A stretch of DNA of 64,000 nucleotides. Source: Isurus oxyrinchus (taxonomy: Eukaryota). Within the stretch, counting starts at the first letter, position 1, and the number at the start of each line of letters is the position of its first letter. A program made the position numbers and the translations under genes. This document shows positions 1-64,000 of this stretch, in pieces. The DNA lies in contig JANJGN010000026.1 in assembly GCA_026770705.1 (NCBI GenBank), positions 38,254,001-38,318,000 of the forward strand, in the 5' to 3' direction. A model generated the notes under the pieces. It was not told the DNA's origin and did no database searches. It was given only the letters and a program-made list of their open reading frames with translations.

Positions 1-147
1 TACCTGGATGAGCACTTGGCATGTCATAACATTCAAAGCTATGGGCCATGTGCTGGTAAATGGGATTAGGTAGGTAGGTCAGTTGTTTCTCACGTGTTGG
101 TGCAGGCTCAATGGACTGAAGGGCCTCTTCTGCACTGTGAGATTCTT
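1..147 (+). mobile_element. CR1-type LINE 3' end (truncated by window start)
   Basis: ...KYLDEHLACHNIQ-type coding end plus 3' UTR; near-identical reverse-complement copy at 57598-57730. Confidence 0.75.
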
Positions 148-635
148 CACTGATGTCACTCAGGGAATGGAACCTGCCACCCTGGCTTGGACCTACACTG
201 AATCTGGCCTCTGTGGGAGGAGGAAGAGAGGCAGAGAGAGAGAGATTGGCAGGGTACCAGCGGGCTAAGGAGCGGGATTTTATATATGTATAACTCAACC
301 AATACTTTGACAGAATCTCCCAAACCCTGAGCCTCCACTGCCCAGTATCATCAGGGCAGCAAGTGTATGTGAACATCATCACCTCCAAATTCCCCTCCAA
401 GTCACACGGTCCTGACTTGTCAGGATGTACTGGATGTACCACATGCAGTACCTTCCTCCATTTAAACATTTGATTAATTCAGTGACAATGACAGATCTGA
501 ATGTTATGTTTAGTTGAGTTTTTTGTCTTGAAACCGGATTCTAACCTTCGATAAAAGGAGTTTCCAAAATCCATCGGTCAGTCCAGGACAGAAATTCACA
601 ACATCCTCTCCTCCTGCTGACAGGGACATGGATGG

Positions 636-1215
636 CCGCGCATGCGCCCCGCTGCACATGGACCTATAAAGATGGCGGCTGTTAACCCGGGCCTGTCTCC
701 GAGGGGAGAATCGGGCCACAGCTGCAACCGGACCATTCGCTGCAACCCCGCGACCGGTAGTTTGTTCTTCGCGGTCTCAGGCCTCCACTGAGTGATTTTC
801 AAGCTTCCTGCCCACTCCATTCCTCCCACTCTCCGGCTCCATTGACTCCAGTTGGAGCCCACGTCGCCCTGTGACCGAGAAAAGTCCCAAAGCTCCCGCC
901 CCGATTGGTGCAAACGCGTTACCTGTGGCTCCTTCTTTGGCGTTTGACGCCTCCACTGGGTGTTTGTGAAGCCTCCCCTCCGACCCACTGCCCCTAACGC
1001 TGCCGCCGCTTCTCCGCCTCCTTCCTGCCTGAAGATGAGATGAACAAGCCTCTGTCTGTGGACATCACCTGCACTGCGCATGCTCCAGGTCATAATACCC
1101 CGGGGGGTGTATGATTGACAGTAGCTCCGGAGCAATAGGAAGAAGGGGCGGGATTGCAGGACACAGCAAGAACGGCTAGTCCTCCAACCAATCGGAGTGA
1201 ATGGGGGGCGGGGCT
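636..1215. promoter_or_regulatory. CpG-rich promoter-like region (ZNF-cassette promoter paralogue)
   Basis: NRF1 palindrome GCGCATGCGC 638-647, YY1-type AAGATGGCGGC 669-679, CCAAT and GGGGCGGGG boxes; ~1075-1350 aligns by eye with ~11310-11570. Confidence 0.6.
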
Positions 1216-1769
1216 GAAACTCTGCATCATTTTGGAAGCTGATTTGTCTCAAACTCCTTGAGAAAACTGGACCTTTCTGTTTGTGGCTTTAAACAGATGA
1301 AACCCTGTGGGTGTGGAGCAAACATTTCAACATTTGTTGCTGAAATATGGGAAAATAATGAAACAATGTACAAATAATTCAAGGGCCGAATTAAAGGAAT
1401 AACTGGGCAGACAGGGAATGTCACCATTAGAACAAAGAGAGTCCCTGGTTTCAATAGATAAAGTGGTAGAAGGTTTAGGACAGGTTAGGGGGAAAGTTAA
1501 TACTGTTATTATTCAGAACAACACAGAATGTAAAGGAAAAACTGATCTCAAAGACATCTCCTTGCAGTATGTATGGATCAGATACATACATAATTTAACG
1601 TCTTTAAAAATTGTATGTTTTCTCAATCGAACAATTATATTGTGTTCTGTGGTTACCTACCATTCTGCAAATGAAAACAATTTCTCGCTGTGTAGATGAA
1701 AATTCCTCAAAACCTCAACATCTCTATTAAATCTCTCCTTAATCCTATCTTCTTCAGTCTATCCACAAA

Positions 1770-2110
1770 ACTGAAATCCCTTATCCTTGAGATTATCCCA
1801 GTCATTCTTCCCTAGACCCTTTCCAATTTCTTGACAGCTTTCCGAATGTATCGTACTCAGAATTGGACATAATAGTTCAGTTAAGAATTAACCATAGATT
1901 TATAAAGATTCATTGTATCTTCCTTGCTTTTGTATTCCATGCCTCTGTTAATAAAACTAAGGTCTCCATTAGCTTTTATCAATCACTTTGATCAACTAGT
2001 CCTGTCACATTCCAAGATTTTTTTTTTACTTTCACACCCAGGTCACTCTGTTCTTGCACTCTGTTTAAAATTGTACCATTTAGTTTATACTGCCTCTCCT
2101 CATTCATCCT
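1770..2110 (-). mobile_element. CR1 LINE ORF2 fragment, degraded
   Basis: EYKSKE..LNLYK..VQFW-like remnants on the minus strand. Confidence 0.55.
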
Positions 2111-2559
2111 TCCAAAATACATCATTGACTGTGAATCACTTTGGGATGGCTTTAAGGCAGTGAAAGATTCTAAATTAATAAAGAACTTTCTTTTTTACAA
2201 CTGATTTAAAATTCTCGATTTTGCTCCAAAGATGAAATTGAGATTGATGTTCAAAGTTAACTATTTTGCTGTAGAAACAACTTCAACCGGAAGTCAGTGA
2301 ATAAAGAGGAAAGATCCCAGACAGCGGTTCTTCAAGGTACACTGCAGGCCTTACAGCTCAGTTAGCTCCACTCTTAGCTCAGGAGACCTCAACAATTCCA
2401 CATACTGTCCACAGGGGAGTTCTCCTGGTACAGTGGGACCAACATTCGTGGTTTAACTAATACCACCAAAAAACTGGATTAATCGGTCACTTGCTTGCCA
2501 CTTGTGGAATCTTACTTTGCCCAAACTGGCTTCCTGAAACAATAACAACTTGGTATTTA

Positions 2560-4010
2560 TGTAACACATTGAATGTAATAAAATGTCCTAAGGTGCTTTA
2601 GAGGAGTTTCATAAAGAAAATTTGATACTGAGTCACATAGGGTGATCAAAGGGTAGATGGTCAAAACCTGGATTGGAGAGTCAGATTGGAACAAGCATTT
2701 GTCATCAGGGGAGAGGTTTAGGGGGGGAATTTCAGAGCTTCGCACTGAGGCATGGCGACCAATGGTGGAGTAATTAAAATCCGAGATGCTAAAGAGGCCA
2801 GGGTAAGGAGTGCGTATATCTCAGAGGTTCTGTGACTGGAGATTACAGAGATAGGGAGGAAAACGGCCATGGAGGGATTTGAAATCAAGAATGTGAATTT
2901 TAAAATTGAGGCATTGTTTGACCAGGAGTCGATGTAGGTCAGTGAGCACAGGCGTGATGGATAAACAGGACTTGGTGTGAGAAAACACATGGGCAGCAGA
3001 GTTTTGGATGATCTCATGTTTCCGTGTGGGGGTGGGGTGACTGTATTGAGGCTGGTCAGGAATGTATTGGAATTGTCAAGTCTAAAGGTAACATGGGCAT
3101 GTTTGAGGGTTTCAGCAGCAGATGAGCTGGGGTGGGGGGGGGGAGACAAGTGACGTTATGGAGATTGAAATATCTGGTATTCGTGATGGTGTGGGTATGT
3201 GGTCAGAATCTCATCTTGGGGTCAAATATGACATCAAGATTGTGAAGAGTGTGGTTCAGCCTCAGACAGTTCCCAGGGAGAGGGATGGACTTGGCAGTTA
3301 GGGAACAGAATTTATTGTGGTGACTGAAGACAATGGCTTTGGTCTTCCAAATTGTTAACTGTAGGAAATTTCTGCTCATTTCAGTACTGGATGTGGGATA
3401 AGCAGTTTGATAATTTAGTAACAGTGGAGGAATGGAGAGAGATGGTGGTGAGGTAGAGCTGGGCGTTGTCAGTGTACATGTGAAAACTAACACGGTGCTT
3501 TTGGATGGTGTCACATAGTGGCAGCGGGTAGATGAGAAATAGGAGGGGCCAAGGATAGATCCTTGGGGGACACCAAGGACAAGGACATTGGAAAGGAAAG
3601 GGAGTTTGGAGATGGGGTTAAAGATTTTTTTTTATGGAATGGGTGATGATGGTGGATTAAAAGATAGAGGGATAGTACCAGGAGAGAGCGAGAGTTGAAT
3701 GTCAGCAGCTTAGTGGGAATAGGGTCAGTAGAGCAGAAAGTGGGTCTCATGGATAAGATGAGCACTGAAGGGAATGAGGGAGAGATAGAAGAGAAACTGG
3801 GGAAAGATGCGAGTTCAGGACTTGGACAAGGAAGAGCTTTAAAGACAGTTTTGCCCGATGGACCAGTGGAAGGGAGGGAAGCAGCAGAGTCAGCAGATGG
3901 GATTGTCTCAATCTTAGTGACAAGGAAGCTCCATGAGCTCCTCACACTTGTTGGGGTGAGTATGGAGAAGAGAGAGGAGAGGGACAGCCCTTCAAAAGGA
4001 ACTTGGTGAG
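2560..4010 (-). mobile_element. L2-type LINE reverse-transcriptase 3' portion, degraded
   Basis: Minus strand reads GVPQGSILGPLLFLIY (about 3530-3580) and KTKAIVF..VIFDP motifs; frameshifted. Confidence 0.7.
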
Positions 4011-4188
4011 TTAGAGAGATTAAAAAGATTCGTCTCACTGTGTACTTTACACAAAACTAATCTTTTTTAAATTTCAACAATACTAAAACCTACAACTGGT
4101 TTGGAGTTTACTAATATCAGCAGAAACAGACCCCAAAGAACATGGTTCAGTCCTGAATGTGATTAACAGCTAAATCCAATCACTGTAG

Positions 4189-5058
4189 TTACTTGTGAAC
4201 TTGCTGGTGTCTCATCAGGATGGATGTCCGAGTGAATCTCTTCCCACACTCGGAGCAGGTGAATGGTCTCTCCCCAGTGTGAACTCGCTGGTGTACAGTG
4301 AGTTCAGATGATCGCCTGAACCCAGTCCCACAGTGAGAGCACCTGAACGGTCTCTCGTCAGTGTGAACACGTTGATGAAACATTAGTTCCCAGAACCTTT
4401 TGTAGCATTTCCCACATTCTGGACAATTAAACGGTCTCTCATCAGTGTGAACACGCTGATGGGACATCAGATCCCCAGAACTTTTAAAGCACTTCCCACA
4501 GTCTGGGCATTTAAAAGGTCTCTTGTCAGTGTGAACTCGCTGGTGTCTCAACAGGTTGGATGCATCAGTGAATCCTATCCCACATGCAGAGCAGGTGAAT
4601 GGCCTCTCTCCTGTGTGAACTCGCTGATGTTTCAGCAGGTTGGATGAATCAGTGAATCCTTTCCCACATGCAGAGCAGATGAATGGCCTCTCTCCAGTGT
4701 GAACTCGCTGGTGTCTCAGCAGGGACGATAAATGAGTGAATCCCTTCCCACACTCAGAGCAGGTGAACGGTCTCTCCCCAGTGTGAACGCGCTGGTGTGT
4801 CAGCAAGTTTGCTGACCAAATGAATCCTTTCCCACATATGGAGCAGATGAACGGCTTCTCCCCAGTGTGAGTGCGTTGATGAGTATCCAACTCAGAAGGG
4901 GATCTGAATCCCTTCCCACAGTCTCCACATTTCCATGGTTTCTCCCCTGCGTGACTGCACTTGTGTTTCGACAGGCCAGATGATCGGCTGAAGCCTCGTC
5001 CACACACAGGACACGTGTGCGGTTTCTCACTGCTGTGAATGGTGCTTTCTCCTTCCAT
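4189..5058 (-). CDS. C2H2 zinc-finger protein, 10 tandem fingers, 289 aa, no KRAB/SCAN domain
   Basis: Intact ORF from ATG 5058 ([13 protein letters not shown]...) to TAA 4189; ten CxxC...HxxxH units with TGE(K/R)P-type linkers; splice acceptor ttttgacag ending at 5168 after a pyrimidine tract. Confidence 0.92.
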
Positions 5059-5599
5059 GTTCAAAATCCGATGATATTCAGGTTACGATAAATTGGGTGA
5101 CTCTGTCAGATCCTGATGTGATGCTTGGTTTGAGTTTCCGGACTCGAAATCCTCCCCTTCTAAAAACCTGTCAAAATGTTTTAAAATAGAAAAAAATGAG
5201 AGAGACCCCACAAAAACACAAAGACAGGTTGTGAAATTGAGCTGAATGAATCTGCTGATTTGTGGGGCCGACACTAGGAAAAAGTGACCATGAAAATTGC
5301 TGGACTGTCGTAAAACCCCAACTGGTTCACTAATGTGCTTCAGGGAAGGAAACATGCCACCCAGTCTGGTCCTATACAAGACTCTGGAATATGGGGGGAG
5401 AAGAGTGAAAGAGGCCTGGGAGCAGAAGCAGAGAACGAGAGGAATATTATTTATATTTGTGCAAATCGACCAGAACTTTGACAGAATCTCATGAATCCTC
5501 AATCTCCACCACCTAGAAGGACCAGGGTAGCAGGTGTATGTGAACACCATCACCTCCAGGTTCTCCTCCAAGTCACACACATCCTGACCTGCCCAACAC

Positions 5600-6060
5600 C
5601 CAGCACTGGATGAGGAGAATTTTCCTCTATTTAAATATTGAGAAGGCTGAAGCCGTTGACTTCAGTCCCCAGTACAAACTTCACTCCCTAGGCACCGACT
5701 CCAACCCCCTCCCTGTCAACTGCCTGAGGCTGAAGGAGATCCTTCAAAACAATGGTGTCATATTTGACTCCAAGGCAAGCTCCACCCACATACCTGCATC
5801 ATCATGAAGACTGGATTCCACCTTACTAACATCGCCAGACTCCACCCCAGTCTCAGCTCATCTGCTGCTGAAACCATCATCCATTCCTTTGTTCCCTCTG
5901 AGATGTCTGCACTCTACTTCTGACTTACTGACAATTCCTGATTTCATTTGCTCCACATTTGGTACCTGTAGCTGCCAAGGCCATAAACTCTGGGTTTTCA
6001 TTACTAATCCTGTCTGCCTCTCTATCTTCCTTTCCTCCTTTAAGATACTCCTTTAAAAAG
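5600..6060 (+). mobile_element. L2 LINE 3' fragment
   Basis: NCLRL..GVIFDS motif shared with the 2560-4010 copy, opposite strand. Confidence 0.55.
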
Positions 6061-6269
6061 ACCTCTGCTTCCAGTACCCCATGTGTTCATAGAAGCAATC
6101 ACTATCAGTCCAGGATGGAAATTCAGAGGAGACAAATATTTTCTTGCTTTGAGTTTGCTGTGCATAAATCCTCCCCTTCTAACCCCCTGTAAAAGGAGTT
6201 TCCAAAATCCATCCCAGCATAGAAATTCACAGCATTCTCTCCTCCTCCTTCCTGGTCCAGGATGACCTC

Positions 6270-6590
6270 ACATGTGTCCTCTGCACATTGTCCCTCATTG
6301 TCATCAGCAATCCCTTGATTAGAGGGTGATGTCTACTCAGGGTTGTGACTTTCTGCCATTGGTCTTCATGTGACTGAACAGACACACAGATCTTTGGACA
6401 CATGGGGCAGGTCATCTATGAGGTAGTGAGATCAGGAGAGCAGGATTTTCTTCCTTTGCTTGCCTTCTCTGCTGCTGCTTTGCCTCATCAATAAGACATT
6501 ATTGATCAGCTCAAAGGTTAATACAGCTTGATGGACAAGTTGTCATCATTTTGAACAATGGGTAACAAGCTCCTCCCAGTCATTAAAACA
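6270..6590 (-). mobile_element. RTE LINE 3' fragment
   Basis: Similar to 12400-12770 and to the 3' end of the RTE element at 47490-48740. Confidence 0.5.
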
Positions 6591-6629
6591 TTGGCCCCTA
6601 CAAAGATGCTGGTCATGCACGTGGCCATT

Positions 6630-6945
6630 GTGGTGACATAGTGGCATTGTGATGTACTCGTATTCAAGAGACCCAGGGTAATGCTCTGGGGATGTGGGTT
6701 CAATCCCCACCACAGCAGATGGTGAAATTTGAATTCAATAAAAATCTGGAATTAAAAGTCTAAAGATGACCATGAAACCATTGTCGATTGTTATAAAAAT
6801 CCTTACCTGGTCTGGCCTATCTGTGACCCCAGAGCCTACAGCAATGTGATGATTCTTAACTGCCCTCTGAACAAGGACACTTAGGAATGGCCAGTAATTG
6901 CTGGCCCCGCCACCAACACCCACATCCCAGGAATGAATAAAAAAT
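6630..6945 (+). mobile_element. tRNA-derived shark SINE
   Basis: tRNA-like head (tagtgg...ggttcaatccc), conserved body (gatgaccatgaaaccattgtcgattg) and LINE-like tail ending aataaaaaa; several further copies in the window. Confidence 0.7.
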
Positions 6946-7059
6946 GATGGGGCCTTTAGCCTGAGCCGAACACGGCTGCGGGTTTACACAACATGTCTCT
7001 GTCCATCGCTCCGTCTGCCCCGCCAACCCCTCTGCCTTCACCCATTGTGGACCCCCATT

Positions 7060-7170
7060 ATCCGCACTGCGCATGCTTCAGTCAGTCCCGCCTCCTCATT
7101 GGTTGCAGGGCCAGCCTCTCGCGTGCACGTGTCCCCCAGTCCCGCCCCCTTTTCCTATTGGTTTGGAGCA
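7060..7170 (-). promoter_or_regulatory. Probable promoter of the minus-strand ZNF gene
   Basis: TGCGCATGC (NRF1), two CCAAT boxes, two GGCGGG boxes, CpG-rich; about 2 kb upstream of the ZNF coding exon. Confidence 0.6.
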
Positions 7171-7444
7171 ATTGTGACGGTTTCAGACGCTGAGAGCGGC
7201 CACAGACTCAACCTGACTTGCTGATTCTTGACAGCATTTACTGTTTGGGAATTAGAGCTAGAGATGGATGGTCAGTTCCCCTCTGTCCAGGGAGATTCAC
7301 ACTCATTTCCCCAGTGCAGTGATTATCACATTTACTTTACATGAGAGAGTGCCCGGTTCAATCCCGGCCGAAACTTTGTGTTTAAAATTATTACCAATGA
7401 GGAATTAACAGTGAGTTTAGTTTTATGTCGAACAGGGTGACAAT

Positions 7445-7752
7445 TACTAAAACAGAAACAAAAATACCTGGAAAAACTCAGCAGGTCTGGCAGCATTTGT
7501 GGAGAGGAGCACAGTTAATGTTTCGAGTCCGAATGACCCTTCAAGACAATTACTGCTGTCTCATTCTTTAAAAGCTCTTCTTCACCTTTATACAGGTAAC
7601 GATCAGTGAGAGAAAGCACAGTGACCCCTAAAAAAGATACTGCAGATGCTAGAAATCCAACCTCAAAACAGAAAATGTTGGAAACACTCAGCAGGTCAAA
7701 CAGTATCTATGGAGAGGTAAACAGAGTGAATGTTTCACATCGGTGACCCTTT
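7445..7752 (-). mobile_element. Two Penelope-like element terminal fragments
   Basis: ctggaaaaactcagcaggtctggcagcat...gtttcgagtcc..gaccct motif, repeated at 20080, 21380, 23460, 50260, 50500. Confidence 0.55.
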
Positions 7753-8224
7753 ATCCAAACAGGAAAGAGTGAAAGATTTAATACTTTTCCAGCAAATATA
7801 GGGTCAGGTAAAAGAGAGGGGGAGAGGAGAAAAGAACAAACGGTCTGCGATAGGATGGAAGACTGAGTAAATGATCAAGGGGATGATGATTCAAAGCAAA
7901 ATTGAAGACTGCGGTTGAGTACAATTCTGCTGCTGCTGATGGCTCACAGCACCTCATGGTTGCATGATCTGTTTGAGATCTAGGGTTGTAGTACCAGACA
8001 ACACAATGGAGGGTATCCTCAATGTGAAGCGGAGACTTTGTCTCCACAAGAACTATGGTTCCGTGAATATGAGTATGTCAGGCTGTTGCTTAACTCCTCT
8101 GTGAGACAGCTCTCTCATTCTTGGCACCAGCCTGCAGATGTTAGTATCGAGGACTTCATCGGGTTGACAGGGCTGAGTTTGCCTTTGTCGCTTCTGGTGC
8201 CTGGGCCGATGCCGGGTGGTCTGG

Positions 8225-8770
8225 TTTCATTTCTTAATCATTTTCCGGTCGTGGTTTGATACAACTGAGGGGAATTCAGAGTCAACCACATTCTTGTGGG
8301 TCTGGAGTCACACGTAGGCCAGACCAGGTAAGGATGGCAGATTTCCTCCCCTAAAGGACATTAGTGAACTAGATGGGCTTTTACGACTATCGACAATGGT
8401 TTTGTTGCCAACATTAGACTTTTCATTGAAATTTAATTCCACCATCTGTCTTGTAAACTTTTTTTTTCACTCATGGGCTTCGCTGGCTGGGCCAGCGTTT
8501 ATTCCCCATTCCTAGTTTCCCTTGAGAAGATGGGGTGAGCTGCCTTCTTGAACTGCTGCAGTCCATGTGGTGTAGGTACACCCACAGTGCTGTTACGAAG
8601 GGAGTTCCAGGATTTTGACACAGTGACAGTGAAGAAACGGCAATATATTTCCAAGTCAGGATGGTGAGTTACTTGGAGGGGAACCTCCAGGTGGTGGTGT
8701 TCCCATCTATCTGCTGCCCTTGTCCTCCTAGGTAGTTGTGGGTTTGGAAGGTGCTGTGTAAGGTGTCTTG
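8225..8770 (-). mobile_element. SINE plus related LINE 3' tail
   Basis: Reverse complement of the SINE body at 6630-6945 followed by the tail also seen at 27950-28110 and 38390-38880. Confidence 0.6.
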
Positions 8771-9029
8771 GTGAAAGCCTGATGTTGTGTCAGGATTTGA
8801 ACCTGGGACCCTCAAGCATTACCCTGATCTCTGGATTACTTGTCCAGTGACAATACCACTATGCCAATGTCTCCCCGATAACTGAAACCATTGTCTTCAG
8901 TCCCTTCTCCACTCCACAGCCACTGACTCCATCATCTCCCCAGCAACTGTCTGAGGCTGAACCAGACTTTTCACAACATTGGTGTCATGTTTCACCCCAA
9001 ACTGATCTTCAAATCACATATCTGCATCA

Positions 9030-10225
9030 TGCGAACATGCAAAATAGGAAAATACGTAGGTTATTCAGCCTTTTGAGCCCACTCCGCCATTCAATATAAT
9101 CATGACTGATTACTTGCAGTTCAAATTCCACCTTCCCATCTACCCCTGAGAAACTTTGATTCCTGCGCCTAACAAGAATCTATCTACCTCTGCCTGAAAA
9201 ATATTTAATGACTCCACCACCACTGACTTCTGAGACAGGGAGTTCCAGAGTCCTCAGAGAAAAAAAATTCTCCTCATCTCTGTCCTAAAAGGGCGACTCC
9301 TAATTTCACAACAATGCCCCTAGTTCTGGACTCACTAACAAGAGAAAACATCCTTTGTATATCCACCTTGTCAAGACCATTCAGAATCTTATATACTTCA
9401 ATCAAGTCACCCCTCCCTTTTCTAAACTCCAGTGGAAACAAGCCCAGCCTGTCCAACCTATCCTCAAAAGACAATCCGTTCATCCAGGTATCAAACTAGT
9501 AAACCTCCTTTGAACCACCTCCAATGCATTTACATCTTTCTTTAAATAAGGGGACCAAAAACTGCACACTGTATTCGATATGTGGTCTCACCAATGCCCT
9601 GTATAAGTGAAGCATAACATCCTTGCTTTGATGTTCAATCCCTCTCGTAATAAAGAAAAGCATTCCCTTAGCCTTCTTAACTACTTACTATACCTGCATA
9701 CTAACTTTTTGTGCCTCATGCACTAGAACACCTAGATCCCTCTGCACCTTGAAATTCTGCAGTCATTCTCCATTTAAGTAACATTCTGCTTTTTTATTCT
9801 TCCTGCCAAAGTGAACAACTTCACATTTTCCAACATTAAACTCCATTTGCCAGATCTCTGCCCAATCACTCAGCCTATCTATATGCATCTGCAACCTCCT
9901 TATGTCCTCTTCACAACATACATTCCTACATATCTTCATGTCATCTGCAAATTTAGCTATAATGGCTTCTCTCCCCTCATCTAAGTCATTGACATCAATT
10001 GTAAAAAGTTGACGTGCCAGCACAGATCCTGTGGGACTCCACGCATCACATCCTGCCAATAAGACAAAGACCAATTTATGCATACTCTGTTTTCTGCCAG
10101 CCAGTCAATATTCTATCCATACTAACATGTTACATCCTACACCATGAGCTTTTATTTGTCGCGATAACCTTTGATGTGGCATCTTATCAAATGCCTTCTG
10201 GAAATCTAAGTACAGTATGTCGACA
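9030..10225 (-). mobile_element. CR1 LINE ORF2 3' part and 3' UTR
   Basis: AKFADD..WQMEFNVGKCEVVHFGRKN and LDRLGLFPLEFR..RGDLIEVYKIL in the ORF track. Confidence 0.85.
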
Positions 10226-10249
10226 GGCTCCCCTTTATCATCACCAAGA

Positions 10250-10760
10250 CTGCCCTTTTCCACCTCAGTATCATCCAACTCCATCCTAGTCTCAGTTGCT
10301 CTGCAGCTGAAATTCTTATCTATTCATTTGTTACCTATAGACTTAACTATCCTAACGCAATCCCAGCCGGCCTCCCATATTAAACCTCCCTGTGATCTTG
10401 AGGTCATTCAAAACTCTGCTGCCCATGTGCTTACTCCACCAAGTCTTGTTCACTCATCACCATCATGGTCTCTGAGGTACAAAGTTTCCAGGCTAAGAAG
10501 CACTTAAATTTTTAATTTATCATTTTTGCTTTCAAATCTCTTCATGATATGGCTCCTTCCTATCTCTGTGATCTTCTCCAGCCTCATAACCACCAAGATA
10601 ATTCTTAAAACCTATCTCTGACCAAACTTTTGGTCATCTAGCCAAACATCTCCTTCTGTGGGCTCAGTGGCAAAAGTTGCTTCATAAAACTCCTGTGAAA
10701 CACTTTGGAGTTTTCTATTACACGAAAGGCGCCATATAAACACACATTGTTGTTGTTGAT
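10250..10760 (+). mobile_element. L2 LINE 3' fragment
   Basis: IQNSAAHVLT motif and 3' UTR matching 2560-2900 reverse complement. Confidence 0.55.
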
Positions 10761-11094
10761 TTGGACATGTCACCATTCCTTCATCATCACTGAGTGAAAT
10801 TCCTGTAACTCCTTATCTCACAGAAATGTGGGAGCAGTTTCACCACACAGACTGCAAAGGTTCAAGGTCAAGCATCATCTTCTTCTCTGGTAACAGTGTT
10901 ATACAATTCTATGACTCAATGATTCTTTACAGACATTCCCTGTTCATCAGCACGTTCCCTTGCTTTTTAAGCACTCCATGCTCAGTCATCATGTCCTTCA
11001 TTTGCAGACATTTCCCGAAATCACCATTTTTAGAGACGCTTCCTAACCTTTATCACTTTCTCTCCATTTACAGACGCTTCCTGAGTGAGCTGAC

Positions 11095-11450
11095 ATTGCA
11101 CATGCGCTGGGGCCTCGCCGGACTCACTCCAAAGTCAGACCTGAGCGGGAGAAACCGGGAAGTCAGGGATAATGTTTACGGTTTCTAGTCGCGTCCTAAA
11201 TAGAAAATGTTGCAGGTTATATTTTGGGTTCTGGATCCGCATTCGGTCTTTGTAAACCCTCCATTTTAAACCCGCTCGCTCGAGCTCTCTTACCGTCCGT
11301 CGCCATGGCGTGCGCATGCTCAAATCACAATGCCCGGAGACTGATTGACGGCAACTCGCGACCAATAGGAAGACGGGGCGGGACTGGAGGTTCCCGCGAA
11401 AGTGGCTGGTCCTCCAAGCAATTGGAGTGAATTAGGGGCGGGGCTGAGTC
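11095..11450. promoter_or_regulatory. CpG-rich promoter upstream of the plus-strand ZNF pseudogene
   Basis: ETS-like ccgggaagt, TGCGCATGC, CCAAT and GGGGCGGG motifs; paralogous to ~1075-1215. Confidence 0.6.
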
Positions 11451-12399
11451 CGGATCTCCCTCATTGCCAGAAACTGCATCATTTTGAAAGTTGATTTGTC
11501 TCAAACTCCAAGAGAAAACTGGACCTGTGGGTGTGGAGCAAACATATCAACATTTGTTGCTGAAATGGATTCAGTCAGGACAGGCAGCAGGAATTATTTC
11601 GGGAAATGACAGGGCGTAGTGATTGTTTCTCTTTGAATTCATCCCTTGGAGAACAGTGTGAATTAGTGGAAGAATTCGCAGGCTGCTTAACCCCACTTCC
11701 GTGTCTGGAAGCATTTAATTCCAGCCGATTTGTTGTTCCGGCATTAGCCGGGAGAGTTTGATCAGCTCACACAGTGGGAGAGAACAGCCAGACCCGCCGG
11801 ATACACCTATCCTGCCTGATGTCAACCCAGAATGAGCTGGAGAGACGTCTTCACTCACCAGGACTGTCCGCAGAGGAGTTTCTGGCTCAGAGGCGAGAAT
11901 GTTTCATTTTTATTAATGACCCTAAATCCCTCAAGTTCCATTGAACTGACAGAGCATCTTCATTTCTATATCCATTTCATTGCTTAAATAAAGCATTGAT
12001 TTTATGTTTGCAGCTTAATGGTGACACTTGCATAATCTAACCACCTCCTTCCTTGTGAGAGTGCAGAACTACAGAAGCTGCAGAAGCCACACCATTTGTC
12101 TATCCTCTACCAAGCCTCTCCTCAACCCCTCAGAATCAAACTATTCCTATCTTTGTCCAGTATTTTCATTATCCTACAATGAAAGGCCTCTGTATATTAT
12201 GCATAGTTATTGTGAATCTAATAAAGCTGCTCCAATGGTGATTCTAATTCAGTTTGCATTATGTTTAATCTTGGGCTATTATGTCTGCCGCTATTTCTGC
12301 CTCATCTTCATGTTCAGTCTGGCTTCACTGGAATGAACTTTCTGTGGTCAGAATTCTGTTAAACAACCTGTTCATCTGTGTGTATTCTCTCAGTCCCCA

Positions 12400-12770
12400 A
12401 GTGCCTGTGTTAGTTGTTGATTAATACTTCGTCAGCAGCCTCTCGATTCAAGAATGATGTCTACTCAGGGTGGTGAGTTTCTGCCATGGGTCTTCTTGTG
12501 ACTGAACAGACTGATTCTTGACCTGCAGATATTTGGACTCATGGGGCAGGACATCCATGAAGTATTGGGATCTGGAGCACAGCATCTGATTCCACTTCTT
12601 TGCTGCTGCTGTGCCTCATCATGAAGACACTGTGACTCAAAGTGTGATGCTGCTTGATGGATAAGTTGTCGCCATTCTGAACAGTTGGTAGAAAGCTCCT
12701 CCAGGTCATTAAAGTCAATGCTGCTGCACTTCAAGGTGATCAGGCTGCAGAAAATAGGTTTGTATTTCAT
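12400..12770 (-). mobile_element. RTE LINE 3' end
   Basis: LKCSSID..LEELS..WRQLIHQAASHFE..ICRSRISLFSH, typical RTE C-terminus. Confidence 0.65.
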
Positions 12771-12799
12771 GAAATGTTGAAGTTTCAGGGGTGATATGA

Positions 12800-13160
12800 T
12801 GCTGTTTTTTTTAAATGATCAATGTGTTTGTGCGGGTAGATACAGGGAAAACATTTGCTCTGCTGGGGAATCGAGAACAAGGGGGCAGAATGAAAACAGT
12901 AGAACCTGGAATGAAATCAGGAACGACGTGTTCAGACAACAGTTGTGGGAATCAGGACCAACCTCCCCAAAAAGCTGTGAATGCTGGGGGTCAATTGAAT
13001 TTTTCAAGACATGATTAGACTGAATTTTGTTAAGCAAAGATATAAAAGTAATTTGATCAAAGATGGGAAAAGGGGGTTGTGGTACAGATCAGCATCAATC
13101 AAATAGAATGGTGGAGCAGGTTTGAGGGGCTGAATGGCCTGCTTCTGTTCCTATGTGCAG
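12800..13160 (+). mobile_element. CR1 LINE 3' end
   Basis: GESRTRG..EIRNDVFRQ.LW motif and CR1 3' UTR (gggctgaatggcctgcttctgttcctatg). Confidence 0.65.
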
Positions 13161-13499
13161 CAAGAAAGGGGGCAGTTTGTAATGTCTGTGTGGGCTGCAG
13201 TGTGTTCAGCATCTGACTCTGTGTTGCCTCCTCTCATCCAGCTCTCGGGAGCAGTCACTTTCCTCTCAGATGGAGTTTAAAGGAAGGACTGCCCCATCTG
13301 ACACAGGTGAACCTTGAGATTTCAGTGCCATTAACAAGACCTGCAGCGGATATTGCCCATCCCCATTTACCTGTGGGGAAGATGATGTTTGACCTTCTTG
13401 AACCTCTGCAATCCGTGTGAAGGTGCTCCCACAATGTTGTTAGATAGGGAGTTACAGAACGTTTCACCCTGTAGTGATGAAGGAACAGTAATATGTATC

Positions 13500-14360
13500 C
13501 AAACCAACAATAATTTGTATTTATATAGCATCTTTCATGTAATTATATGTTCCAAAGCATTTTGTAGAAATATTACAAAGCAACATTTGACACCGAGCCA
13601 CATAAGGGCAGGTGACCAAAGGCTTGGTGAAAGAGTAAGGCTAAAGAGTATCTTAAAGGAAGAAAGTGAATAGAGATGTGGGGAGGTTTAGGGAGGAAAT
13701 TTCAGAGCTTGGGGCCTCAGAATCTTAAAGAATGGTAACCAGTGATGGAGTGATTAATTGAGAATGGTCGAGAGATCAGGATTTGATCAGCGCAGTGATC
13801 CCAAAGGGTTGTGGGCTTGGAGGAGATCACAGAGAAAGGGGTGATTGCAGCCACAGAGGGATTTGAAAACAAGGATGAGAATTTTAAAATGTTGATGCTT
13901 CTTAAACGTGAGCCTTTTCAGGTCAGCGAGCACAGAGATGATGAGTGAGCAAGACTTACTGCGAACAAACACATGGGTAGCAGGGTGTTGCATTACCTCA
14001 AGTTTACTGGGGAGGTGAATGTGGGATGTGGCCTGGGGTACGTTAGGGTAGTTAAGTCTAGAGTTAATAAAGGCATGGATGAGAGTTTCAGAATTGGGTG
14101 AGCTGAGACTAGGACAGGGTTCGGTTATGTTACAGAAGTGGGAATCGGCGGTCTTTGTGATGATGCAGATATGTTTGAAGCATGACACCAATTTGAGAAG
14201 AATCTGGTTCAGCCTCAGACAGTTGCAGCAGAAAGGAGAGGAGCCAGTGGCTAAGGAGTGACGTTTGTAGGGGGGACTAAAGACAATGGCTTTAATTTTT
14301 CCAATATTTAATTGGAGGACATTTCTGTTCACGCGGCACTGGATGCCAGACAAATGAGGA
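13500..14360 (-). mobile_element. L2 LINE 3' part
   Basis: LQLNIGKIKAIVF..ETLIHAFINSRLNY..LEVMQHPA motifs. Confidence 0.7.
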
Positions 14361-14489
14361 TGGTGTGTATGTTTGCAGACACCTGTTACCCTGCTCCTTC
14401 TAGATGGTGTAGATTCAGGGTTTGGGACGTTCTGTCACAGTTCTGGTCAAGTTGATATGAAATCCCTCTCTTTCACCCCTGCCACTCTC

Positions 14490-14492
14490 ACC

Positions 14493-14548
<56 letters not shown>
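14490..14548. repeat. (TC)n microsatellite
   Basis: Direct observation. Confidence 0.9.
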
Positions 14549-14552
<4 letters not shown>

Positions 14553-14645
14553 TGAACCTTACCCTCTCACGTCATTCTCCCTCTCTCCGTTTGCATATTT
14601 CCCTCATTTTCTCTCTCTATTTCCATCTTTATCTCCCCCTCACTG

Positions 14646-15102
14646 GGTATTAGGAGGGGAAGATTTGCAGTCAGGAAACTCAAACCAAACATCACACTAG
14701 GATCTGACTGAGTCGCCCAATTTATCGTAGCCTGAATATCATCAGAGTTTGAACATGGAAGGAAAAAGCACCGTTTACAGTGGGGAGAAACTGTACACGT
14801 GTCCTGTGTGTGGATGAGGATTCACAGGATCATCTGGCCTGTCGAAATACAAGCGCGGTTACACTGACGAGAATCTGCGGAAATGTGGGGAATGTGAGGA
14901 AGGACTGAGCCACTGATCTTGGCTGGAAACTCACCAATGCAGTCACACTGGTGGTAAGTTATTAACCTGCTCCATGTGTGGGAAGGGATTCATTCACTCA
15001 TGCATCCATTGGCTGAGACACCAGCAAGTTCACACTGGGGAGAGGCCATTAACCTGCTCTGAGTGTGGGAAGGGAAAACATCACAGCAAGTTAACTGTCT
15101 GA
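14646..15102 (+). pseudogene. C2H2 zinc-finger pseudogene, paralogue of 4189-5167
   Basis: ATG 14755 MEGKSTVYSGEKLYTCPVCG*; several in-frame stops, lost zinc ligands, truncated in finger 4; acceptor AG replaced by TG at 14644-14645. Confidence 0.85.
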
Positions 15103-15996
15103 ATGCAATGGGAGAGAAGGGAATTGACTACCAGAAGCCCAAGGTCCAATGCTTTCCCATCAATCATCAATAACATCATTCACAGATTCCATTTCTTAGC
15201 TGCACCTCCTTCCAAACATTGTGATCTATTTTCCTCAGGATGTGTTCCTGGGTTTAATATTGACCTGCTTTGTGACCTCGTTCTGAAATCAGATTCACTT
15301 CAATCTCCAACACAAATTGAGTAGCAAACCTGACAGACAAACAATGGAAAACAAGTCATCAGTAACACAAATCCCATGGTGCTCATTTTCAGATGCACAA
15401 CTGTCAGTTTTTAAATAAAAAGATGGAATTTCACAGTGAAAAGATTTAGAAAGTTGTTGTTGTTTTTATTTGTGACTCCCTCACTAGGGTATTTTGTAAA
15501 TGGTGCTTGGAGGCTTAGTGAACGGGATATAATTTACCTGCCTTTCCCTGAGCCTGTGCTCAGTGTATTGGGAAGTTTAGCCCGTGTTGGAGTATCTTGC
15601 ATCCCAGGGATGGGCAGTAAGCCACTGATTGAAGCTACTGTCGCTGCTTTCTGCTGGCAGCGGGTGATTGGAGAGTGTGGGGCCAGAATATTGCTGCTTC
15701 TCCGCTCTTCCCTATCCCACTCACTGTGGAGCTGAAGAAGAGAGAATCACTGATGGGTTTGTTTGAATCTCATAACTTCATATCTTTCCAATGGATTAGA
15801 TATAGGTACATGGCAGGTCTGATCATTTTCTCTTTACATTTGAAATATTCATAAGAAAGCGACTGTTTGTGTGGGATCACTGAATAACAGAAACATGTGC
15901 CTCGATTGTGGATTATTTTCTTGAAGCCAATATGCACCTTGACAACCCAGAGTTGTGGGGTGATGAATGTGATGGGCTGACAAACGGTGAAAGCTT

Positions 15997-16074
15997 CGTC
16001 GGCGGGTGGTCTCGCTCGAATCACCAACCTTCTGGTTAACAGCCGAACACGCTGACCAATTGCACCACAGAAAA
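15997..16074 (-). tRNA. tRNA-Asn(GTT) pseudogene
   Basis: TCTGTGGTGCAATTGGTCAGCGTGTTCGGCTGTTAACCAGAAGGTTGGTGATTCGAGC matches vertebrate tRNA-Asn; acceptor stem broken, 4-nt insertion in the T arm. Confidence 0.75.
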
Positions 16075-17853
16075 AGTCGCAAGATATGTACTTAAAGGTT
16101 CAGATGCCGCTATCAGAATGATCATTGTTCTCTACGAGTTTTACCTTTCCAAAATAAAGGGTGAGGCATTGATTTGGATATATGGAAACAGTCTGATCCC
16201 ACCCACTGCAGACACATCCATGTCACCTGGAACCAGCTCTCCTACAGTCTCCCTTCGATCCTTTTGGTGCCTTGTCTGTCACCAAGTGCTCTGATTGTCC
16301 CGAAACCAATATTCGGCTTGAATTGCTGATGTGCAGTGAGGAGAATCCTTTCCATGTCTCAGATCAGTTAATTTCAATGATAACATCAGAGTCAATGTTC
16401 CAGTGCCTTAAAGAGGGGAACGGTACCTTGAACGGTCAGTCGGACAGTTTGCCCTTCGTTCTCCTCTGATCCCGGTTCCCAAAGAATTTCGAAAGCTTTG
16501 CAAAGCTGGAGACTGGGTTTTTTGCTTTGGTTCCTTTTGCATCTTCCCAACTGCTAGCTGGCAATATTTTCTAAAATCTCATTGCAATTTTTCACCTTGC
16601 ATCATGTCCATAGATGAGGAAATTCAGCTTTGTGGAGAGATTATAGAGGCCGCGATTGTTCTCTTTAGAATAAAGGAGGTTAAACAGAGATTTCATGGAG
16701 CTTATGAAATTATAGAACAATATTGAAAGAGTTGCAGGAGTTTCTGCAGTGCCCATGCGCACTGTGTGATCATCAACAAAATTTCCCTGACCCAATGACA
16801 TCAGGAGTTGGACTTTAGATTCTGATATAGTTTTTGAACCATAAATGTATTTATGCAGCTGATTTCATACCAAACTTTCCAAAGAGATTGATTCAGATCA
16901 AGCATGTCCTCGTTTTTCTCAGTCGCCTTATACAATCTAATTCCTCTTGCTGTACAACCTGTTACAGAGACTGTTATAGAAAAGAGGGAAAGGTTTGCTG
17001 CAGCTATACAAAGCCCTGGTTAGGTCACACCTGGAGGACTGTGTATAGTTCTGGGAACGGCATCTGATAAAGGATCAATATTTGCCTTGAAAGTTTCAGA
17101 GGAGCCACATTGATTCTGTTGGTGGGTTTGGAAATTGAACGTTGTACATCCGCAGCTTGTGGCACAATTTCCCCTCACTGTTCACTTCATGTTCATGTTG
17201 AACACACTCGATGCAGTTATTGGCTGAAGAAGTCTTCTATGTTTTAACTAAACAGGCTGTTATTTGGCACTCCCGCTCCTGCCGCCCTGGTTTGGCTCTC
17301 ATCAGGGAATGTTGTTTCCTTGTTGCTGTGTGAACTGTCACAATGAACTGATCCTGGAATCTCTTTCCCCCGGGATCTACAAAACCCATCACGTCTCTTC
17401 TTTCATTCTCACTCTTTCATTCCCAGTTTGAGTCGGTTCTCCTTTTGGGCCCTTCAACAAATCCATTTGGACGGACAAGTGGCAGCTGAAATTTAATGTC
17501 TGGAAGTGTGAAGTGATTCATTTTGGTCGGAGAGGAGAGGAAACTGAAAATAATAGTTACAGTTTTAAAGGGGCTTCTATGTTGCACAACGAGTGGTTCG
17601 GATCAGGAATGTATCAAAGCGGTTCGGTTCCATGAGGGGATGGACCCATTTTTACCATCGCAAACTTCACTCACATTAGTTGTGTAGCTTTTCATTAAAA
17701 ATGTTCAGAAAGAAAAAGCAGGTTGGAAAGATGCAAGAGGAGAATGTTTCTTTCTGTATGTTTTTTCAGTGGAGACCGTTCAGTTACTGAATGTTACAAT
17801 GTGGAGAGTGATTGAAAATTTCAGTCATGGCAAGGACAATTTTTGACACTAGC

Positions 17854-17935
17854 AGTTGCGTGGCCGAGTGGTCCAAGATGCTGGAGTTAGGTTCTACTTT
17901 TTGTGGAAGCGTGGGTTCAAATCTCTCCATTGTCA
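17854..17935 (+). tRNA. tRNA-Leu(TAG) pseudogene
   Basis: 82 nt, TGGCCGAGTGGTCCAAG...CTGGAGTTAGG...GCGTGGGTTCAAATC; long variable arm; several stem mismatches. Confidence 0.7.
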
Positions 17936-17984
17936 GAGTTTCAGACGGTTCATATTTTCAATCAATTTCGCCAAACCTTTCAGT

Positions 17985-18360
17985 TATAGAGTCATAGAGG
18001 CCTATAGCACAGAAAAAGGCCCTTCGGCCCATCGAGTCTGTGCCCGTCAAACAAGTGCCTAAATATTCTAATCCCATTTTCCAGCACTAGGCCCATAGCC
18101 TTGTATACCATGGCATCGCAAGTGCACATACAAATACTTCTTTAACGTTTTGAGGGTTTCTGGCTCTACCACTCTTTCAGGCAGTGTGTTCCAGATTCCC
18201 ACCACCCTCTGGGTGAAAAAATTCTTCCTTGCATCCCCTCTAAACCTTTTGCCCCTTGTCTTAAATCTATGCCCCCTGGTTATTGATCCCTCCACTAAGG
18301 GGAAAAGCTCCTTCCTGTCTACCCTACCTATACCCCATATAATTTTATGCATCTCAATCA
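17985..18360 (-). mobile_element. CR1 LINE 3' end
   Basis: GRVDRKELFPLVEGSITRGHRFK..RKNFFTQRVVGIWNTLP. Confidence 0.85.
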
Positions 18361-19019
18361 CATGTGTGTTCCTGTGCACGTTCAGTGTACAGTGCTCCAT
18401 TCTGGAGGAAAGATCGAGGAGAGACAGCAGAAATTGCAGGGCAGCCAGGAATAGATGGGGCTACATGTCTTCATTCTCAGCTGTAACCACTCTGTCGCTT
18501 TATGTACAAAGCATTAAAAGGTAGATGGCAGCAATGGATGGAGCTGAGTTGCTTATGTAATGGGCTTGAAACCATTTTATGTTCCCTGATACAAGTTCAA
18601 ATCCTACATATTGAACCTGCAAACTACATTTAATAGTTTACATTTCTCACTGTTCCTGCTTTAAGAATGAGTTACAGAATTAATTATCTATTAAAAAAAT
18701 ATTTCAAATGCTTCCCAGTATTTTTCATTTCTGTTCATCCGCAGGCATTCACCAAATTTGCAGTTGGAAATGGAACAAAAACGGAGGCAATCTGGTGACA
18801 TCCTTGCTTTCTGGACATTTTTCTTTCCTTAGACAGCTGTCACTATCGGTGTGTGTGTGTGTGTGTGTGTTCCTCTGCGTGTGTCAATGTGGTTTAGTTC
18901 CCTGAGAGGGATAAACGCATTTTTACCATCGGAAACTTTATTCACTTTAGTTATGTGTCTTCATGGTAAATGGTACAGAGAATAATAGTAGTTTTAAAAG
19001 TTGCAAGAGGACCTTTACT

Positions 19020-19092
19020 GCGTTGGGGCAACCCAGTGGTTAAAACAGTGGATTTACCAAATCGGGTGCTGAGTTCGACCCTCGCTGGTGCA
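19020..19092 (+). tRNA. Highly degenerate tRNA-Gly-like pseudogene
   Basis: Starts GCGTTGG, A-box AGTGGTTA, B-box GAGTTCGACC, ends GCA, 73 nt; anticodon arm degraded. Confidence 0.45.
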
Positions 19093-19099
19093 TGTAGAC

Positions 19100-19895
19100 A
19101 AAAATTAGTTGATGAAAACGATGCAAATGTAAGCTGTGAGGAGGATACAGAGGAGTATATCGGCTGTGAAGAGATTTAGACATGTCAGGGTAACAGGGAT
19201 GGAACATGAGAGAATAATTTCCACATGTGCATAGCTATTCAGGAGGTCTGAAAAAATTTGATAAATAAGTGGAACTATTTAGGCACAACAAGTAATTAGG
19301 AAAGCTGATTGAACGTTATCATTCACTGTGAGGGGAATTGAAGTAAGGAGGTTATAGTTCAGTTGTACAGGACACCGGTATGAACATATCTGGAGTACTG
19401 TGGAGAGTGTTGGCCTCCTTATTTAAGGAAAGATGTAAATGCATTAGAAGTCATTCAGGGAAGGCTTACTGGACTAATATCAAGGATAGGCAGGCTGTCT
19501 CATGAGGAAAGGGTGGACAGGCTAGGCCTGTATCTGCTGGAATTTAGAAAGCTAAGAGGTGACTTGATCGAAATCTTTCAGATTCTGAGGGGTTTTGACA
19601 GGGTGGGTGTGAAGAGGATCTTTCCTCTTGTGGGAGAATCTGGAAATAGGTGTCACTGTTTAAAAATTGGGGTTCGCTCATTTAAGACAGAGATGAGAGA
19701 ATTCTTTTTCTCTCAGAGTGTCGTAAGTGGAAGCAGAGTCTTTGAATCTTTTTAAGGCAGAGATAGGTATATTTAACAAGAGGCTGAAAGATTCATGGGG
19801 ATTGGTCGGAAGTTAGAAACAGATCAGCCATGATCTTATTAAATGGCTGAACAGGCTTGAAGGGCCGAGTGGCCTAATCCTGCTCCTAATTCGTA
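19100..19895 (+). mobile_element. CR1 LINE ORF2 3' part and 3' UTR
   Basis: DRLGLYLLEFRKLRGDLIEIF.. motif; CR1 3' UTR. Confidence 0.8.
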
Positions 19896-20469
19896 TGTTC
19901 ACATGCCTTTTGAGTATAGACTGCTTACCGATTCAGTACCCGAATGGCACAAAGTCAAGGATGATTGAGATTTTCACTGAGCAACATGTAAACAGACAAT
20001 GGATTCACTCGGTGCGATGGTCTGTTCCAGTTCTATATGTGCAATCACAGAATCAATTTCTATTTGAGAGTCTATTCAAAGAGTCATCCGGACTCGAAAC
20101 GTCAACTGTGTTCCTCTCCGCAGATGCTGTCAGACCCGCTGAGTTTTTCCAGCTATTTTTGTTTCTGTATCAATTTATATTTGTTGCTTTGAACCCAACG
20201 AGTTGGATGTTATGCACATGTTTGCTCTAATTTATCTAATTTTCTTTGAAATAAAAATTCATATAACTATTTGCCTGGGAACTTACTGGATAACAGCAGG
20301 GCTGGAAAAGTTAGGGCAACATTTCCTTGTAACCAAAAGACTAAAAGCAGAACTGTGTCTGTAATATAAGTAGAAGCAGGAATAGAGAGAATCTACTGGC
20401 CCTAGATGGTGTCAAACCACCAATGTTCTGGTTGACAGCTGAATTCTCTAAACAGGATGATTCACAAGC

Positions 20470-20535
20470 ACCCTGGTGACCTGGTGGTTAGGATTCGGTG
20501 CTTTCATCGCCCAGGTTTGATTCCCGGTCTCGCTG
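20470..20535 (+). tRNA. tRNA-Glu(TTC) pseudogene with internal deletion
   Basis: CCCTGGTGACCTGGTGGTTAGGATTCGGTGCTTTCATCGC..CCAGGTTTGATTCCCGGTC. Confidence 0.65.
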
Positions 20536-20544
20536 TTGTGCAAA

Positions 20545-21470
20545 ATATCACAACCAGAAACCAATTTCTGATCCAAAAAACACTATCACCCCCAACATCT
20601 CATCCCCTTCCCACGGCACCTTCCCATGCAATTGCAGGAGGTGTAACACCTGCCCCTTTACCTCCTCCCGCCTCCCTCCAAGATCCCAAACTCTCCTTCC
20701 AGATGAAGCAGAGATTTATTTGCACTTCATGCAATTCAGGCTGCTGCATTCACTGCCCTCAAGGTGGTCTCCTCTACACTGGGGAGAGTAAACACAGACT
20801 GACTGTCCGCTTTGTGGAACACTTTCACTCAGTCCACAAGCATAACCCAGACCTGCCCGTCACCATCTGGCTCACACTCACATTTCTGTCCTCAGCTTTC
20901 TACAATGTTCCAGTGAAGCTCAATGCAAACTGGAGGAACAGCACCTCATCTTCTCAATAGGCACTCTACAGCCTTCTGGACTCAACATTGAGGTCAACAG
21001 ATTCACACCATGAACTCCATCCTCCATTTTAATTTCCCTGCAGCCTCCCAACTCCCAAGTGCCAGTTTGCATCTTGTTCTCATGTTTTGCTTTCAGACAG
21101 CGCCGACCCTTTTTCTGCTATTAACACATTCTGCTATTTTGCTTCCAGTCAGTGCTGACCTTTGTCTAAATATTAACACCTGCTTTCATAATTAATAATA
21201 TCATTCCCTTTGCCTTTGACTTGTGTTCCATGATATCTTTGTCATTTAATCTCTCCAGATCTCCAACCTATCCCTGAACATTTTTGCTCCATTTTCTAAA
21301 CCGCCCCCCCCCCACCCCCACCCCCACCCCGCCCCGTCAGTAGCATAAAATCCATCACATTTCTATCTCCCTTCAGTTCTGAAGAAGAGCCATATGGCCT
21401 GAAAACATTCAAGATGTTTCTGTCTCCACAGATGCTGCCAGACCTGCTGGGAACTTCAGCACCCCTGTTT
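20545..21470 (+). mobile_element. Penelope-like retroelement relic (GIY-YIG endonuclease fragment plus terminal repeat)
   Basis: CIHCPQGGLLYTGESKHRL..RFVEH, degenerate form of the Penelope YIGETKRRL..RF.EH motif; terminal repeat near 21375-21470. Confidence 0.75.
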
Positions 21471-21912
21471 TTATTAGAGCACAAATTCCTGGCTTTATTA
21501 TAATATAAAATGCATAGCAAGTCGGCCAAAATCTGTGGAACGAGGAGCAGAGTTAAAGTTCCACGTGGGTATTAAATAGAACTGGAAATGACTGAGGTGG
21601 AGGTTAGGAGTTAGAAGATGTAACATGAAAGTGGAAAACTTTTATGTCGGTCAATTACTTACAGTGATGAATGTCTGTCGTGTGTTGCCTTGCAAGTTGC
21701 ACAGGAGCTGCAGTGATTAGATTGGTGGGTTTTGAAAATTGAATTTTGCAATTCACCGCTTTTGGCACTATTTCACCACACTGTCTATTTCATGTTCCAG
21801 CCAATGGCAATGGTTGTTTAGTTGCCTGAATAGGCCATTTTGTCTCTGGATAAAGCAGTCTGAAATGAAAATAAAAGGCAAAAGTATCATTTATCAAAAC
21901 ACAAGGATAATG

Positions 21913-21984
21913 TCCCTGGTGACCATGTGGTTAGAATTCAGCCCTTTCAACGCTGCGGCCCGGATTACCTTTCTGGTTTGGGAA
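21913..21984 (+). tRNA. tRNA-Glu(TTC) pseudogene
   Basis: 72 nt TCCCTGGTG...GTGGTTAGAATTCAGCCCTTTCAACGCTGCGGCCCGG...GGGAA; B box destroyed. Confidence 0.7.
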
Positions 21985-22107
21985 TGAGGGTTCTTTGCTC
22001 ATGTCACACTGCTTAAACAGAGAGTTCTTTTTATTGGTTTAAAACTGAAAATGCATAACAGCCTCTGCCAGAATCAGTGGAGTGAGAGTTGAAGCTTCCC
22101 ATCAGAG

Positions 22108-22490
22108 CTGGTCTCAGAGGGAATGGAGCAGGAAGGGAGGATCCCTGGGGCGAAGTTCAGCGAGTTCAGGAGGATGGTATCAGAGGGAATGGAGCCGGGA
22201 GAGAGGATCCCTGGGGTGATGTTCGGTGAGTTCAGGAGGATGGTATCAGAGGGAATGGAGCTGGGAGAGAGGACCCCTGGGGCGATGTTCAGGAGGATGG
22301 TATCAGAGAGAATGAAGCCGGGAGAGAGGATCCCTGGGGCGATGTTCAGTGAGTTCAGGAGGATGGTATCAGAGGGAATGGAGCAGGGAGAGAGGCTCCC
22401 TGGGGTGATGCTCAGTGAGTCCAGGAGGATGGTGTCAGATGGAATGGAACAGGAAGAGAGGATCCCTGGGGCGATGCTTCGTGAGTTCAT
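22108..22490. repeat. 66-bp minisatellite, ~5.7 copies
   Basis: Unit ggagccgggagagaggatccctggggtgatgttcggtgagttcaggaggatggtatcagagggaat; third unit lacks 9 bp. Confidence 0.9.
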
Positions 22491-22689
22491 TTGTTTGTTG
22501 CGTCGGGCAGGCCGCAGGGCCTGGGAATTTCCACGATTTGTGCTCCCTGGTGTCCCTGATAAGCCCCAAACTGTAGTAATAATTTTGCAGAATTCCTCTT
22601 CGATAATGTTTCTGTGTCAGATCGGCCCTAGTCTCTAGGAATCATCCAATGGTTTGTATCAACTGTACCGTCTGTAGTATATATGTATT

Positions 22690-23150
22690 TTTTTGTTATT
22701 CGTTTATGCGATGTGGGTGTGGCTGTCTGGGCCAGCATTTATTGCCCATCCCTAATAGACTTGAGAAGGCGGCCTGTGACGTTCTGCCTTGTGAGTGTTT
22801 AATTGGACAAGGTAGAGAGAGTCCAGGCGAAGGTTCTCGGGGCTGGGGTTCAAATCCCAACATGGCAGTTGCTGGAATGTGAGTTCAATTAATAAAATCT
22901 GGAATTGAAAACTGGCCTCAGTGATGGTGACCATGACAACTATCACCGATTGTCGTAAAAACCCATCTGCTGCACTCAAGTCACTTTCGGGGAGGAAATC
23001 TGTCATCTTCATCTGGCGTGGCCGACATGTGATTCAAGGTTCACAGCTCTGCGGTTGACAGTTAACTGCCCTCTGAAATGGCCTCGGAAGGCGGACTGTT
23101 CAGAGCAGCCTTGCCAGCGACACCCATATCTCATGAAAGGATAAAGAGGG
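22690..23150. mobile_element. SINE fragments in both orientations
   Basis: Matches to head, body and tail of the 6630-6945 SINE. Confidence 0.55.
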
Positions 23151-23454
23151 AAAAACAAAACTTTTTCTCTCTATCTAAACCCTGCTGCACCGACGCTGGG
23201 AGTGTTTAATGGGACAGTGTAAAGGAAACTTTCATCCTCCCTATACTGTCCTGTATGGGCCTCTGATGAACAGCCCCTGCTGTTTACAATTACCTGACAT
23301 GTGACTGTGACAGGCCTGAGTATGAGTGAAATCACCGAGATTCTCCTCGCTGTGCAATCATTCTGCCTCTGGAATTTGCCATAAAAAGGCAGAGGTAAAG
23401 GTGTATTAACAGCAATGGGTCGCTGGGTGGCGCGATGACTCTTTCACTGAAGGA

Positions 23455-23575
23455 TCTCGGGTCTGAAGAAGTCATGAGGACTCGAAACGTAAACTCAGTT
23501 TTTTGTCTCCACAGATGCTGTGAGACCTGCTGAGTTTTTCCAACATTTTCTGTTTTTGTTTCAGATCCCAGACAA
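23455..23575 (+). mobile_element. Penelope-like terminal repeat with hammerhead-like core
   Basis: CTGAAGA-AGTC-ATGAG-GACT-C-GAAACGTA at 23463-23491. Confidence 0.55.
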
Positions 23576-23692
23576 GTCTGGTTAAAAATGCCTGCCTGGG
23601 AAAGGGGGGAAAACACTGTAATAGGGAAATTGGAGCGATGTCGATGGGTCTGAGAGAAAGTTCAGCAAAGTCAGTTCGTTTCACATTCATGA

Positions 23693-23698
23693 TTTATT
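23693..23698 (-). terminator. Candidate poly(A) signal for membrane IgM mRNA
   Basis: AATAAA on the minus strand ~450 nt after the TM2 stop. Confidence 0.6.
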
Positions 23699-24149
23699 AA
23701 CAATTTCAGGGAACATTTTACAGAAAAGTTTATTTTAAAGTTAACTGAAGTGAATATAATCACTAAGAGTCACATTGAGAACAGAGCACATTCGCTCTGA
23801 GCTGCCAACTTTGTGTACAACTGTAACAGACACCAGAAAGAGAAAACAGGAGCTCAATATCAAGGGAAGGGATTAATTGTGAATGAGGAATGAGAAAAGT
23901 TACTTATTTACACAGGGAATTCAAACTACTGGGAAATTATTAGCTGCTGTTGCAATGAATCATAATTATCTCGCACATTTGAAACAGAGAAACGGAAATA
24001 CCGTTCATAATTGTCTCAGTTACAAATTCGGAAACATAAACTGAAGGTATTTCATCTTTACAGTCACCGAGAGGATATATTTTAAATTCGGAATACAGAG
24101 GTCTCAATAAAGAGCTGAGGAAAATCTACGGTGTCCAAAATTCAATCGG

Positions 24150-24158
24150 TCACTTGAT
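24150..24158 (-). CDS. IGHM: IgM TM2 exon coding part (I-K-stop)
   Basis: Pyrimidine tract + cag|ATC AAG TGA, 138-nt phase-0 intron after TM1. Confidence 0.85.
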   Translation of the reverse strand: MK

Positions 24159-24296
24159 CTGTAAAAGAGGATGAAATAATGAAGCAGATGTTTATAATCT
24201 GGGACATTTATGTTAGAGTTCTAATCAATGAAACATTGAGAGATTTTTCAAACCGCTTCTGTCAGTTTGAAGTGTGAGTGGATTGAATCTTCTCAC

Positions 24297-24424
24297 CTTT
24301 GCCAGAGTGACGGCAGTGCTGTAGAAAATGCTCAGGAAGAATAGGATGATGAATGTGGAAGCGGTTGTCCAGATGTTGCCGTTATCATCCTCAGAGTCTT
24401 CAATCCAGATGCGGTCTGTGGAAT
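24297..24424 (-). CDS. IGHM: IgM TM1 exon
   Basis: tag|(G)AT..DSTDRIWIEDSEDDNGNIWTTASTFIILFFLSIFYSTAVTLAK|gtgaga; acidic spacer and conserved antigen-receptor transmembrane (CART) motif. Confidence 0.93.
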
Positions 24425-24984
24425 CTACGGGGATAAAGCCGAGGAAATATAATTAGGTTGTTTATTAATCTAGGGTATCATTTAAAAAAATTCCTTTACT
24501 CTTTCATAAGTTATTAATGTATTCAATGTTCAAGGTATATCTACTATTAAGGGACACTCAGTAACCCATCTCTGTAACTATCTCTACAGCTATTCTCCCT
24601 TTACAATCTTTGTACAGTCCATGTCGGAAAAAATTGCAAATTTTCTCCAGTATCAGGTTATTTTCGAACAATTTCGTATGATCTATTATTGGAGAATATT
24701 ATGATGGGTATCGGGAAAGATTCACTGAGCTACTTATTTGGAAACTGTGAACATTGCTTTTTAAAAGCTCGGATGTGAGTTCCCATCTTGATTGTCTATT
24801 TGTGATATGGGAATGTTTGGTGCATCATTAATTTAAATCAGTTTCTCAGTAAGAGCATTGTTTCAGTGTGTTTATTGGGTTATTATGTAATAGAGACAAT
24901 TGCCAGAGGATATGCCCATTAAAAAAGTACATTTGAATTATACTTTCTTCAATAGCCTGGCCTCTGTGTTGTGCTTTAGCTTTT

Positions 24985-26000
24985 GTGTGTGTCTGCATGA
25001 GTATCTCGCACTTTGCATTACTGGTTGATTGTGTGTCCATCGGTGTTAATGTGTGTGTTCATGTGCCAATGAGTGCTGATTTGTGTATTTTTGTGTCTGC
25101 ATCTGTACGTATATTTGGTTTTTCTGCCAATGTGTATGTATGAGTGTGTTATTGCGTGTGTTTGTGTAATGATGTCTATGTTGACTTATTACTGTCTGTG
25201 TTAATGTGTGTTTACGCATTCCTGCCTGCTAATGTGAGTGTTAATGTTTCTTTTTGTGTTCCACTGTGTGTCAGCATTTTAAAGTCTGTGTCACAGGGTC
25301 TGTGTGTGTGTATGTGTGCGTGTGTGTGTGTGTGTGTATGACACAGCGAGAGAGAGATAAAGTTTTTAATGTGTGCATTTGTGTGTTGATTGATATTTAG
25401 AACTATGTATCAATGCGTGTTTATGTTTTCATATGTACCAACATGTGTTTTTTGTGTTCTACTGTGTATGAGTATGTTCATGTTTGTGTCCACATGGGTG
25501 TCTGTGAATGTGTTAGTCGGTTCCTCTGTGTTTTTGTATCTGGGTGTCGTCTGCTCATGTGTGTGCATGTGTTAATGTATGTCCATGCATTGTTTTAATG
25601 TGTACGATAGTGTGTGTCTTTCTGTCTGTATTTCTGTCATTGTGAACGTGTGATAATGCATATGCGAAAAGTTACATTTGTGCTTTGTATCCTTGTATGA
25701 GTCTGCTTGTCTGGTTTTATCTGTTTGTGTGTGTGTGATTGTGTATATGTGTGTGAGCGAGTGTGTCTGTGTGTGTATTCCTGTATGTGTGTGTATTTGT
25801 GAATGTGTGTGTTTGTGCGTGTGTATTTGTCTATGTGTTTCTGCCTGTGTTTGTGTGGGTGCGCATGTGTGGGTGTACATGTGTCTGCTTGTACCTGTGT
25901 GTGTTTGTGTCTGTGTGTCTGTGCCTATGTGTGTGTGTGTACGCATGTTTGTGTCTGTCAATTTGTATCAGTTGTGTGTATTTTTACTATTTTTCCAAAT
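24985..26000. repeat. Degenerate (TG)-rich tract in the CH4-TM1 intron
   Basis: About 1 kb of imperfect TG repeats; reads CA-rich in the IgM pre-mRNA. Confidence 0.85.
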
Positions 26001-26589
26001 TTCACCAGGTACCAATGATCGAGTCTGAACTTGATGGTGAAAAATTTGGTGAATATTTTCAATGTTCTGTGTATAAACATGTTTTCTGTGAGATGCAAGG
26101 TGATATCAGATGAACGAATGCAAACAATCAACCATGTGCCTAATAAAAATTCAGGGACAGAACCTTGAACAACCCAAGGAGGATTCAATCACCAATTTAG
26201 ATTTGGATGATGGGAAATCAATCTTAGCATAAGCTTAACAGGGACAAGAGTGTTAAAACATCTTCAAGTTATGTTGCACAAATAGATGTTTTTACAACAT
26301 CCAAAGCATGATGGGAGTTTAAAATCTGTGGCCAGGAAGCTAGAAGCTGACTTCGACTGTTGATAACTGAGTCTTTATAATAGAGACCCATTCTCTTCCA
26401 GATTCTCTGCTTGGGGCCTGAGTGTCCAGTGAGTTAATAGTTTTGCTCTGTCTGGTTGTCTAAGCAATTTCCCTTTCGGTTCTCTCTGCTGAGAAGGTGG
26501 AGACACACCGGGTTAACCGATGAACTTCCTCGTCTTTTTGTTTAGCAAGTGGAGGTAAAATTGGCTTAAAATTTTCCTTTCAGTTTTCT

Positions 26590-26960
26590 CTGCCGGGTAA
26601 GTGGAGGTACAGTGGGTTACCAGTTTGCCTTCCCCTCTCTCTGTTGGGAAAGTGGGGGTACAGTGGTTAAATAATTCCTCCCCCCCCACCTGTTGTTGTG
26701 GAAGTGAAGGTGCAGTGCTTTAACAATGTCCCCTTCCCCTCTCTCTGTTGGAGAAGTCGAGGTACAGTGGGTTAACAATTTCCCCTCCCCTCTCTCTGTT
26801 GGCGAAGTCGGGGTACAGTGGGTTAGCAATTTCCACTCCCCCTCTCTCTGTTGAGGAGGTGGAGGTACAGTGGGTTAACAATTTCCACTCCCCCTCTCTC
26901 TGTTGGGGAGGTGGAGGTGCAGTGGGGTAACAATTTCCCTTCCCCCTCTCTCTGGTGGGG
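26590..26960. repeat. ~52-bp minisatellite, 7 copies
   Basis: gtggaggtacagtgggttaacaatttcccctcccctctctctgttgg.. at about 26601, 26652, 26704, 26756, 26807, 26859, 26912. Confidence 0.9.
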
Positions 26961-27360
26961 GATTGTTGGGACATATTTCTGCGTGACCCTCACTTCAGTT
27001 CCCAGTGAGTGTGGTGCAGAAGCTTAAAGCTGGCATCCATTTTAAAGGGATGGACGACAAAAGAGGCAGGAACACCGAGATCTAAATGTGCTGTGTTTGT
27101 TTTCTCAGAAATGAGAAATTGTCAGATTTCTCCTCAGCGGGAGGAGAGCTGGTGAAGCTATTTTGCAGAATTCTGTAATGAATGAACTTTACTCTGTCTC
27201 TAACCCAGGGTGTATCTGAGCTGGGAGCACTGGATGTACATGACTTGGGTATGAGCCCTGTGAGTATCCGATTTTAACAAAACACATCTAAAATGATCAA
27301 AAGTGGAAAACAACATTAATTAAATGATTGTGCATTTAAATCACGATTGGAGAAAAGGAC

Positions 27361-27376
27361 TTTATTATTTTTTATT
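27361..27376 (-). terminator. Tandem poly(A) signals for secreted IgM mRNA
   Basis: Two AATAAA hexamers (27371-27376, 27361-27366) 28-43 nt after the secretory stop. Confidence 0.8.
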
Positions 27377-27403
27377 GTAGTTTGAAATGGAACCGAGAGA
27401 TTC

Positions 27404-27795
27404 TCATTGACATGAATTAACGGTGTCCATCAGTGCAAGGGAAATGTTCACAAAACTCGGTTTACCGCTGGATTTATCAACCGTTCTGTTGATGATCTTC
27501 AAGGGGATCGCTTCATGTCCCACCACACAGGAGTAAGAAGCGCCGCTGGCCCACTCCTCCGCTGCAATGGATAACAGGCTGTACATGAAGAAGGAGCGAT
27601 TGCCGTTCTCTGCCACTACCTCGGTGTTCTTGTAGTTTCCGGGAGCCACTGGCTTGTCATTGACGGTCCACTTGACGAAGATCTCTCGGGGGGAGAAACC
27701 TCTCACTAAGCAGCTGAGGGAGACGGACCTCTGAGCGGAGACATCTTCTGCCGAGGGCAGGAGGACAGACACGGAAGGTTCCCGCGGATCTTTAA
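27404..27795 (-). CDS. IGHM: IgM CH4 exon plus secretory tailpiece
   Basis: ctgcag|..[60 protein letters not shown]; internal donor G|GTAAAC at 27466/27465; tailpiece N-glycan site and penultimate Cys. Confidence 0.97.
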
Positions 27796-27949
27796 CTGCA
27801 GAAAATGTACAATAAATGTCAATAAGCTGCATACTTTCGTAGACAATGAAATGGCTGGTTAGATGTGAGAGAAACGTGTTTTGTGATGAATATTAAGGTT
27901 TTTCATTATCCACTTCTAGGAAATATATCACCGATTCTTCACTATAGCT

Positions 27950-28112
27950 GAATCAAAATCCTGGAACACCCTCCCTAACAGCACTGTGAGTGTATCTACA
28001 CCACATGGACTGCAGCGATTCAAGAAGGCAGCTCACCACCACCTTGTCAAGGGCAATTAGGGATGGGCAATAACTCTGGCCCAGCCAGCGACGCCTACAT
28101 CCCATGAATTAA
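27950..28112 (+). mobile_element. LINE/SINE 3' tail inserted in the CH3-CH4 intron
   Basis: caaaatcctggaac..ggactgcagcgattcaagaaggcagctcaccacc..agccagcgacgcctacatcccatgaat. Confidence 0.65.
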
Positions 28113-28499
28113 TTAATTAAATACTTTGGGATCTGTCCGGCTTTCCAGCTCGGAGCAGAGGTGGCACAATCCTTTTCCCTGGAGTTGGACGAGAAAGTTT
28201 CTCAAAGTTTACAGCACAGAAACAGGCCATTCTGCCCAACTGGTCCATGTTGGTGTTTTAGCTTCGCACCAGGCTCCTCCCATCTTGCTTCATCTAAACC
28301 CAATGGCACAACCTTCAATTCATTGTTCATTCATCTACTTATCAATTTCCCCCTGAAAGTCCACAGGCCCAGGGCGTTTAGTTGGCGAAATTGCTAATCA
28401 GAGTAGACCATGAATACAATGAATAGTAAATATTGATCCTTACACTTACACTGGAAATAGACACATCGAACAACTTATTGCTTCAATCTCACCGCTCAC

Positions 28500-28811
28500 C
28501 TGGTTCCTTGTGGATGGAACTTCTTAAAGGAGTCGGCAGATCCTGATGGCTCACCACGCAGTAGAACTCAGCCCCACTCAGCCAGGCTTGTGTCGAGATG
28601 TTTACGTTGCTGACCACGCTGTCGGGATCCTCTCCAGGTTGGACGGCGATTTCTGATTTCAGAGGCTTCTTCTCTTGTGTCCAGGACACGAGGACTCCAT
28701 AAGGAGCATTAGAAACGATGCAGGTTAAGGTCACGGTCGCTTCCAGTAAGACTTGTTCTATTGGAGGTGGCAATAGAGTAATTGTGGGATCGTTGTGGCA
28801 TTGGTGATCAC
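28500..28811 (-). CDS. IGHM: IgM CH3 exon
   Basis: 312 nt, phase 1/1, cag|..|gtgagc; C1-set Cys/Trp/Cys (LTCIV, VSW, FYCVVSH). Confidence 0.97.
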
Positions 28812-29427
28812 CTGTGAGACAGAAATGAAAATCAACCAAAGTTTCACCTTCAGGAGCAGGACAGCAGTATTCAGCTTTCACTCTCTGAAGGAGAATAAAT
28901 CACCTTGGACATATCAACCTCTAACTATTGTTTTTAATCTTCTTTACACAATGGAAAACCAGCTTGGTCTGTGTACATTGTTCTCAAAATTTAAGTCGTT
29001 CAGCCCCGGTAACATTCTCATGAATCTGCGTTGCCCCAGTCCCAATACAAATGTATCATTCATGGGCCCTGGAATGCAGGACTGAAAGCTGTTTTATAAA
29101 TAGCACTTTCCAACACTCTATCTCGAAGCTGTTACCAGTGAAGGGTTCCAGACACCTTCTGCCTCTCCAAATATGATCAGCTGACTCAAGGCAAAGCTGA
29201 TATCAAGTCCACCTCACTCACTCTATGACGTCAATGCAGAGACGTGATGTGATCAAATCCTGAATGGTGAATAATCCGAATGCAGCACTTACATTGGAAT
29301 GAAACACCAACTATATGATAGTAAATTAGAAGTTGTTCTGTGCTTTCTACTAACTCCAATAAATTCCTGATTTGATTAACATTAGAGTGCAGAATGCTCT
29401 ATTGCTTCCACGGTTTGTATTTCTTAC

Positions 29428-29742
29428 CCTCACACTTGGTGGCGTTTCGACTTTGGGTGACCCCTTGGTGAGTGACCTGACAGGTATACACTGCGTCGCT
29501 GAACCATTCCCCAGCGGAGACTTTCAGCCGACTGGTCGCCGAGAAGTTCCCGTTCATTTCAAAGGCGGGAGGGGTGATAATTCCTGAACTCATGGGTTGT
29601 CCATTTTTCAGCCACTTCACGGTGATTGGCTTCGGACGGAAATCGATGATTGAACAGACGGCGGTTGCAAATTTGTTCGTTGTGATTTCTTCCTTGGAGC
29701 TCACGGTGAGGAGAACAGTTGGATGTAAGATGTCAGGAGGAC
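29428..29742 (-). CDS. IGHM: IgM CH2 exon
   Basis: 315 nt, phase 1/1, aag|..|gtaaga; [18 protein letters not shown]. Confidence 0.96.
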
Positions 29743-29956
29743 CTTCAAAAAACACAGGTTAGCCATTTCTTGCAGAAGAAATTGATAACAGATACAATGA
29801 GTTCTTATATTTTAACAGGTTCTTTGCAGTCAATGGACACTAACCTGGAATTTCCAGGGATCAGAACTATGCAGAGCACTATTAATGCGTTATAACCAAG
29901 GCCCTATACAGGTCAATCACAGCCTTTCTGTTTCTCACAGGTTCCCCAACACTTAC

Positions 29957-30256
29957 ATTGCATTTCAACGCTCTTGTCTGAGACGCTGTGTCGAACCTCA
30001 CACTTGATTTTGCTGCATTCTCCCTCTGACTCGGTGATGGTTAATTGGCTGCTCAGGGTGTAGGTTCCCTTCTGGTTTCTCACTGACGGGTATGTCTTAA
30101 ATCCAGTGGTAATCTGCTGCCCATCTTTCTTCCAGGTCAAGCTTGTGATTTCTGGGGAGTAGTCCATCGCCAAACAGCCGTAGGTGACGGAGCCGTCGGT
30201 GTTTTGTTGCTGACAGGAGGAGACCAGGCTGTAGAGAGTGGGCGAAGACGGTGTCA
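29957..30256 (-). CDS. IGHM: IgM CH1 exon
   Basis: 300 nt, phase 1/1, cag|..|gtaagt; SSC (light-chain Cys), [16 protein letters not shown]. Confidence 0.97.
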
Positions 30257-30809
30257 CTGGGAAAGAATGGCCGATTGAACAAGTTAGACTCTGTGAATTG
30301 TGATCATTAAGTAACCAAACAACTTGAAATTAAACTATAACTATAAACATATCCAAATATATTCCAACTAAAACCCACATCCACATTTCATCATTTATTA
30401 TTTCCATCATTTGGTGATCCTCGCCTGTCAGTTCCCTCTTTAGAAACCCACACCTCTTTTTCCGCTTCTATCCCATTGCTAAAAGAGAACATTTTGATGT
30501 CATCTGAATGACGTACCTTTCAGTGGATTAAAATGGAAGAGCAGAGCATCTTCCCCATTATTTTGGCACCATTTATTTCTCAATCAACAGCACTTGGTGA
30601 TAGAGAAATTGTCTCGTCATTTATATCATTGCAGTTTGGAAACTGGCTATGTTCAAATTTACTCCCCGCTCCATGACCCCCAAAACAAAGAATAGCAACG
30701 ACTCTCCGAAGGTACCTTTGCAATGGTACCTTACTAGTGACCATAGAGCTCTAAATTGAATACCAGTTACAGTAAGTACGACGTTTTCCAATCGTATGTA
30801 CATGTGAAC

Positions 30810-32420
30810 ATGTGGATCAGTAGCAGGAGTAGGCTATTCGGCCTCTTGAGCCTCCTCCACCATTCACTCCGATCATAGCTGATCTGATTGTGGCGTTAAC
30901 TCCCGCCTACTCTCCGCTCATCTTTGACTCACTTGTCAATGAAGAATCTCTCTACTTCTGCCTTGAAATATTAATGACTCCTCCTCCATCGCTCTCTGGG
31001 AAAGACAGTTCCAAACTTTCACTACCCTTAGAGAAAAATATAAAATCTCCTCATTTCCGCCAGAATGGGAGACCTATTTTTAAACTCTGTTGCCTATCGT
31101 TAGTCTCTCCCACAAGCGGAAACATCCTTTCAGCATCCACCCTGTCATTTTCCTCCAGGATCTTATATGTTTCAATAAAATCAGTTCTTATTTTTCTAAA
31201 CTCTAATAGATACAGGCCTATCCAAACTTTCCTCATAAGATAACCGACGACACTTCCCAGTATCAGTTGAATGAACATTCTCTGAACAGCTTCTAATGCT
31301 TTTATATCCTTTCTTAAAGGAGACTAAATCTGTACACAGTAATTCAGACGAGGCCGCATTGACGCCTCGTTAAACTGTTACAAACCATCTTTACTTTTAT
31401 ATTATTTTCTATTATTAAGGATCCTATCATGGGTCATTAAGAAAATCCAAATGCAATTACGTAGATCCATCATGGTTTTGTGACAAGCAGAGTTCCACAG
31501 GGATCAATGCTGTGGCCTCAACTATTTACAATTTACATCAATGACTTTAATGAAAGGACTGAATGAATTTGCTAAATTTGCTGATGACACAAAGATAGAT
31601 AGGAGAGTAAGTGGTGAAGAGGGCATAAAGGTCAGCAAAGGGATACAGATAGGTTATAGGAGTGGGCAAAAAAATGACAGAGTATAAATTCCCCTTGTAA
31701 TAAATGACAACATTCCCTTTGCCTTCCTCATTACTTGCTGTTCCTGCATTATAACTTTTTGTGATTCATGCAGCAAGGGATCCGCATCCCTCTGTACCTC
31801 AGAGTTCAGCAATCTCTCTCCCTTTCAATAATATGCAGCTTTTGTATTCTTCCTGCCAAAGTGGGCACGTTTATATTTTCCCACGTTATACTCTGTCATT
31901 TTTTTGCCCACTCCTATAACCTATCTATGTCCCTTTGCTGACCTTTATCCCCTCTTCACCACTTACTCTCTTATCTATCTGTGTGTCATCAGCAAACTTA
32001 GCAAATTCATTCAGTCCTTTCATTTAAGTCATTGATGTAAATTGTAAATAGTTGAGGCCGCAGCATTGATCCCTGTGGCACTCCACTTGTCACAAAACCA
32101 TGATGGATCTACGTAATTGCATTTGGATTTCCTTAGTGACCCGTGATAGGATCCTTAATAATAGATTCCATCATTTTCGCTCGGACAGATGTTAAGCTAA
32201 CTGGCCTATCGGTTCTTGCTTTCCCGTTACCTCTTTTATTTGATATAAAAGCCTCATTCTCTATTTTCCAATCTGATGAGACTTTTCCAGAATCCAGGGG
32301 AGTTTGGAAAATTAAACCAATGCCTCTGCTATTTTAGTAACCACCTCGTTAAGGCCAAAATATTTGGCCAACTTCTCCGCCCATTTCCTTATTTTCCTTC
32401 ATTACAGGCTTGTCCAATCC
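30810..32420 (-). mobile_element. CR1 LINE relic containing a 280-bp inverted duplication
   Basis: LLEFRKIRTDFIETYKIL motif; arms 31408-31687 and 31886-32165. Confidence 0.75.
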
Positions 32421-32869
32421 GTGTCCTGTGGCTGGATAAGAGCCCCTGAAGCCCCTCCATATGGCCCCCGGAGATGTTGTTCAAAATGCTGGTCAGGCAG
32501 GTAAGTGGAGTTGAAGATATCTGGAAGGAGCTGCTCCTCCAATCACAGGCGAGTCTTCTACCCGTTAACTGCTGATAGGCTGACTGGTGGGCCTATCAGC
32601 AGTAAAAGTGGGAGGCAAACAGGTTGTGATTGGAGGGGCAGCAAGCACCTGCTGGAGAAATGCGCAGGGAGCCGGGGGGAAGCGCACGGAGACATTGTCT
32701 CCCTTCTATCCCAGGCACTGAGTGCCTTTCCCCGGGAATGGAAAGGATTTCAGGAGGAGGAGAGACAATGAGAGAGAGAGATAGAGAGAGTGGGGCCCAG
32801 GGCGCCTGGGGCCTCGGCTCGCAACTGCTGACACCCTGATCTCCCCGCTATAGCCCGCCTCGCTGCCCT

Positions 32870-34925
32870 TCGCCCACCCTCCGGCCTCTCTGCCCATTCC
32901 CCTCCGGCCTCTCTGCCTTTCCACCCCCCCACCCCGCCACCCCCCGCCACTTTGCCCTTTCCCCCTTGCCTCTCTGCCCTTTCCACCCCCCCGCTTCCCT
33001 GTCCTTCCTCCTCCTGCCTCTCTGTCCTCCACTGCCTCTCTGCCCTTCCCCCTGCCCTTTCCCCTTCTGCCCCTCTGCCTTCCCCCCTCCCGCCTCTCTG
33101 CCCTTCGCCCTCCCGCCTCTCTACTCTTTCCCCCTCCCTCCTCTCTGCCCTTTCCACCCCCGCCTCCCTGTCCTTCCTCCTCCTGCCTCTCTGTCCTCCA
33201 CTGCCTCTCTGCTCTTCCCCCTGCCCTTTCCCCTTCTGCCCCTCTGCCTTCCCCCCTCCCGCCTCTCTGCCCTTCGCCCTCCCGCCTCTCTGCCCTTTCC
33301 CCCTCCGTCTCTCTGCCCTATCCCCCTCCCTCCTGTCTGCCCTTTCCACCACCAGCTCCCTGCCCTTCCCCCTCCCGTTTCCCTGCCCTTCCCCCTCCCG
33401 CCTCCCTGCCCTTCCCCCTCCCGCCTCCCTGTCTTTTCCCCCTCTGCCTCCCTGCCCTTCCCCCTCTAGCTCCCTGCGCTTTCCTCTCTGCCTCTCTGCC
33501 CTTCGCACCTCTGCCTCTCTGCCCTTCGTACCTCTGTCTCTCTGCCCTTCCCCTGTCTCTCTGCCCTTTCCACCCGCCTCTCTCCTTTCCACCCCTGCCC
33601 TTTCCTCCTCTGCCTCACTGCCCTCCCCCCTCCTGCCTCTCTGCCCTTCCCCCCTCTACCTCCCTTCCCTTTCCCCTTCTGGCCTCTCTGCCCTTTCCCT
33701 CTCTGTCCCTCTGCCCTTCCCCCCTCTACCTCCATTCCCTTTCCCCCTCCCGCCTCTCTGCCTTTTCCCCCTCCCACCTCTCTGCCCTTTCCCCCTCCCA
33801 AATCTCTGCCCTTCCCACCTCTGCCCCTCTGCCCTTCCCCTTCGGACTCTCTGCCCTTACCCCTCCTGACTCTCTATCCTTTCCCTCTCTGCCTCTCTGC
33901 ACTATTCACTCCTCGCTTCCCTACCCTTCCCCTCCCGCCTCTCTGCTCTTCCCCCTCCCGCCTCTCTGCCCTTTCCCCCTCCCGCCTCTCTGCCCTTCCC
34001 CCTCCCGCCTCTCTGCCCTTTCCCCCTCCTGTCTCTCTGCCCTTTCCCCCTCCCGCCTCTCTGCCCTTTCCCTCTCCCGCCTCTCTGCCCTTTCTCCCCC
34101 AGTTCTCTGCACATACTCCACGGCTCCCTGTGCTTTTGCTCTGCTCTCTGACCTTTCCCACTGGCTTTATGATCTTTCCCCCAGCTATCTGCCCTTCCCA
34201 TCACCTCTCTGCCTTTCCCCTTCCCACCTCCCTGCCCCTTCCTCCTCCCGCCGCTCTGCCCTTTCCCTGTCTGCCTCTCTAGCCTTTCCCCCTCTGCCCT
34301 CCTACCCCCACCTCTCTGCCCTCCCCCCTCTGCCCATCCCCCGCCTCTCTGCCCTCCCCCCCCCTACCTCTCTGCCCTTTCCCCCTCCCACCTCTCTGCC
34401 CTTTCTCCCCCAGTTCTCTGCACTTACTCCATGGCTCTCTATGCTTTTGCTCCTCTTTCTGACCTTTTCCACTGGCTATACAATCTTTCCCCCGACTCTC
34501 TGCCCTTTCCATCGACTCTCTGCCCTTTCCCGCCTCATTGCCTTTCCCCCTCCCAACTCCCTGCCCTTTCTCCCCCCACCTCTCTGCCCTTTCCCCCTCC
34601 CCTCTCTGCCCTTTCCCCAACACGCCTCTCTGCCCCTTACTCCACTTCTCACTGACCTTTCCCCAGCTCTCTGCCCTTCCTACCAGGCTTCTCTGCCATG
34701 TCCTCCCCCTCCCCCTCCCCTCTGCCGTGCTGCACCCTCTATGCCCTATCTCCCACGCCTCTTTGCCCTTTCCCCCAGCCAACTGCACTTACTCTAAGGG
34801 TCCCTGCGCTTTCGCCTGGCTCTCTGATCTTTCCACTGATGCTAATCACTCCCTTCGGCCATGCTCCACCTTCTGACACTGTGAGGCCTCAGGCCTCGCT
34901 TCTAAGTCTCTCTTCCCCGCAGTTC
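32870..34925. repeat. Polypyrimidine/polypurine complex tandem repeat (G-rich on IgM sense strand)
   Basis: Repeating cccctcccgcctctctgcccttt units with larger internal duplications. Confidence 0.9.
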
Positions 34926-34964
34926 CCGCCCTCCCACACACTGATTTAGGAAAAGTGATCGAGT

Positions 34965-35967
34965 GAGTGAGCGTGTGCATAATTGACAGAGTGAGGGTGG
35001 GTGGCTGAGTGCGTGAGGGTGCGTGGGTGATTGAAGGAGTGAATGAGGGTGGGTAGTGAGTGAGAGTGGGTGGGTGTCTAATTGTGGGTGAGTGAGAATG
35101 ATATGAGTGAGTGAGGGCAGGTGTTTGAATGAGGGTAGATGAGTGGGTGATTGAGGGTTGGTGGGTATGTGAGGGTGCATATGTGAGTGATGGTGACTGG
35201 GTATATCAGGGTGGGTGGATGAGTGTGAATGAGGCTGGGTGGGTCAGGGTGACTGAGGGTGTGTGAGTGAGGGTGAGTAATTGATGGTGAGTGAATGAGG
35301 GTGAGTGAATGAGGGTGTGGTGGGGGTGAGTGTGTGAGGGTGAGTGAGGGTGGGTGAGTGAGGGTGGATGCGGCTGGGTGGGTAAGGGTGAGTGAGGGTG
35401 AGTAAGAGTGAGTGAGTGGTAGTGAGGAGTGAGGTTGAGTGAGGGTGAGTGAGGATGGTGAGGGTGCGTGAGTGATGGATGAGAGAGTGATGGGTGAGAG
35501 AGTGAGGGGTGTGAGTGAGGGGTGAGTGAGTGAAGGTGAGTGAGTAATTGATGGTGAGTCAAGGAAGGTGTGTGAAGGTGGGTGAGGGTGGATAATTGAG
35601 GGTGCCTGAGTGAGGGTGAGTGAGTGAGGGTGAGTGAGTGAGGGTGGGTGTGTGAGGGTGGGTGAGTGAGGGTGGGTGAGTGAGGGTGGGTGAGTGAGGG
35701 TGGGTGAGCAAGAGAGTGCAAGTGAGTAAGGGCGAGGGAGTGAGGGTGAGGGAGTGAGGCTGAGTGAGTGATGGTGGGTGAGCGAGGGTGGCTGAGGGCC
35801 AGTGAGTGAGGGCCAGTGAGTGAGGGTGAAGAAATGATGGTGAGGGAGTGAGTGTGAGGGAGTGAGGGTGAGTGAGTGAGTGAGATTGAGTGAGGGTGAG
35901 TGATTGTGGGTAGTGAGGGTGAGTGAGTGAGGGTGAGTGAGGGTGAGTGATTGTGGGTAGTGAGGGT
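34965..35967. repeat. (GAGTGAGG/GGGT)n low-complexity tract
   Basis: Direct observation; G-rich on the plus strand. Confidence 0.9.
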
Positions 35968-36147
35968 GCCCAGGTGCTGTAGGCTCATCAAGGTGATGTT
36001 TCTCCAGATGATTTTCTGCTCCGGCTCAGTTTTCCGTTGCCTGTTGTCCACAGCCGAGCTGGGGGCTCCTCCATTCAGCTCCACCACTTCCACCTCCTCC
36101 TCTTCATTTCCATCGATCCTGTCCCAATTCTCCAGATTGATCAGCTT
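35968..36147 (-). pseudogene. SCD: Stearoyl-CoA desaturase N-terminal fragment (SCD5-like)
   Basis: ..EPEQKIIWRNITLMSLQHLG resembles SCD5 QNIVWRNVVLMSLLHLG and SCD1 YVWRNIILMSLLHLG; no start codon, ends abruptly in the repeat tract. Confidence 0.75.
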
Positions 36148-36544
36148 TCAGTAACACCGGCTGTGTAAAGTTAGGCAGCAGTGTAGATCGCTGGCCAGCT
36201 GCTTTAATGCCGATGCCTTTCTTTGAGAAACCCATGTCAGTACACGAATAGGCAGACTGAGGGGGCTGGAGGGGAAGGTTACAGCAAAACCAGGATGGAC
36301 CGTGCATGCATCTTGCACCAACTGTGCACTGGTATTGGGGATCCAGCCGGCTGTGGTCTCCGTCACATCCCTCCCCTTTCCTTGCTTCTTTGTGTTTGGT
36401 TCAACACTTGGCAATTCTCCACATATATAGTGATTTCACCTGTGTAATTTCATTTTACACAAAAAGGCATCAGAAATGGAACAATGAACACGCATGCAGC
36501 TTAACGGATTTTCATTCTGCAGTTAGCATTTTCAGCCCACTTCT

Positions 36545-36748
36545 GTGTGTGAGAATGTGTGAGTGTCTGTGTGATAAAGAGAGAGAGAGAGTGCATGCAA
36601 GTGTTTGTGTGTTTTTAAGAGAGAGAGAGAGACAGAGACAGAGAGAGATGGAGTGTGTGTGAGAGAGAGTGTGTGTGTGTGTGAGATAGGGAGTATATGC
36701 GTGAGAGTGTGTGAAATGGAGAATGTGTGTGTGGGAGAGAAAGACTGC

Positions 36749-36782
<34 letters not shown>

Positions 36783-37510
36783 GTGTGTGTGAGAGGGGGA
36801 AAGTGTGTTTTTCTGTGCATGTCATAGGGAGTATAAGTGTGAGAGTGTCTGAGATAGGGAAATGTATGTATAAGAGTGCGCTGCTGTGTGTGTGTGAGAG
36901 TTAGAGAGAGAAAGAGAGAGAGAAAGAGAGTGTGTAGGGGTGTGAGTGATTGGTCGTATAAATGTGTGAGAGAAAGTGTGTGAGAGAGTGAACGTGTGTG
37001 TGGGAGAGAAAGAGTGTGTGAAAGAGAGAGCCAATGTTTGTATCAGAGAGAAAGAATGAGAGAGAGCGCAGGTGTGAGAGAAAGTGTGTGTGAGAGGGAA
37101 TGTGTTTGTGTTTCTGTGTGTGAGAGAGAGAGAATGGAGAGTGTGTACATGTGTGAGAGTGTGTATGTGTGTGGGAGAGACGATGCATGTATGTGAGAGA
37201 GAGAGAGTGGGTGTGCGTAAAAGTGAGGGAGTGTGCATGTGTTTGTGAATGTGAGAGAGAGTGCATGTGTGAGAAAGAAAGATTGCATGTGTGTGTGAGA
37301 GAGATAGTGTGCACCTGTGTTAGAGTGTGTATATTTGAGAGAGCATGTGTATGAGAGAATGTGAGTGTCTGTGTGAGAGTGTGTGTGAAAGAGAGAGGCA
37401 ATGTGTGAGAGACAGAATGTGTACAAGTTAAAGAGAATTTGTGTGTGAGCGGGAAAATGTGAGACTGTGTGTGTGTGACAAAGAGAGCGGGTGTGACAGA
37501 GAGAGTGAGC
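36545..37510. repeat. Mixed (GA)n/(GT)n degenerate microsatellite
   Basis: Direct observation. Confidence 0.9.
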
Positions 37511-38389
37511 GATTGAGGGTCTGTGGTAAAGACACTGAGTGTATCGAGGTAGAGTAGCCATGATCTTACTGAATGGAGGACAGGATCGAAGGGCCGAATG
37601 TCCTCTTGGTCCCTTATTTCTGTCATTCATTCCTCCCCCTGCAGGCGGCAATCCAATGACTCAGTTTTTGATGGCTGCTCCTTTTCCCCAAATCCCCCAC
37701 GGCTGGCTATTTGGAGCGGGAGGATGGTCATTGTCCATTTCAATTGTTTAAATAACTCGCAGCCCCTGATCAGATCAGAACAGGCGCTGCCCTCTGGAAA
37801 CTCACTGTCCCTCCCTGATTCTGAAATTGTGCTCAAGTTCAGCTCACTCACATTCAATGATTTTCTGATACTCAAAATGCTGAAACATAATTAATTCATT
37901 AAAATTTATACATATTCGCTCCAGAAATATGGTTAAAAACAATTAATGTGTGTCATTTCAAGCGAGCAATGGAGCAATTTATTTTCACAGATCTGGCTAG
38001 AGGACTCACAGCCAATTACTGATTCAGTTTGTTTGACATCTGCGGGGAAAAGACTGTCTGGTCAGTAACAGGACAAGTTAAGATATGGATTAAATCCCCC
38101 ACTCCTCCTCCGGTACACTCCTGTCATCAGCTGCAAGGGTGGGATTCAACAGAAAGCCAACTCTCCACTGAACTGCCAAACACTCCGGGGCAGGTACAGT
38201 ACTGGTTTGATATAAAATAAAACTCCCTCTACATTGTCCTATGAAGTATGCCCAGAAGAGGGTTCAATCCAGTTTCGATATAAATGCTGTGGCTGCAAGA
38301 GGTGGTCAGAGGCTGGGAATTCACTGGCGAGTAATTCACCCAAAGACAACCCACCATCTACATGTCACAAGTCTGGACTGGGATTGAAT

Positions 38390-38880
38390 AGTTTTCACTT
38401 GCCTCAATGAGTGAAACTTCAACAAACCCCAAGAAACCCGAAACTATCCAGGACAAAGCAGCCCACAGAATTGGTAGCCCATCCACTTAAACATTCACAC
38501 CCTCCCCCACAGACGCACAGTGAGAGCAGTATGTACCATATACAGGATGCACTGCAGCAACTCGCCAAGGCTCCTTCAGCAGCACCGTCAAAACCTGCAA
38601 CCTCTCCTAACTAGAAGGACAAGGGCAGCAAGTGCTTGGGAACACTGCCACCTGTACGCGCCCCTCCAAGGCACCCACCATCCTGACTTGGAATGATATC
38701 ACCGTGTCTTCACTCTCAATATGTCAAAATCCTGGAAATCCTTTCCTAACAGCACTGTGAGTGAACCTGCAGCTATTCAAGGAGGCGGCATTTCAACACT
38801 TCCTCAAGGGGTAATTAGGGATGGACAACAAATGCTGGCCTTGCCAGCGACCCCAACATCCTATGACAGGATTAAAAATA
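38390..38880 (+). mobile_element. CR1-group LINE 3' end (tail shared with SINEs)
   Basis: IQDALQQLAKAP-type end and tail identical in style to 27950-28112. Confidence 0.65.
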
Positions 38881-41800
38881 AGATACAGGCTAATTTCTTA
38901 TTCCATATTGTCCAACCAAATAGGTCAAGGACTGCTACAGCACGGATTAAAAGAGGATAAAACTCTCTCTGCATTGCCTAACCGAACACTCCCAAGACAG
39001 ATATATCACTGGTTTACAATCAACCAAATCTCCTTCAACAGTTTGTCTGTCATTTCTGAATTGTCCTTTCTGACTGTCACAATGGGTTCGGCATCTCATT
39101 TCTGAGGTGCCTGGTCAAAAAGTCAAACTTTCACATTTCTCACAGATACAAGTTTTTTGAAGAAATAAATCAAATTACACTTCCTGAAATACAGGAGAGT
39201 GAACCAGACGGTTTTCAACCAGTCAGGAAGATTCTTGGTCCCAGCACAATGAGCACACGCACTGAAACAGAACAGACACAAATGGTGCAACAAGCGAGTT
39301 CCCAGCAGAGAGATCTGTTCAATCTGTCCATTTCACTCAAGCTGTTTGATTCTAATTGATCAACGGTCAATTTACTACAATTATTCTATAACTTCTTTGA
39401 AATTAATCTGATTTTCATTTCAAACTTCCCTTTTAAGTCCATCTAATTCTCTCTGATCTGTCTCGAATCTCCAAATAATATAGGATTTAAGTTACCCTGA
39501 AAATGAGCACAGCAAAAATTACAGGTTCAAGATAATTTGGTGTCCATAACAGAGACTCAATGACAGGGTAAGAATTAAACAAATCAGGAAACATTCATAT
39601 TGAAAACCGATTACCCGCTGATTTGATTTGATTTTAGGTATGAATAGAACCAATAAAAACATCAAGGCGGAATTCCTTACCGATCTGAGCACAGCTGAGT
39701 AAGAAAAGTATTCTTTTCTAAATTAATTTCGGATTCAATTAAAAATTCTCTCCATTGAGATTTTGCATTCATTATAATGACCATTATACTATTTAGTTGT
39801 TGGAGCACATTTATGTTGAATTAATTATCACTAATATTATATTGTAAGCTAATGATCTTGTTATTGCCGACTCATTTTCTTGTCAGCTGATTTCTACTCT
39901 ATAATATTAAAAATGGTTTTCAAAAATTGAAAATTTGTTTCTCCCTGGTACTTAGTGAAATAATTGGGGTTTATTTAAATCAACCTGACACTGAAACAAT
40001 GTTAAACAATAAACTGCAAATTGCTAGATGGTAACATTCAGGCAAGTGTATCAATTTTACTTAAATCTAAGCACGATATACGATTTTGCTTCTACTTCTA
40101 CTGCTCTGATTTAACCAACAATATTGCAAGCTATGCGTGTTTCCGAACGCATTGAGAAATCATAAATTCCATCTATTCTCATCGAGTAATTCACAGGGTG
40201 AATTTATCAGTGGAATATTGGAAATACTTTCAAATCTGGCCGGGTTCACATCGCATTAAGTGTCGATGAGCTGTAATATCATCTGTTTGCTAAAGGAAAC
40301 TTTTCTTAACTCCAAACTATATGTAAGAAAATGTTCCTGGCAGTTACTTATTATCAATAAAATGTTTCCTTGATAAAAATCCCTATTCTTTAATTGTTAC
40401 ATTTTTGTTCATTGAAAGAAGATCCAAACTGATCAATATAAAACTTGATGAGAACAGTTCATTCATATCATCTGTGACACTGAAATATAATCAGCAAATT
40501 GAATCGAGATTTTGTTCTTCAATTTAATATTTAATAAGAATTAAGCATGAATCTCAGATATAATCTGTTCTTCTCCTATAATCCTAACCTGTGCACAGTA
40601 CAGCTCTGATAGACAGGATGTTGTTATTAAAATCAAAACTAACATTAATGTTTGCAATTAAATTAATTTGTTCTAATTTCAAGCCTTTCCTTGTCAATCT
40701 CTATTCATATGCAATCTGCACCTTCCTACAGTTCAAAAAAACGTAAGAACAATTCATTTACTGCCAGCGAATTCCACCCCTCACCCCCACCAACCCCAGA
40801 AAACTGTTTAAGATTAGATTAGTGACAATTGTCTCGCTATCCAAATCCCAATGACATTGAAGGAATAATATGGTTACAGCTGCACAGAAAGAACGTAACA
40901 ACCGGATAGACACATTGCCAAACTGAAATGTCAAACTCCTCTTTAAGTCAATGCAACCGTTATCAGCGATATAACAAATAATTCAAAATCCCATGTGAAA
41001 TTGACCAAATTTGTAGAATCAGTATATTCTTATTGAAATTGTTTCATTAATAAATCACAAAATGTTTCCAGCCTAAAAACTTTCCCGAGCATGTTAATTG
41101 TGCGCAGTGCCCAACAAAATTATGAAAGGCCGATTAATGATCAATTATGTTAATATGAAAGCTGTTCAGTTAATATAGAGAAATATTACCACATTATAAT
41201 TGTTTGAATTGTATTAGTTTTACTCTACAACTTGAAAATGTGGTAATTATATAGTTTCTGATTGCAGTAACGAATTATATTCTGAATGAGCGCCATAATC
41301 CATGGTTTAGTTTAATCTGCAATTATCACTTAAAATAAAGACAACATGTTCTAACACATCTTTAAGAGCTTTTTTCCCATTTCTGAAACCTGTCTGTTTT
41401 CTGCCTACAATCGCGCTTCAAGCAGATACGAACGCGGAGGCTGCTTCGATTCAATCGCAAAACGTGTAACCGCTCAATATCACCGAGTTTAAACAAAGCA
41501 GAAACAATGCAGAACCGCCAAACCGTTTCATAAATTCTACTTGTTCAAAGTCACCCAGACACACAATCTCCTCAGCAGAAAAACACCAAATCACATCACT
41601 GAGGGGCTGAAACCCGTTTCATGGAGAAGCAGCTCAATTCTACAAACACTTCCAACAGAATCCAATGTAATATTGCAAGAAAATCTCAATATCGAATCCA
41701 GACAACCGCTCGTCACCAAATGAATGAATAATTAAACTAAACAGAAATATGGAATAATGTCAACAGCATTGTGAGTAGGCGGAACATGTTCAATAAATTA

Positions 41801-42215
41801 ATATTGAAACTTAAGCATATTTTGTTAACATTGGGTTTGATTTCAAACTTGTTTAATCCCTTGTGCAACAGATGGTAAAACCCGCAGCCATTAGATGTCA
41901 CCGAGATTAAACATTGCAGAAACGTCGAACTGTTTTTACAAACGTTAGATGTTTCAAGAAGCCCGGCCACACAGTATCCTCAGCAGATAAATACCAAATC
42001 ACAACAACCAGGGTCTCAATCCCTCAGCAACATTTTTTATCAAGACACAGCGGAATTACATAACTCAATTTCAGCAGAATCACATGAAACATTGTAAAAA
42101 TTCTGCATACAGAATCCATCAAACCCAGGTTTCGTTGGCTGAATGAATTATTAAAATAGACAAAAAAAACAAACACTCAAATAAAACAGTTACTAAATAA
42201 ATGTGTGGTTCTTAC

Positions 42216-42263
42216 CTGCAGTCACCGTCACCATGGTCCCTTGTCCCCAGTAGTCCATCCCGT
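42216..42263 (-). CDS. IGHJ: Ig heavy-chain J segment (germline)
   Basis: GMDYWGQGTMVTVTA|gtaaga; WGxG motif, phase-1 donor. Confidence 0.97.
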
Positions 42264-42302
42264 CACAGTGTTACATTCCCTGGGCTGTGCCATACAATAA
42301 CT
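42264..42302 (+). other. JH recombination signal, 23-bp spacer
   Basis: CACAGTG-23-ACAATAACT. Confidence 0.93.
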
Positions 42303-42631
42303 GTCCCTGCACCAAAAAGACAGAAATCCACCATTATTTTAAATATTCCTAAGTCAGAGGCAAAGGGAGGTCACGATGAATCTTCGCGAAATTATATTTG
42401 CGTTTGTAGATATCTGTAGCTACTCATCAATGATCCTCGAGTTTTATAATTCACAGAATAACACATGAACATGTTATTGAATTCACCAATTGATGAATGG
42501 ATAATTATCACAGCTTTTCCATCTTAAACCAGGTTTTTTGGGCAGTGCTGGACAAAAATAATACTTCATTGTAAATATAGCAGGATTGTAAAAGCGAGCA
42601 CTGACCCAGGCAGACTCAATTAGTGCTGAGG

Positions 42632-42659
42632 GGTTTTTGTATTGACAGTAACTGCTGTG
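42632..42659 (-). other. D2 3' recombination signal, 12-bp spacer
   Basis: CACAGCA-12-ACAAAAACC. Confidence 0.92.
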
Positions 42660-42672
42660 CCATCCAGCATAT
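42660..42672 (-). CDS. IGHD: Ig heavy-chain D2 segment ATATGCTGGATGG
   Basis: 13 nt between two 12-RSS; frames ICWM / YAGW / MLD, no stops. Confidence 0.92.
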
Positions 42673-42700
42673 CACAGTGAGAGACACCATGTCAAATACT
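42673..42700 (+). other. D2 5' recombination signal, 12-bp spacer
   Basis: CACAGTG-12-TCAAATACT. Confidence 0.88.
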
Positions 42701-43005
42701 GCGGCAGACTGTTAACTGTAAATACAGAGATTTAATTTCACTGCGCTCTCAAAAACCTGATTCCGACTCACCTAAGTGTGAATCAGTGAGGTATTTCAGC
42801 CTGTGCTGGTCATTATATTTTAAATGTGACTGGAGGTCTTTAAAAGCCTCTGTGAAGATTTAGCGTGTCCGTAAACACAAAGCGGAATACTTTTATATAT
42901 TTTTGCAAACCAATATTACTTATACCCATTATTTTATTTAGCTCCCATTTTCTTTGACTTTTCCTGTTGTGATAGTGATCACCAATTTGAACAAACTCCT
43001 TCTGA

Positions 43006-43043
43006 AGTTTTTGTAAGAGGATGTCGCTGTGCACAGCACTGTG
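43006..43043 (-). other. D1 3' recombination signal, 22-bp spacer
   Basis: CACAGTG-22-ACAAAAACT. Confidence 0.92.
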
Positions 43044-43057
43044 ACCCCCTGTAGTAT
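43044..43057 (-). CDS. IGHD: Ig heavy-chain D1 segment ATACTACAGGGGGT
   Basis: 14 nt between 12- and 22-RSS; frames ILQG / YYRG / TTGG. Confidence 0.92.
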
Positions 43058-43085
43058 CACAGTGAAATACACCCGCACAAAAACT
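43058..43085 (+). other. D1 5' recombination signal, 12-bp spacer
   Basis: CACAGTG-12-ACAAAAACT. Confidence 0.93.
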
Positions 43086-43455
43086 GCACCCACTCTCTGT
43101 TCAGTGCTGCCTCGCAATATTTACTTCAAATAGACGTTTACTTCTGATCTAGTTTAGTATTTATGCAGCAATTTACAAAACTCAATGAATAGTGATCCCG
43201 TCCAAGTATCAGACATATTCAAATGAACATTATAGCTATGTCTGTAATTGTGGAAACTATTAACAGTAAATGTAAGCACAGCCAAAAGCTCAGCCCATTA
43301 TATCAATTGGTTTGTTAGGTTTTATAGTTAAATTTGCTGCTTTACTTTGGTCAGAAGCGACTAGTTGTCGGGTTCTGATCATTACAGTTAATATTACATT
43401 TAAAACAAGTACTGACCGTCAGGTTACGATGGCAGTTGTTGAGTTTCTCTCGATC

Positions 43456-43494
43456 TGTTCTTGTTCGGGTCCAGCCCTGGTTCCTCTCGCTGTG
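43456..43494 (-). other. VH recombination signal, 23-bp spacer
   Basis: CACAGCG-23-ACAAGAACA directly after YYCTRD. Confidence 0.9.
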
Positions 43495-43799
43495 GTCTCT
43501 TGTACAGTAATAGATGGCGGTGTCTTCAGTCTTCAGGCTCGTCATGTCCAAGGAGAAGATGTTCCTTGAAGTGTCTTTGGACGCAGTGAATCGATTCTTA
43601 ATTGCTGGGGCATAGTTGTTGCTGGATGAACTATAGTACCAAAGCAGCCACTCCAGCCCCTGTCCGGGAACCTGTCGGACCCAACACATGCCGTAGCTGC
43701 CAAGATTGAAGCCGCTGGTTTTACAGGTCAGTCTCAGGGAGCCTCCGGGACGCCCGGTCTCTGCCTCTGGCTGAGTCAACACAACCTCCGACTGAACAC
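43495..43799 (-). CDS. IGHV: Ig heavy-chain V exon (germline, open)
   Basis: cag|[28 protein letters not shown]36..[10 protein letters not shown]; canonical Cys22, Trp36, YYC. Confidence 0.98.
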
Positions 43800-43928
43800 C
43801 TGTAAAAATAAATCAAAAACCCCGAGGATTAATCCTGGTGAAATGATTTCTGACTCTGTAACATTCCAGAGAGAGACTAACACTGAGACAGTAACAGTGA
43901 GAGACTTGGACAATAAAAAACTACTCAC

Positions 43929-43974
43929 GGGATAAGAAAGTCAGCAACAAACTGAGAGAAATCGCCGACCTCAT
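43929..43974 (-). CDS. IGHV: VH leader exon
   Basis: ATG..MRSAISLSLLLTFLS C|gtgagt, phase 1, joins V exon in frame (..SRVQS). Confidence 0.95.
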
Positions 43975-44059
43975 CGTTTTGGTCATTTGGGGAAAATGGT
44001 TCTGTCCAGAACTCAGTGAACAAACCAGCTCCCGGACTGTTGGATTCCGGCCCCAGTGA

Positions 44060-44125
44060 GTGGCATTTAAATACCCGGCAGAAAGGGGCGGGTTTCCAGG
44101 CGCCGCCTATTGATTCCCTGGTGGA
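44060..44125 (-). promoter_or_regulatory. VH promoter
   Basis: TATTTAAA at 44066-44073, GC box at 44085-44092, local CpG enrichment; no exact ATGCAAAT octamer. Confidence 0.65.
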
Positions 44126-45899
44126 GGCGGCGACTGGATCCATGCCCCACCTTCCAAATCCCCAACAGAATGGACTCGATATTTACAATAAGTTATTGTG
44201 AAAAGTGGAAATTTTATCTGTATCGGGATATTTGGCTGAATGGATTCATTGTAATGTCTCCATTGGTTCTAATGGCGAAATTGCATTTGAGCGTCTATTA
44301 ATAAAAATCTAATTCCATTCTAAATTAAGTCCATTTATTTCTACACTACTGCCCCCGGGGTTGAGCCTAAAAAAATTACATTATCAGGGAATAAAGGTCA
44401 GTCTGTTTTGCAGCAACGCCGGGTCTATATCTCACTACAATAATTAAGCGTCATCAGTCATAGGAATTATTATTGATTTTTGTAACTAAATGCGGGGGAT
44501 GAACAAAATGATTCTATTTACAGCCAAGGTGGCTATCGCTGTTCAATTTGGATCCGAAGATAAGAAGAATCTCCTCACATTATACAATGCCTCTCCTTGC
44601 ATTTCTCGATCTGCCCAGTTCCAAAGACAGTCCTGTGAAAATTAGCGATAAAAGAAGCCCGCCTGCCTGATAAGTCAACAGTAAGCTTACAGAGAAACGT
44701 AAAATTTACATCAACTTTTGACAAAGAAGTTAATGAATCAGAACAGACACGGAGATCAGAAAAGTTATCCTTCAGCATCCAAATCATTGCAGCTAATTTT
44801 ATTGGCCTCCCGCTGTCTACCATTCACTGGTATTGGGAACACAGGATATCAGGACTTTGCGGCATATTACACAATATCACAAGAATAAATGTTTTATCTT
44901 CCACTGAAGCTGGTCACGAACTTATCATTTCTCCACTCATTGGCAGCTATGAGAGGGACTGTTAAATAATCGCAATCATCACAAAGTAAACTGTACAGTT
45001 CACGGTACTAATGAGGTTTAAGGGACACCACAGGCTAAATGAGGTGCACAACTGGAGGAATATTCAAGGAATTCCTGCAGGTTCAATACAATTCTATGAT
45101 GTTCTTTTAATTTAATTTATTTTAATTTTTTTCCATTCTACTTAGCTCATTAGACTGGGGGATTGAGACCATCAACATCGCTCTCTCGCACTCCATGAAG
45201 TTCTTAATAAACCGGCTTTAATAACTGGAATGCCCTTTACTTAGAAATAATATAAATTAAGTAATATGTGGTGAATTTAATATTTTCTGATCGAGTTTAA
45301 TTTCACAGTGAACACGGCATTCATTCAAATATTTCCTTTAATGAAGTACCATTTAAAATGTGCCTTTCGTGTGCCACAGAAATATTTATTGTTTGAATGG
45401 CTAAAACCATTTTGTTCAATCATATCCCGGCTAATCCAACCCACACAGTATTTGGAAGCAAGCCAGCCAGCTGCAGTCAGGGAGGCTCGAATGTCCGATG
45501 TTGTTTACAGGAAGCATCTGGGGGGTTTGTGCAGTTAATCAAAGATCTGTTTCCTCAGAAGTGGCCGCTTGGCTGCAAGCCAACTTCAAACCCTTAGCAT
45601 TGTCAACAAGGCCTATTTATAAACAAATCTACCCAGCAACAACACTGGAGTCAGTTTTATTTTTTAAGTTGTGAACCTATGTGAACTGTTTCCATCTCTC
45701 AGGGAAGAAAAGTTATCCAGCTTCTCTGACATCCTGTTAGCAACAATAGCTCATTGGAGGATCTCTCCAACACATCATAAAAGTCTGATGGATGGATGGA
45801 AAGAATTACAGACAGACTATTAGAGAGGACTCAGAGAGAGGACACATGTTTTTAACAGTCAAACATATACATTTGTGTGATTTTTTTGCCCCTTTACTC

Positions 45900-46260
45900 T
45901 TTCACGGGTTGTGGGAGTCATTGGCAAGGCCAGCATTTGTTGCCTGTCTCTAACTGCCTTTGAACTGAATGCCTTGCTCGGCCATTTCAGAGGGCAGTTA
46001 GAGTCCATCATGTTGCTGCGGATCTGGAGTCACATGTAGGCCAGACTAGGTACAGTGGCAGATTTCCTTTCCTGAAGGACATTAGTGAATCAGATGAGTT
46101 TTTTTCCACAATCGATGGTGGTTTCACGGTTTCCTTCACTGGACCAGCTTTCAATCCCAGATTTATTATTGAATTTAAATTCCACCAGCTGCTATGGTGG
46201 GATTTGTATTCGTGTCTTTGTTGCTTATCCAGTGACATTAATACAACACAACCATCTGCC
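45900..46260 (-). mobile_element. tRNA-derived SINE
   Basis: Reverse complement of the 6630-6945 family. Confidence 0.65.
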
Positions 46261-47032
46261 AAAGAATGGAGGGATGAATGGTAGTTGGATGCCTGAATAT
46301 TTTGATTAAGGAATCAATGAATGGGTTGACCGATGTATGGATCGGCGCGCCTGAAAAATGCTCTTCTACCTTCCCATCTTGGTGCATGACTACTTAATAT
46401 CTTGAAGCAGGTTCAGTATTTTATTTCTATGAGTCTAATACCTTCAGTGTCTCCAGATTTTCTGGATGTATTCCATCCCCAGGCTAACGAGCTAAAGTCA
46501 CAAGAGAAGGCTGGAGATGTCCCTGCAGTACTGATGATTCTTCCCTGCTGATGGTAAATCATCATCTTTCAGACAGAAAGCGGGTACATAATTCGGTTTA
46601 GGATGGAGGATTGTAATATTTGAAATATGTGGTCCTTGCATGTACAACAAAACATTCAACATATCTTCACCCAAATTAGTGAAGGTAACATATATTACTC
46701 ACTGGAGAGACGCATTAACTTACAGTCAGGTCCAGGTAGTTTTCTTTATACCATCACTTTACAAATCCTCACACACTCCAGTTACATATCAGGAGTTTCT
46801 GTGTGATGATGAGGTGATTACTTGTCAATAAAGCGCAGAGGCTGCTGGGTAGCTGCTCATTAACCTCGGTCTGATTTAATTCCATTTCCCACTGAATTCT
46901 GGGACAGATGTAATTCATTGCTGACAGAATGGTCAATGCGATCTCAATCAATGTTAATGATATTAAATGAATCGCAATTACATTTGAATGGAATAAAATG
47001 CTGAAAATGATTGGTTCATGCAATTATTAATC

Positions 47033-47231
47033 TTTGTGAATGGATGATAATTTCTGAACTTAATTATTTGTCTTGTGAATTGATGGTAATTGGTGAATAT
47101 AATTATTTATCGTTGTGAATTGATGCTAATTGGTGAATATACTTATTTATCTTTGCGAATTGATGATAATTCTTGAATATAATTATTCACCTTTGGGAAT
47201 TGATAAAGGTTGGTGTTTATAATTATTTGCC
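47033..47231. repeat. 40-bp AT-rich minisatellite, ~5 copies
   Basis: ttgtgaattgatggtaattggtgaatataattatttatcg units. Confidence 0.85.
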
Positions 47232-47489
47232 TTTCTCCGCCTTTACGACCTTCTTCTCTGTTGAAAGATAAGATTCATTCCACAGGAGGTGAATGATACA
47301 AAAATCACCACACTATCTGAAAACAAAGCCGACAGGTGAGACTGCAACATCTACAGGCATATCTCACTCAGAGAGTCACGGAGAAGGCCATTTCTTGGGT
47401 CATGCTTTAAGCACATCATCTGGTTTCAGGCTGAAGCACAGTGTGATGTTTGTGTCAGATGATAAACTCTGGACATGATTTGCTCCATA

Positions 47490-48740
47490 CCCTAGATACT
47501 GTCAGCAGAGCAGGACTCTACAAGATTTTTGGGAAAATTGGCTGTTCACCAAAGCTCCCCAGTCTCATCCACTCCTTCCATGACAACATGCGCTGCACTG
47601 CACAGAGTGTTGATTCTTCTTCCGACAGATTCGGAGTGAAGAATGGAGTGAAACAGGCTTGTGTCCAACTCCCACTCTGTTGGGCACTTTTTTCATGCAG
47701 CTGATCTTTGTCTTCCCTGTCGATATGGAAGGAGTCGACTTACACACTCGATCAGACCGCAAGCTCCACAATCTTTTAGACAGAAAGCGAAGACAAAAAC
47801 ACATTGAATCCTGATCAGAGAATTCCTCCACGCTGATAACTCTGTCATCAAAACGGAAACTTATCCACAAGGACTGATGAACTGACTGTCCCAAGCCTGT
47901 AACTTGTTCTCCCTGCCTATAAACATGGAGAAAACCGTGGTCATGGGATAAGGTGTTGCATTTCCGTCATTGATCACACTAAATAACAAACGGATGGAAG
48001 TAAATTCTGCTCCCTGGATTCCATGGTGCTAGGCAGCCTGTTCCTTGATGAAGAACCTGATACCCACATGGGGAAAGCAGCTGCCACCTTTGCCTGACTC
48101 AAGAAACGCCCCTGGAATAACATCAAACTGACCCTTAGGACCAAGCTGATGGCTTTTAAGGTTTGTGTACTCAGCACCTTGTTGAATGGCTGTGAAACAT
48201 GGGCGATTTACCGTTATCAAGTAAAGAAGCTCCACAATTTCCATCTTCAATACCTGCTGCGCATTATGGGTATTTACTGGCTGGATAAAGTCACGAATGC
48301 AGTGATACTCTCAAAGGCAGAGCTCCTAAGGCTGAAGAACTCATTAAACAGAAGTGGTTTTTGTGGCTTGTGAACATTCGCAGATGGAAGATGGTCACAG
48401 ACACAAGGATTTTCTGTTTGGTGAGGGAGCTGGAGGCAGACAACCAGTGGGATGCCCAAAGCTCTGCTTCAAGGCTGCTTGAAGTGAAGGCCCTAAATAT
48501 CGATTCTCACAACTGAGTGTAACTAACTGACCACTGAGGAAAATGGCGACACCTCCTGTGGATTGGCGTGAATCACCACGATGACCAGCTGCTAAAGCGG
48601 TTTGGAAATCGAGGCCAACACTGGGAAAAAAAATCTAGCCACAACGACACTTTGTAGCTTCATGTGCAGCACTTGTGGCAGAGCCTGCCTCATAATGATT
48701 GAACTCCTTAGCAATCAGCACATCTGAAATGGGTTTGTTT
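47490..48740 (+). mobile_element. RTE-clade LINE reverse-transcriptase relic
   Basis: DTVSRAGLYKI.GKIGC.PKL..LIHSFHDNM..GVKQ.C and LSTLLNGCETW..Y..KKLHNFHL..L.RI motifs. Confidence 0.85.
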
Positions 48741-49654
48741 CCATTGTGTGTCTGTGACCTTTCATAGATGGAATGTTGTCCAGAATCTTCGTGAATTTCA
48801 GTTGCAAACAATGTGATGTGCTTCTTGCTCTTTCTCTCCCTCCCAATCTCCCTCATACACACACAGACCAAAATGGCATCTTGTGCTTCAACTTAAGATG
48901 TCACCTTGACTTCCTGGGAGGCTCCATAGCCCTTAACTATTGAAGAAAATGACCCTAACGGTCTATCAGGTGGTATCATGAACTAATAAACTCTTCCCAA
49001 GACTATATTTGTTGAGGTGGATTTTAAAGCTCCCGCCAACTCTATACAGCTCCCTGGTCAACATCCCTCCCTTTGATCAAGATGAACAAAGTTACATCAC
49101 CAGGAATTGGGCCGCATTATTCTGGTGCTGACTTTAACATGCGTTAATCAAACACGTTCAGCTGTAATTAGTTGAATTTTGTTAAATTTTGACACCTCCC
49201 GCAGAAGGCAATGTGGTATTACATCTAGGAAAGTGGATTCTTGATACAATAATGTCAAAGATCTAACCTGACAGCGACATTTTCACAGTAGCTAGAATTG
49301 CAAAGTTTGGCCAGCAGATGGACATGAAAACTTGATGGACACATTCTATAAAACAGGCATTGACTCAGTTAATACTGAGACAGGGACCCTGTCTCTGTCT
49401 TTTTAAATTGAACTCCATTTATTTTTATGTTAGACCAAACACTCTCTCTTTATATTTCAATGTACCCTGTTTCAATTAATACTGCACCAGTCAGTACCAA
49501 TATTTATATCATACAGTCCGGAAGTTCCTAATTCAAACCGATCAGATTTACCTCTGCAGTCCTGTCACATCCAGTTGTAAATGGTGGTGGACAAGTAAAC
49601 AAATAACTGGAGAATGGGGCTCCACAAAGTTGTGGCTCTGGAGTTACATGTATG

Positions 49655-50150
49655 GGAGGTGGTGATGTGCTGCTATTCTCACTGGACTAGTAAATAGCTG
49701 GGGGTCTGGGTTTGAATCCCACCACGGTAGGTGGTGAAATTTGAATCAAAAAATCTAATGATGACCATGAAACCATTGTCGTAAAAACCCAGCCTAACAA
49801 GCTGGTGTTCTCAAGGGGCCATTTAGGGATGGGCAATAAATGCTGGCCTAGCCAGCGCCGCCCCCATTCTCATGAATGAACAAACAAAAAATGTAGTCCT
49901 GACTAGGTAAGGAGGGCAGATTACCTTACCTAAAGGACATTGGTGAACCAGGTGGATATTTATGATATTTGATTATAGTTTCATGGTCACCATTATTGAG
50001 ACGAGCTTTCAATTCCAGATTTATTAATCGAATTTGGATTCCACATGCTGCCATAATGGGATTCAAACCCCTATCCCCAGGGAAAAGGCTTGGATCTCTG
50101 GGTTAATGATCCAGTGACGTTCCCACTGTACGATCGTCCCTCCCATGTTA
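49655..50150. mobile_element. Two SINE copies, tail-to-tail
   Basis: Plus copy ~49655-49890, minus copy ~49895-50150, both matching 6630-6945. Confidence 0.6.
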
Positions 50151-50254
50151 TACAGGATCCTGGTTCAATTATTAATTCCCTGAGAACTACATTATTTCTA
50201 TTGTGCTGGATCAGGCCTCTGTTTGTATTAAAATAGACCCTATCTCATTAATAA

Positions 50255-50630
50255 CAAAACAAAAACAGAATTACCTGGAAAAACTCAGCAGGTCTGGCAG
50301 CATCGGCGGAGAAGAAAAGAGTTGATGTTTCGAGTCCTCATGACCCTTCTCATTAATGTTCCACTGGAAGCCATCTCAGTTTGTATTGCACTGGATTCTT
50401 TCTCTGTTTATATTACACTAGGCCCTGTCTCTGTTAATGATATGTTAAATCTTGACTATGTCTACATTATAGTGGTCACTGTAACTATGGCACTAGGCTA
50501 CGTTTCTGAAGAAGAGTCATATGCACTCGAAATATTAACTCTGTTTCTCTCTCCACAGATGCTGTCCAACCTGTTGAGTTTGTCCAGCATTTTCTGTCTT
50601 TATTTCAGATTTCCAGCATTTGCAGCATTT
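50255..50630. mobile_element. Inverted pair of Penelope-like terminal repeats flanking 27-bp-family sequence
   Basis: Minus copy 50255-50355, plus copy 50500-50630 with CTGAAGA-A-GAGT..ACTC-GAAA core. Confidence 0.55.
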
Positions 50631-50869
50631 TATTTTTATCTATGCCTCTGTTTAAATTATGGTTGCTTTACTCCATGTTTCTGTGAGATGGCGAGATAAT
50701 ATGATAAATAAAGACGTTAGGCTAGAAATCGGTATCTGGCAGTAGCCTGAAAGGATGGTATCGGATCGGCCGTATATGCTACGCAGTACTTGATATTCAT
50801 TTTCAGTGCAGTCAGCAGAATTAGATTTCAGATATCCCTTCTGTTCCTGCGCCAAATGCCAATTTCCCT

Positions 50870-51960
50870 CCTACGGAGTGGTATGTGTAGGCGGATGGAG
50901 GGCATTGTGTTCCCATGTGCTTGTTGCCCTTGTTATTCTGGGAGGTGGAGGTCACAGGTATGGAAGGTGTTGTTGAAGAGGCATTGGCGAGTTGCTGCAG
51001 TGCATCTTGTGGATGGTACACACTGCAGCCACTGTGTGTCGGTGGCTAAGAGAGTGAATGTTTAACTGTTGGATAAGGAGCCTATCAAGGGCTTGATTTC
51101 CCCTGGTTGGTGTGGAGGTTCTTGAATATTGCTGCAGCTACATTTGTCAAGGAAAGTAAACAATTTCTAACAGGTATCTGACTTGGAGATTTGCAGATGG
51201 TGGAAAGGCTTCAGGGAATCCGGAGGTGAATTATTCGTCACAGGATTCCCAACCTCTGACCTACTCTTCTAGCCACAGTATTTATACGGCTGGTCCAGTT
51301 CAGTTTCTGTTCAATGGCACCTGCACATCGTTGATGGTGAGTTTCAACGACAGTAATGTCTTTTGAACATCAAGCGGAGATGTTTGGTTTCTTTATTGTT
51401 GGAGTTGGTCATTGCCTGGCACTTGTGTGCCGCTTATATCACTTGCAATTTATCAATGCAAACTTGTCCAGTTCGAGAAGCAATAAGTAAGGACGGTTTC
51501 ATTATCTGAGAGGTCATAAATGGAACTGAACTCTGTGAAAATATGAGCGAACATCCCCACTCCTGACCCGTTGATGAAGGGAAGGTCATTGATCAAGCTG
51601 CTGAAGATGGTTGGACCAACGACAATTCTCTGAGAGACTCCTGGAACTGGTGCTGAGAATGATTGGTCTCCAACAACCACAACATCTTCATATGCGCTAG
51701 GTGTGACTCCAGCCAGTGGAGAGATTTGCTCCTGATTCCCGTTGACCTAACACTTTCCAAGGCTTCCTGATGCCACACTCAGTTAATAGCTACTTTCACA
51801 TCAAGTACTGAAGCACTCATACATCATGTCCGGAAGTTCGCTCTCTTGTCCATGTTCAGACCAAGTTTGCAATGAGCTTTGATGCTGGCTGATCCGGGTG
51901 GATCCAGTCTGAGCTTTGGTGAGCAGGTCGGCGACACCTTCAGTCACTTTACTGATGATT
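50870..51960 (-). mobile_element. CR1-group LINE RT relic
   Basis: WHQEAL..GIRSKSLHWLESHLA..VVGDQS..GPTIFS..INDLP..GMFA motifs. Confidence 0.75.
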
Positions 51961-52129
51961 GAGAGTAGACTGATTGAGCTGCAAGGGGACAGACCTGATC
52001 TGTTGTCCATTATGTACAGCGCTCTATCTTTGCACTATGTTCATCATTTTCAGGTATGCCTGGTCTTGCTTCTGACCTGCTGGCCTACATTCCTCATTGT
52101 TCCCAGACTGGATGTTGGACTCATAAACT

Positions 52130-52790
52130 CATTGACGTTTACAGCACAGATGTAGGCCATTCGGCCCAACATTTCCGCCCCGGTAAAGAAAGATCTGACT
52201 ACACTAATCCCATTTTCCCGCACTTGGCCCATAGCCCTGGAGCTATGGCAGCTTAAGTGAACATTTAAATCTTTCTTAAATGTTACTAGAGTTTCTGACT
52301 CAACCACCCTTTCGGGCAGTGAGTTCCAAATTTCTACCACCCTCTGGGTGAAAAAGATTCTCCTCAACTCCCCTCTTAGCTTTCTACCTCTTATCTAAAA
52401 TCTCTGCTCTCTGGTTTTTGACCTCTCTCCTAATGGAAAAGGTGCCTTCTTATCTACCCTACCTATGCCTCTCAGCAGCCCCTCAACCATCGTTGCTCCA
52501 AGGAAAACAGCCCAGCATATCCAATCTTTCCTCAGAGTTCAAATATTCCAGCCCAGACAGCATCTAGGTAAATCTCCTCTGCACTCTCTCCAGTGCAGTC
52601 ACATACTTCCTAGAACTGTGGTGACCAGAACTGCAGTAGTGCTCCAGTTGTGGCCTAACCAACGTTTTATACAGTTCCAGCATAACCTCCCTGCTCTTGT
52701 GTTTTATACCTCAGCTAATAAAGGCAAGTAACCCATATGCCTTCTTAACCACCTCATCTACCTGCTCTGCTACCTTTAGGAATCTGTGGA
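52130..52790 (-). mobile_element. CR1 LINE 3' end
   Basis: RRIFFTQRVVEIWNSLPERVVE.ETL..FKK motif and 3' UTR. Confidence 0.8.
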
Positions 52791-53344
52791 TATGCACACT
52801 AATGTTTGAGTGAGGGATATTCTGGTCCATGAGATTACAGGGTGTCATTGAATGCAACTATCCTGCTGTTAATGACCAACAGCATCTCGTTGATGCTAAG
52901 TTTTGAGCTGCTAGATCTGTTCTGAATGTATCCCGTTTAGCACAGTGGCAGTGCTGCACAACACAATGGAGAATGTGCTCAGTGTGAATACCGGCCTGGG
53001 TTTCCGCAAGGACAGTGCAGGGGTCAATCACATCGATGTCAATAGTGTGGTGGGCCGGAGATCAGGTAAGGGTTTCCCTCATGTTGGCTCTCTAACCATC
53101 TGTGGCAGGTCCATCCTGTCAGATACGTCATTCAGGACTCATCCAGCTCCGGCATTCTTGGTCTTGTCAAATGGTAATTGATTTTGCAAATTCACAGCAT
53201 ATTCGTTGCCCTTGCTACCCTCAGTGTTTCTTCGACGCAGTGCTAAAGATGAAGGAGTACAGATTCATCAGCTGAGGGAGGGCAATAGGTGGTAATCACC
53301 TGGAGGTATCTCCACCCAGATCTTATCTGGTTCTGTGGGACTTC

Positions 53345-54740
53345 AATATGATGTCAATATTGCTGCTCTCCACCATGTCTCTGTTAATATTACACTCAGC
53401 CTGTCTCATTGTTACTGCTCTAGTCCGTGTTTCTGTTTCTGTAATACTAGACCCTGTCTCAGTATTGCTGCTCTCCACCATGCCTCTGTTTATACTACAC
53501 TGGGCCTGTCTCATTGTTACTGCTCTAGTTTATGTTTCTGTTTCTGTAACACTGGACTCTGTCTCAGTTATTGCTGCTCTCCACCATGTCTCTGTTCATA
53601 TTTTACTGGGCCTGCCTCTTTGTTACTGTTCTAGTCCATGTTTCTGTTTCTGTAACATTAGGTCCTGTCTTAGTTATTTATGTAATTGTCCTCTGTTTAC
53701 ATTACATTAGTATATTCCCTTACTTTATTGCACTAGAGCCTGAAAATAGGAGTTAAATGGTTTAATTTAAACAGCTGTAAGATAAGAGATGTCTGTGGAT
53801 CATGAACACAAATCTGGGATGCAGGGAGGGCAAGTCATAACATCTAAATAGGGACCCATGTTAATTGTTCCCACCATCTTGCTGCCTTATCTTCACTATT
53901 TCCACCCCAGCCAATTTCCACATTATGGCACGTGGGTAGTGCAGTAATAACAGAGGCAGGGTCTAATGTAATTTAAATACAGATATGATCTAGCACAGAA
54001 CTGAGACAGTGGCTACCGAAATACAGAGACAGTTCTAGATGAATATATACAGAGACAGGTCAATTATAATATAAACACAGACAGGGCCTTGTTTAATATA
54101 AGCAAAGACAGGATCTAGAGTAATATAAACAGAAACGGGGTCCCGTGCAATATAAATAGAGACAGAGTCTAGTGTATTATAAACATACAGGGCCCAGTTT
54201 AATATAAACAGGGGCATGGCCTAGTGCAATATAAACAGAGACCGGATCTAATGTAATATAAACAGATACAGCGTCTAGTGCAAAATAAACAAAGGCATGT
54301 CAAGTATAATATTAACAGAGACATGCCGAGTGTAATATAAACACTGACATATCAAGTGTAATACAAACAGGGGCAGAGCCTAGTATAATATAAACAGAGA
54401 CACGGTCTAATGTAATGTAAACCAAAACAGGGATCAGTGTAACATAAACAGAAACAGGGTCTAGTGTAATATAAACCGGGGCAGGGCCTAGTGCAATATA
54501 AACAGAGACAGCATCTCGTGCAATATAAACAGAGGCATGTCGAATATAAGGAGACATGGTGAGTGCCATATAAACAGGGGCAGGGCCGAGTGAAATGTAA
54601 ACAGAGACACCGTCCAGTGCAATATAAACAGAGACATGTCAGATGCAATATAAACAGGGACAGGGCCTAGTGCAATACAAACAGTGGCAGGGTCAACTGT
54701 AATATAAACAGAGACAGGGTCACGGTCGAACGCAATATCG
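53345..54740. repeat. 27-bp-family minisatellite blocks (plus 53345-53720, minus 53950-54740)
   Basis: Unit gcactaggccctgtctctgtttatatt; related to the 54-bp satellite. Confidence 0.8.
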
Positions 54741-55745
54741 AGACAGGGTCTACTGTCCCATCAAACACTCCTAGGATAGGTGCAGCATGGGGCTAGGCAC
54801 AGAATTTAAAGCTACCTCTACATTGTCACATTGAACACTCCCAGGGAAGATGCAGCACGGGTTAGAGAGAGAGAAACTCCCTCAACACTGTCACCATGAA
54901 ACATTCCCGGGGCAGGTACAGCAAGGGTTAGATACGGTTGGACACGGTCTAGTGTAATGCATAAACAAGGCCCATGGCTCCATCAAACAGCCCCAGGACA
55001 GGTGTAGCATGGGGCTACATTAATAATGTAAAGTTCCCTCTACATTGCCACATGAAAATCTCCCAATGCAGGTATAGCACGGGTTAGATTCAGAGTGAAT
55101 CTCCCTCGACACTGTCACCATCAAACATTTCCAGGACAGGTGCAGCACAGTTCAGAAACAGGGTAAACTTCCTCTACATTGTCTGCTCAAACACAGTTGA
55201 GGCATTTAGGGTAAGGGTTCTATGCAGTGTAAGGCTTCTTCTGCACTCTTCATCAGACATTTCCCAGGCAGCTCGACACTGGGGACAGGTAAAGAGGAAA
55301 GCTGCCTCTGAACCGTCACATCAGGTATTTCCAGGGCTTAGCTAGGGGCAAATCCCCCTCTACAGTGTCTACAGCCATGTCAAATATAGAGTAGTTTAGA
55401 TGCAGAGTAAAGCTCCCTCTAAACGGCCCTATCAATCAGGTATAGCACAGTTTAGATACAGAGTAAATCTCCCTCTACACAGTCGTATCAAACACTCCCA
55501 GGGCAGTCACAGTGTAGGTTAGATGCAAAGTAAAGCTCCCTCTACACTGTCCCATCAGACACTCCAAAGGCAGGAACAGCACGGGTTAGATACAGGGAAA
55601 GGTCCTTCGGCACGGCCACATCAAATCTTCGCTACTGGCTGCAACACAGGTTAGATACAGAGTAAAGTTTCATCTGCAGTTTCCCACCAAGCACTCTCAA
55701 GTCAGTAAATGCTCAAAACAGATTTAGAATAAAGTTCCCTCTACG
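54740..55745. repeat. ~68-bp tandem repeat, about 15 diverged copies
   Basis: gggttagatacagagtaaagctccctctacactgtcccatcaaacactcccaggacaggtacagcac. Confidence 0.85.
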
Positions 55746-57009
55746 GATTATAATTCATTTCATTTGATCAATTTAGTTTGAAGTGTATGAATCGGTCTGA
55801 GAGAATATATTGGCTAGACATTGACTTCATGTTGTGGAGTAAAGACAGTGACCCATGGTGGAAAGACAAGACAAAGTACCAGAGAGGAGAAAGAGACAGA
55901 GAGAGAGAGAGGATACAGGACATCCCTACAAACACATTTGCCATGACATTATATTTCATGATAAGTGGGAATCTTACTTAATTCTGAACATAGATATCAT
56001 CGTGACATAATTCTCATATAACTGATTTTAAAAATGCCCCAAAAAAATTGCTACTGAAATCGGTTGATGTATTTGCATGTTTGACTCTATTTCTGTGCTC
56101 TATTGATGGGGAAATATTTGCTGTGCTTTTGTGTATCCAGAATCTAATCTGGGACTTCTATTTCTGTGTTTATTTACATAAACGCCTCATTGGTTTCAAT
56201 GAAGTGTTCATGGCAGCAATACCAGATAAACACAGACACTTATTGATTGGTTTCAACTCAAAACAAGCGTTTATTTTAAGAATATTGCCAGTTGGTATAA
56301 AATTAATAGAAACGTTTTCAACATCCATTAGAACAGATGTTATTTATTTCAAATAATTAAAAATACATTTAAATTAATAATTCAATTCTGAAAGTTCTAC
56401 TGTCACAATCAATGATGAATATTTGAACAGGCTGGGATTACACTCAATGTCAATTTGTTGGAAGATTTAACTGATTAAAAATGGACAATTTAAAACAGCA
56501 GCCACAGGAGCGACCTATAATCATATTAATCTCAGAGTTTTCAACATATCACAACTAGCATTTTGAAATGTTAACATTTAGGAAGAATTTACATTTATAG
56601 AACGCAGCTTATGACCCCAGGGCATCCTAAAGCCCTTGAAATTCGTTGATGTACATTTGTTGAAGTTTTGTCACTGCTGTAATATTGGAAATCCATCCGG
56701 TGATTTGTGCACAGCAAGCTCCCACGAATAGAGCTGCGAAAAATGATGAGATAATATGTGATTTTAGTTGAAGAATGAATACTGGACTAGGACAGTGGGG
56801 AGAACAGTCCTGCTCTATAGATTGGTACTAAGGGAGATGTTGCACCTGTCATCGGCCTGAACGTTTGACCTGTTTCTCTCTCTATTGATGCCCACTGACC
56901 TGCTGAGTGGTTATTTTTTGCCCTGCCTTAGATTTCCCAAACCTGCAGTATTTTGCAGTGTTTTAATTCGTTCTTGGGATATGGCGTCAATGATGAAGTA
57001 TTTCTTGCA

Positions 57010-60000
57010 CTTGGCCCTGTCTCAGTTTATTCTAGTCCAGACCATATATCAGGAATCACTGCACTAGACACTGTCTCAGTTTATATTAATTTAGACCCTG
57101 TATCATTAATTGCTGCAGTGGACCCTGTCTCAGTTTACATTAATCTAGACCCTGTGTCAGTCATCTCTGTACTGGACATTGAGTTTGTATTAATCTACAC
57201 CCTGCATCAGTAACCACTGCACTAGGTCCTGTCTCAGTTTATATTAATCTTGACCCTGTATTAGTAATGACTGCTCTAGGCCCTGATTCAGTTTATATTA
57301 GTCCAGACCCTCTAACAGTAATCATTGGAAAGGACACTGTCTCAGTTTATATTGATCCTGATCCTGTATCATTAATTACTACACCTGTCTCAGTTGATAT
57401 TGATCCTGATCCTGTATCATTAATTCCTGCACTAGCCCCTGTCCTAGTTTATAATAATCTCGTCCCTATGTCAGTAATCACAGCACTCGGCCCTGTCACA
57501 GTTTGTATTAATCTAGATTCTGTGCCAGTAATCACTGCACGAGACGCTGTTTCCCTTGATATTGATCTAGACCTGTATCAGTAATCAGTTTATATTATCA
57601 CAGAATCACACAGTGCAGAAGAGGCCCTTTGGCCCATCGAGTCTGCACCGACACGTGAAAAATACCTGACCTACCTGCCTAATCCCATTTATCAGCACTT
57701 GGCCCATAGCCTTGAATGTTATGACATGCCAAGTGCTCATCCAAGTACTTTTTAAAGGATGTAAGGCAACCCACCTCCACCACCCTCCCAGGCAGTGCAT
57801 TCCAGACCATCACCACCCTCCGGGTAAAAAAGTTTTTCCTCAAAAGCCCCCTAAACCTCCTGCCTCTCACCTTGAACTTATGTCTCCTTGTGACTGACCC
57901 TTCAACTAAGGGCAACAGCTGCTCCCTATTCACCCTGTCCACACCCCTCAGAATTTTGTACACCTCAATCAGGTCTCCCCTCAGTCTTCTCTGCTCCAAT
58001 GAAAACAACCCAAGTCTATCTAATCTCTCTTCATAACTTAAATGTTTCATACCAGGCAACATCCTGGTGAATCTCCTCTGCATCCTCTTCAGTGCATCAC
58101 ATCCTTCCTATAATGTGGCGACCAGAACTGCATATGGTACTCAAGCTGTGACCTCACCAAGGTTTTATACAAGTCTAATATGGCCTTCCTACTTTTGTAA
58201 TCTATACCTCGATTGATAAAGTCAAGTGTTCCATATGCCTTTTTCACCACCCCACTAAGATGCCCCTCCGCCTTCAGAGACCTATGGACACACATGCCAA
58301 GGTCCCTTTGTTCCTCAGAACTTCCTAGTGTCATCCCATTCATAGTCAAATTACTCCTTCCAAGGTGTATCACCTCGCACTTTTCAGTGCTAAATTCCAT
58401 CTGCCACTTATCTGCCCATTTGACCATTCCATCTATATCTTCCTGTAGCCCAAAACACTCAACATCACTGTTAACCAACCAGCTAATCTCTGTATCCTCC
58501 GCAAACTTACTAATCCTACCCCACATGTAGGCATCTACTTTCGTTTATATAAATAACAAATAATCGGGGACCCAGCACGGATCCCTGTGGTACACCACTG
58601 GACACTGGCTTCCAGTCAGTAAAGCGTCTTTCTGTCATCACCCTCTGTCTCCTACAACTAAGCCAATTTTAGAATTATATTCTTCCCTGCCTCAGTTTTT
58701 ATCAATCTAGACCCTGTATCTGTAATCACTGTACTAGACCTTGTCTTTCTTACATTACCTTAGAGCATCAGTAATCACTGCACTATGCCCTGCCACAGTT
58801 TATATTGAGCTAGACCATGTATCAGTAGTCTCTGCACTAGATCTGTCTCAGAATATAATAATCTAGATCCTGTATCTGTAATCTCTGTACTTGAGGCTCT
58901 CTCAGTTTATACTAATCTAGACCCTGTAACGTTACTTACTGCACTAGGCCCTGTCTCAGTTTTTATCAATCAAGACCCTGGATCAGTAATCACTGCAACA
59001 GACCCTGTCTCAGATTATATTGATCTAGACCCCACATTAGTTATCTCTGCACTAAACTCTGTCTCACTTTACATTAGCCTAGTCCCTTTATCAGTAATCA
59101 CTGCACTAGATCCAGCCTCAGTTTATATTAATTTAGTCCCTGCAGCAGTCATCACTGCAAGAGCTCCTGTCTCAGTTGTATTTATCTAGGCCCTGTACCA
59201 GTGAACATTTCACCAGGCTCTGTCTCAGTTTATGTTGATTCAGACCCTGCATCAGTAATTACTGCACAAGAGCCTGTCTCAGTTTATATTATTCAAGACC
59301 CTGTTTCAGTAAACATTGCACTCGACCCTGTTCTGGTATTAATAATTTGCACCCTAAACCTAAAAGCACTGCACTGGACTGTTTCTCAGTTTATATTAAT
59401 CTAAAGCCTGTACCTGTAATCACTGCAATAGGCCCTGTCCCATTTTATATGCATCAAATCCTGTTACACAACTCACAGCACCAGGCCTTGTCTCAGTTTA
59501 TATCAATCTAGACCCTATACCAGTAATCACTACACTAGACGCAAGTCATTTTATATCAATTTGGACCTTATACCAGTAATCACTGCACTTGAACCTCTCT
59601 GAGTTTATATTAATCTCGGCGCTTTATCAGTAATCCCTGAACGATGTCCTGCCTCAGGTTTTTTTTTATCAATCTAGACCCTGTATCAGTTATCACTGCC
59701 TCATCCCAGTTATATTTATCTAGGCCCTATATCAATTAACACTTCACCAGGTCCTTCCTCAGTTTATGTTAGTCCAGACCTTGTATCAGTAATTACTGTA
59801 CAAGAGCCTGTCTCAGTTTATATTAATCAAGCCCCTTTTACAGTAATCACTGCACTCGTCCCTGTTCTGGTTATAATAAACTGCACACTGAATCTATAAT
59901 CACTGCACTTGGCCCACTCTCAGTTTCTATTAACCTAGACCCTGTATCGGTAATCACTGCAGTAGGCCCTGCCTCAGTTCATATTTATCTTGGCCCTGTA

Positions 60001-63000
60001 TCGGTAATCACTGCACTGGACATTGTCGGAGTTTATATTGATTGAGACCCTGTATCAGTAATTACTGCACAAGAACCTGTCTCAGTTTATATTAAGCTAG
60101 ATCCTGTGCTTCCTGTGTAATCACTATACTAGAACATGCCTCAGTTTACATTAATCTGGATCCTGTATCAGTAATCACTGCACTCAACATTGTCTGAGTT
60201 ATGCTGATTGAGACACTGTATTAATAAACACTGTGCTAGACCCTGTCTCAGTTTATATTAATCTAGATCCTGTATCAGTCATCACTGCACTATGGCCTGC
60301 CTCAGTTTAAATTAGTCCAGACCATCTATCAGTAATAATTGCAATAAGCACCGTCTCAGGTTATATTAATCTAGATCTTGTATCAATAATGACTGCACAA
60401 GGCCCAGTCTCACTTTATATTAATCCAGACCTTGTATCAGTCATCACTGCACTTGGACCTATCTCAGTTTATATTGATCGGGACATTGTATCAGTAATTA
60501 CAGCAATATGCTCTATGTCAGTTTATATCAGTTTAGACCCTCTATCAGTAATCACTGGACTTGGTCCTCTCTCTGTTTCTATTAATCTAGACCCTGTATC
60601 AATTATCACTGCATGAGGCCCTGCCTCAGTTTATATTAATCTAGGCTCTGCATCGGTAATCGCTGCACTGGGCATTGTCTAAGTTCATATTGATTGAGAT
60701 CATGTGTCAGTAATCAATGCACTCGGCCCTGCCGCAGTTTATATTAAGCTAGATGCTGTGCAATATGCCAGGCGTCATTTTGTTTATCAATCTAGGCCCT
60801 GTATCGGTAATCACTGCACTAGGCCCTATCTCAGTTTACATTAATTTAGTCCCTGCAGCAGTAATCACTGCCTGAGCCCCTGTCCCAGTTATATTTATCT
60901 GGGCCCTGTGTCAGTGAACACTGCACCAGGCCCTGTCTCAGGTTATGTTAGTTCAGACCGTGTATCAGTAATTACTGTACAAGAGCCTGTCTCAGTTTAT
61001 ATTAATCAAGGCCCTGTTTCAGTAATCATTGCACTTGGCCCTGTTCTGGTTATAATAATCTGCACCCTGAATCTATAATCATTGCACTTGGCCCTCTCTC
61101 AGTTTCTATTAACCTAGATCCTGTACCAGTAATCACTGCAATATGCCCTGCCTCAGTTTATGTCAATCTCAACCCTGTATCAGCAATTACTGCAATTTTC
61201 CCTACTTTAGTTTATATCAATCTAGACCCTAAATCAGTAATCGCTGCACTAGGCCATGCCTCAGTTCATATTAATCAAGACCATGTATCAGCAATCATTG
61301 CACTAATCACTATCTCAGTTTTATTTTTATCAAGACCTAGGATCAGTAATCACTGCCCTAGACACTGTCTCATTTTATACTGATGTACACCCCGTAACTG
61401 TAATTGCTTCAATGGACACTGTCTCAGTTTATATTGACCCTGATCCTGTATCATTAATCACTGCACTATCCCCTGTCCTAGTTTATATTAATCAAGACCC
61501 TGTTTCAGTAATCTCTGCACTCAACCCTGTTCTGGTAATAATAATTTGCACCCTGAACCTAAAAGCACTGCACTGGGCTGTTTCTCAGTTTCAATTAATC
61601 TGGACCCTGTACCTGTAATCACTGCACTAGACCCTGTTCCATTTTATATGCATCCAACCCTGCAACACAAATCATGGCCCTCGGCCTTGTCTCAGTTTAT
61701 ATCAATCTAAGCCCTGTATCAGTAATCACTGCACTAGACCCTACGTCATTTTATATCAATTTGGACTCTATATCAGCAATCACTGCACTTGAGCCTCTCT
61801 GAGTGTATATTAATCTCGGCCCGGTATCAGTAATCCCTGCACTATGCCCTGCTTCAGCTTTTTTTATGAATCTAGACCCTGTTTCAGTTATCACTGCACT
61901 AGGCCCCATCTCAATATCTATATTAACCTAGACCCTGTATCAGTAATCACTGCCCGAGTCAATGTGCCAGTTATATTTATCTAGGCCCTGTATCAGTGAA
62001 CACATCACCAGGCCCTGTCTCAGTTTATGTTACTTCAGACCATGGATCAGTAATTACTGCACAAGAGCCTGTCTCAGTTTATATTAATCAAGACCCTGTT
62101 TCAGTAATCACTGCACTTGTCTCTGTTCTGGTTATTATAATCTGCACCCTGACTCTATAATCACTGCACTTGGCCCTCTCTCAGTTTCTGTTAACCTAGA
62201 CCCTGTATCAGTAATCACTGCAGTAGGCCCTGCCTCAATTTATATTTATCTTGGCTCTGTATCAGTAATCACTGCCTTGGGCATTGTCTGAGTTTATATT
62301 GATTGAGACCCTGTATCAATAATTACTGCACAAGAACCTGTCTCAGTTTATATTAAGCTAGATCCTGTGTCTGTAATCACTGCACTAGAGCATGCCTCAG
62401 TTTTTATAAATCTAGATCCTGTATCAGTAATCAGTGCACTCGGCATTGTCTGAGTTTATATTGATTGAGACCCTGTATCAATAATTACTGCACAAGAACC
62501 TGTCTCAGTTTATATTAAGCTAGATCCTGTGCTTGTAATCACTACACTAGAGCATGCCTCAGTTTACATTAATCTGGATCCTGTATCAGTAATCACCGCC
62601 CTCAACATTGTCTGAGTTATGCTGATTGAGACCCTGTATCAATAATTACTGCACAAGAACCTGTCTCAGTTTATATTAAGCTAGATCCTGTGTCTGTAAT
62701 CACTGCATGAGAACATACCTCAGTTTTTATAAATCTAGATCCTGTATCAGTAATCAGTGCACTCGGCATTGTCTGAGTTTATATTGATTGAAACCCTGTA
62801 TCAGTAAACACTGGACTAGACCCTGTCTCAGTTTATATTAATTTAGATCCTGTATCAGTAATGACTGCACTAGGCCCTGACTCAGTTTATATTAAACCAG
62901 GCCCTGTATCAGTAATCACAGCACATGGACCGATCTCAGTTTATATTGATCTGGACACTGTATTAGTTATCAATGCACTAGACCTTGCCTCAGTTTATAT

Positions 63001-64000
63001 TAATCCAGGCTCTGTGTCAGTAATCACTGCTCTGGACATTGTCTGAGTTAATATTGATTCAGACCATGTGTCAGTAATCACTGCACTGGGCCCTGTCTCA
63101 GTTTATATTGATCCTGATTCTATATCGGTAAGCATCACACCAGACCATGTCTCAATTTAGATTAATCTCGATCCTGTATCAGTAATCCCTGCACTGCCCT
63201 GCCTCAGTTTATATCAATCAAGACCCTGTATCAGTAATCTCTGCACTAGGCCCTGTCTCAGTTTATATTAGTCCAGAGCCTCTATCAGTAATCACTGCAC
63301 TAGGCCCTTTCTCCATTGGTATTGATCTAGATCTTGAATCAGTAATCACTGCAAAGGACACTGTCTCAGTTTATATTGATCCAGATCCCATATCGTTAAT
63401 CACTGCACTAGCCCTTGTCCTGGCTTATATTTATCTAGGCCCTGTCTCAGTTTATATTAAATCTGTACCCTGTATCAGCAATCACTGCACTATGCCCTGC
63501 CTCAGTTTTTTTTAAAATCAGTCTAGACCCTGTATCAGTAATCACTGCACTAGGCCCTATCGAAGTTTATATTAATTTAGCCCCTGCAGCAGTAATCACT
63601 GCCCGAGCCCCTGTCCCAGTTATATTTATCTGGGCCCTGTGTCAGTGAACAGTGCACCAGGCCCTGTCTCAGGTTATGTTATTTCAGACCAAGCATCAGC
63701 GATTACTGTACAAGAGCCTGACTCAGTTTATATTAATCAAGGCCCTGTTTCAGTAATCACTGCTCTCGTCCCTGTTCTGATTATAATAATCTGCACCCTG
63801 AATCTATAATCACTGCACTTTGCCTTCTCTCAGTTGCTATTAACCTGGACCCTGCATCAGTAATCAAGTTAATATGTCCTGTCTTAGTTTATATCAATCT
63901 AGACCCTAAATCAGTAATTGCTGCACTAGGCTATGCCTCAGTCCATATTAATCTGGACCATGTATCAGGAATCACTGCACTAGACACGATCTTAATTTTA
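57010..64000. repeat. 54-bp satellite (27-bp heterodimer) with higher-order repeats, continues past window end
   Basis: gaccctgtatcagtaatcactgcacta + ggccctgtctcagtttatattaatcta; interrupted by a CR1 at 57598-58670. Confidence 0.93.
57598..58670 (-). mobile_element. 5'-truncated CR1 LINE inserted in the satellite
   Basis: KFAEDT..WQMEF..KCEVIHLG and [41 protein letters not shown]; 3' UTR faces 57598. Confidence 0.9.

What the first reader, a model, noticed from the sequence alone, without database searches (positions are those of the whole stretch)
32870..34925. 2-kb G-rich, strand-skewed repeat in the J-CH1 intron resembling a switch region
Seen: on the IgM sense (non-template) strand the tract is almost pure G/A with G-runs (..GGGAAAGGGCAGAGAGGCGGGAGGGG..), and nearly every unit carries an RGYW motif (GGCA). 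Known: tetrapod S regions are G-rich on the non-template strand, form R-loops/G4 and lie in the J-C intron; inter-cluster VDJ-to-C switching through the J-C intron has been reported in nurse shark without a defined S region. Inference: a convergent or primordial switch/recombination substrate. Caveat: AGCT palindromes are scarce here, unlike mammalian S-mu.
Basis: partly seen in the sequence, partly recalled or inferred. Interest (0 to 1): 0.7.

Follow-up and report, generated by a model that had tools for sequence, protein, structure and literature searches.

The report
G-rich minisatellite in shark IgM intron
A 2-kb stretch of degenerate 23-letter repeats, very rich in G on the coding strand, sits in the long intron of a catshark IgM antibody gene; it has the composition of a mammalian antibody switch region but lacks that region's key enzyme target motifs and nearby promoter, so it is most likely an ordinary repeat array.

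Summary
Window 32850-34935 is a degenerate tandem array of about 85 units of 23-24 nt, with sense-strand consensus GGCAGAGAGGCGGGAGGGGGAAA. On the IgM sense (-) strand it is 54% G and 85% purine. It lies inside the 11,957-nt J-CH1 intron of a complete IgM cluster, 7.3 kb after J and 2.6 kb before CH1.

By sequence rules it is the only kb-scale R-loop/G4-prone stretch on the sense strand. It is not a high-copy dispersed repeat, and its 31-letter words occur in a second, related organism.

The switch-region reading is weak:
- AGCT (1.9/kb) and WGCW (9.2/kb) are below the window background.
- AID hotspots summed over both strands are not enriched.
- The array starts about 7.8 kb from the V promoter.
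- About 2.5 kb of repeats with the opposite skew lie just upstream.
- The CpG in the unit is decaying.

Best reading: an ordinary G-rich minisatellite (0.62). A real role in inter-cluster switching is about 0.1.

Other IgH clusters of this genome could not be read, so conservation across them is untested. The scan has not noted this feature on other DNA.

The parts
32850..34935 (-). G-rich degenerate minisatellite. Sense-strand unit GGCAGAGAGGCGGGAGGGGGAAA(G), about 85 units. G 49-57% per 500 nt and G4Hunter +1.0 to +1.5.
34041..34930 (-). The 5' third of the tract in the sense direction. It is built of about three higher-order repeats of ~311 bp, each a ~90-nt less G-rich spacer followed by 23-mers.
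   Evidence: D4: two 202-nt copies 311 apart, 83% identical; the third copy was read directly (34770-34850)
32879..33477 (-). 169-bp higher-order repeats inside the 23-mer array.
   Evidence: period 169, 7 copies; D3
34970..35975 (-). Adjacent upstream array (CCCTCACTCA)n. It is C-rich on the sense strand (C up to 55%, G 2%), so its skew is opposite to the tract. Contigs pile up heavily on it in public runs.
36555..37530 (-). Second upstream array (CTCTCACACA)n-like, C-rich on the sense strand.
32208..32718 (.). 511-bp segment just 3' of the tract in the sense direction. It is missing from other copies in the source organism's runs. It contains a 113-nt nested hairpin at 32530-32642.
   Evidence: (joint 32207>32719 in X1 and X2, two contigs each)
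30700..32300 (.). Intron stretch between the tract and CH1 made of highly repeated (transposon-like) DNA.
   Evidence: summed contig depth 7e4-2.7e5, against 2e3-5e3 on CH1
42216..42263 (-). J segment. Heptamer cactgtg at 42264-42270; the splice donor gt begins at 42215.
   Evidence: read directly
43495..43800 (-). V exon, followed by the heptamer cacagcg. The leader ATG is at 43972-43974.
29913..30257 (-). CH1 exon (C1-set). CH2 is 29399-29755, CH3 28489-28881, CH4 with secretory tail 27404-27832, and the TM1 exon about 24270-24400.

Best explanation
The tract is an ordinary, old, degenerate G-rich minisatellite. It grew inside the long J-CH1 intron of this IgM cluster by slippage and unequal exchange, and it travels with the cluster when the cluster duplicates. 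It has no dedicated switch function.

Shown: its repeat structure, composition, position, low copy number relative to transposons, unit-number variants and CpG decay.

Inferred: when the rearranged gene is transcribed, the G-rich RNA and non-template strand would tend to form R-loops and G-quadruplexes. The tract could therefore be an incidental pause or fragile site, but not a selected AID target.
For: 1. Structure. The units are 72% alike and few are identical, with 169- and 311-bp higher-order duplications, as expected for an array evolving by unequal exchange.

2. Length variants. Contigs of the likely source sample carry forms that skip 46, 300 and 526 nt inside the tract, which are whole units or higher-order units (table 5).

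3. CpG decay. The one CpG of the unit is decaying: position 11 is C in 19 and T in 9 of the 31 aligned units of 22-25 nt, and the next position is G in 23 and A in 5. Tract CpG observed/expected is 0.42, against 0.36 for the window. This points to methylated, unconstrained DNA.

4. Repeat cluster. The tract is one of three adjoining tandem arrays spanning 4.7 kb. The other two have the opposite G/C skew, so the strand bias is not a feature of the intron as a whole.

5. AID motifs. WGCW and AGCT are depleted, and hotspots over both strands are not enriched.

6. Divergence. The share of 31-mers held by organism B relative to organism A is about 0.48 for the tract and about 0.55 for the 6-kb stretch around it. 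That is roughly 2.3% against 1.9% divergence by my rough calculation, so there is no sign of special constraint.
Against: - In 64 kb the only strongly G/C-skewed blocks lie in this intron.
- The tract's G density of 54% with 84 G-runs per kb exceeds the 46% that supports CSR in a mouse B-cell line (PMC4245955).
- An artificial 1-kb G-rich cassette partly rescues CSR in mice in one orientation only (PMC5485518).
- The tract is not a genome-wide repeat, and it is kept in a second organism.
- Sharks do switch between clusters although their loci are said to lack switch regions (PMC4279169, PMC4588147). A switch-like role is therefore not excluded.
Confidence: 0.62

Rival explanations
1. Primordial or convergent switch-like substrate. 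Transcription from the rearranged VDJ promoter forms R-loops or G4 in the tract, AID and repair factors make breaks there, and the breaks are joined to the same tract in another cluster.
For: - It lies in the J-C intron upstream of CH1.
- It is a 2-kb tandem repeat with 54% G on the non-template strand, G4Hunter +1.0 to +1.5 and 16 canonical G4 motifs.
- It is the only kb-scale R-loop-prone stretch on the sense strand in a crude QmRLFS-like scan.
- One TGC (a WRC hotspot) per unit sits on the template strand.
- It is not a dispersed high-copy repeat and is present in a second organism.
- G-rich sequence alone gives partial, orientation-dependent CSR in mice (PMC5485518).
Against: - AGCT is 1.9/kb and WGCW 9.2/kb, both below background. 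Synthetic switch regions carry 4 AGCT per 80 bp (PMC4245955).
- The strand an R-loop would display has 9.5% C and 18 WRC/kb, against a background of 52/kb.
- The tract starts about 7.8 kb from the V promoter after rearrangement, and no intronic promoter was identified. Distance lowers R-loops and CSR (PMC4245955).
- About 2.5 kb of C-rich sense-strand repeats precede it.
- The unit's CpG is decaying.
- No public RNA run listed holds its words, which is weak evidence.
- From my own memory of Zhu et al. 2012, not held in the library and so unverified: shark switching accompanies hypermutation, which acts near the VDJ.
Confidence: 0.1
2. Cis-regulatory or RNA-processing element. The dense G-runs act as a Pol II pause site, a binding platform for G-run proteins of the hnRNP H/F or MAZ/Sp type, or a boundary element that tunes IgM transcription or splicing.
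For: - 172 G-runs in 2 kb on the sense strand.
- Predicted G4 in the RNA covers 5-32% of nucleotides per 300-nt segment, against 0-2% in control intron segments.
- High G density lowered transcription in the mouse system (PMC4245955).
Against: - No conservation beyond one close relative could be shown.
- The units are degenerate and the CpG is decaying.
- The tract is far from both splice sites, at 7.3 and 2.6 kb.
- No binding or expression data are available.
Confidence: 0.1
3. An internal or tail array of a transposable element that inserted into the intron.
For: - The intron next to the tract is full of highly repeated DNA at 30.7-32.3 kb.
- A 511-bp insertion-like segment with a nested hairpin abuts the tract.
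Against: - Summed contig depth on the tract (about 50-2,000, one bin 10,000) is 100 times lower than on the transposon bins and no higher than on CH1.
- There are no other copies in the 64-kb window.
- No terminal repeats bracket the tract.
Confidence: 0.08

Closest known systems
Mammalian Ig switch regions (S-mu, S-gamma, S-alpha)
   Same: Both are kb-scale tandem repeats in the intron 5' of the CH exons. Both are G-rich and G-clustered on the non-template strand and are predicted to form R-loops and G4. The tract is 54% G, against the 46% used in functional constructs (PMC4245955).
   Different: The tract has almost no AGCT/WGCW (1.9 and 9.2 per kb). Its hotspots sit on the template strand only. 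It is 7.3 kb from J and has no known germline promoter 200-600 bp upstream. Whether every cluster has one is unknown.
Xenopus S-mu
   Same: A repetitive region in the J-C intron of a cold-blooded vertebrate.
   Different: Xenopus switch regions are AT-rich rather than G-rich (PMC4279169, PMC8201067). From my own knowledge they are dense in AGCT, which is the opposite of this tract on both counts.
Classical G-rich hypervariable minisatellites (Jeffreys type)
   Same: The unit is tens of nucleotides long, there is strong purine/G asymmetry between strands, and the units are degenerate with higher-order duplications and unit-number variants. The GGGCAG-containing core resembles the minisatellite core as I remember it; that comparison was not tested here.
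   Different: Germline hypervariability between individuals was not measured. The tract's position in an antibody gene intron gives it a transcription context in B cells that most minisatellites lack.
Synthetic 1-kb G-rich cassette replacing S-gamma1 in mice (described in PMC5485518)
   Same: [quoted passage not shown]
   Different: The cassette sat at a real switch position behind a germline promoter and gave only a partial rescue. This tract is untested and far from a promoter.

Membership tests
Ig switch (S) region | Lies in the intron 5' of the constant-region exons | tested here: met
   The tract, 32850-34935, is inside the J-CH1 intron 42215-30258.
Ig switch (S) region | Tandem repeats 1-12 kb long | tested here: met
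   About 2.1 kb of 23-24-nt units.
Ig switch (S) region | G-rich, G-clustered non-template strand able to form R-loops (mammalian type) | tested here: met
   G 54%, 172 G-runs, G4Hunter +1.0 to +1.5, and a hit in a QmRLFS-like scan. This is sequence prediction only; no R-loop was measured.
Ig switch (S) region | High density of overlapping AID hotspots (WGCW, especially AGCT) | tested here: not met
   AGCT 4 sites (1.9/kb, window 3.2/kb). WGCW 19 sites (9.2/kb, window 18.1/kb).
Ig switch (S) region | Sits a few hundred bp downstream of a germline (I) promoter | tested here: inconclusive
   The tract is 7.3 kb from J and about 7.8 kb from the leader ATG after rearrangement. No octamer occurs in the intron. 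Eukaryotic promoters cannot be called with these tools.
Ig switch (S) region | Counterpart present upstream of the partner constant genes (other clusters) | tested here: inconclusive
   Variant forms of the tract and matching words occur in the source organism and in a second organism. DNA of other clusters could not be fetched.
Ig switch (S) region | Recombination breakpoints and AID mutations map to it in B cells | not testable with these tools
   No B-cell DNA or long-read data were available. The single read-laying run used germline-type contigs.
G-rich minisatellite | Tandem units of about 10-60 nt with strand asymmetry in G/purine | tested here: met
G-rich minisatellite | Unit-number variation between copies or alleles | tested here: met
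   Contig joints skip 46, 300 and 526 nt within the tract in run X1. Whether these are alleles or paralogous copies is unresolved.
Dispersed transposon-borne or satellite repeat | High copy number across the genome | tested here: not met
   Summed contig depth on the tract is no higher than on CH1 and about 100 times below the neighbouring transposon bins (the tool warns that depth is rough). There is no second copy in the window.

The most novel reading that the evidence does not exclude
Catshark IgM clusters carry a dedicated, sense-strand G-rich, R-loop-forming tract in the J-C intron. It serves as the break-and-join zone for inter-cluster isotype switching. That would be a switch region of the 'R-loop only' type, predating or converging on tetrapod switch regions, and it would contradict the textbook statement that shark Ig loci lack them.
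Probability: 0.1. Interest if true: 0.85.

Novelty: new member of a known kind. Interest (0 to 1): 0.35.

Why it matters
Reviews state that shark Ig loci have no switch regions even though VDJs are moved between clusters (PMC4279169, PMC4588147, PMC8201067). A kb-scale, sense-strand G-rich repeat in a shark J-C intron is therefore a concrete, cheap-to-test candidate. Mapping switch junctions against it would show whether R-loop-prone DNA was recruited before AGCT-rich switch repeats evolved. If it is only a minisatellite, as the evidence favours, it still matters as a likely obstacle to assembly and PCR and as a possible fragile site in a highly transcribed B-cell gene.

Tried and rejected
- Fetching other shark IgM clusters.
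- Searching the protein collection with the 280-aa ORF read through the tract, hoping to find related tracts by their spurious ORFs. Nothing was found.
- Rfam scan of 27000-44200. No family matched.
- Primary papers Zhu 2012 (PMC3360817) and Zhang 2013 (PMC3839419), and one review (PMC6084782), are not held.
- Earlier findings of the scan. No similar tract is noted in the other windows of this genome.
- H-DNA/triplex idea rejected. There are no purine mirror repeats with arms of 10 nt or more, and the longest pure purine run is 23 nt.
- Coding reading rejected. The ORFs across the tract are low-complexity read-throughs on both strands.
- Assembly-artefact reading rejected. Contigs of several independent runs cover every bin.
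- An octamer-based hint of an intronic promoter. ATGCAAAT is absent from the intron.

Full report
**What is there**

The + strand of window 32850-34935 is C/T-rich, with GC 0.62-0.69, GC skew -0.65 to -0.78 and AT skew down to -0.88. Tandem Repeats Finder gives a 23-nt unit with 63.6 copies, 72% matches and score 803 at 32946-34403, plus flanking arrays of 22-24 nt and higher-order periods of 47 and 169 nt.

The consensus 23-mer matches 20 times with up to 3 mismatches, all inside the tract, against none in 100 shuffles. A blastn of the tract against the whole window finds nothing outside 32700-35000.

On the - strand the tract is G 54.4%, A 30.7%, C 9.5% and T 5.4%. It has 172 runs of three or more G and 16 non-overlapping canonical G4 motifs. 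Splitting at GGCA gives 77 anchors, with modal spacings of 23 and 24 nt, and the sense-strand consensus GGCAGAGAGGCGGGAGGGGGAAA(G). Very few units are identical.

The part of the tract nearest J is built of about three ~311-bp higher-order repeats. The rest contains 169-bp ones.

**Gene context**

The - strand carries a complete IgM cluster:
- leader ATG at 43972-43974
- V exon 43495-43800, followed by a heptamer
- D1 near 43050 and D2 near 42680, both flanked by recombination signal sequences
- J 42216-42263, followed by the donor gtaag
- CH1 29913-30257, CH2 29399-29755, CH3 28489-28881, and CH4 with the secretory tail 27404-27832, all C1-set domains
- a TM1 exon at about 24270-24400

The J-CH1 intron is 11,957 nt. 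The tract begins 7.3 kb after J and ends 2.6 kb before CH1.

Earlier notes of the scan describe this genome as a catshark with dozens of near-identical IgM clusters (s1-300787, s1-300792). I did not test that.

**Profile of the whole intron on the sense strand**

- The first 4.5 kb is AT-rich and unremarkable.
- 37.7-35.0 kb holds two arrays that are C-rich on the sense strand, with C up to 55% and G4Hunter down to -1.07.
- 34.9-32.8 kb is the G-rich tract, with G4Hunter +1.0 to +1.5.
- Ordinary sequence follows. It includes a 511-bp insertion-like segment and 1.6 kb of highly repeated DNA.

These three blocks are the only ones in the 64 kb with |GC skew| above 0.6, and they are contiguous. 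They count as one repeat cluster, not three independent observations.

A crude QmRLFS-like scan makes the tract the only kb-scale R-loop-forming stretch for IgM-sense transcription. It also finds a mirror-image stretch at 35133-37215 for antisense transcription. ViennaRNA with G-quadruplexes places 5-32% of sense-strand nucleotides in G4, none on the antisense strand, and 0-2% in control intron segments. Triplex (H-DNA) potential is weak.

**AID target content**

Rates per kb; the background is the window averaged over both strands. A sense-strand RGYW or GYW site is a template-strand WRCY or WRC site.

| Motif | Tract | Background |
|---|---|---|
| AGCT | 1.9 (4 sites) | 3.2 |
| WGCW | 9.2 | 18.1 |
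| RGYW, sense strand | 52 | 27.1 |
| WRCY, sense strand | 6.3 | 27.1 |
| RGYW + WRCY summed | 58 | 54 |
| WRC, sense strand | 18.5 | 52.5 |
| WRC, template strand | 56.4 | 52.5 |
| WRC, both strands | 75 | 105 |

It means one TGC per unit on the template strand, which an R-loop would cover with RNA. The displaced strand has few cytosines. The rest of the intron is not AGCT-rich either, with 0-4 sites per 500 nt.

For comparison, functional synthetic switch regions carry 4 AGCT per 80 bp. In those constructs a G density of 46% rather than 29% raises both R-loops and CSR. Switch regions lie 200-600 bp from their promoters, and added distance lowers CSR (PMC4245955). A 1-kb G-rich cassette partly rescues CSR in one orientation only, and the title of a Cell Reports paper in the reference list of PMC5485518 says that switch strength depends on R-loop formation and the number of WGCW sites.

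The tract therefore meets the R-loop half of the definition and fails the WGCW half. It is also badly placed relative to the only known promoter.

**Is it a dispersed repeat?**

Contigs of four public runs, two organisms, were laid on 29900-35899 at 80% likeness or more. The tool warns that contig depth is rough, so I use only order-of-magnitude contrasts.

| Region | Summed depth |
|---|---|
| 30700-32300 | 7e4 to 2.7e5 in most bins |
| 35300-35900 | 1e4 to 6e4 |
| CH1 | about 1e3 to 5e3 |
| Tract bins | about 50 to 2e3 (one bin 1e4) |

Near-exact contigs on the tract have the same depth as near-exact contigs on its flanks: 194, against 224-256, in run X1. The tract is thus not a high-copy genome-wide repeat.

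The same sample holds forms that skip 46, 300 and 526 nt inside the tract. These are alleles or paralogous copies with different unit numbers, as expected of a minisatellite.

A form lacking 32208-32718 also exists, at similar depth. This shows that other copies share the sequence bordering the tract.

**Conservation**

Sampled 31-mers of the tract alone are held at 0.43-0.53 by the four runs of organism A. They are held at 0.19-0.23 by about 16 runs of organism B from the other six holder studies. For the 6-kb stretch the shares are 0.53-0.56 and 0.29-0.31.

By my rough conversion this is about 2.3% divergence for the tract against 1.9% for the surroundings. The tract is inherited in a close relative, with no sign of either special constraint or hypervariability.

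The unit's single CpG is decaying: C 19 and T 9 of the 31 aligned units of 22-25 nt, with G 23 and A 5 at the next position. CpG observed/expected is 0.42, near the window's 0.36. This fits methylated, neutrally evolving DNA.

Deeper comparison was not possible.

**Literature**

Reviews say that shark Ig loci lack switch regions and cryptic promoters. They also say that VDJs are nevertheless joined to C regions of other clusters, concurrently with hypermutation and AID expression (PMC4279169, PMC4588147, PMC8201067). The primary papers are not held.

**Verdict**

It is weakened further by promoter distance, by the opposite-skew neighbours and by the signs of neutral decay.

- Most likely (0.62): an ordinary G-rich minisatellite that duplicates along with the cluster and is incidentally R-loop- and G4-prone.
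- A genuine switch-like role remains possible (about 0.1) and is directly testable.
- Other readings: a regulatory or RNA-processing element (0.1), or a transposon-derived array (0.08).

Noticed in passing
window 32208-32718 (hairpin 32530-32642): A 511-bp segment is absent from other copies in the source organism's runs; the joint 32207>32719 has GCAGA between its two sides. It holds a 113-nt nested hairpin made of 18-nt and 16-nt inverted arms. It is probably a small mobile element. No Rfam family matches it.
   Followed up: partly
window 34970-35975 and 36555-37530: Two tandem arrays, (CCCTCACTCA)n and (CTCTCACACA)n on the sense strand, lie directly upstream of the G-rich tract with the opposite G/C skew. 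For antisense transcription they form a mirror-image R-loop-prone zone (35133-37215). The first array draws very high contig depth in public runs.
   Followed up: partly
window 58685-63980, also 53354-54721 and 57006-57587: A satellite of more than 4.7 kb with a 54/108/162-nt period, built on a 27-nt subunit. Related 27-nt arrays occur in both orientations nearby.
   Followed up: no
window 4189-5064 (- strand): A 291-aa ORF of tandem C2H2 zinc fingers (Pfam zf-C2H2, zf-H2C2_2) lies about 20 kb beyond the IgM TM exon.
   Followed up: no
protein P0001: A 132-aa protein 96% identical to this CH1 exon is filed in NCBI as a hypothetical protein of Salmonella enterica, on a 480-bp contig. This is almost certainly shark DNA contaminating a bacterial assembly.
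   Followed up: no
window 30700-32300: The intron between the tract and CH1 is made of very high-copy repeats, with hundreds of contigs ending at 31101, 31147, 31569 and 32087-32094. These are likely nested transposon fragments.
   Followed up: no
window 9763-10083, 18068-18400, 52050-52367, 57679-58526: Several ORF fragments share a conserved C-terminal motif (…FFTQRVV..WN.LP..VVE…). They look like remnants of one retrotransposon family scattered around the cluster.
   Followed up: no
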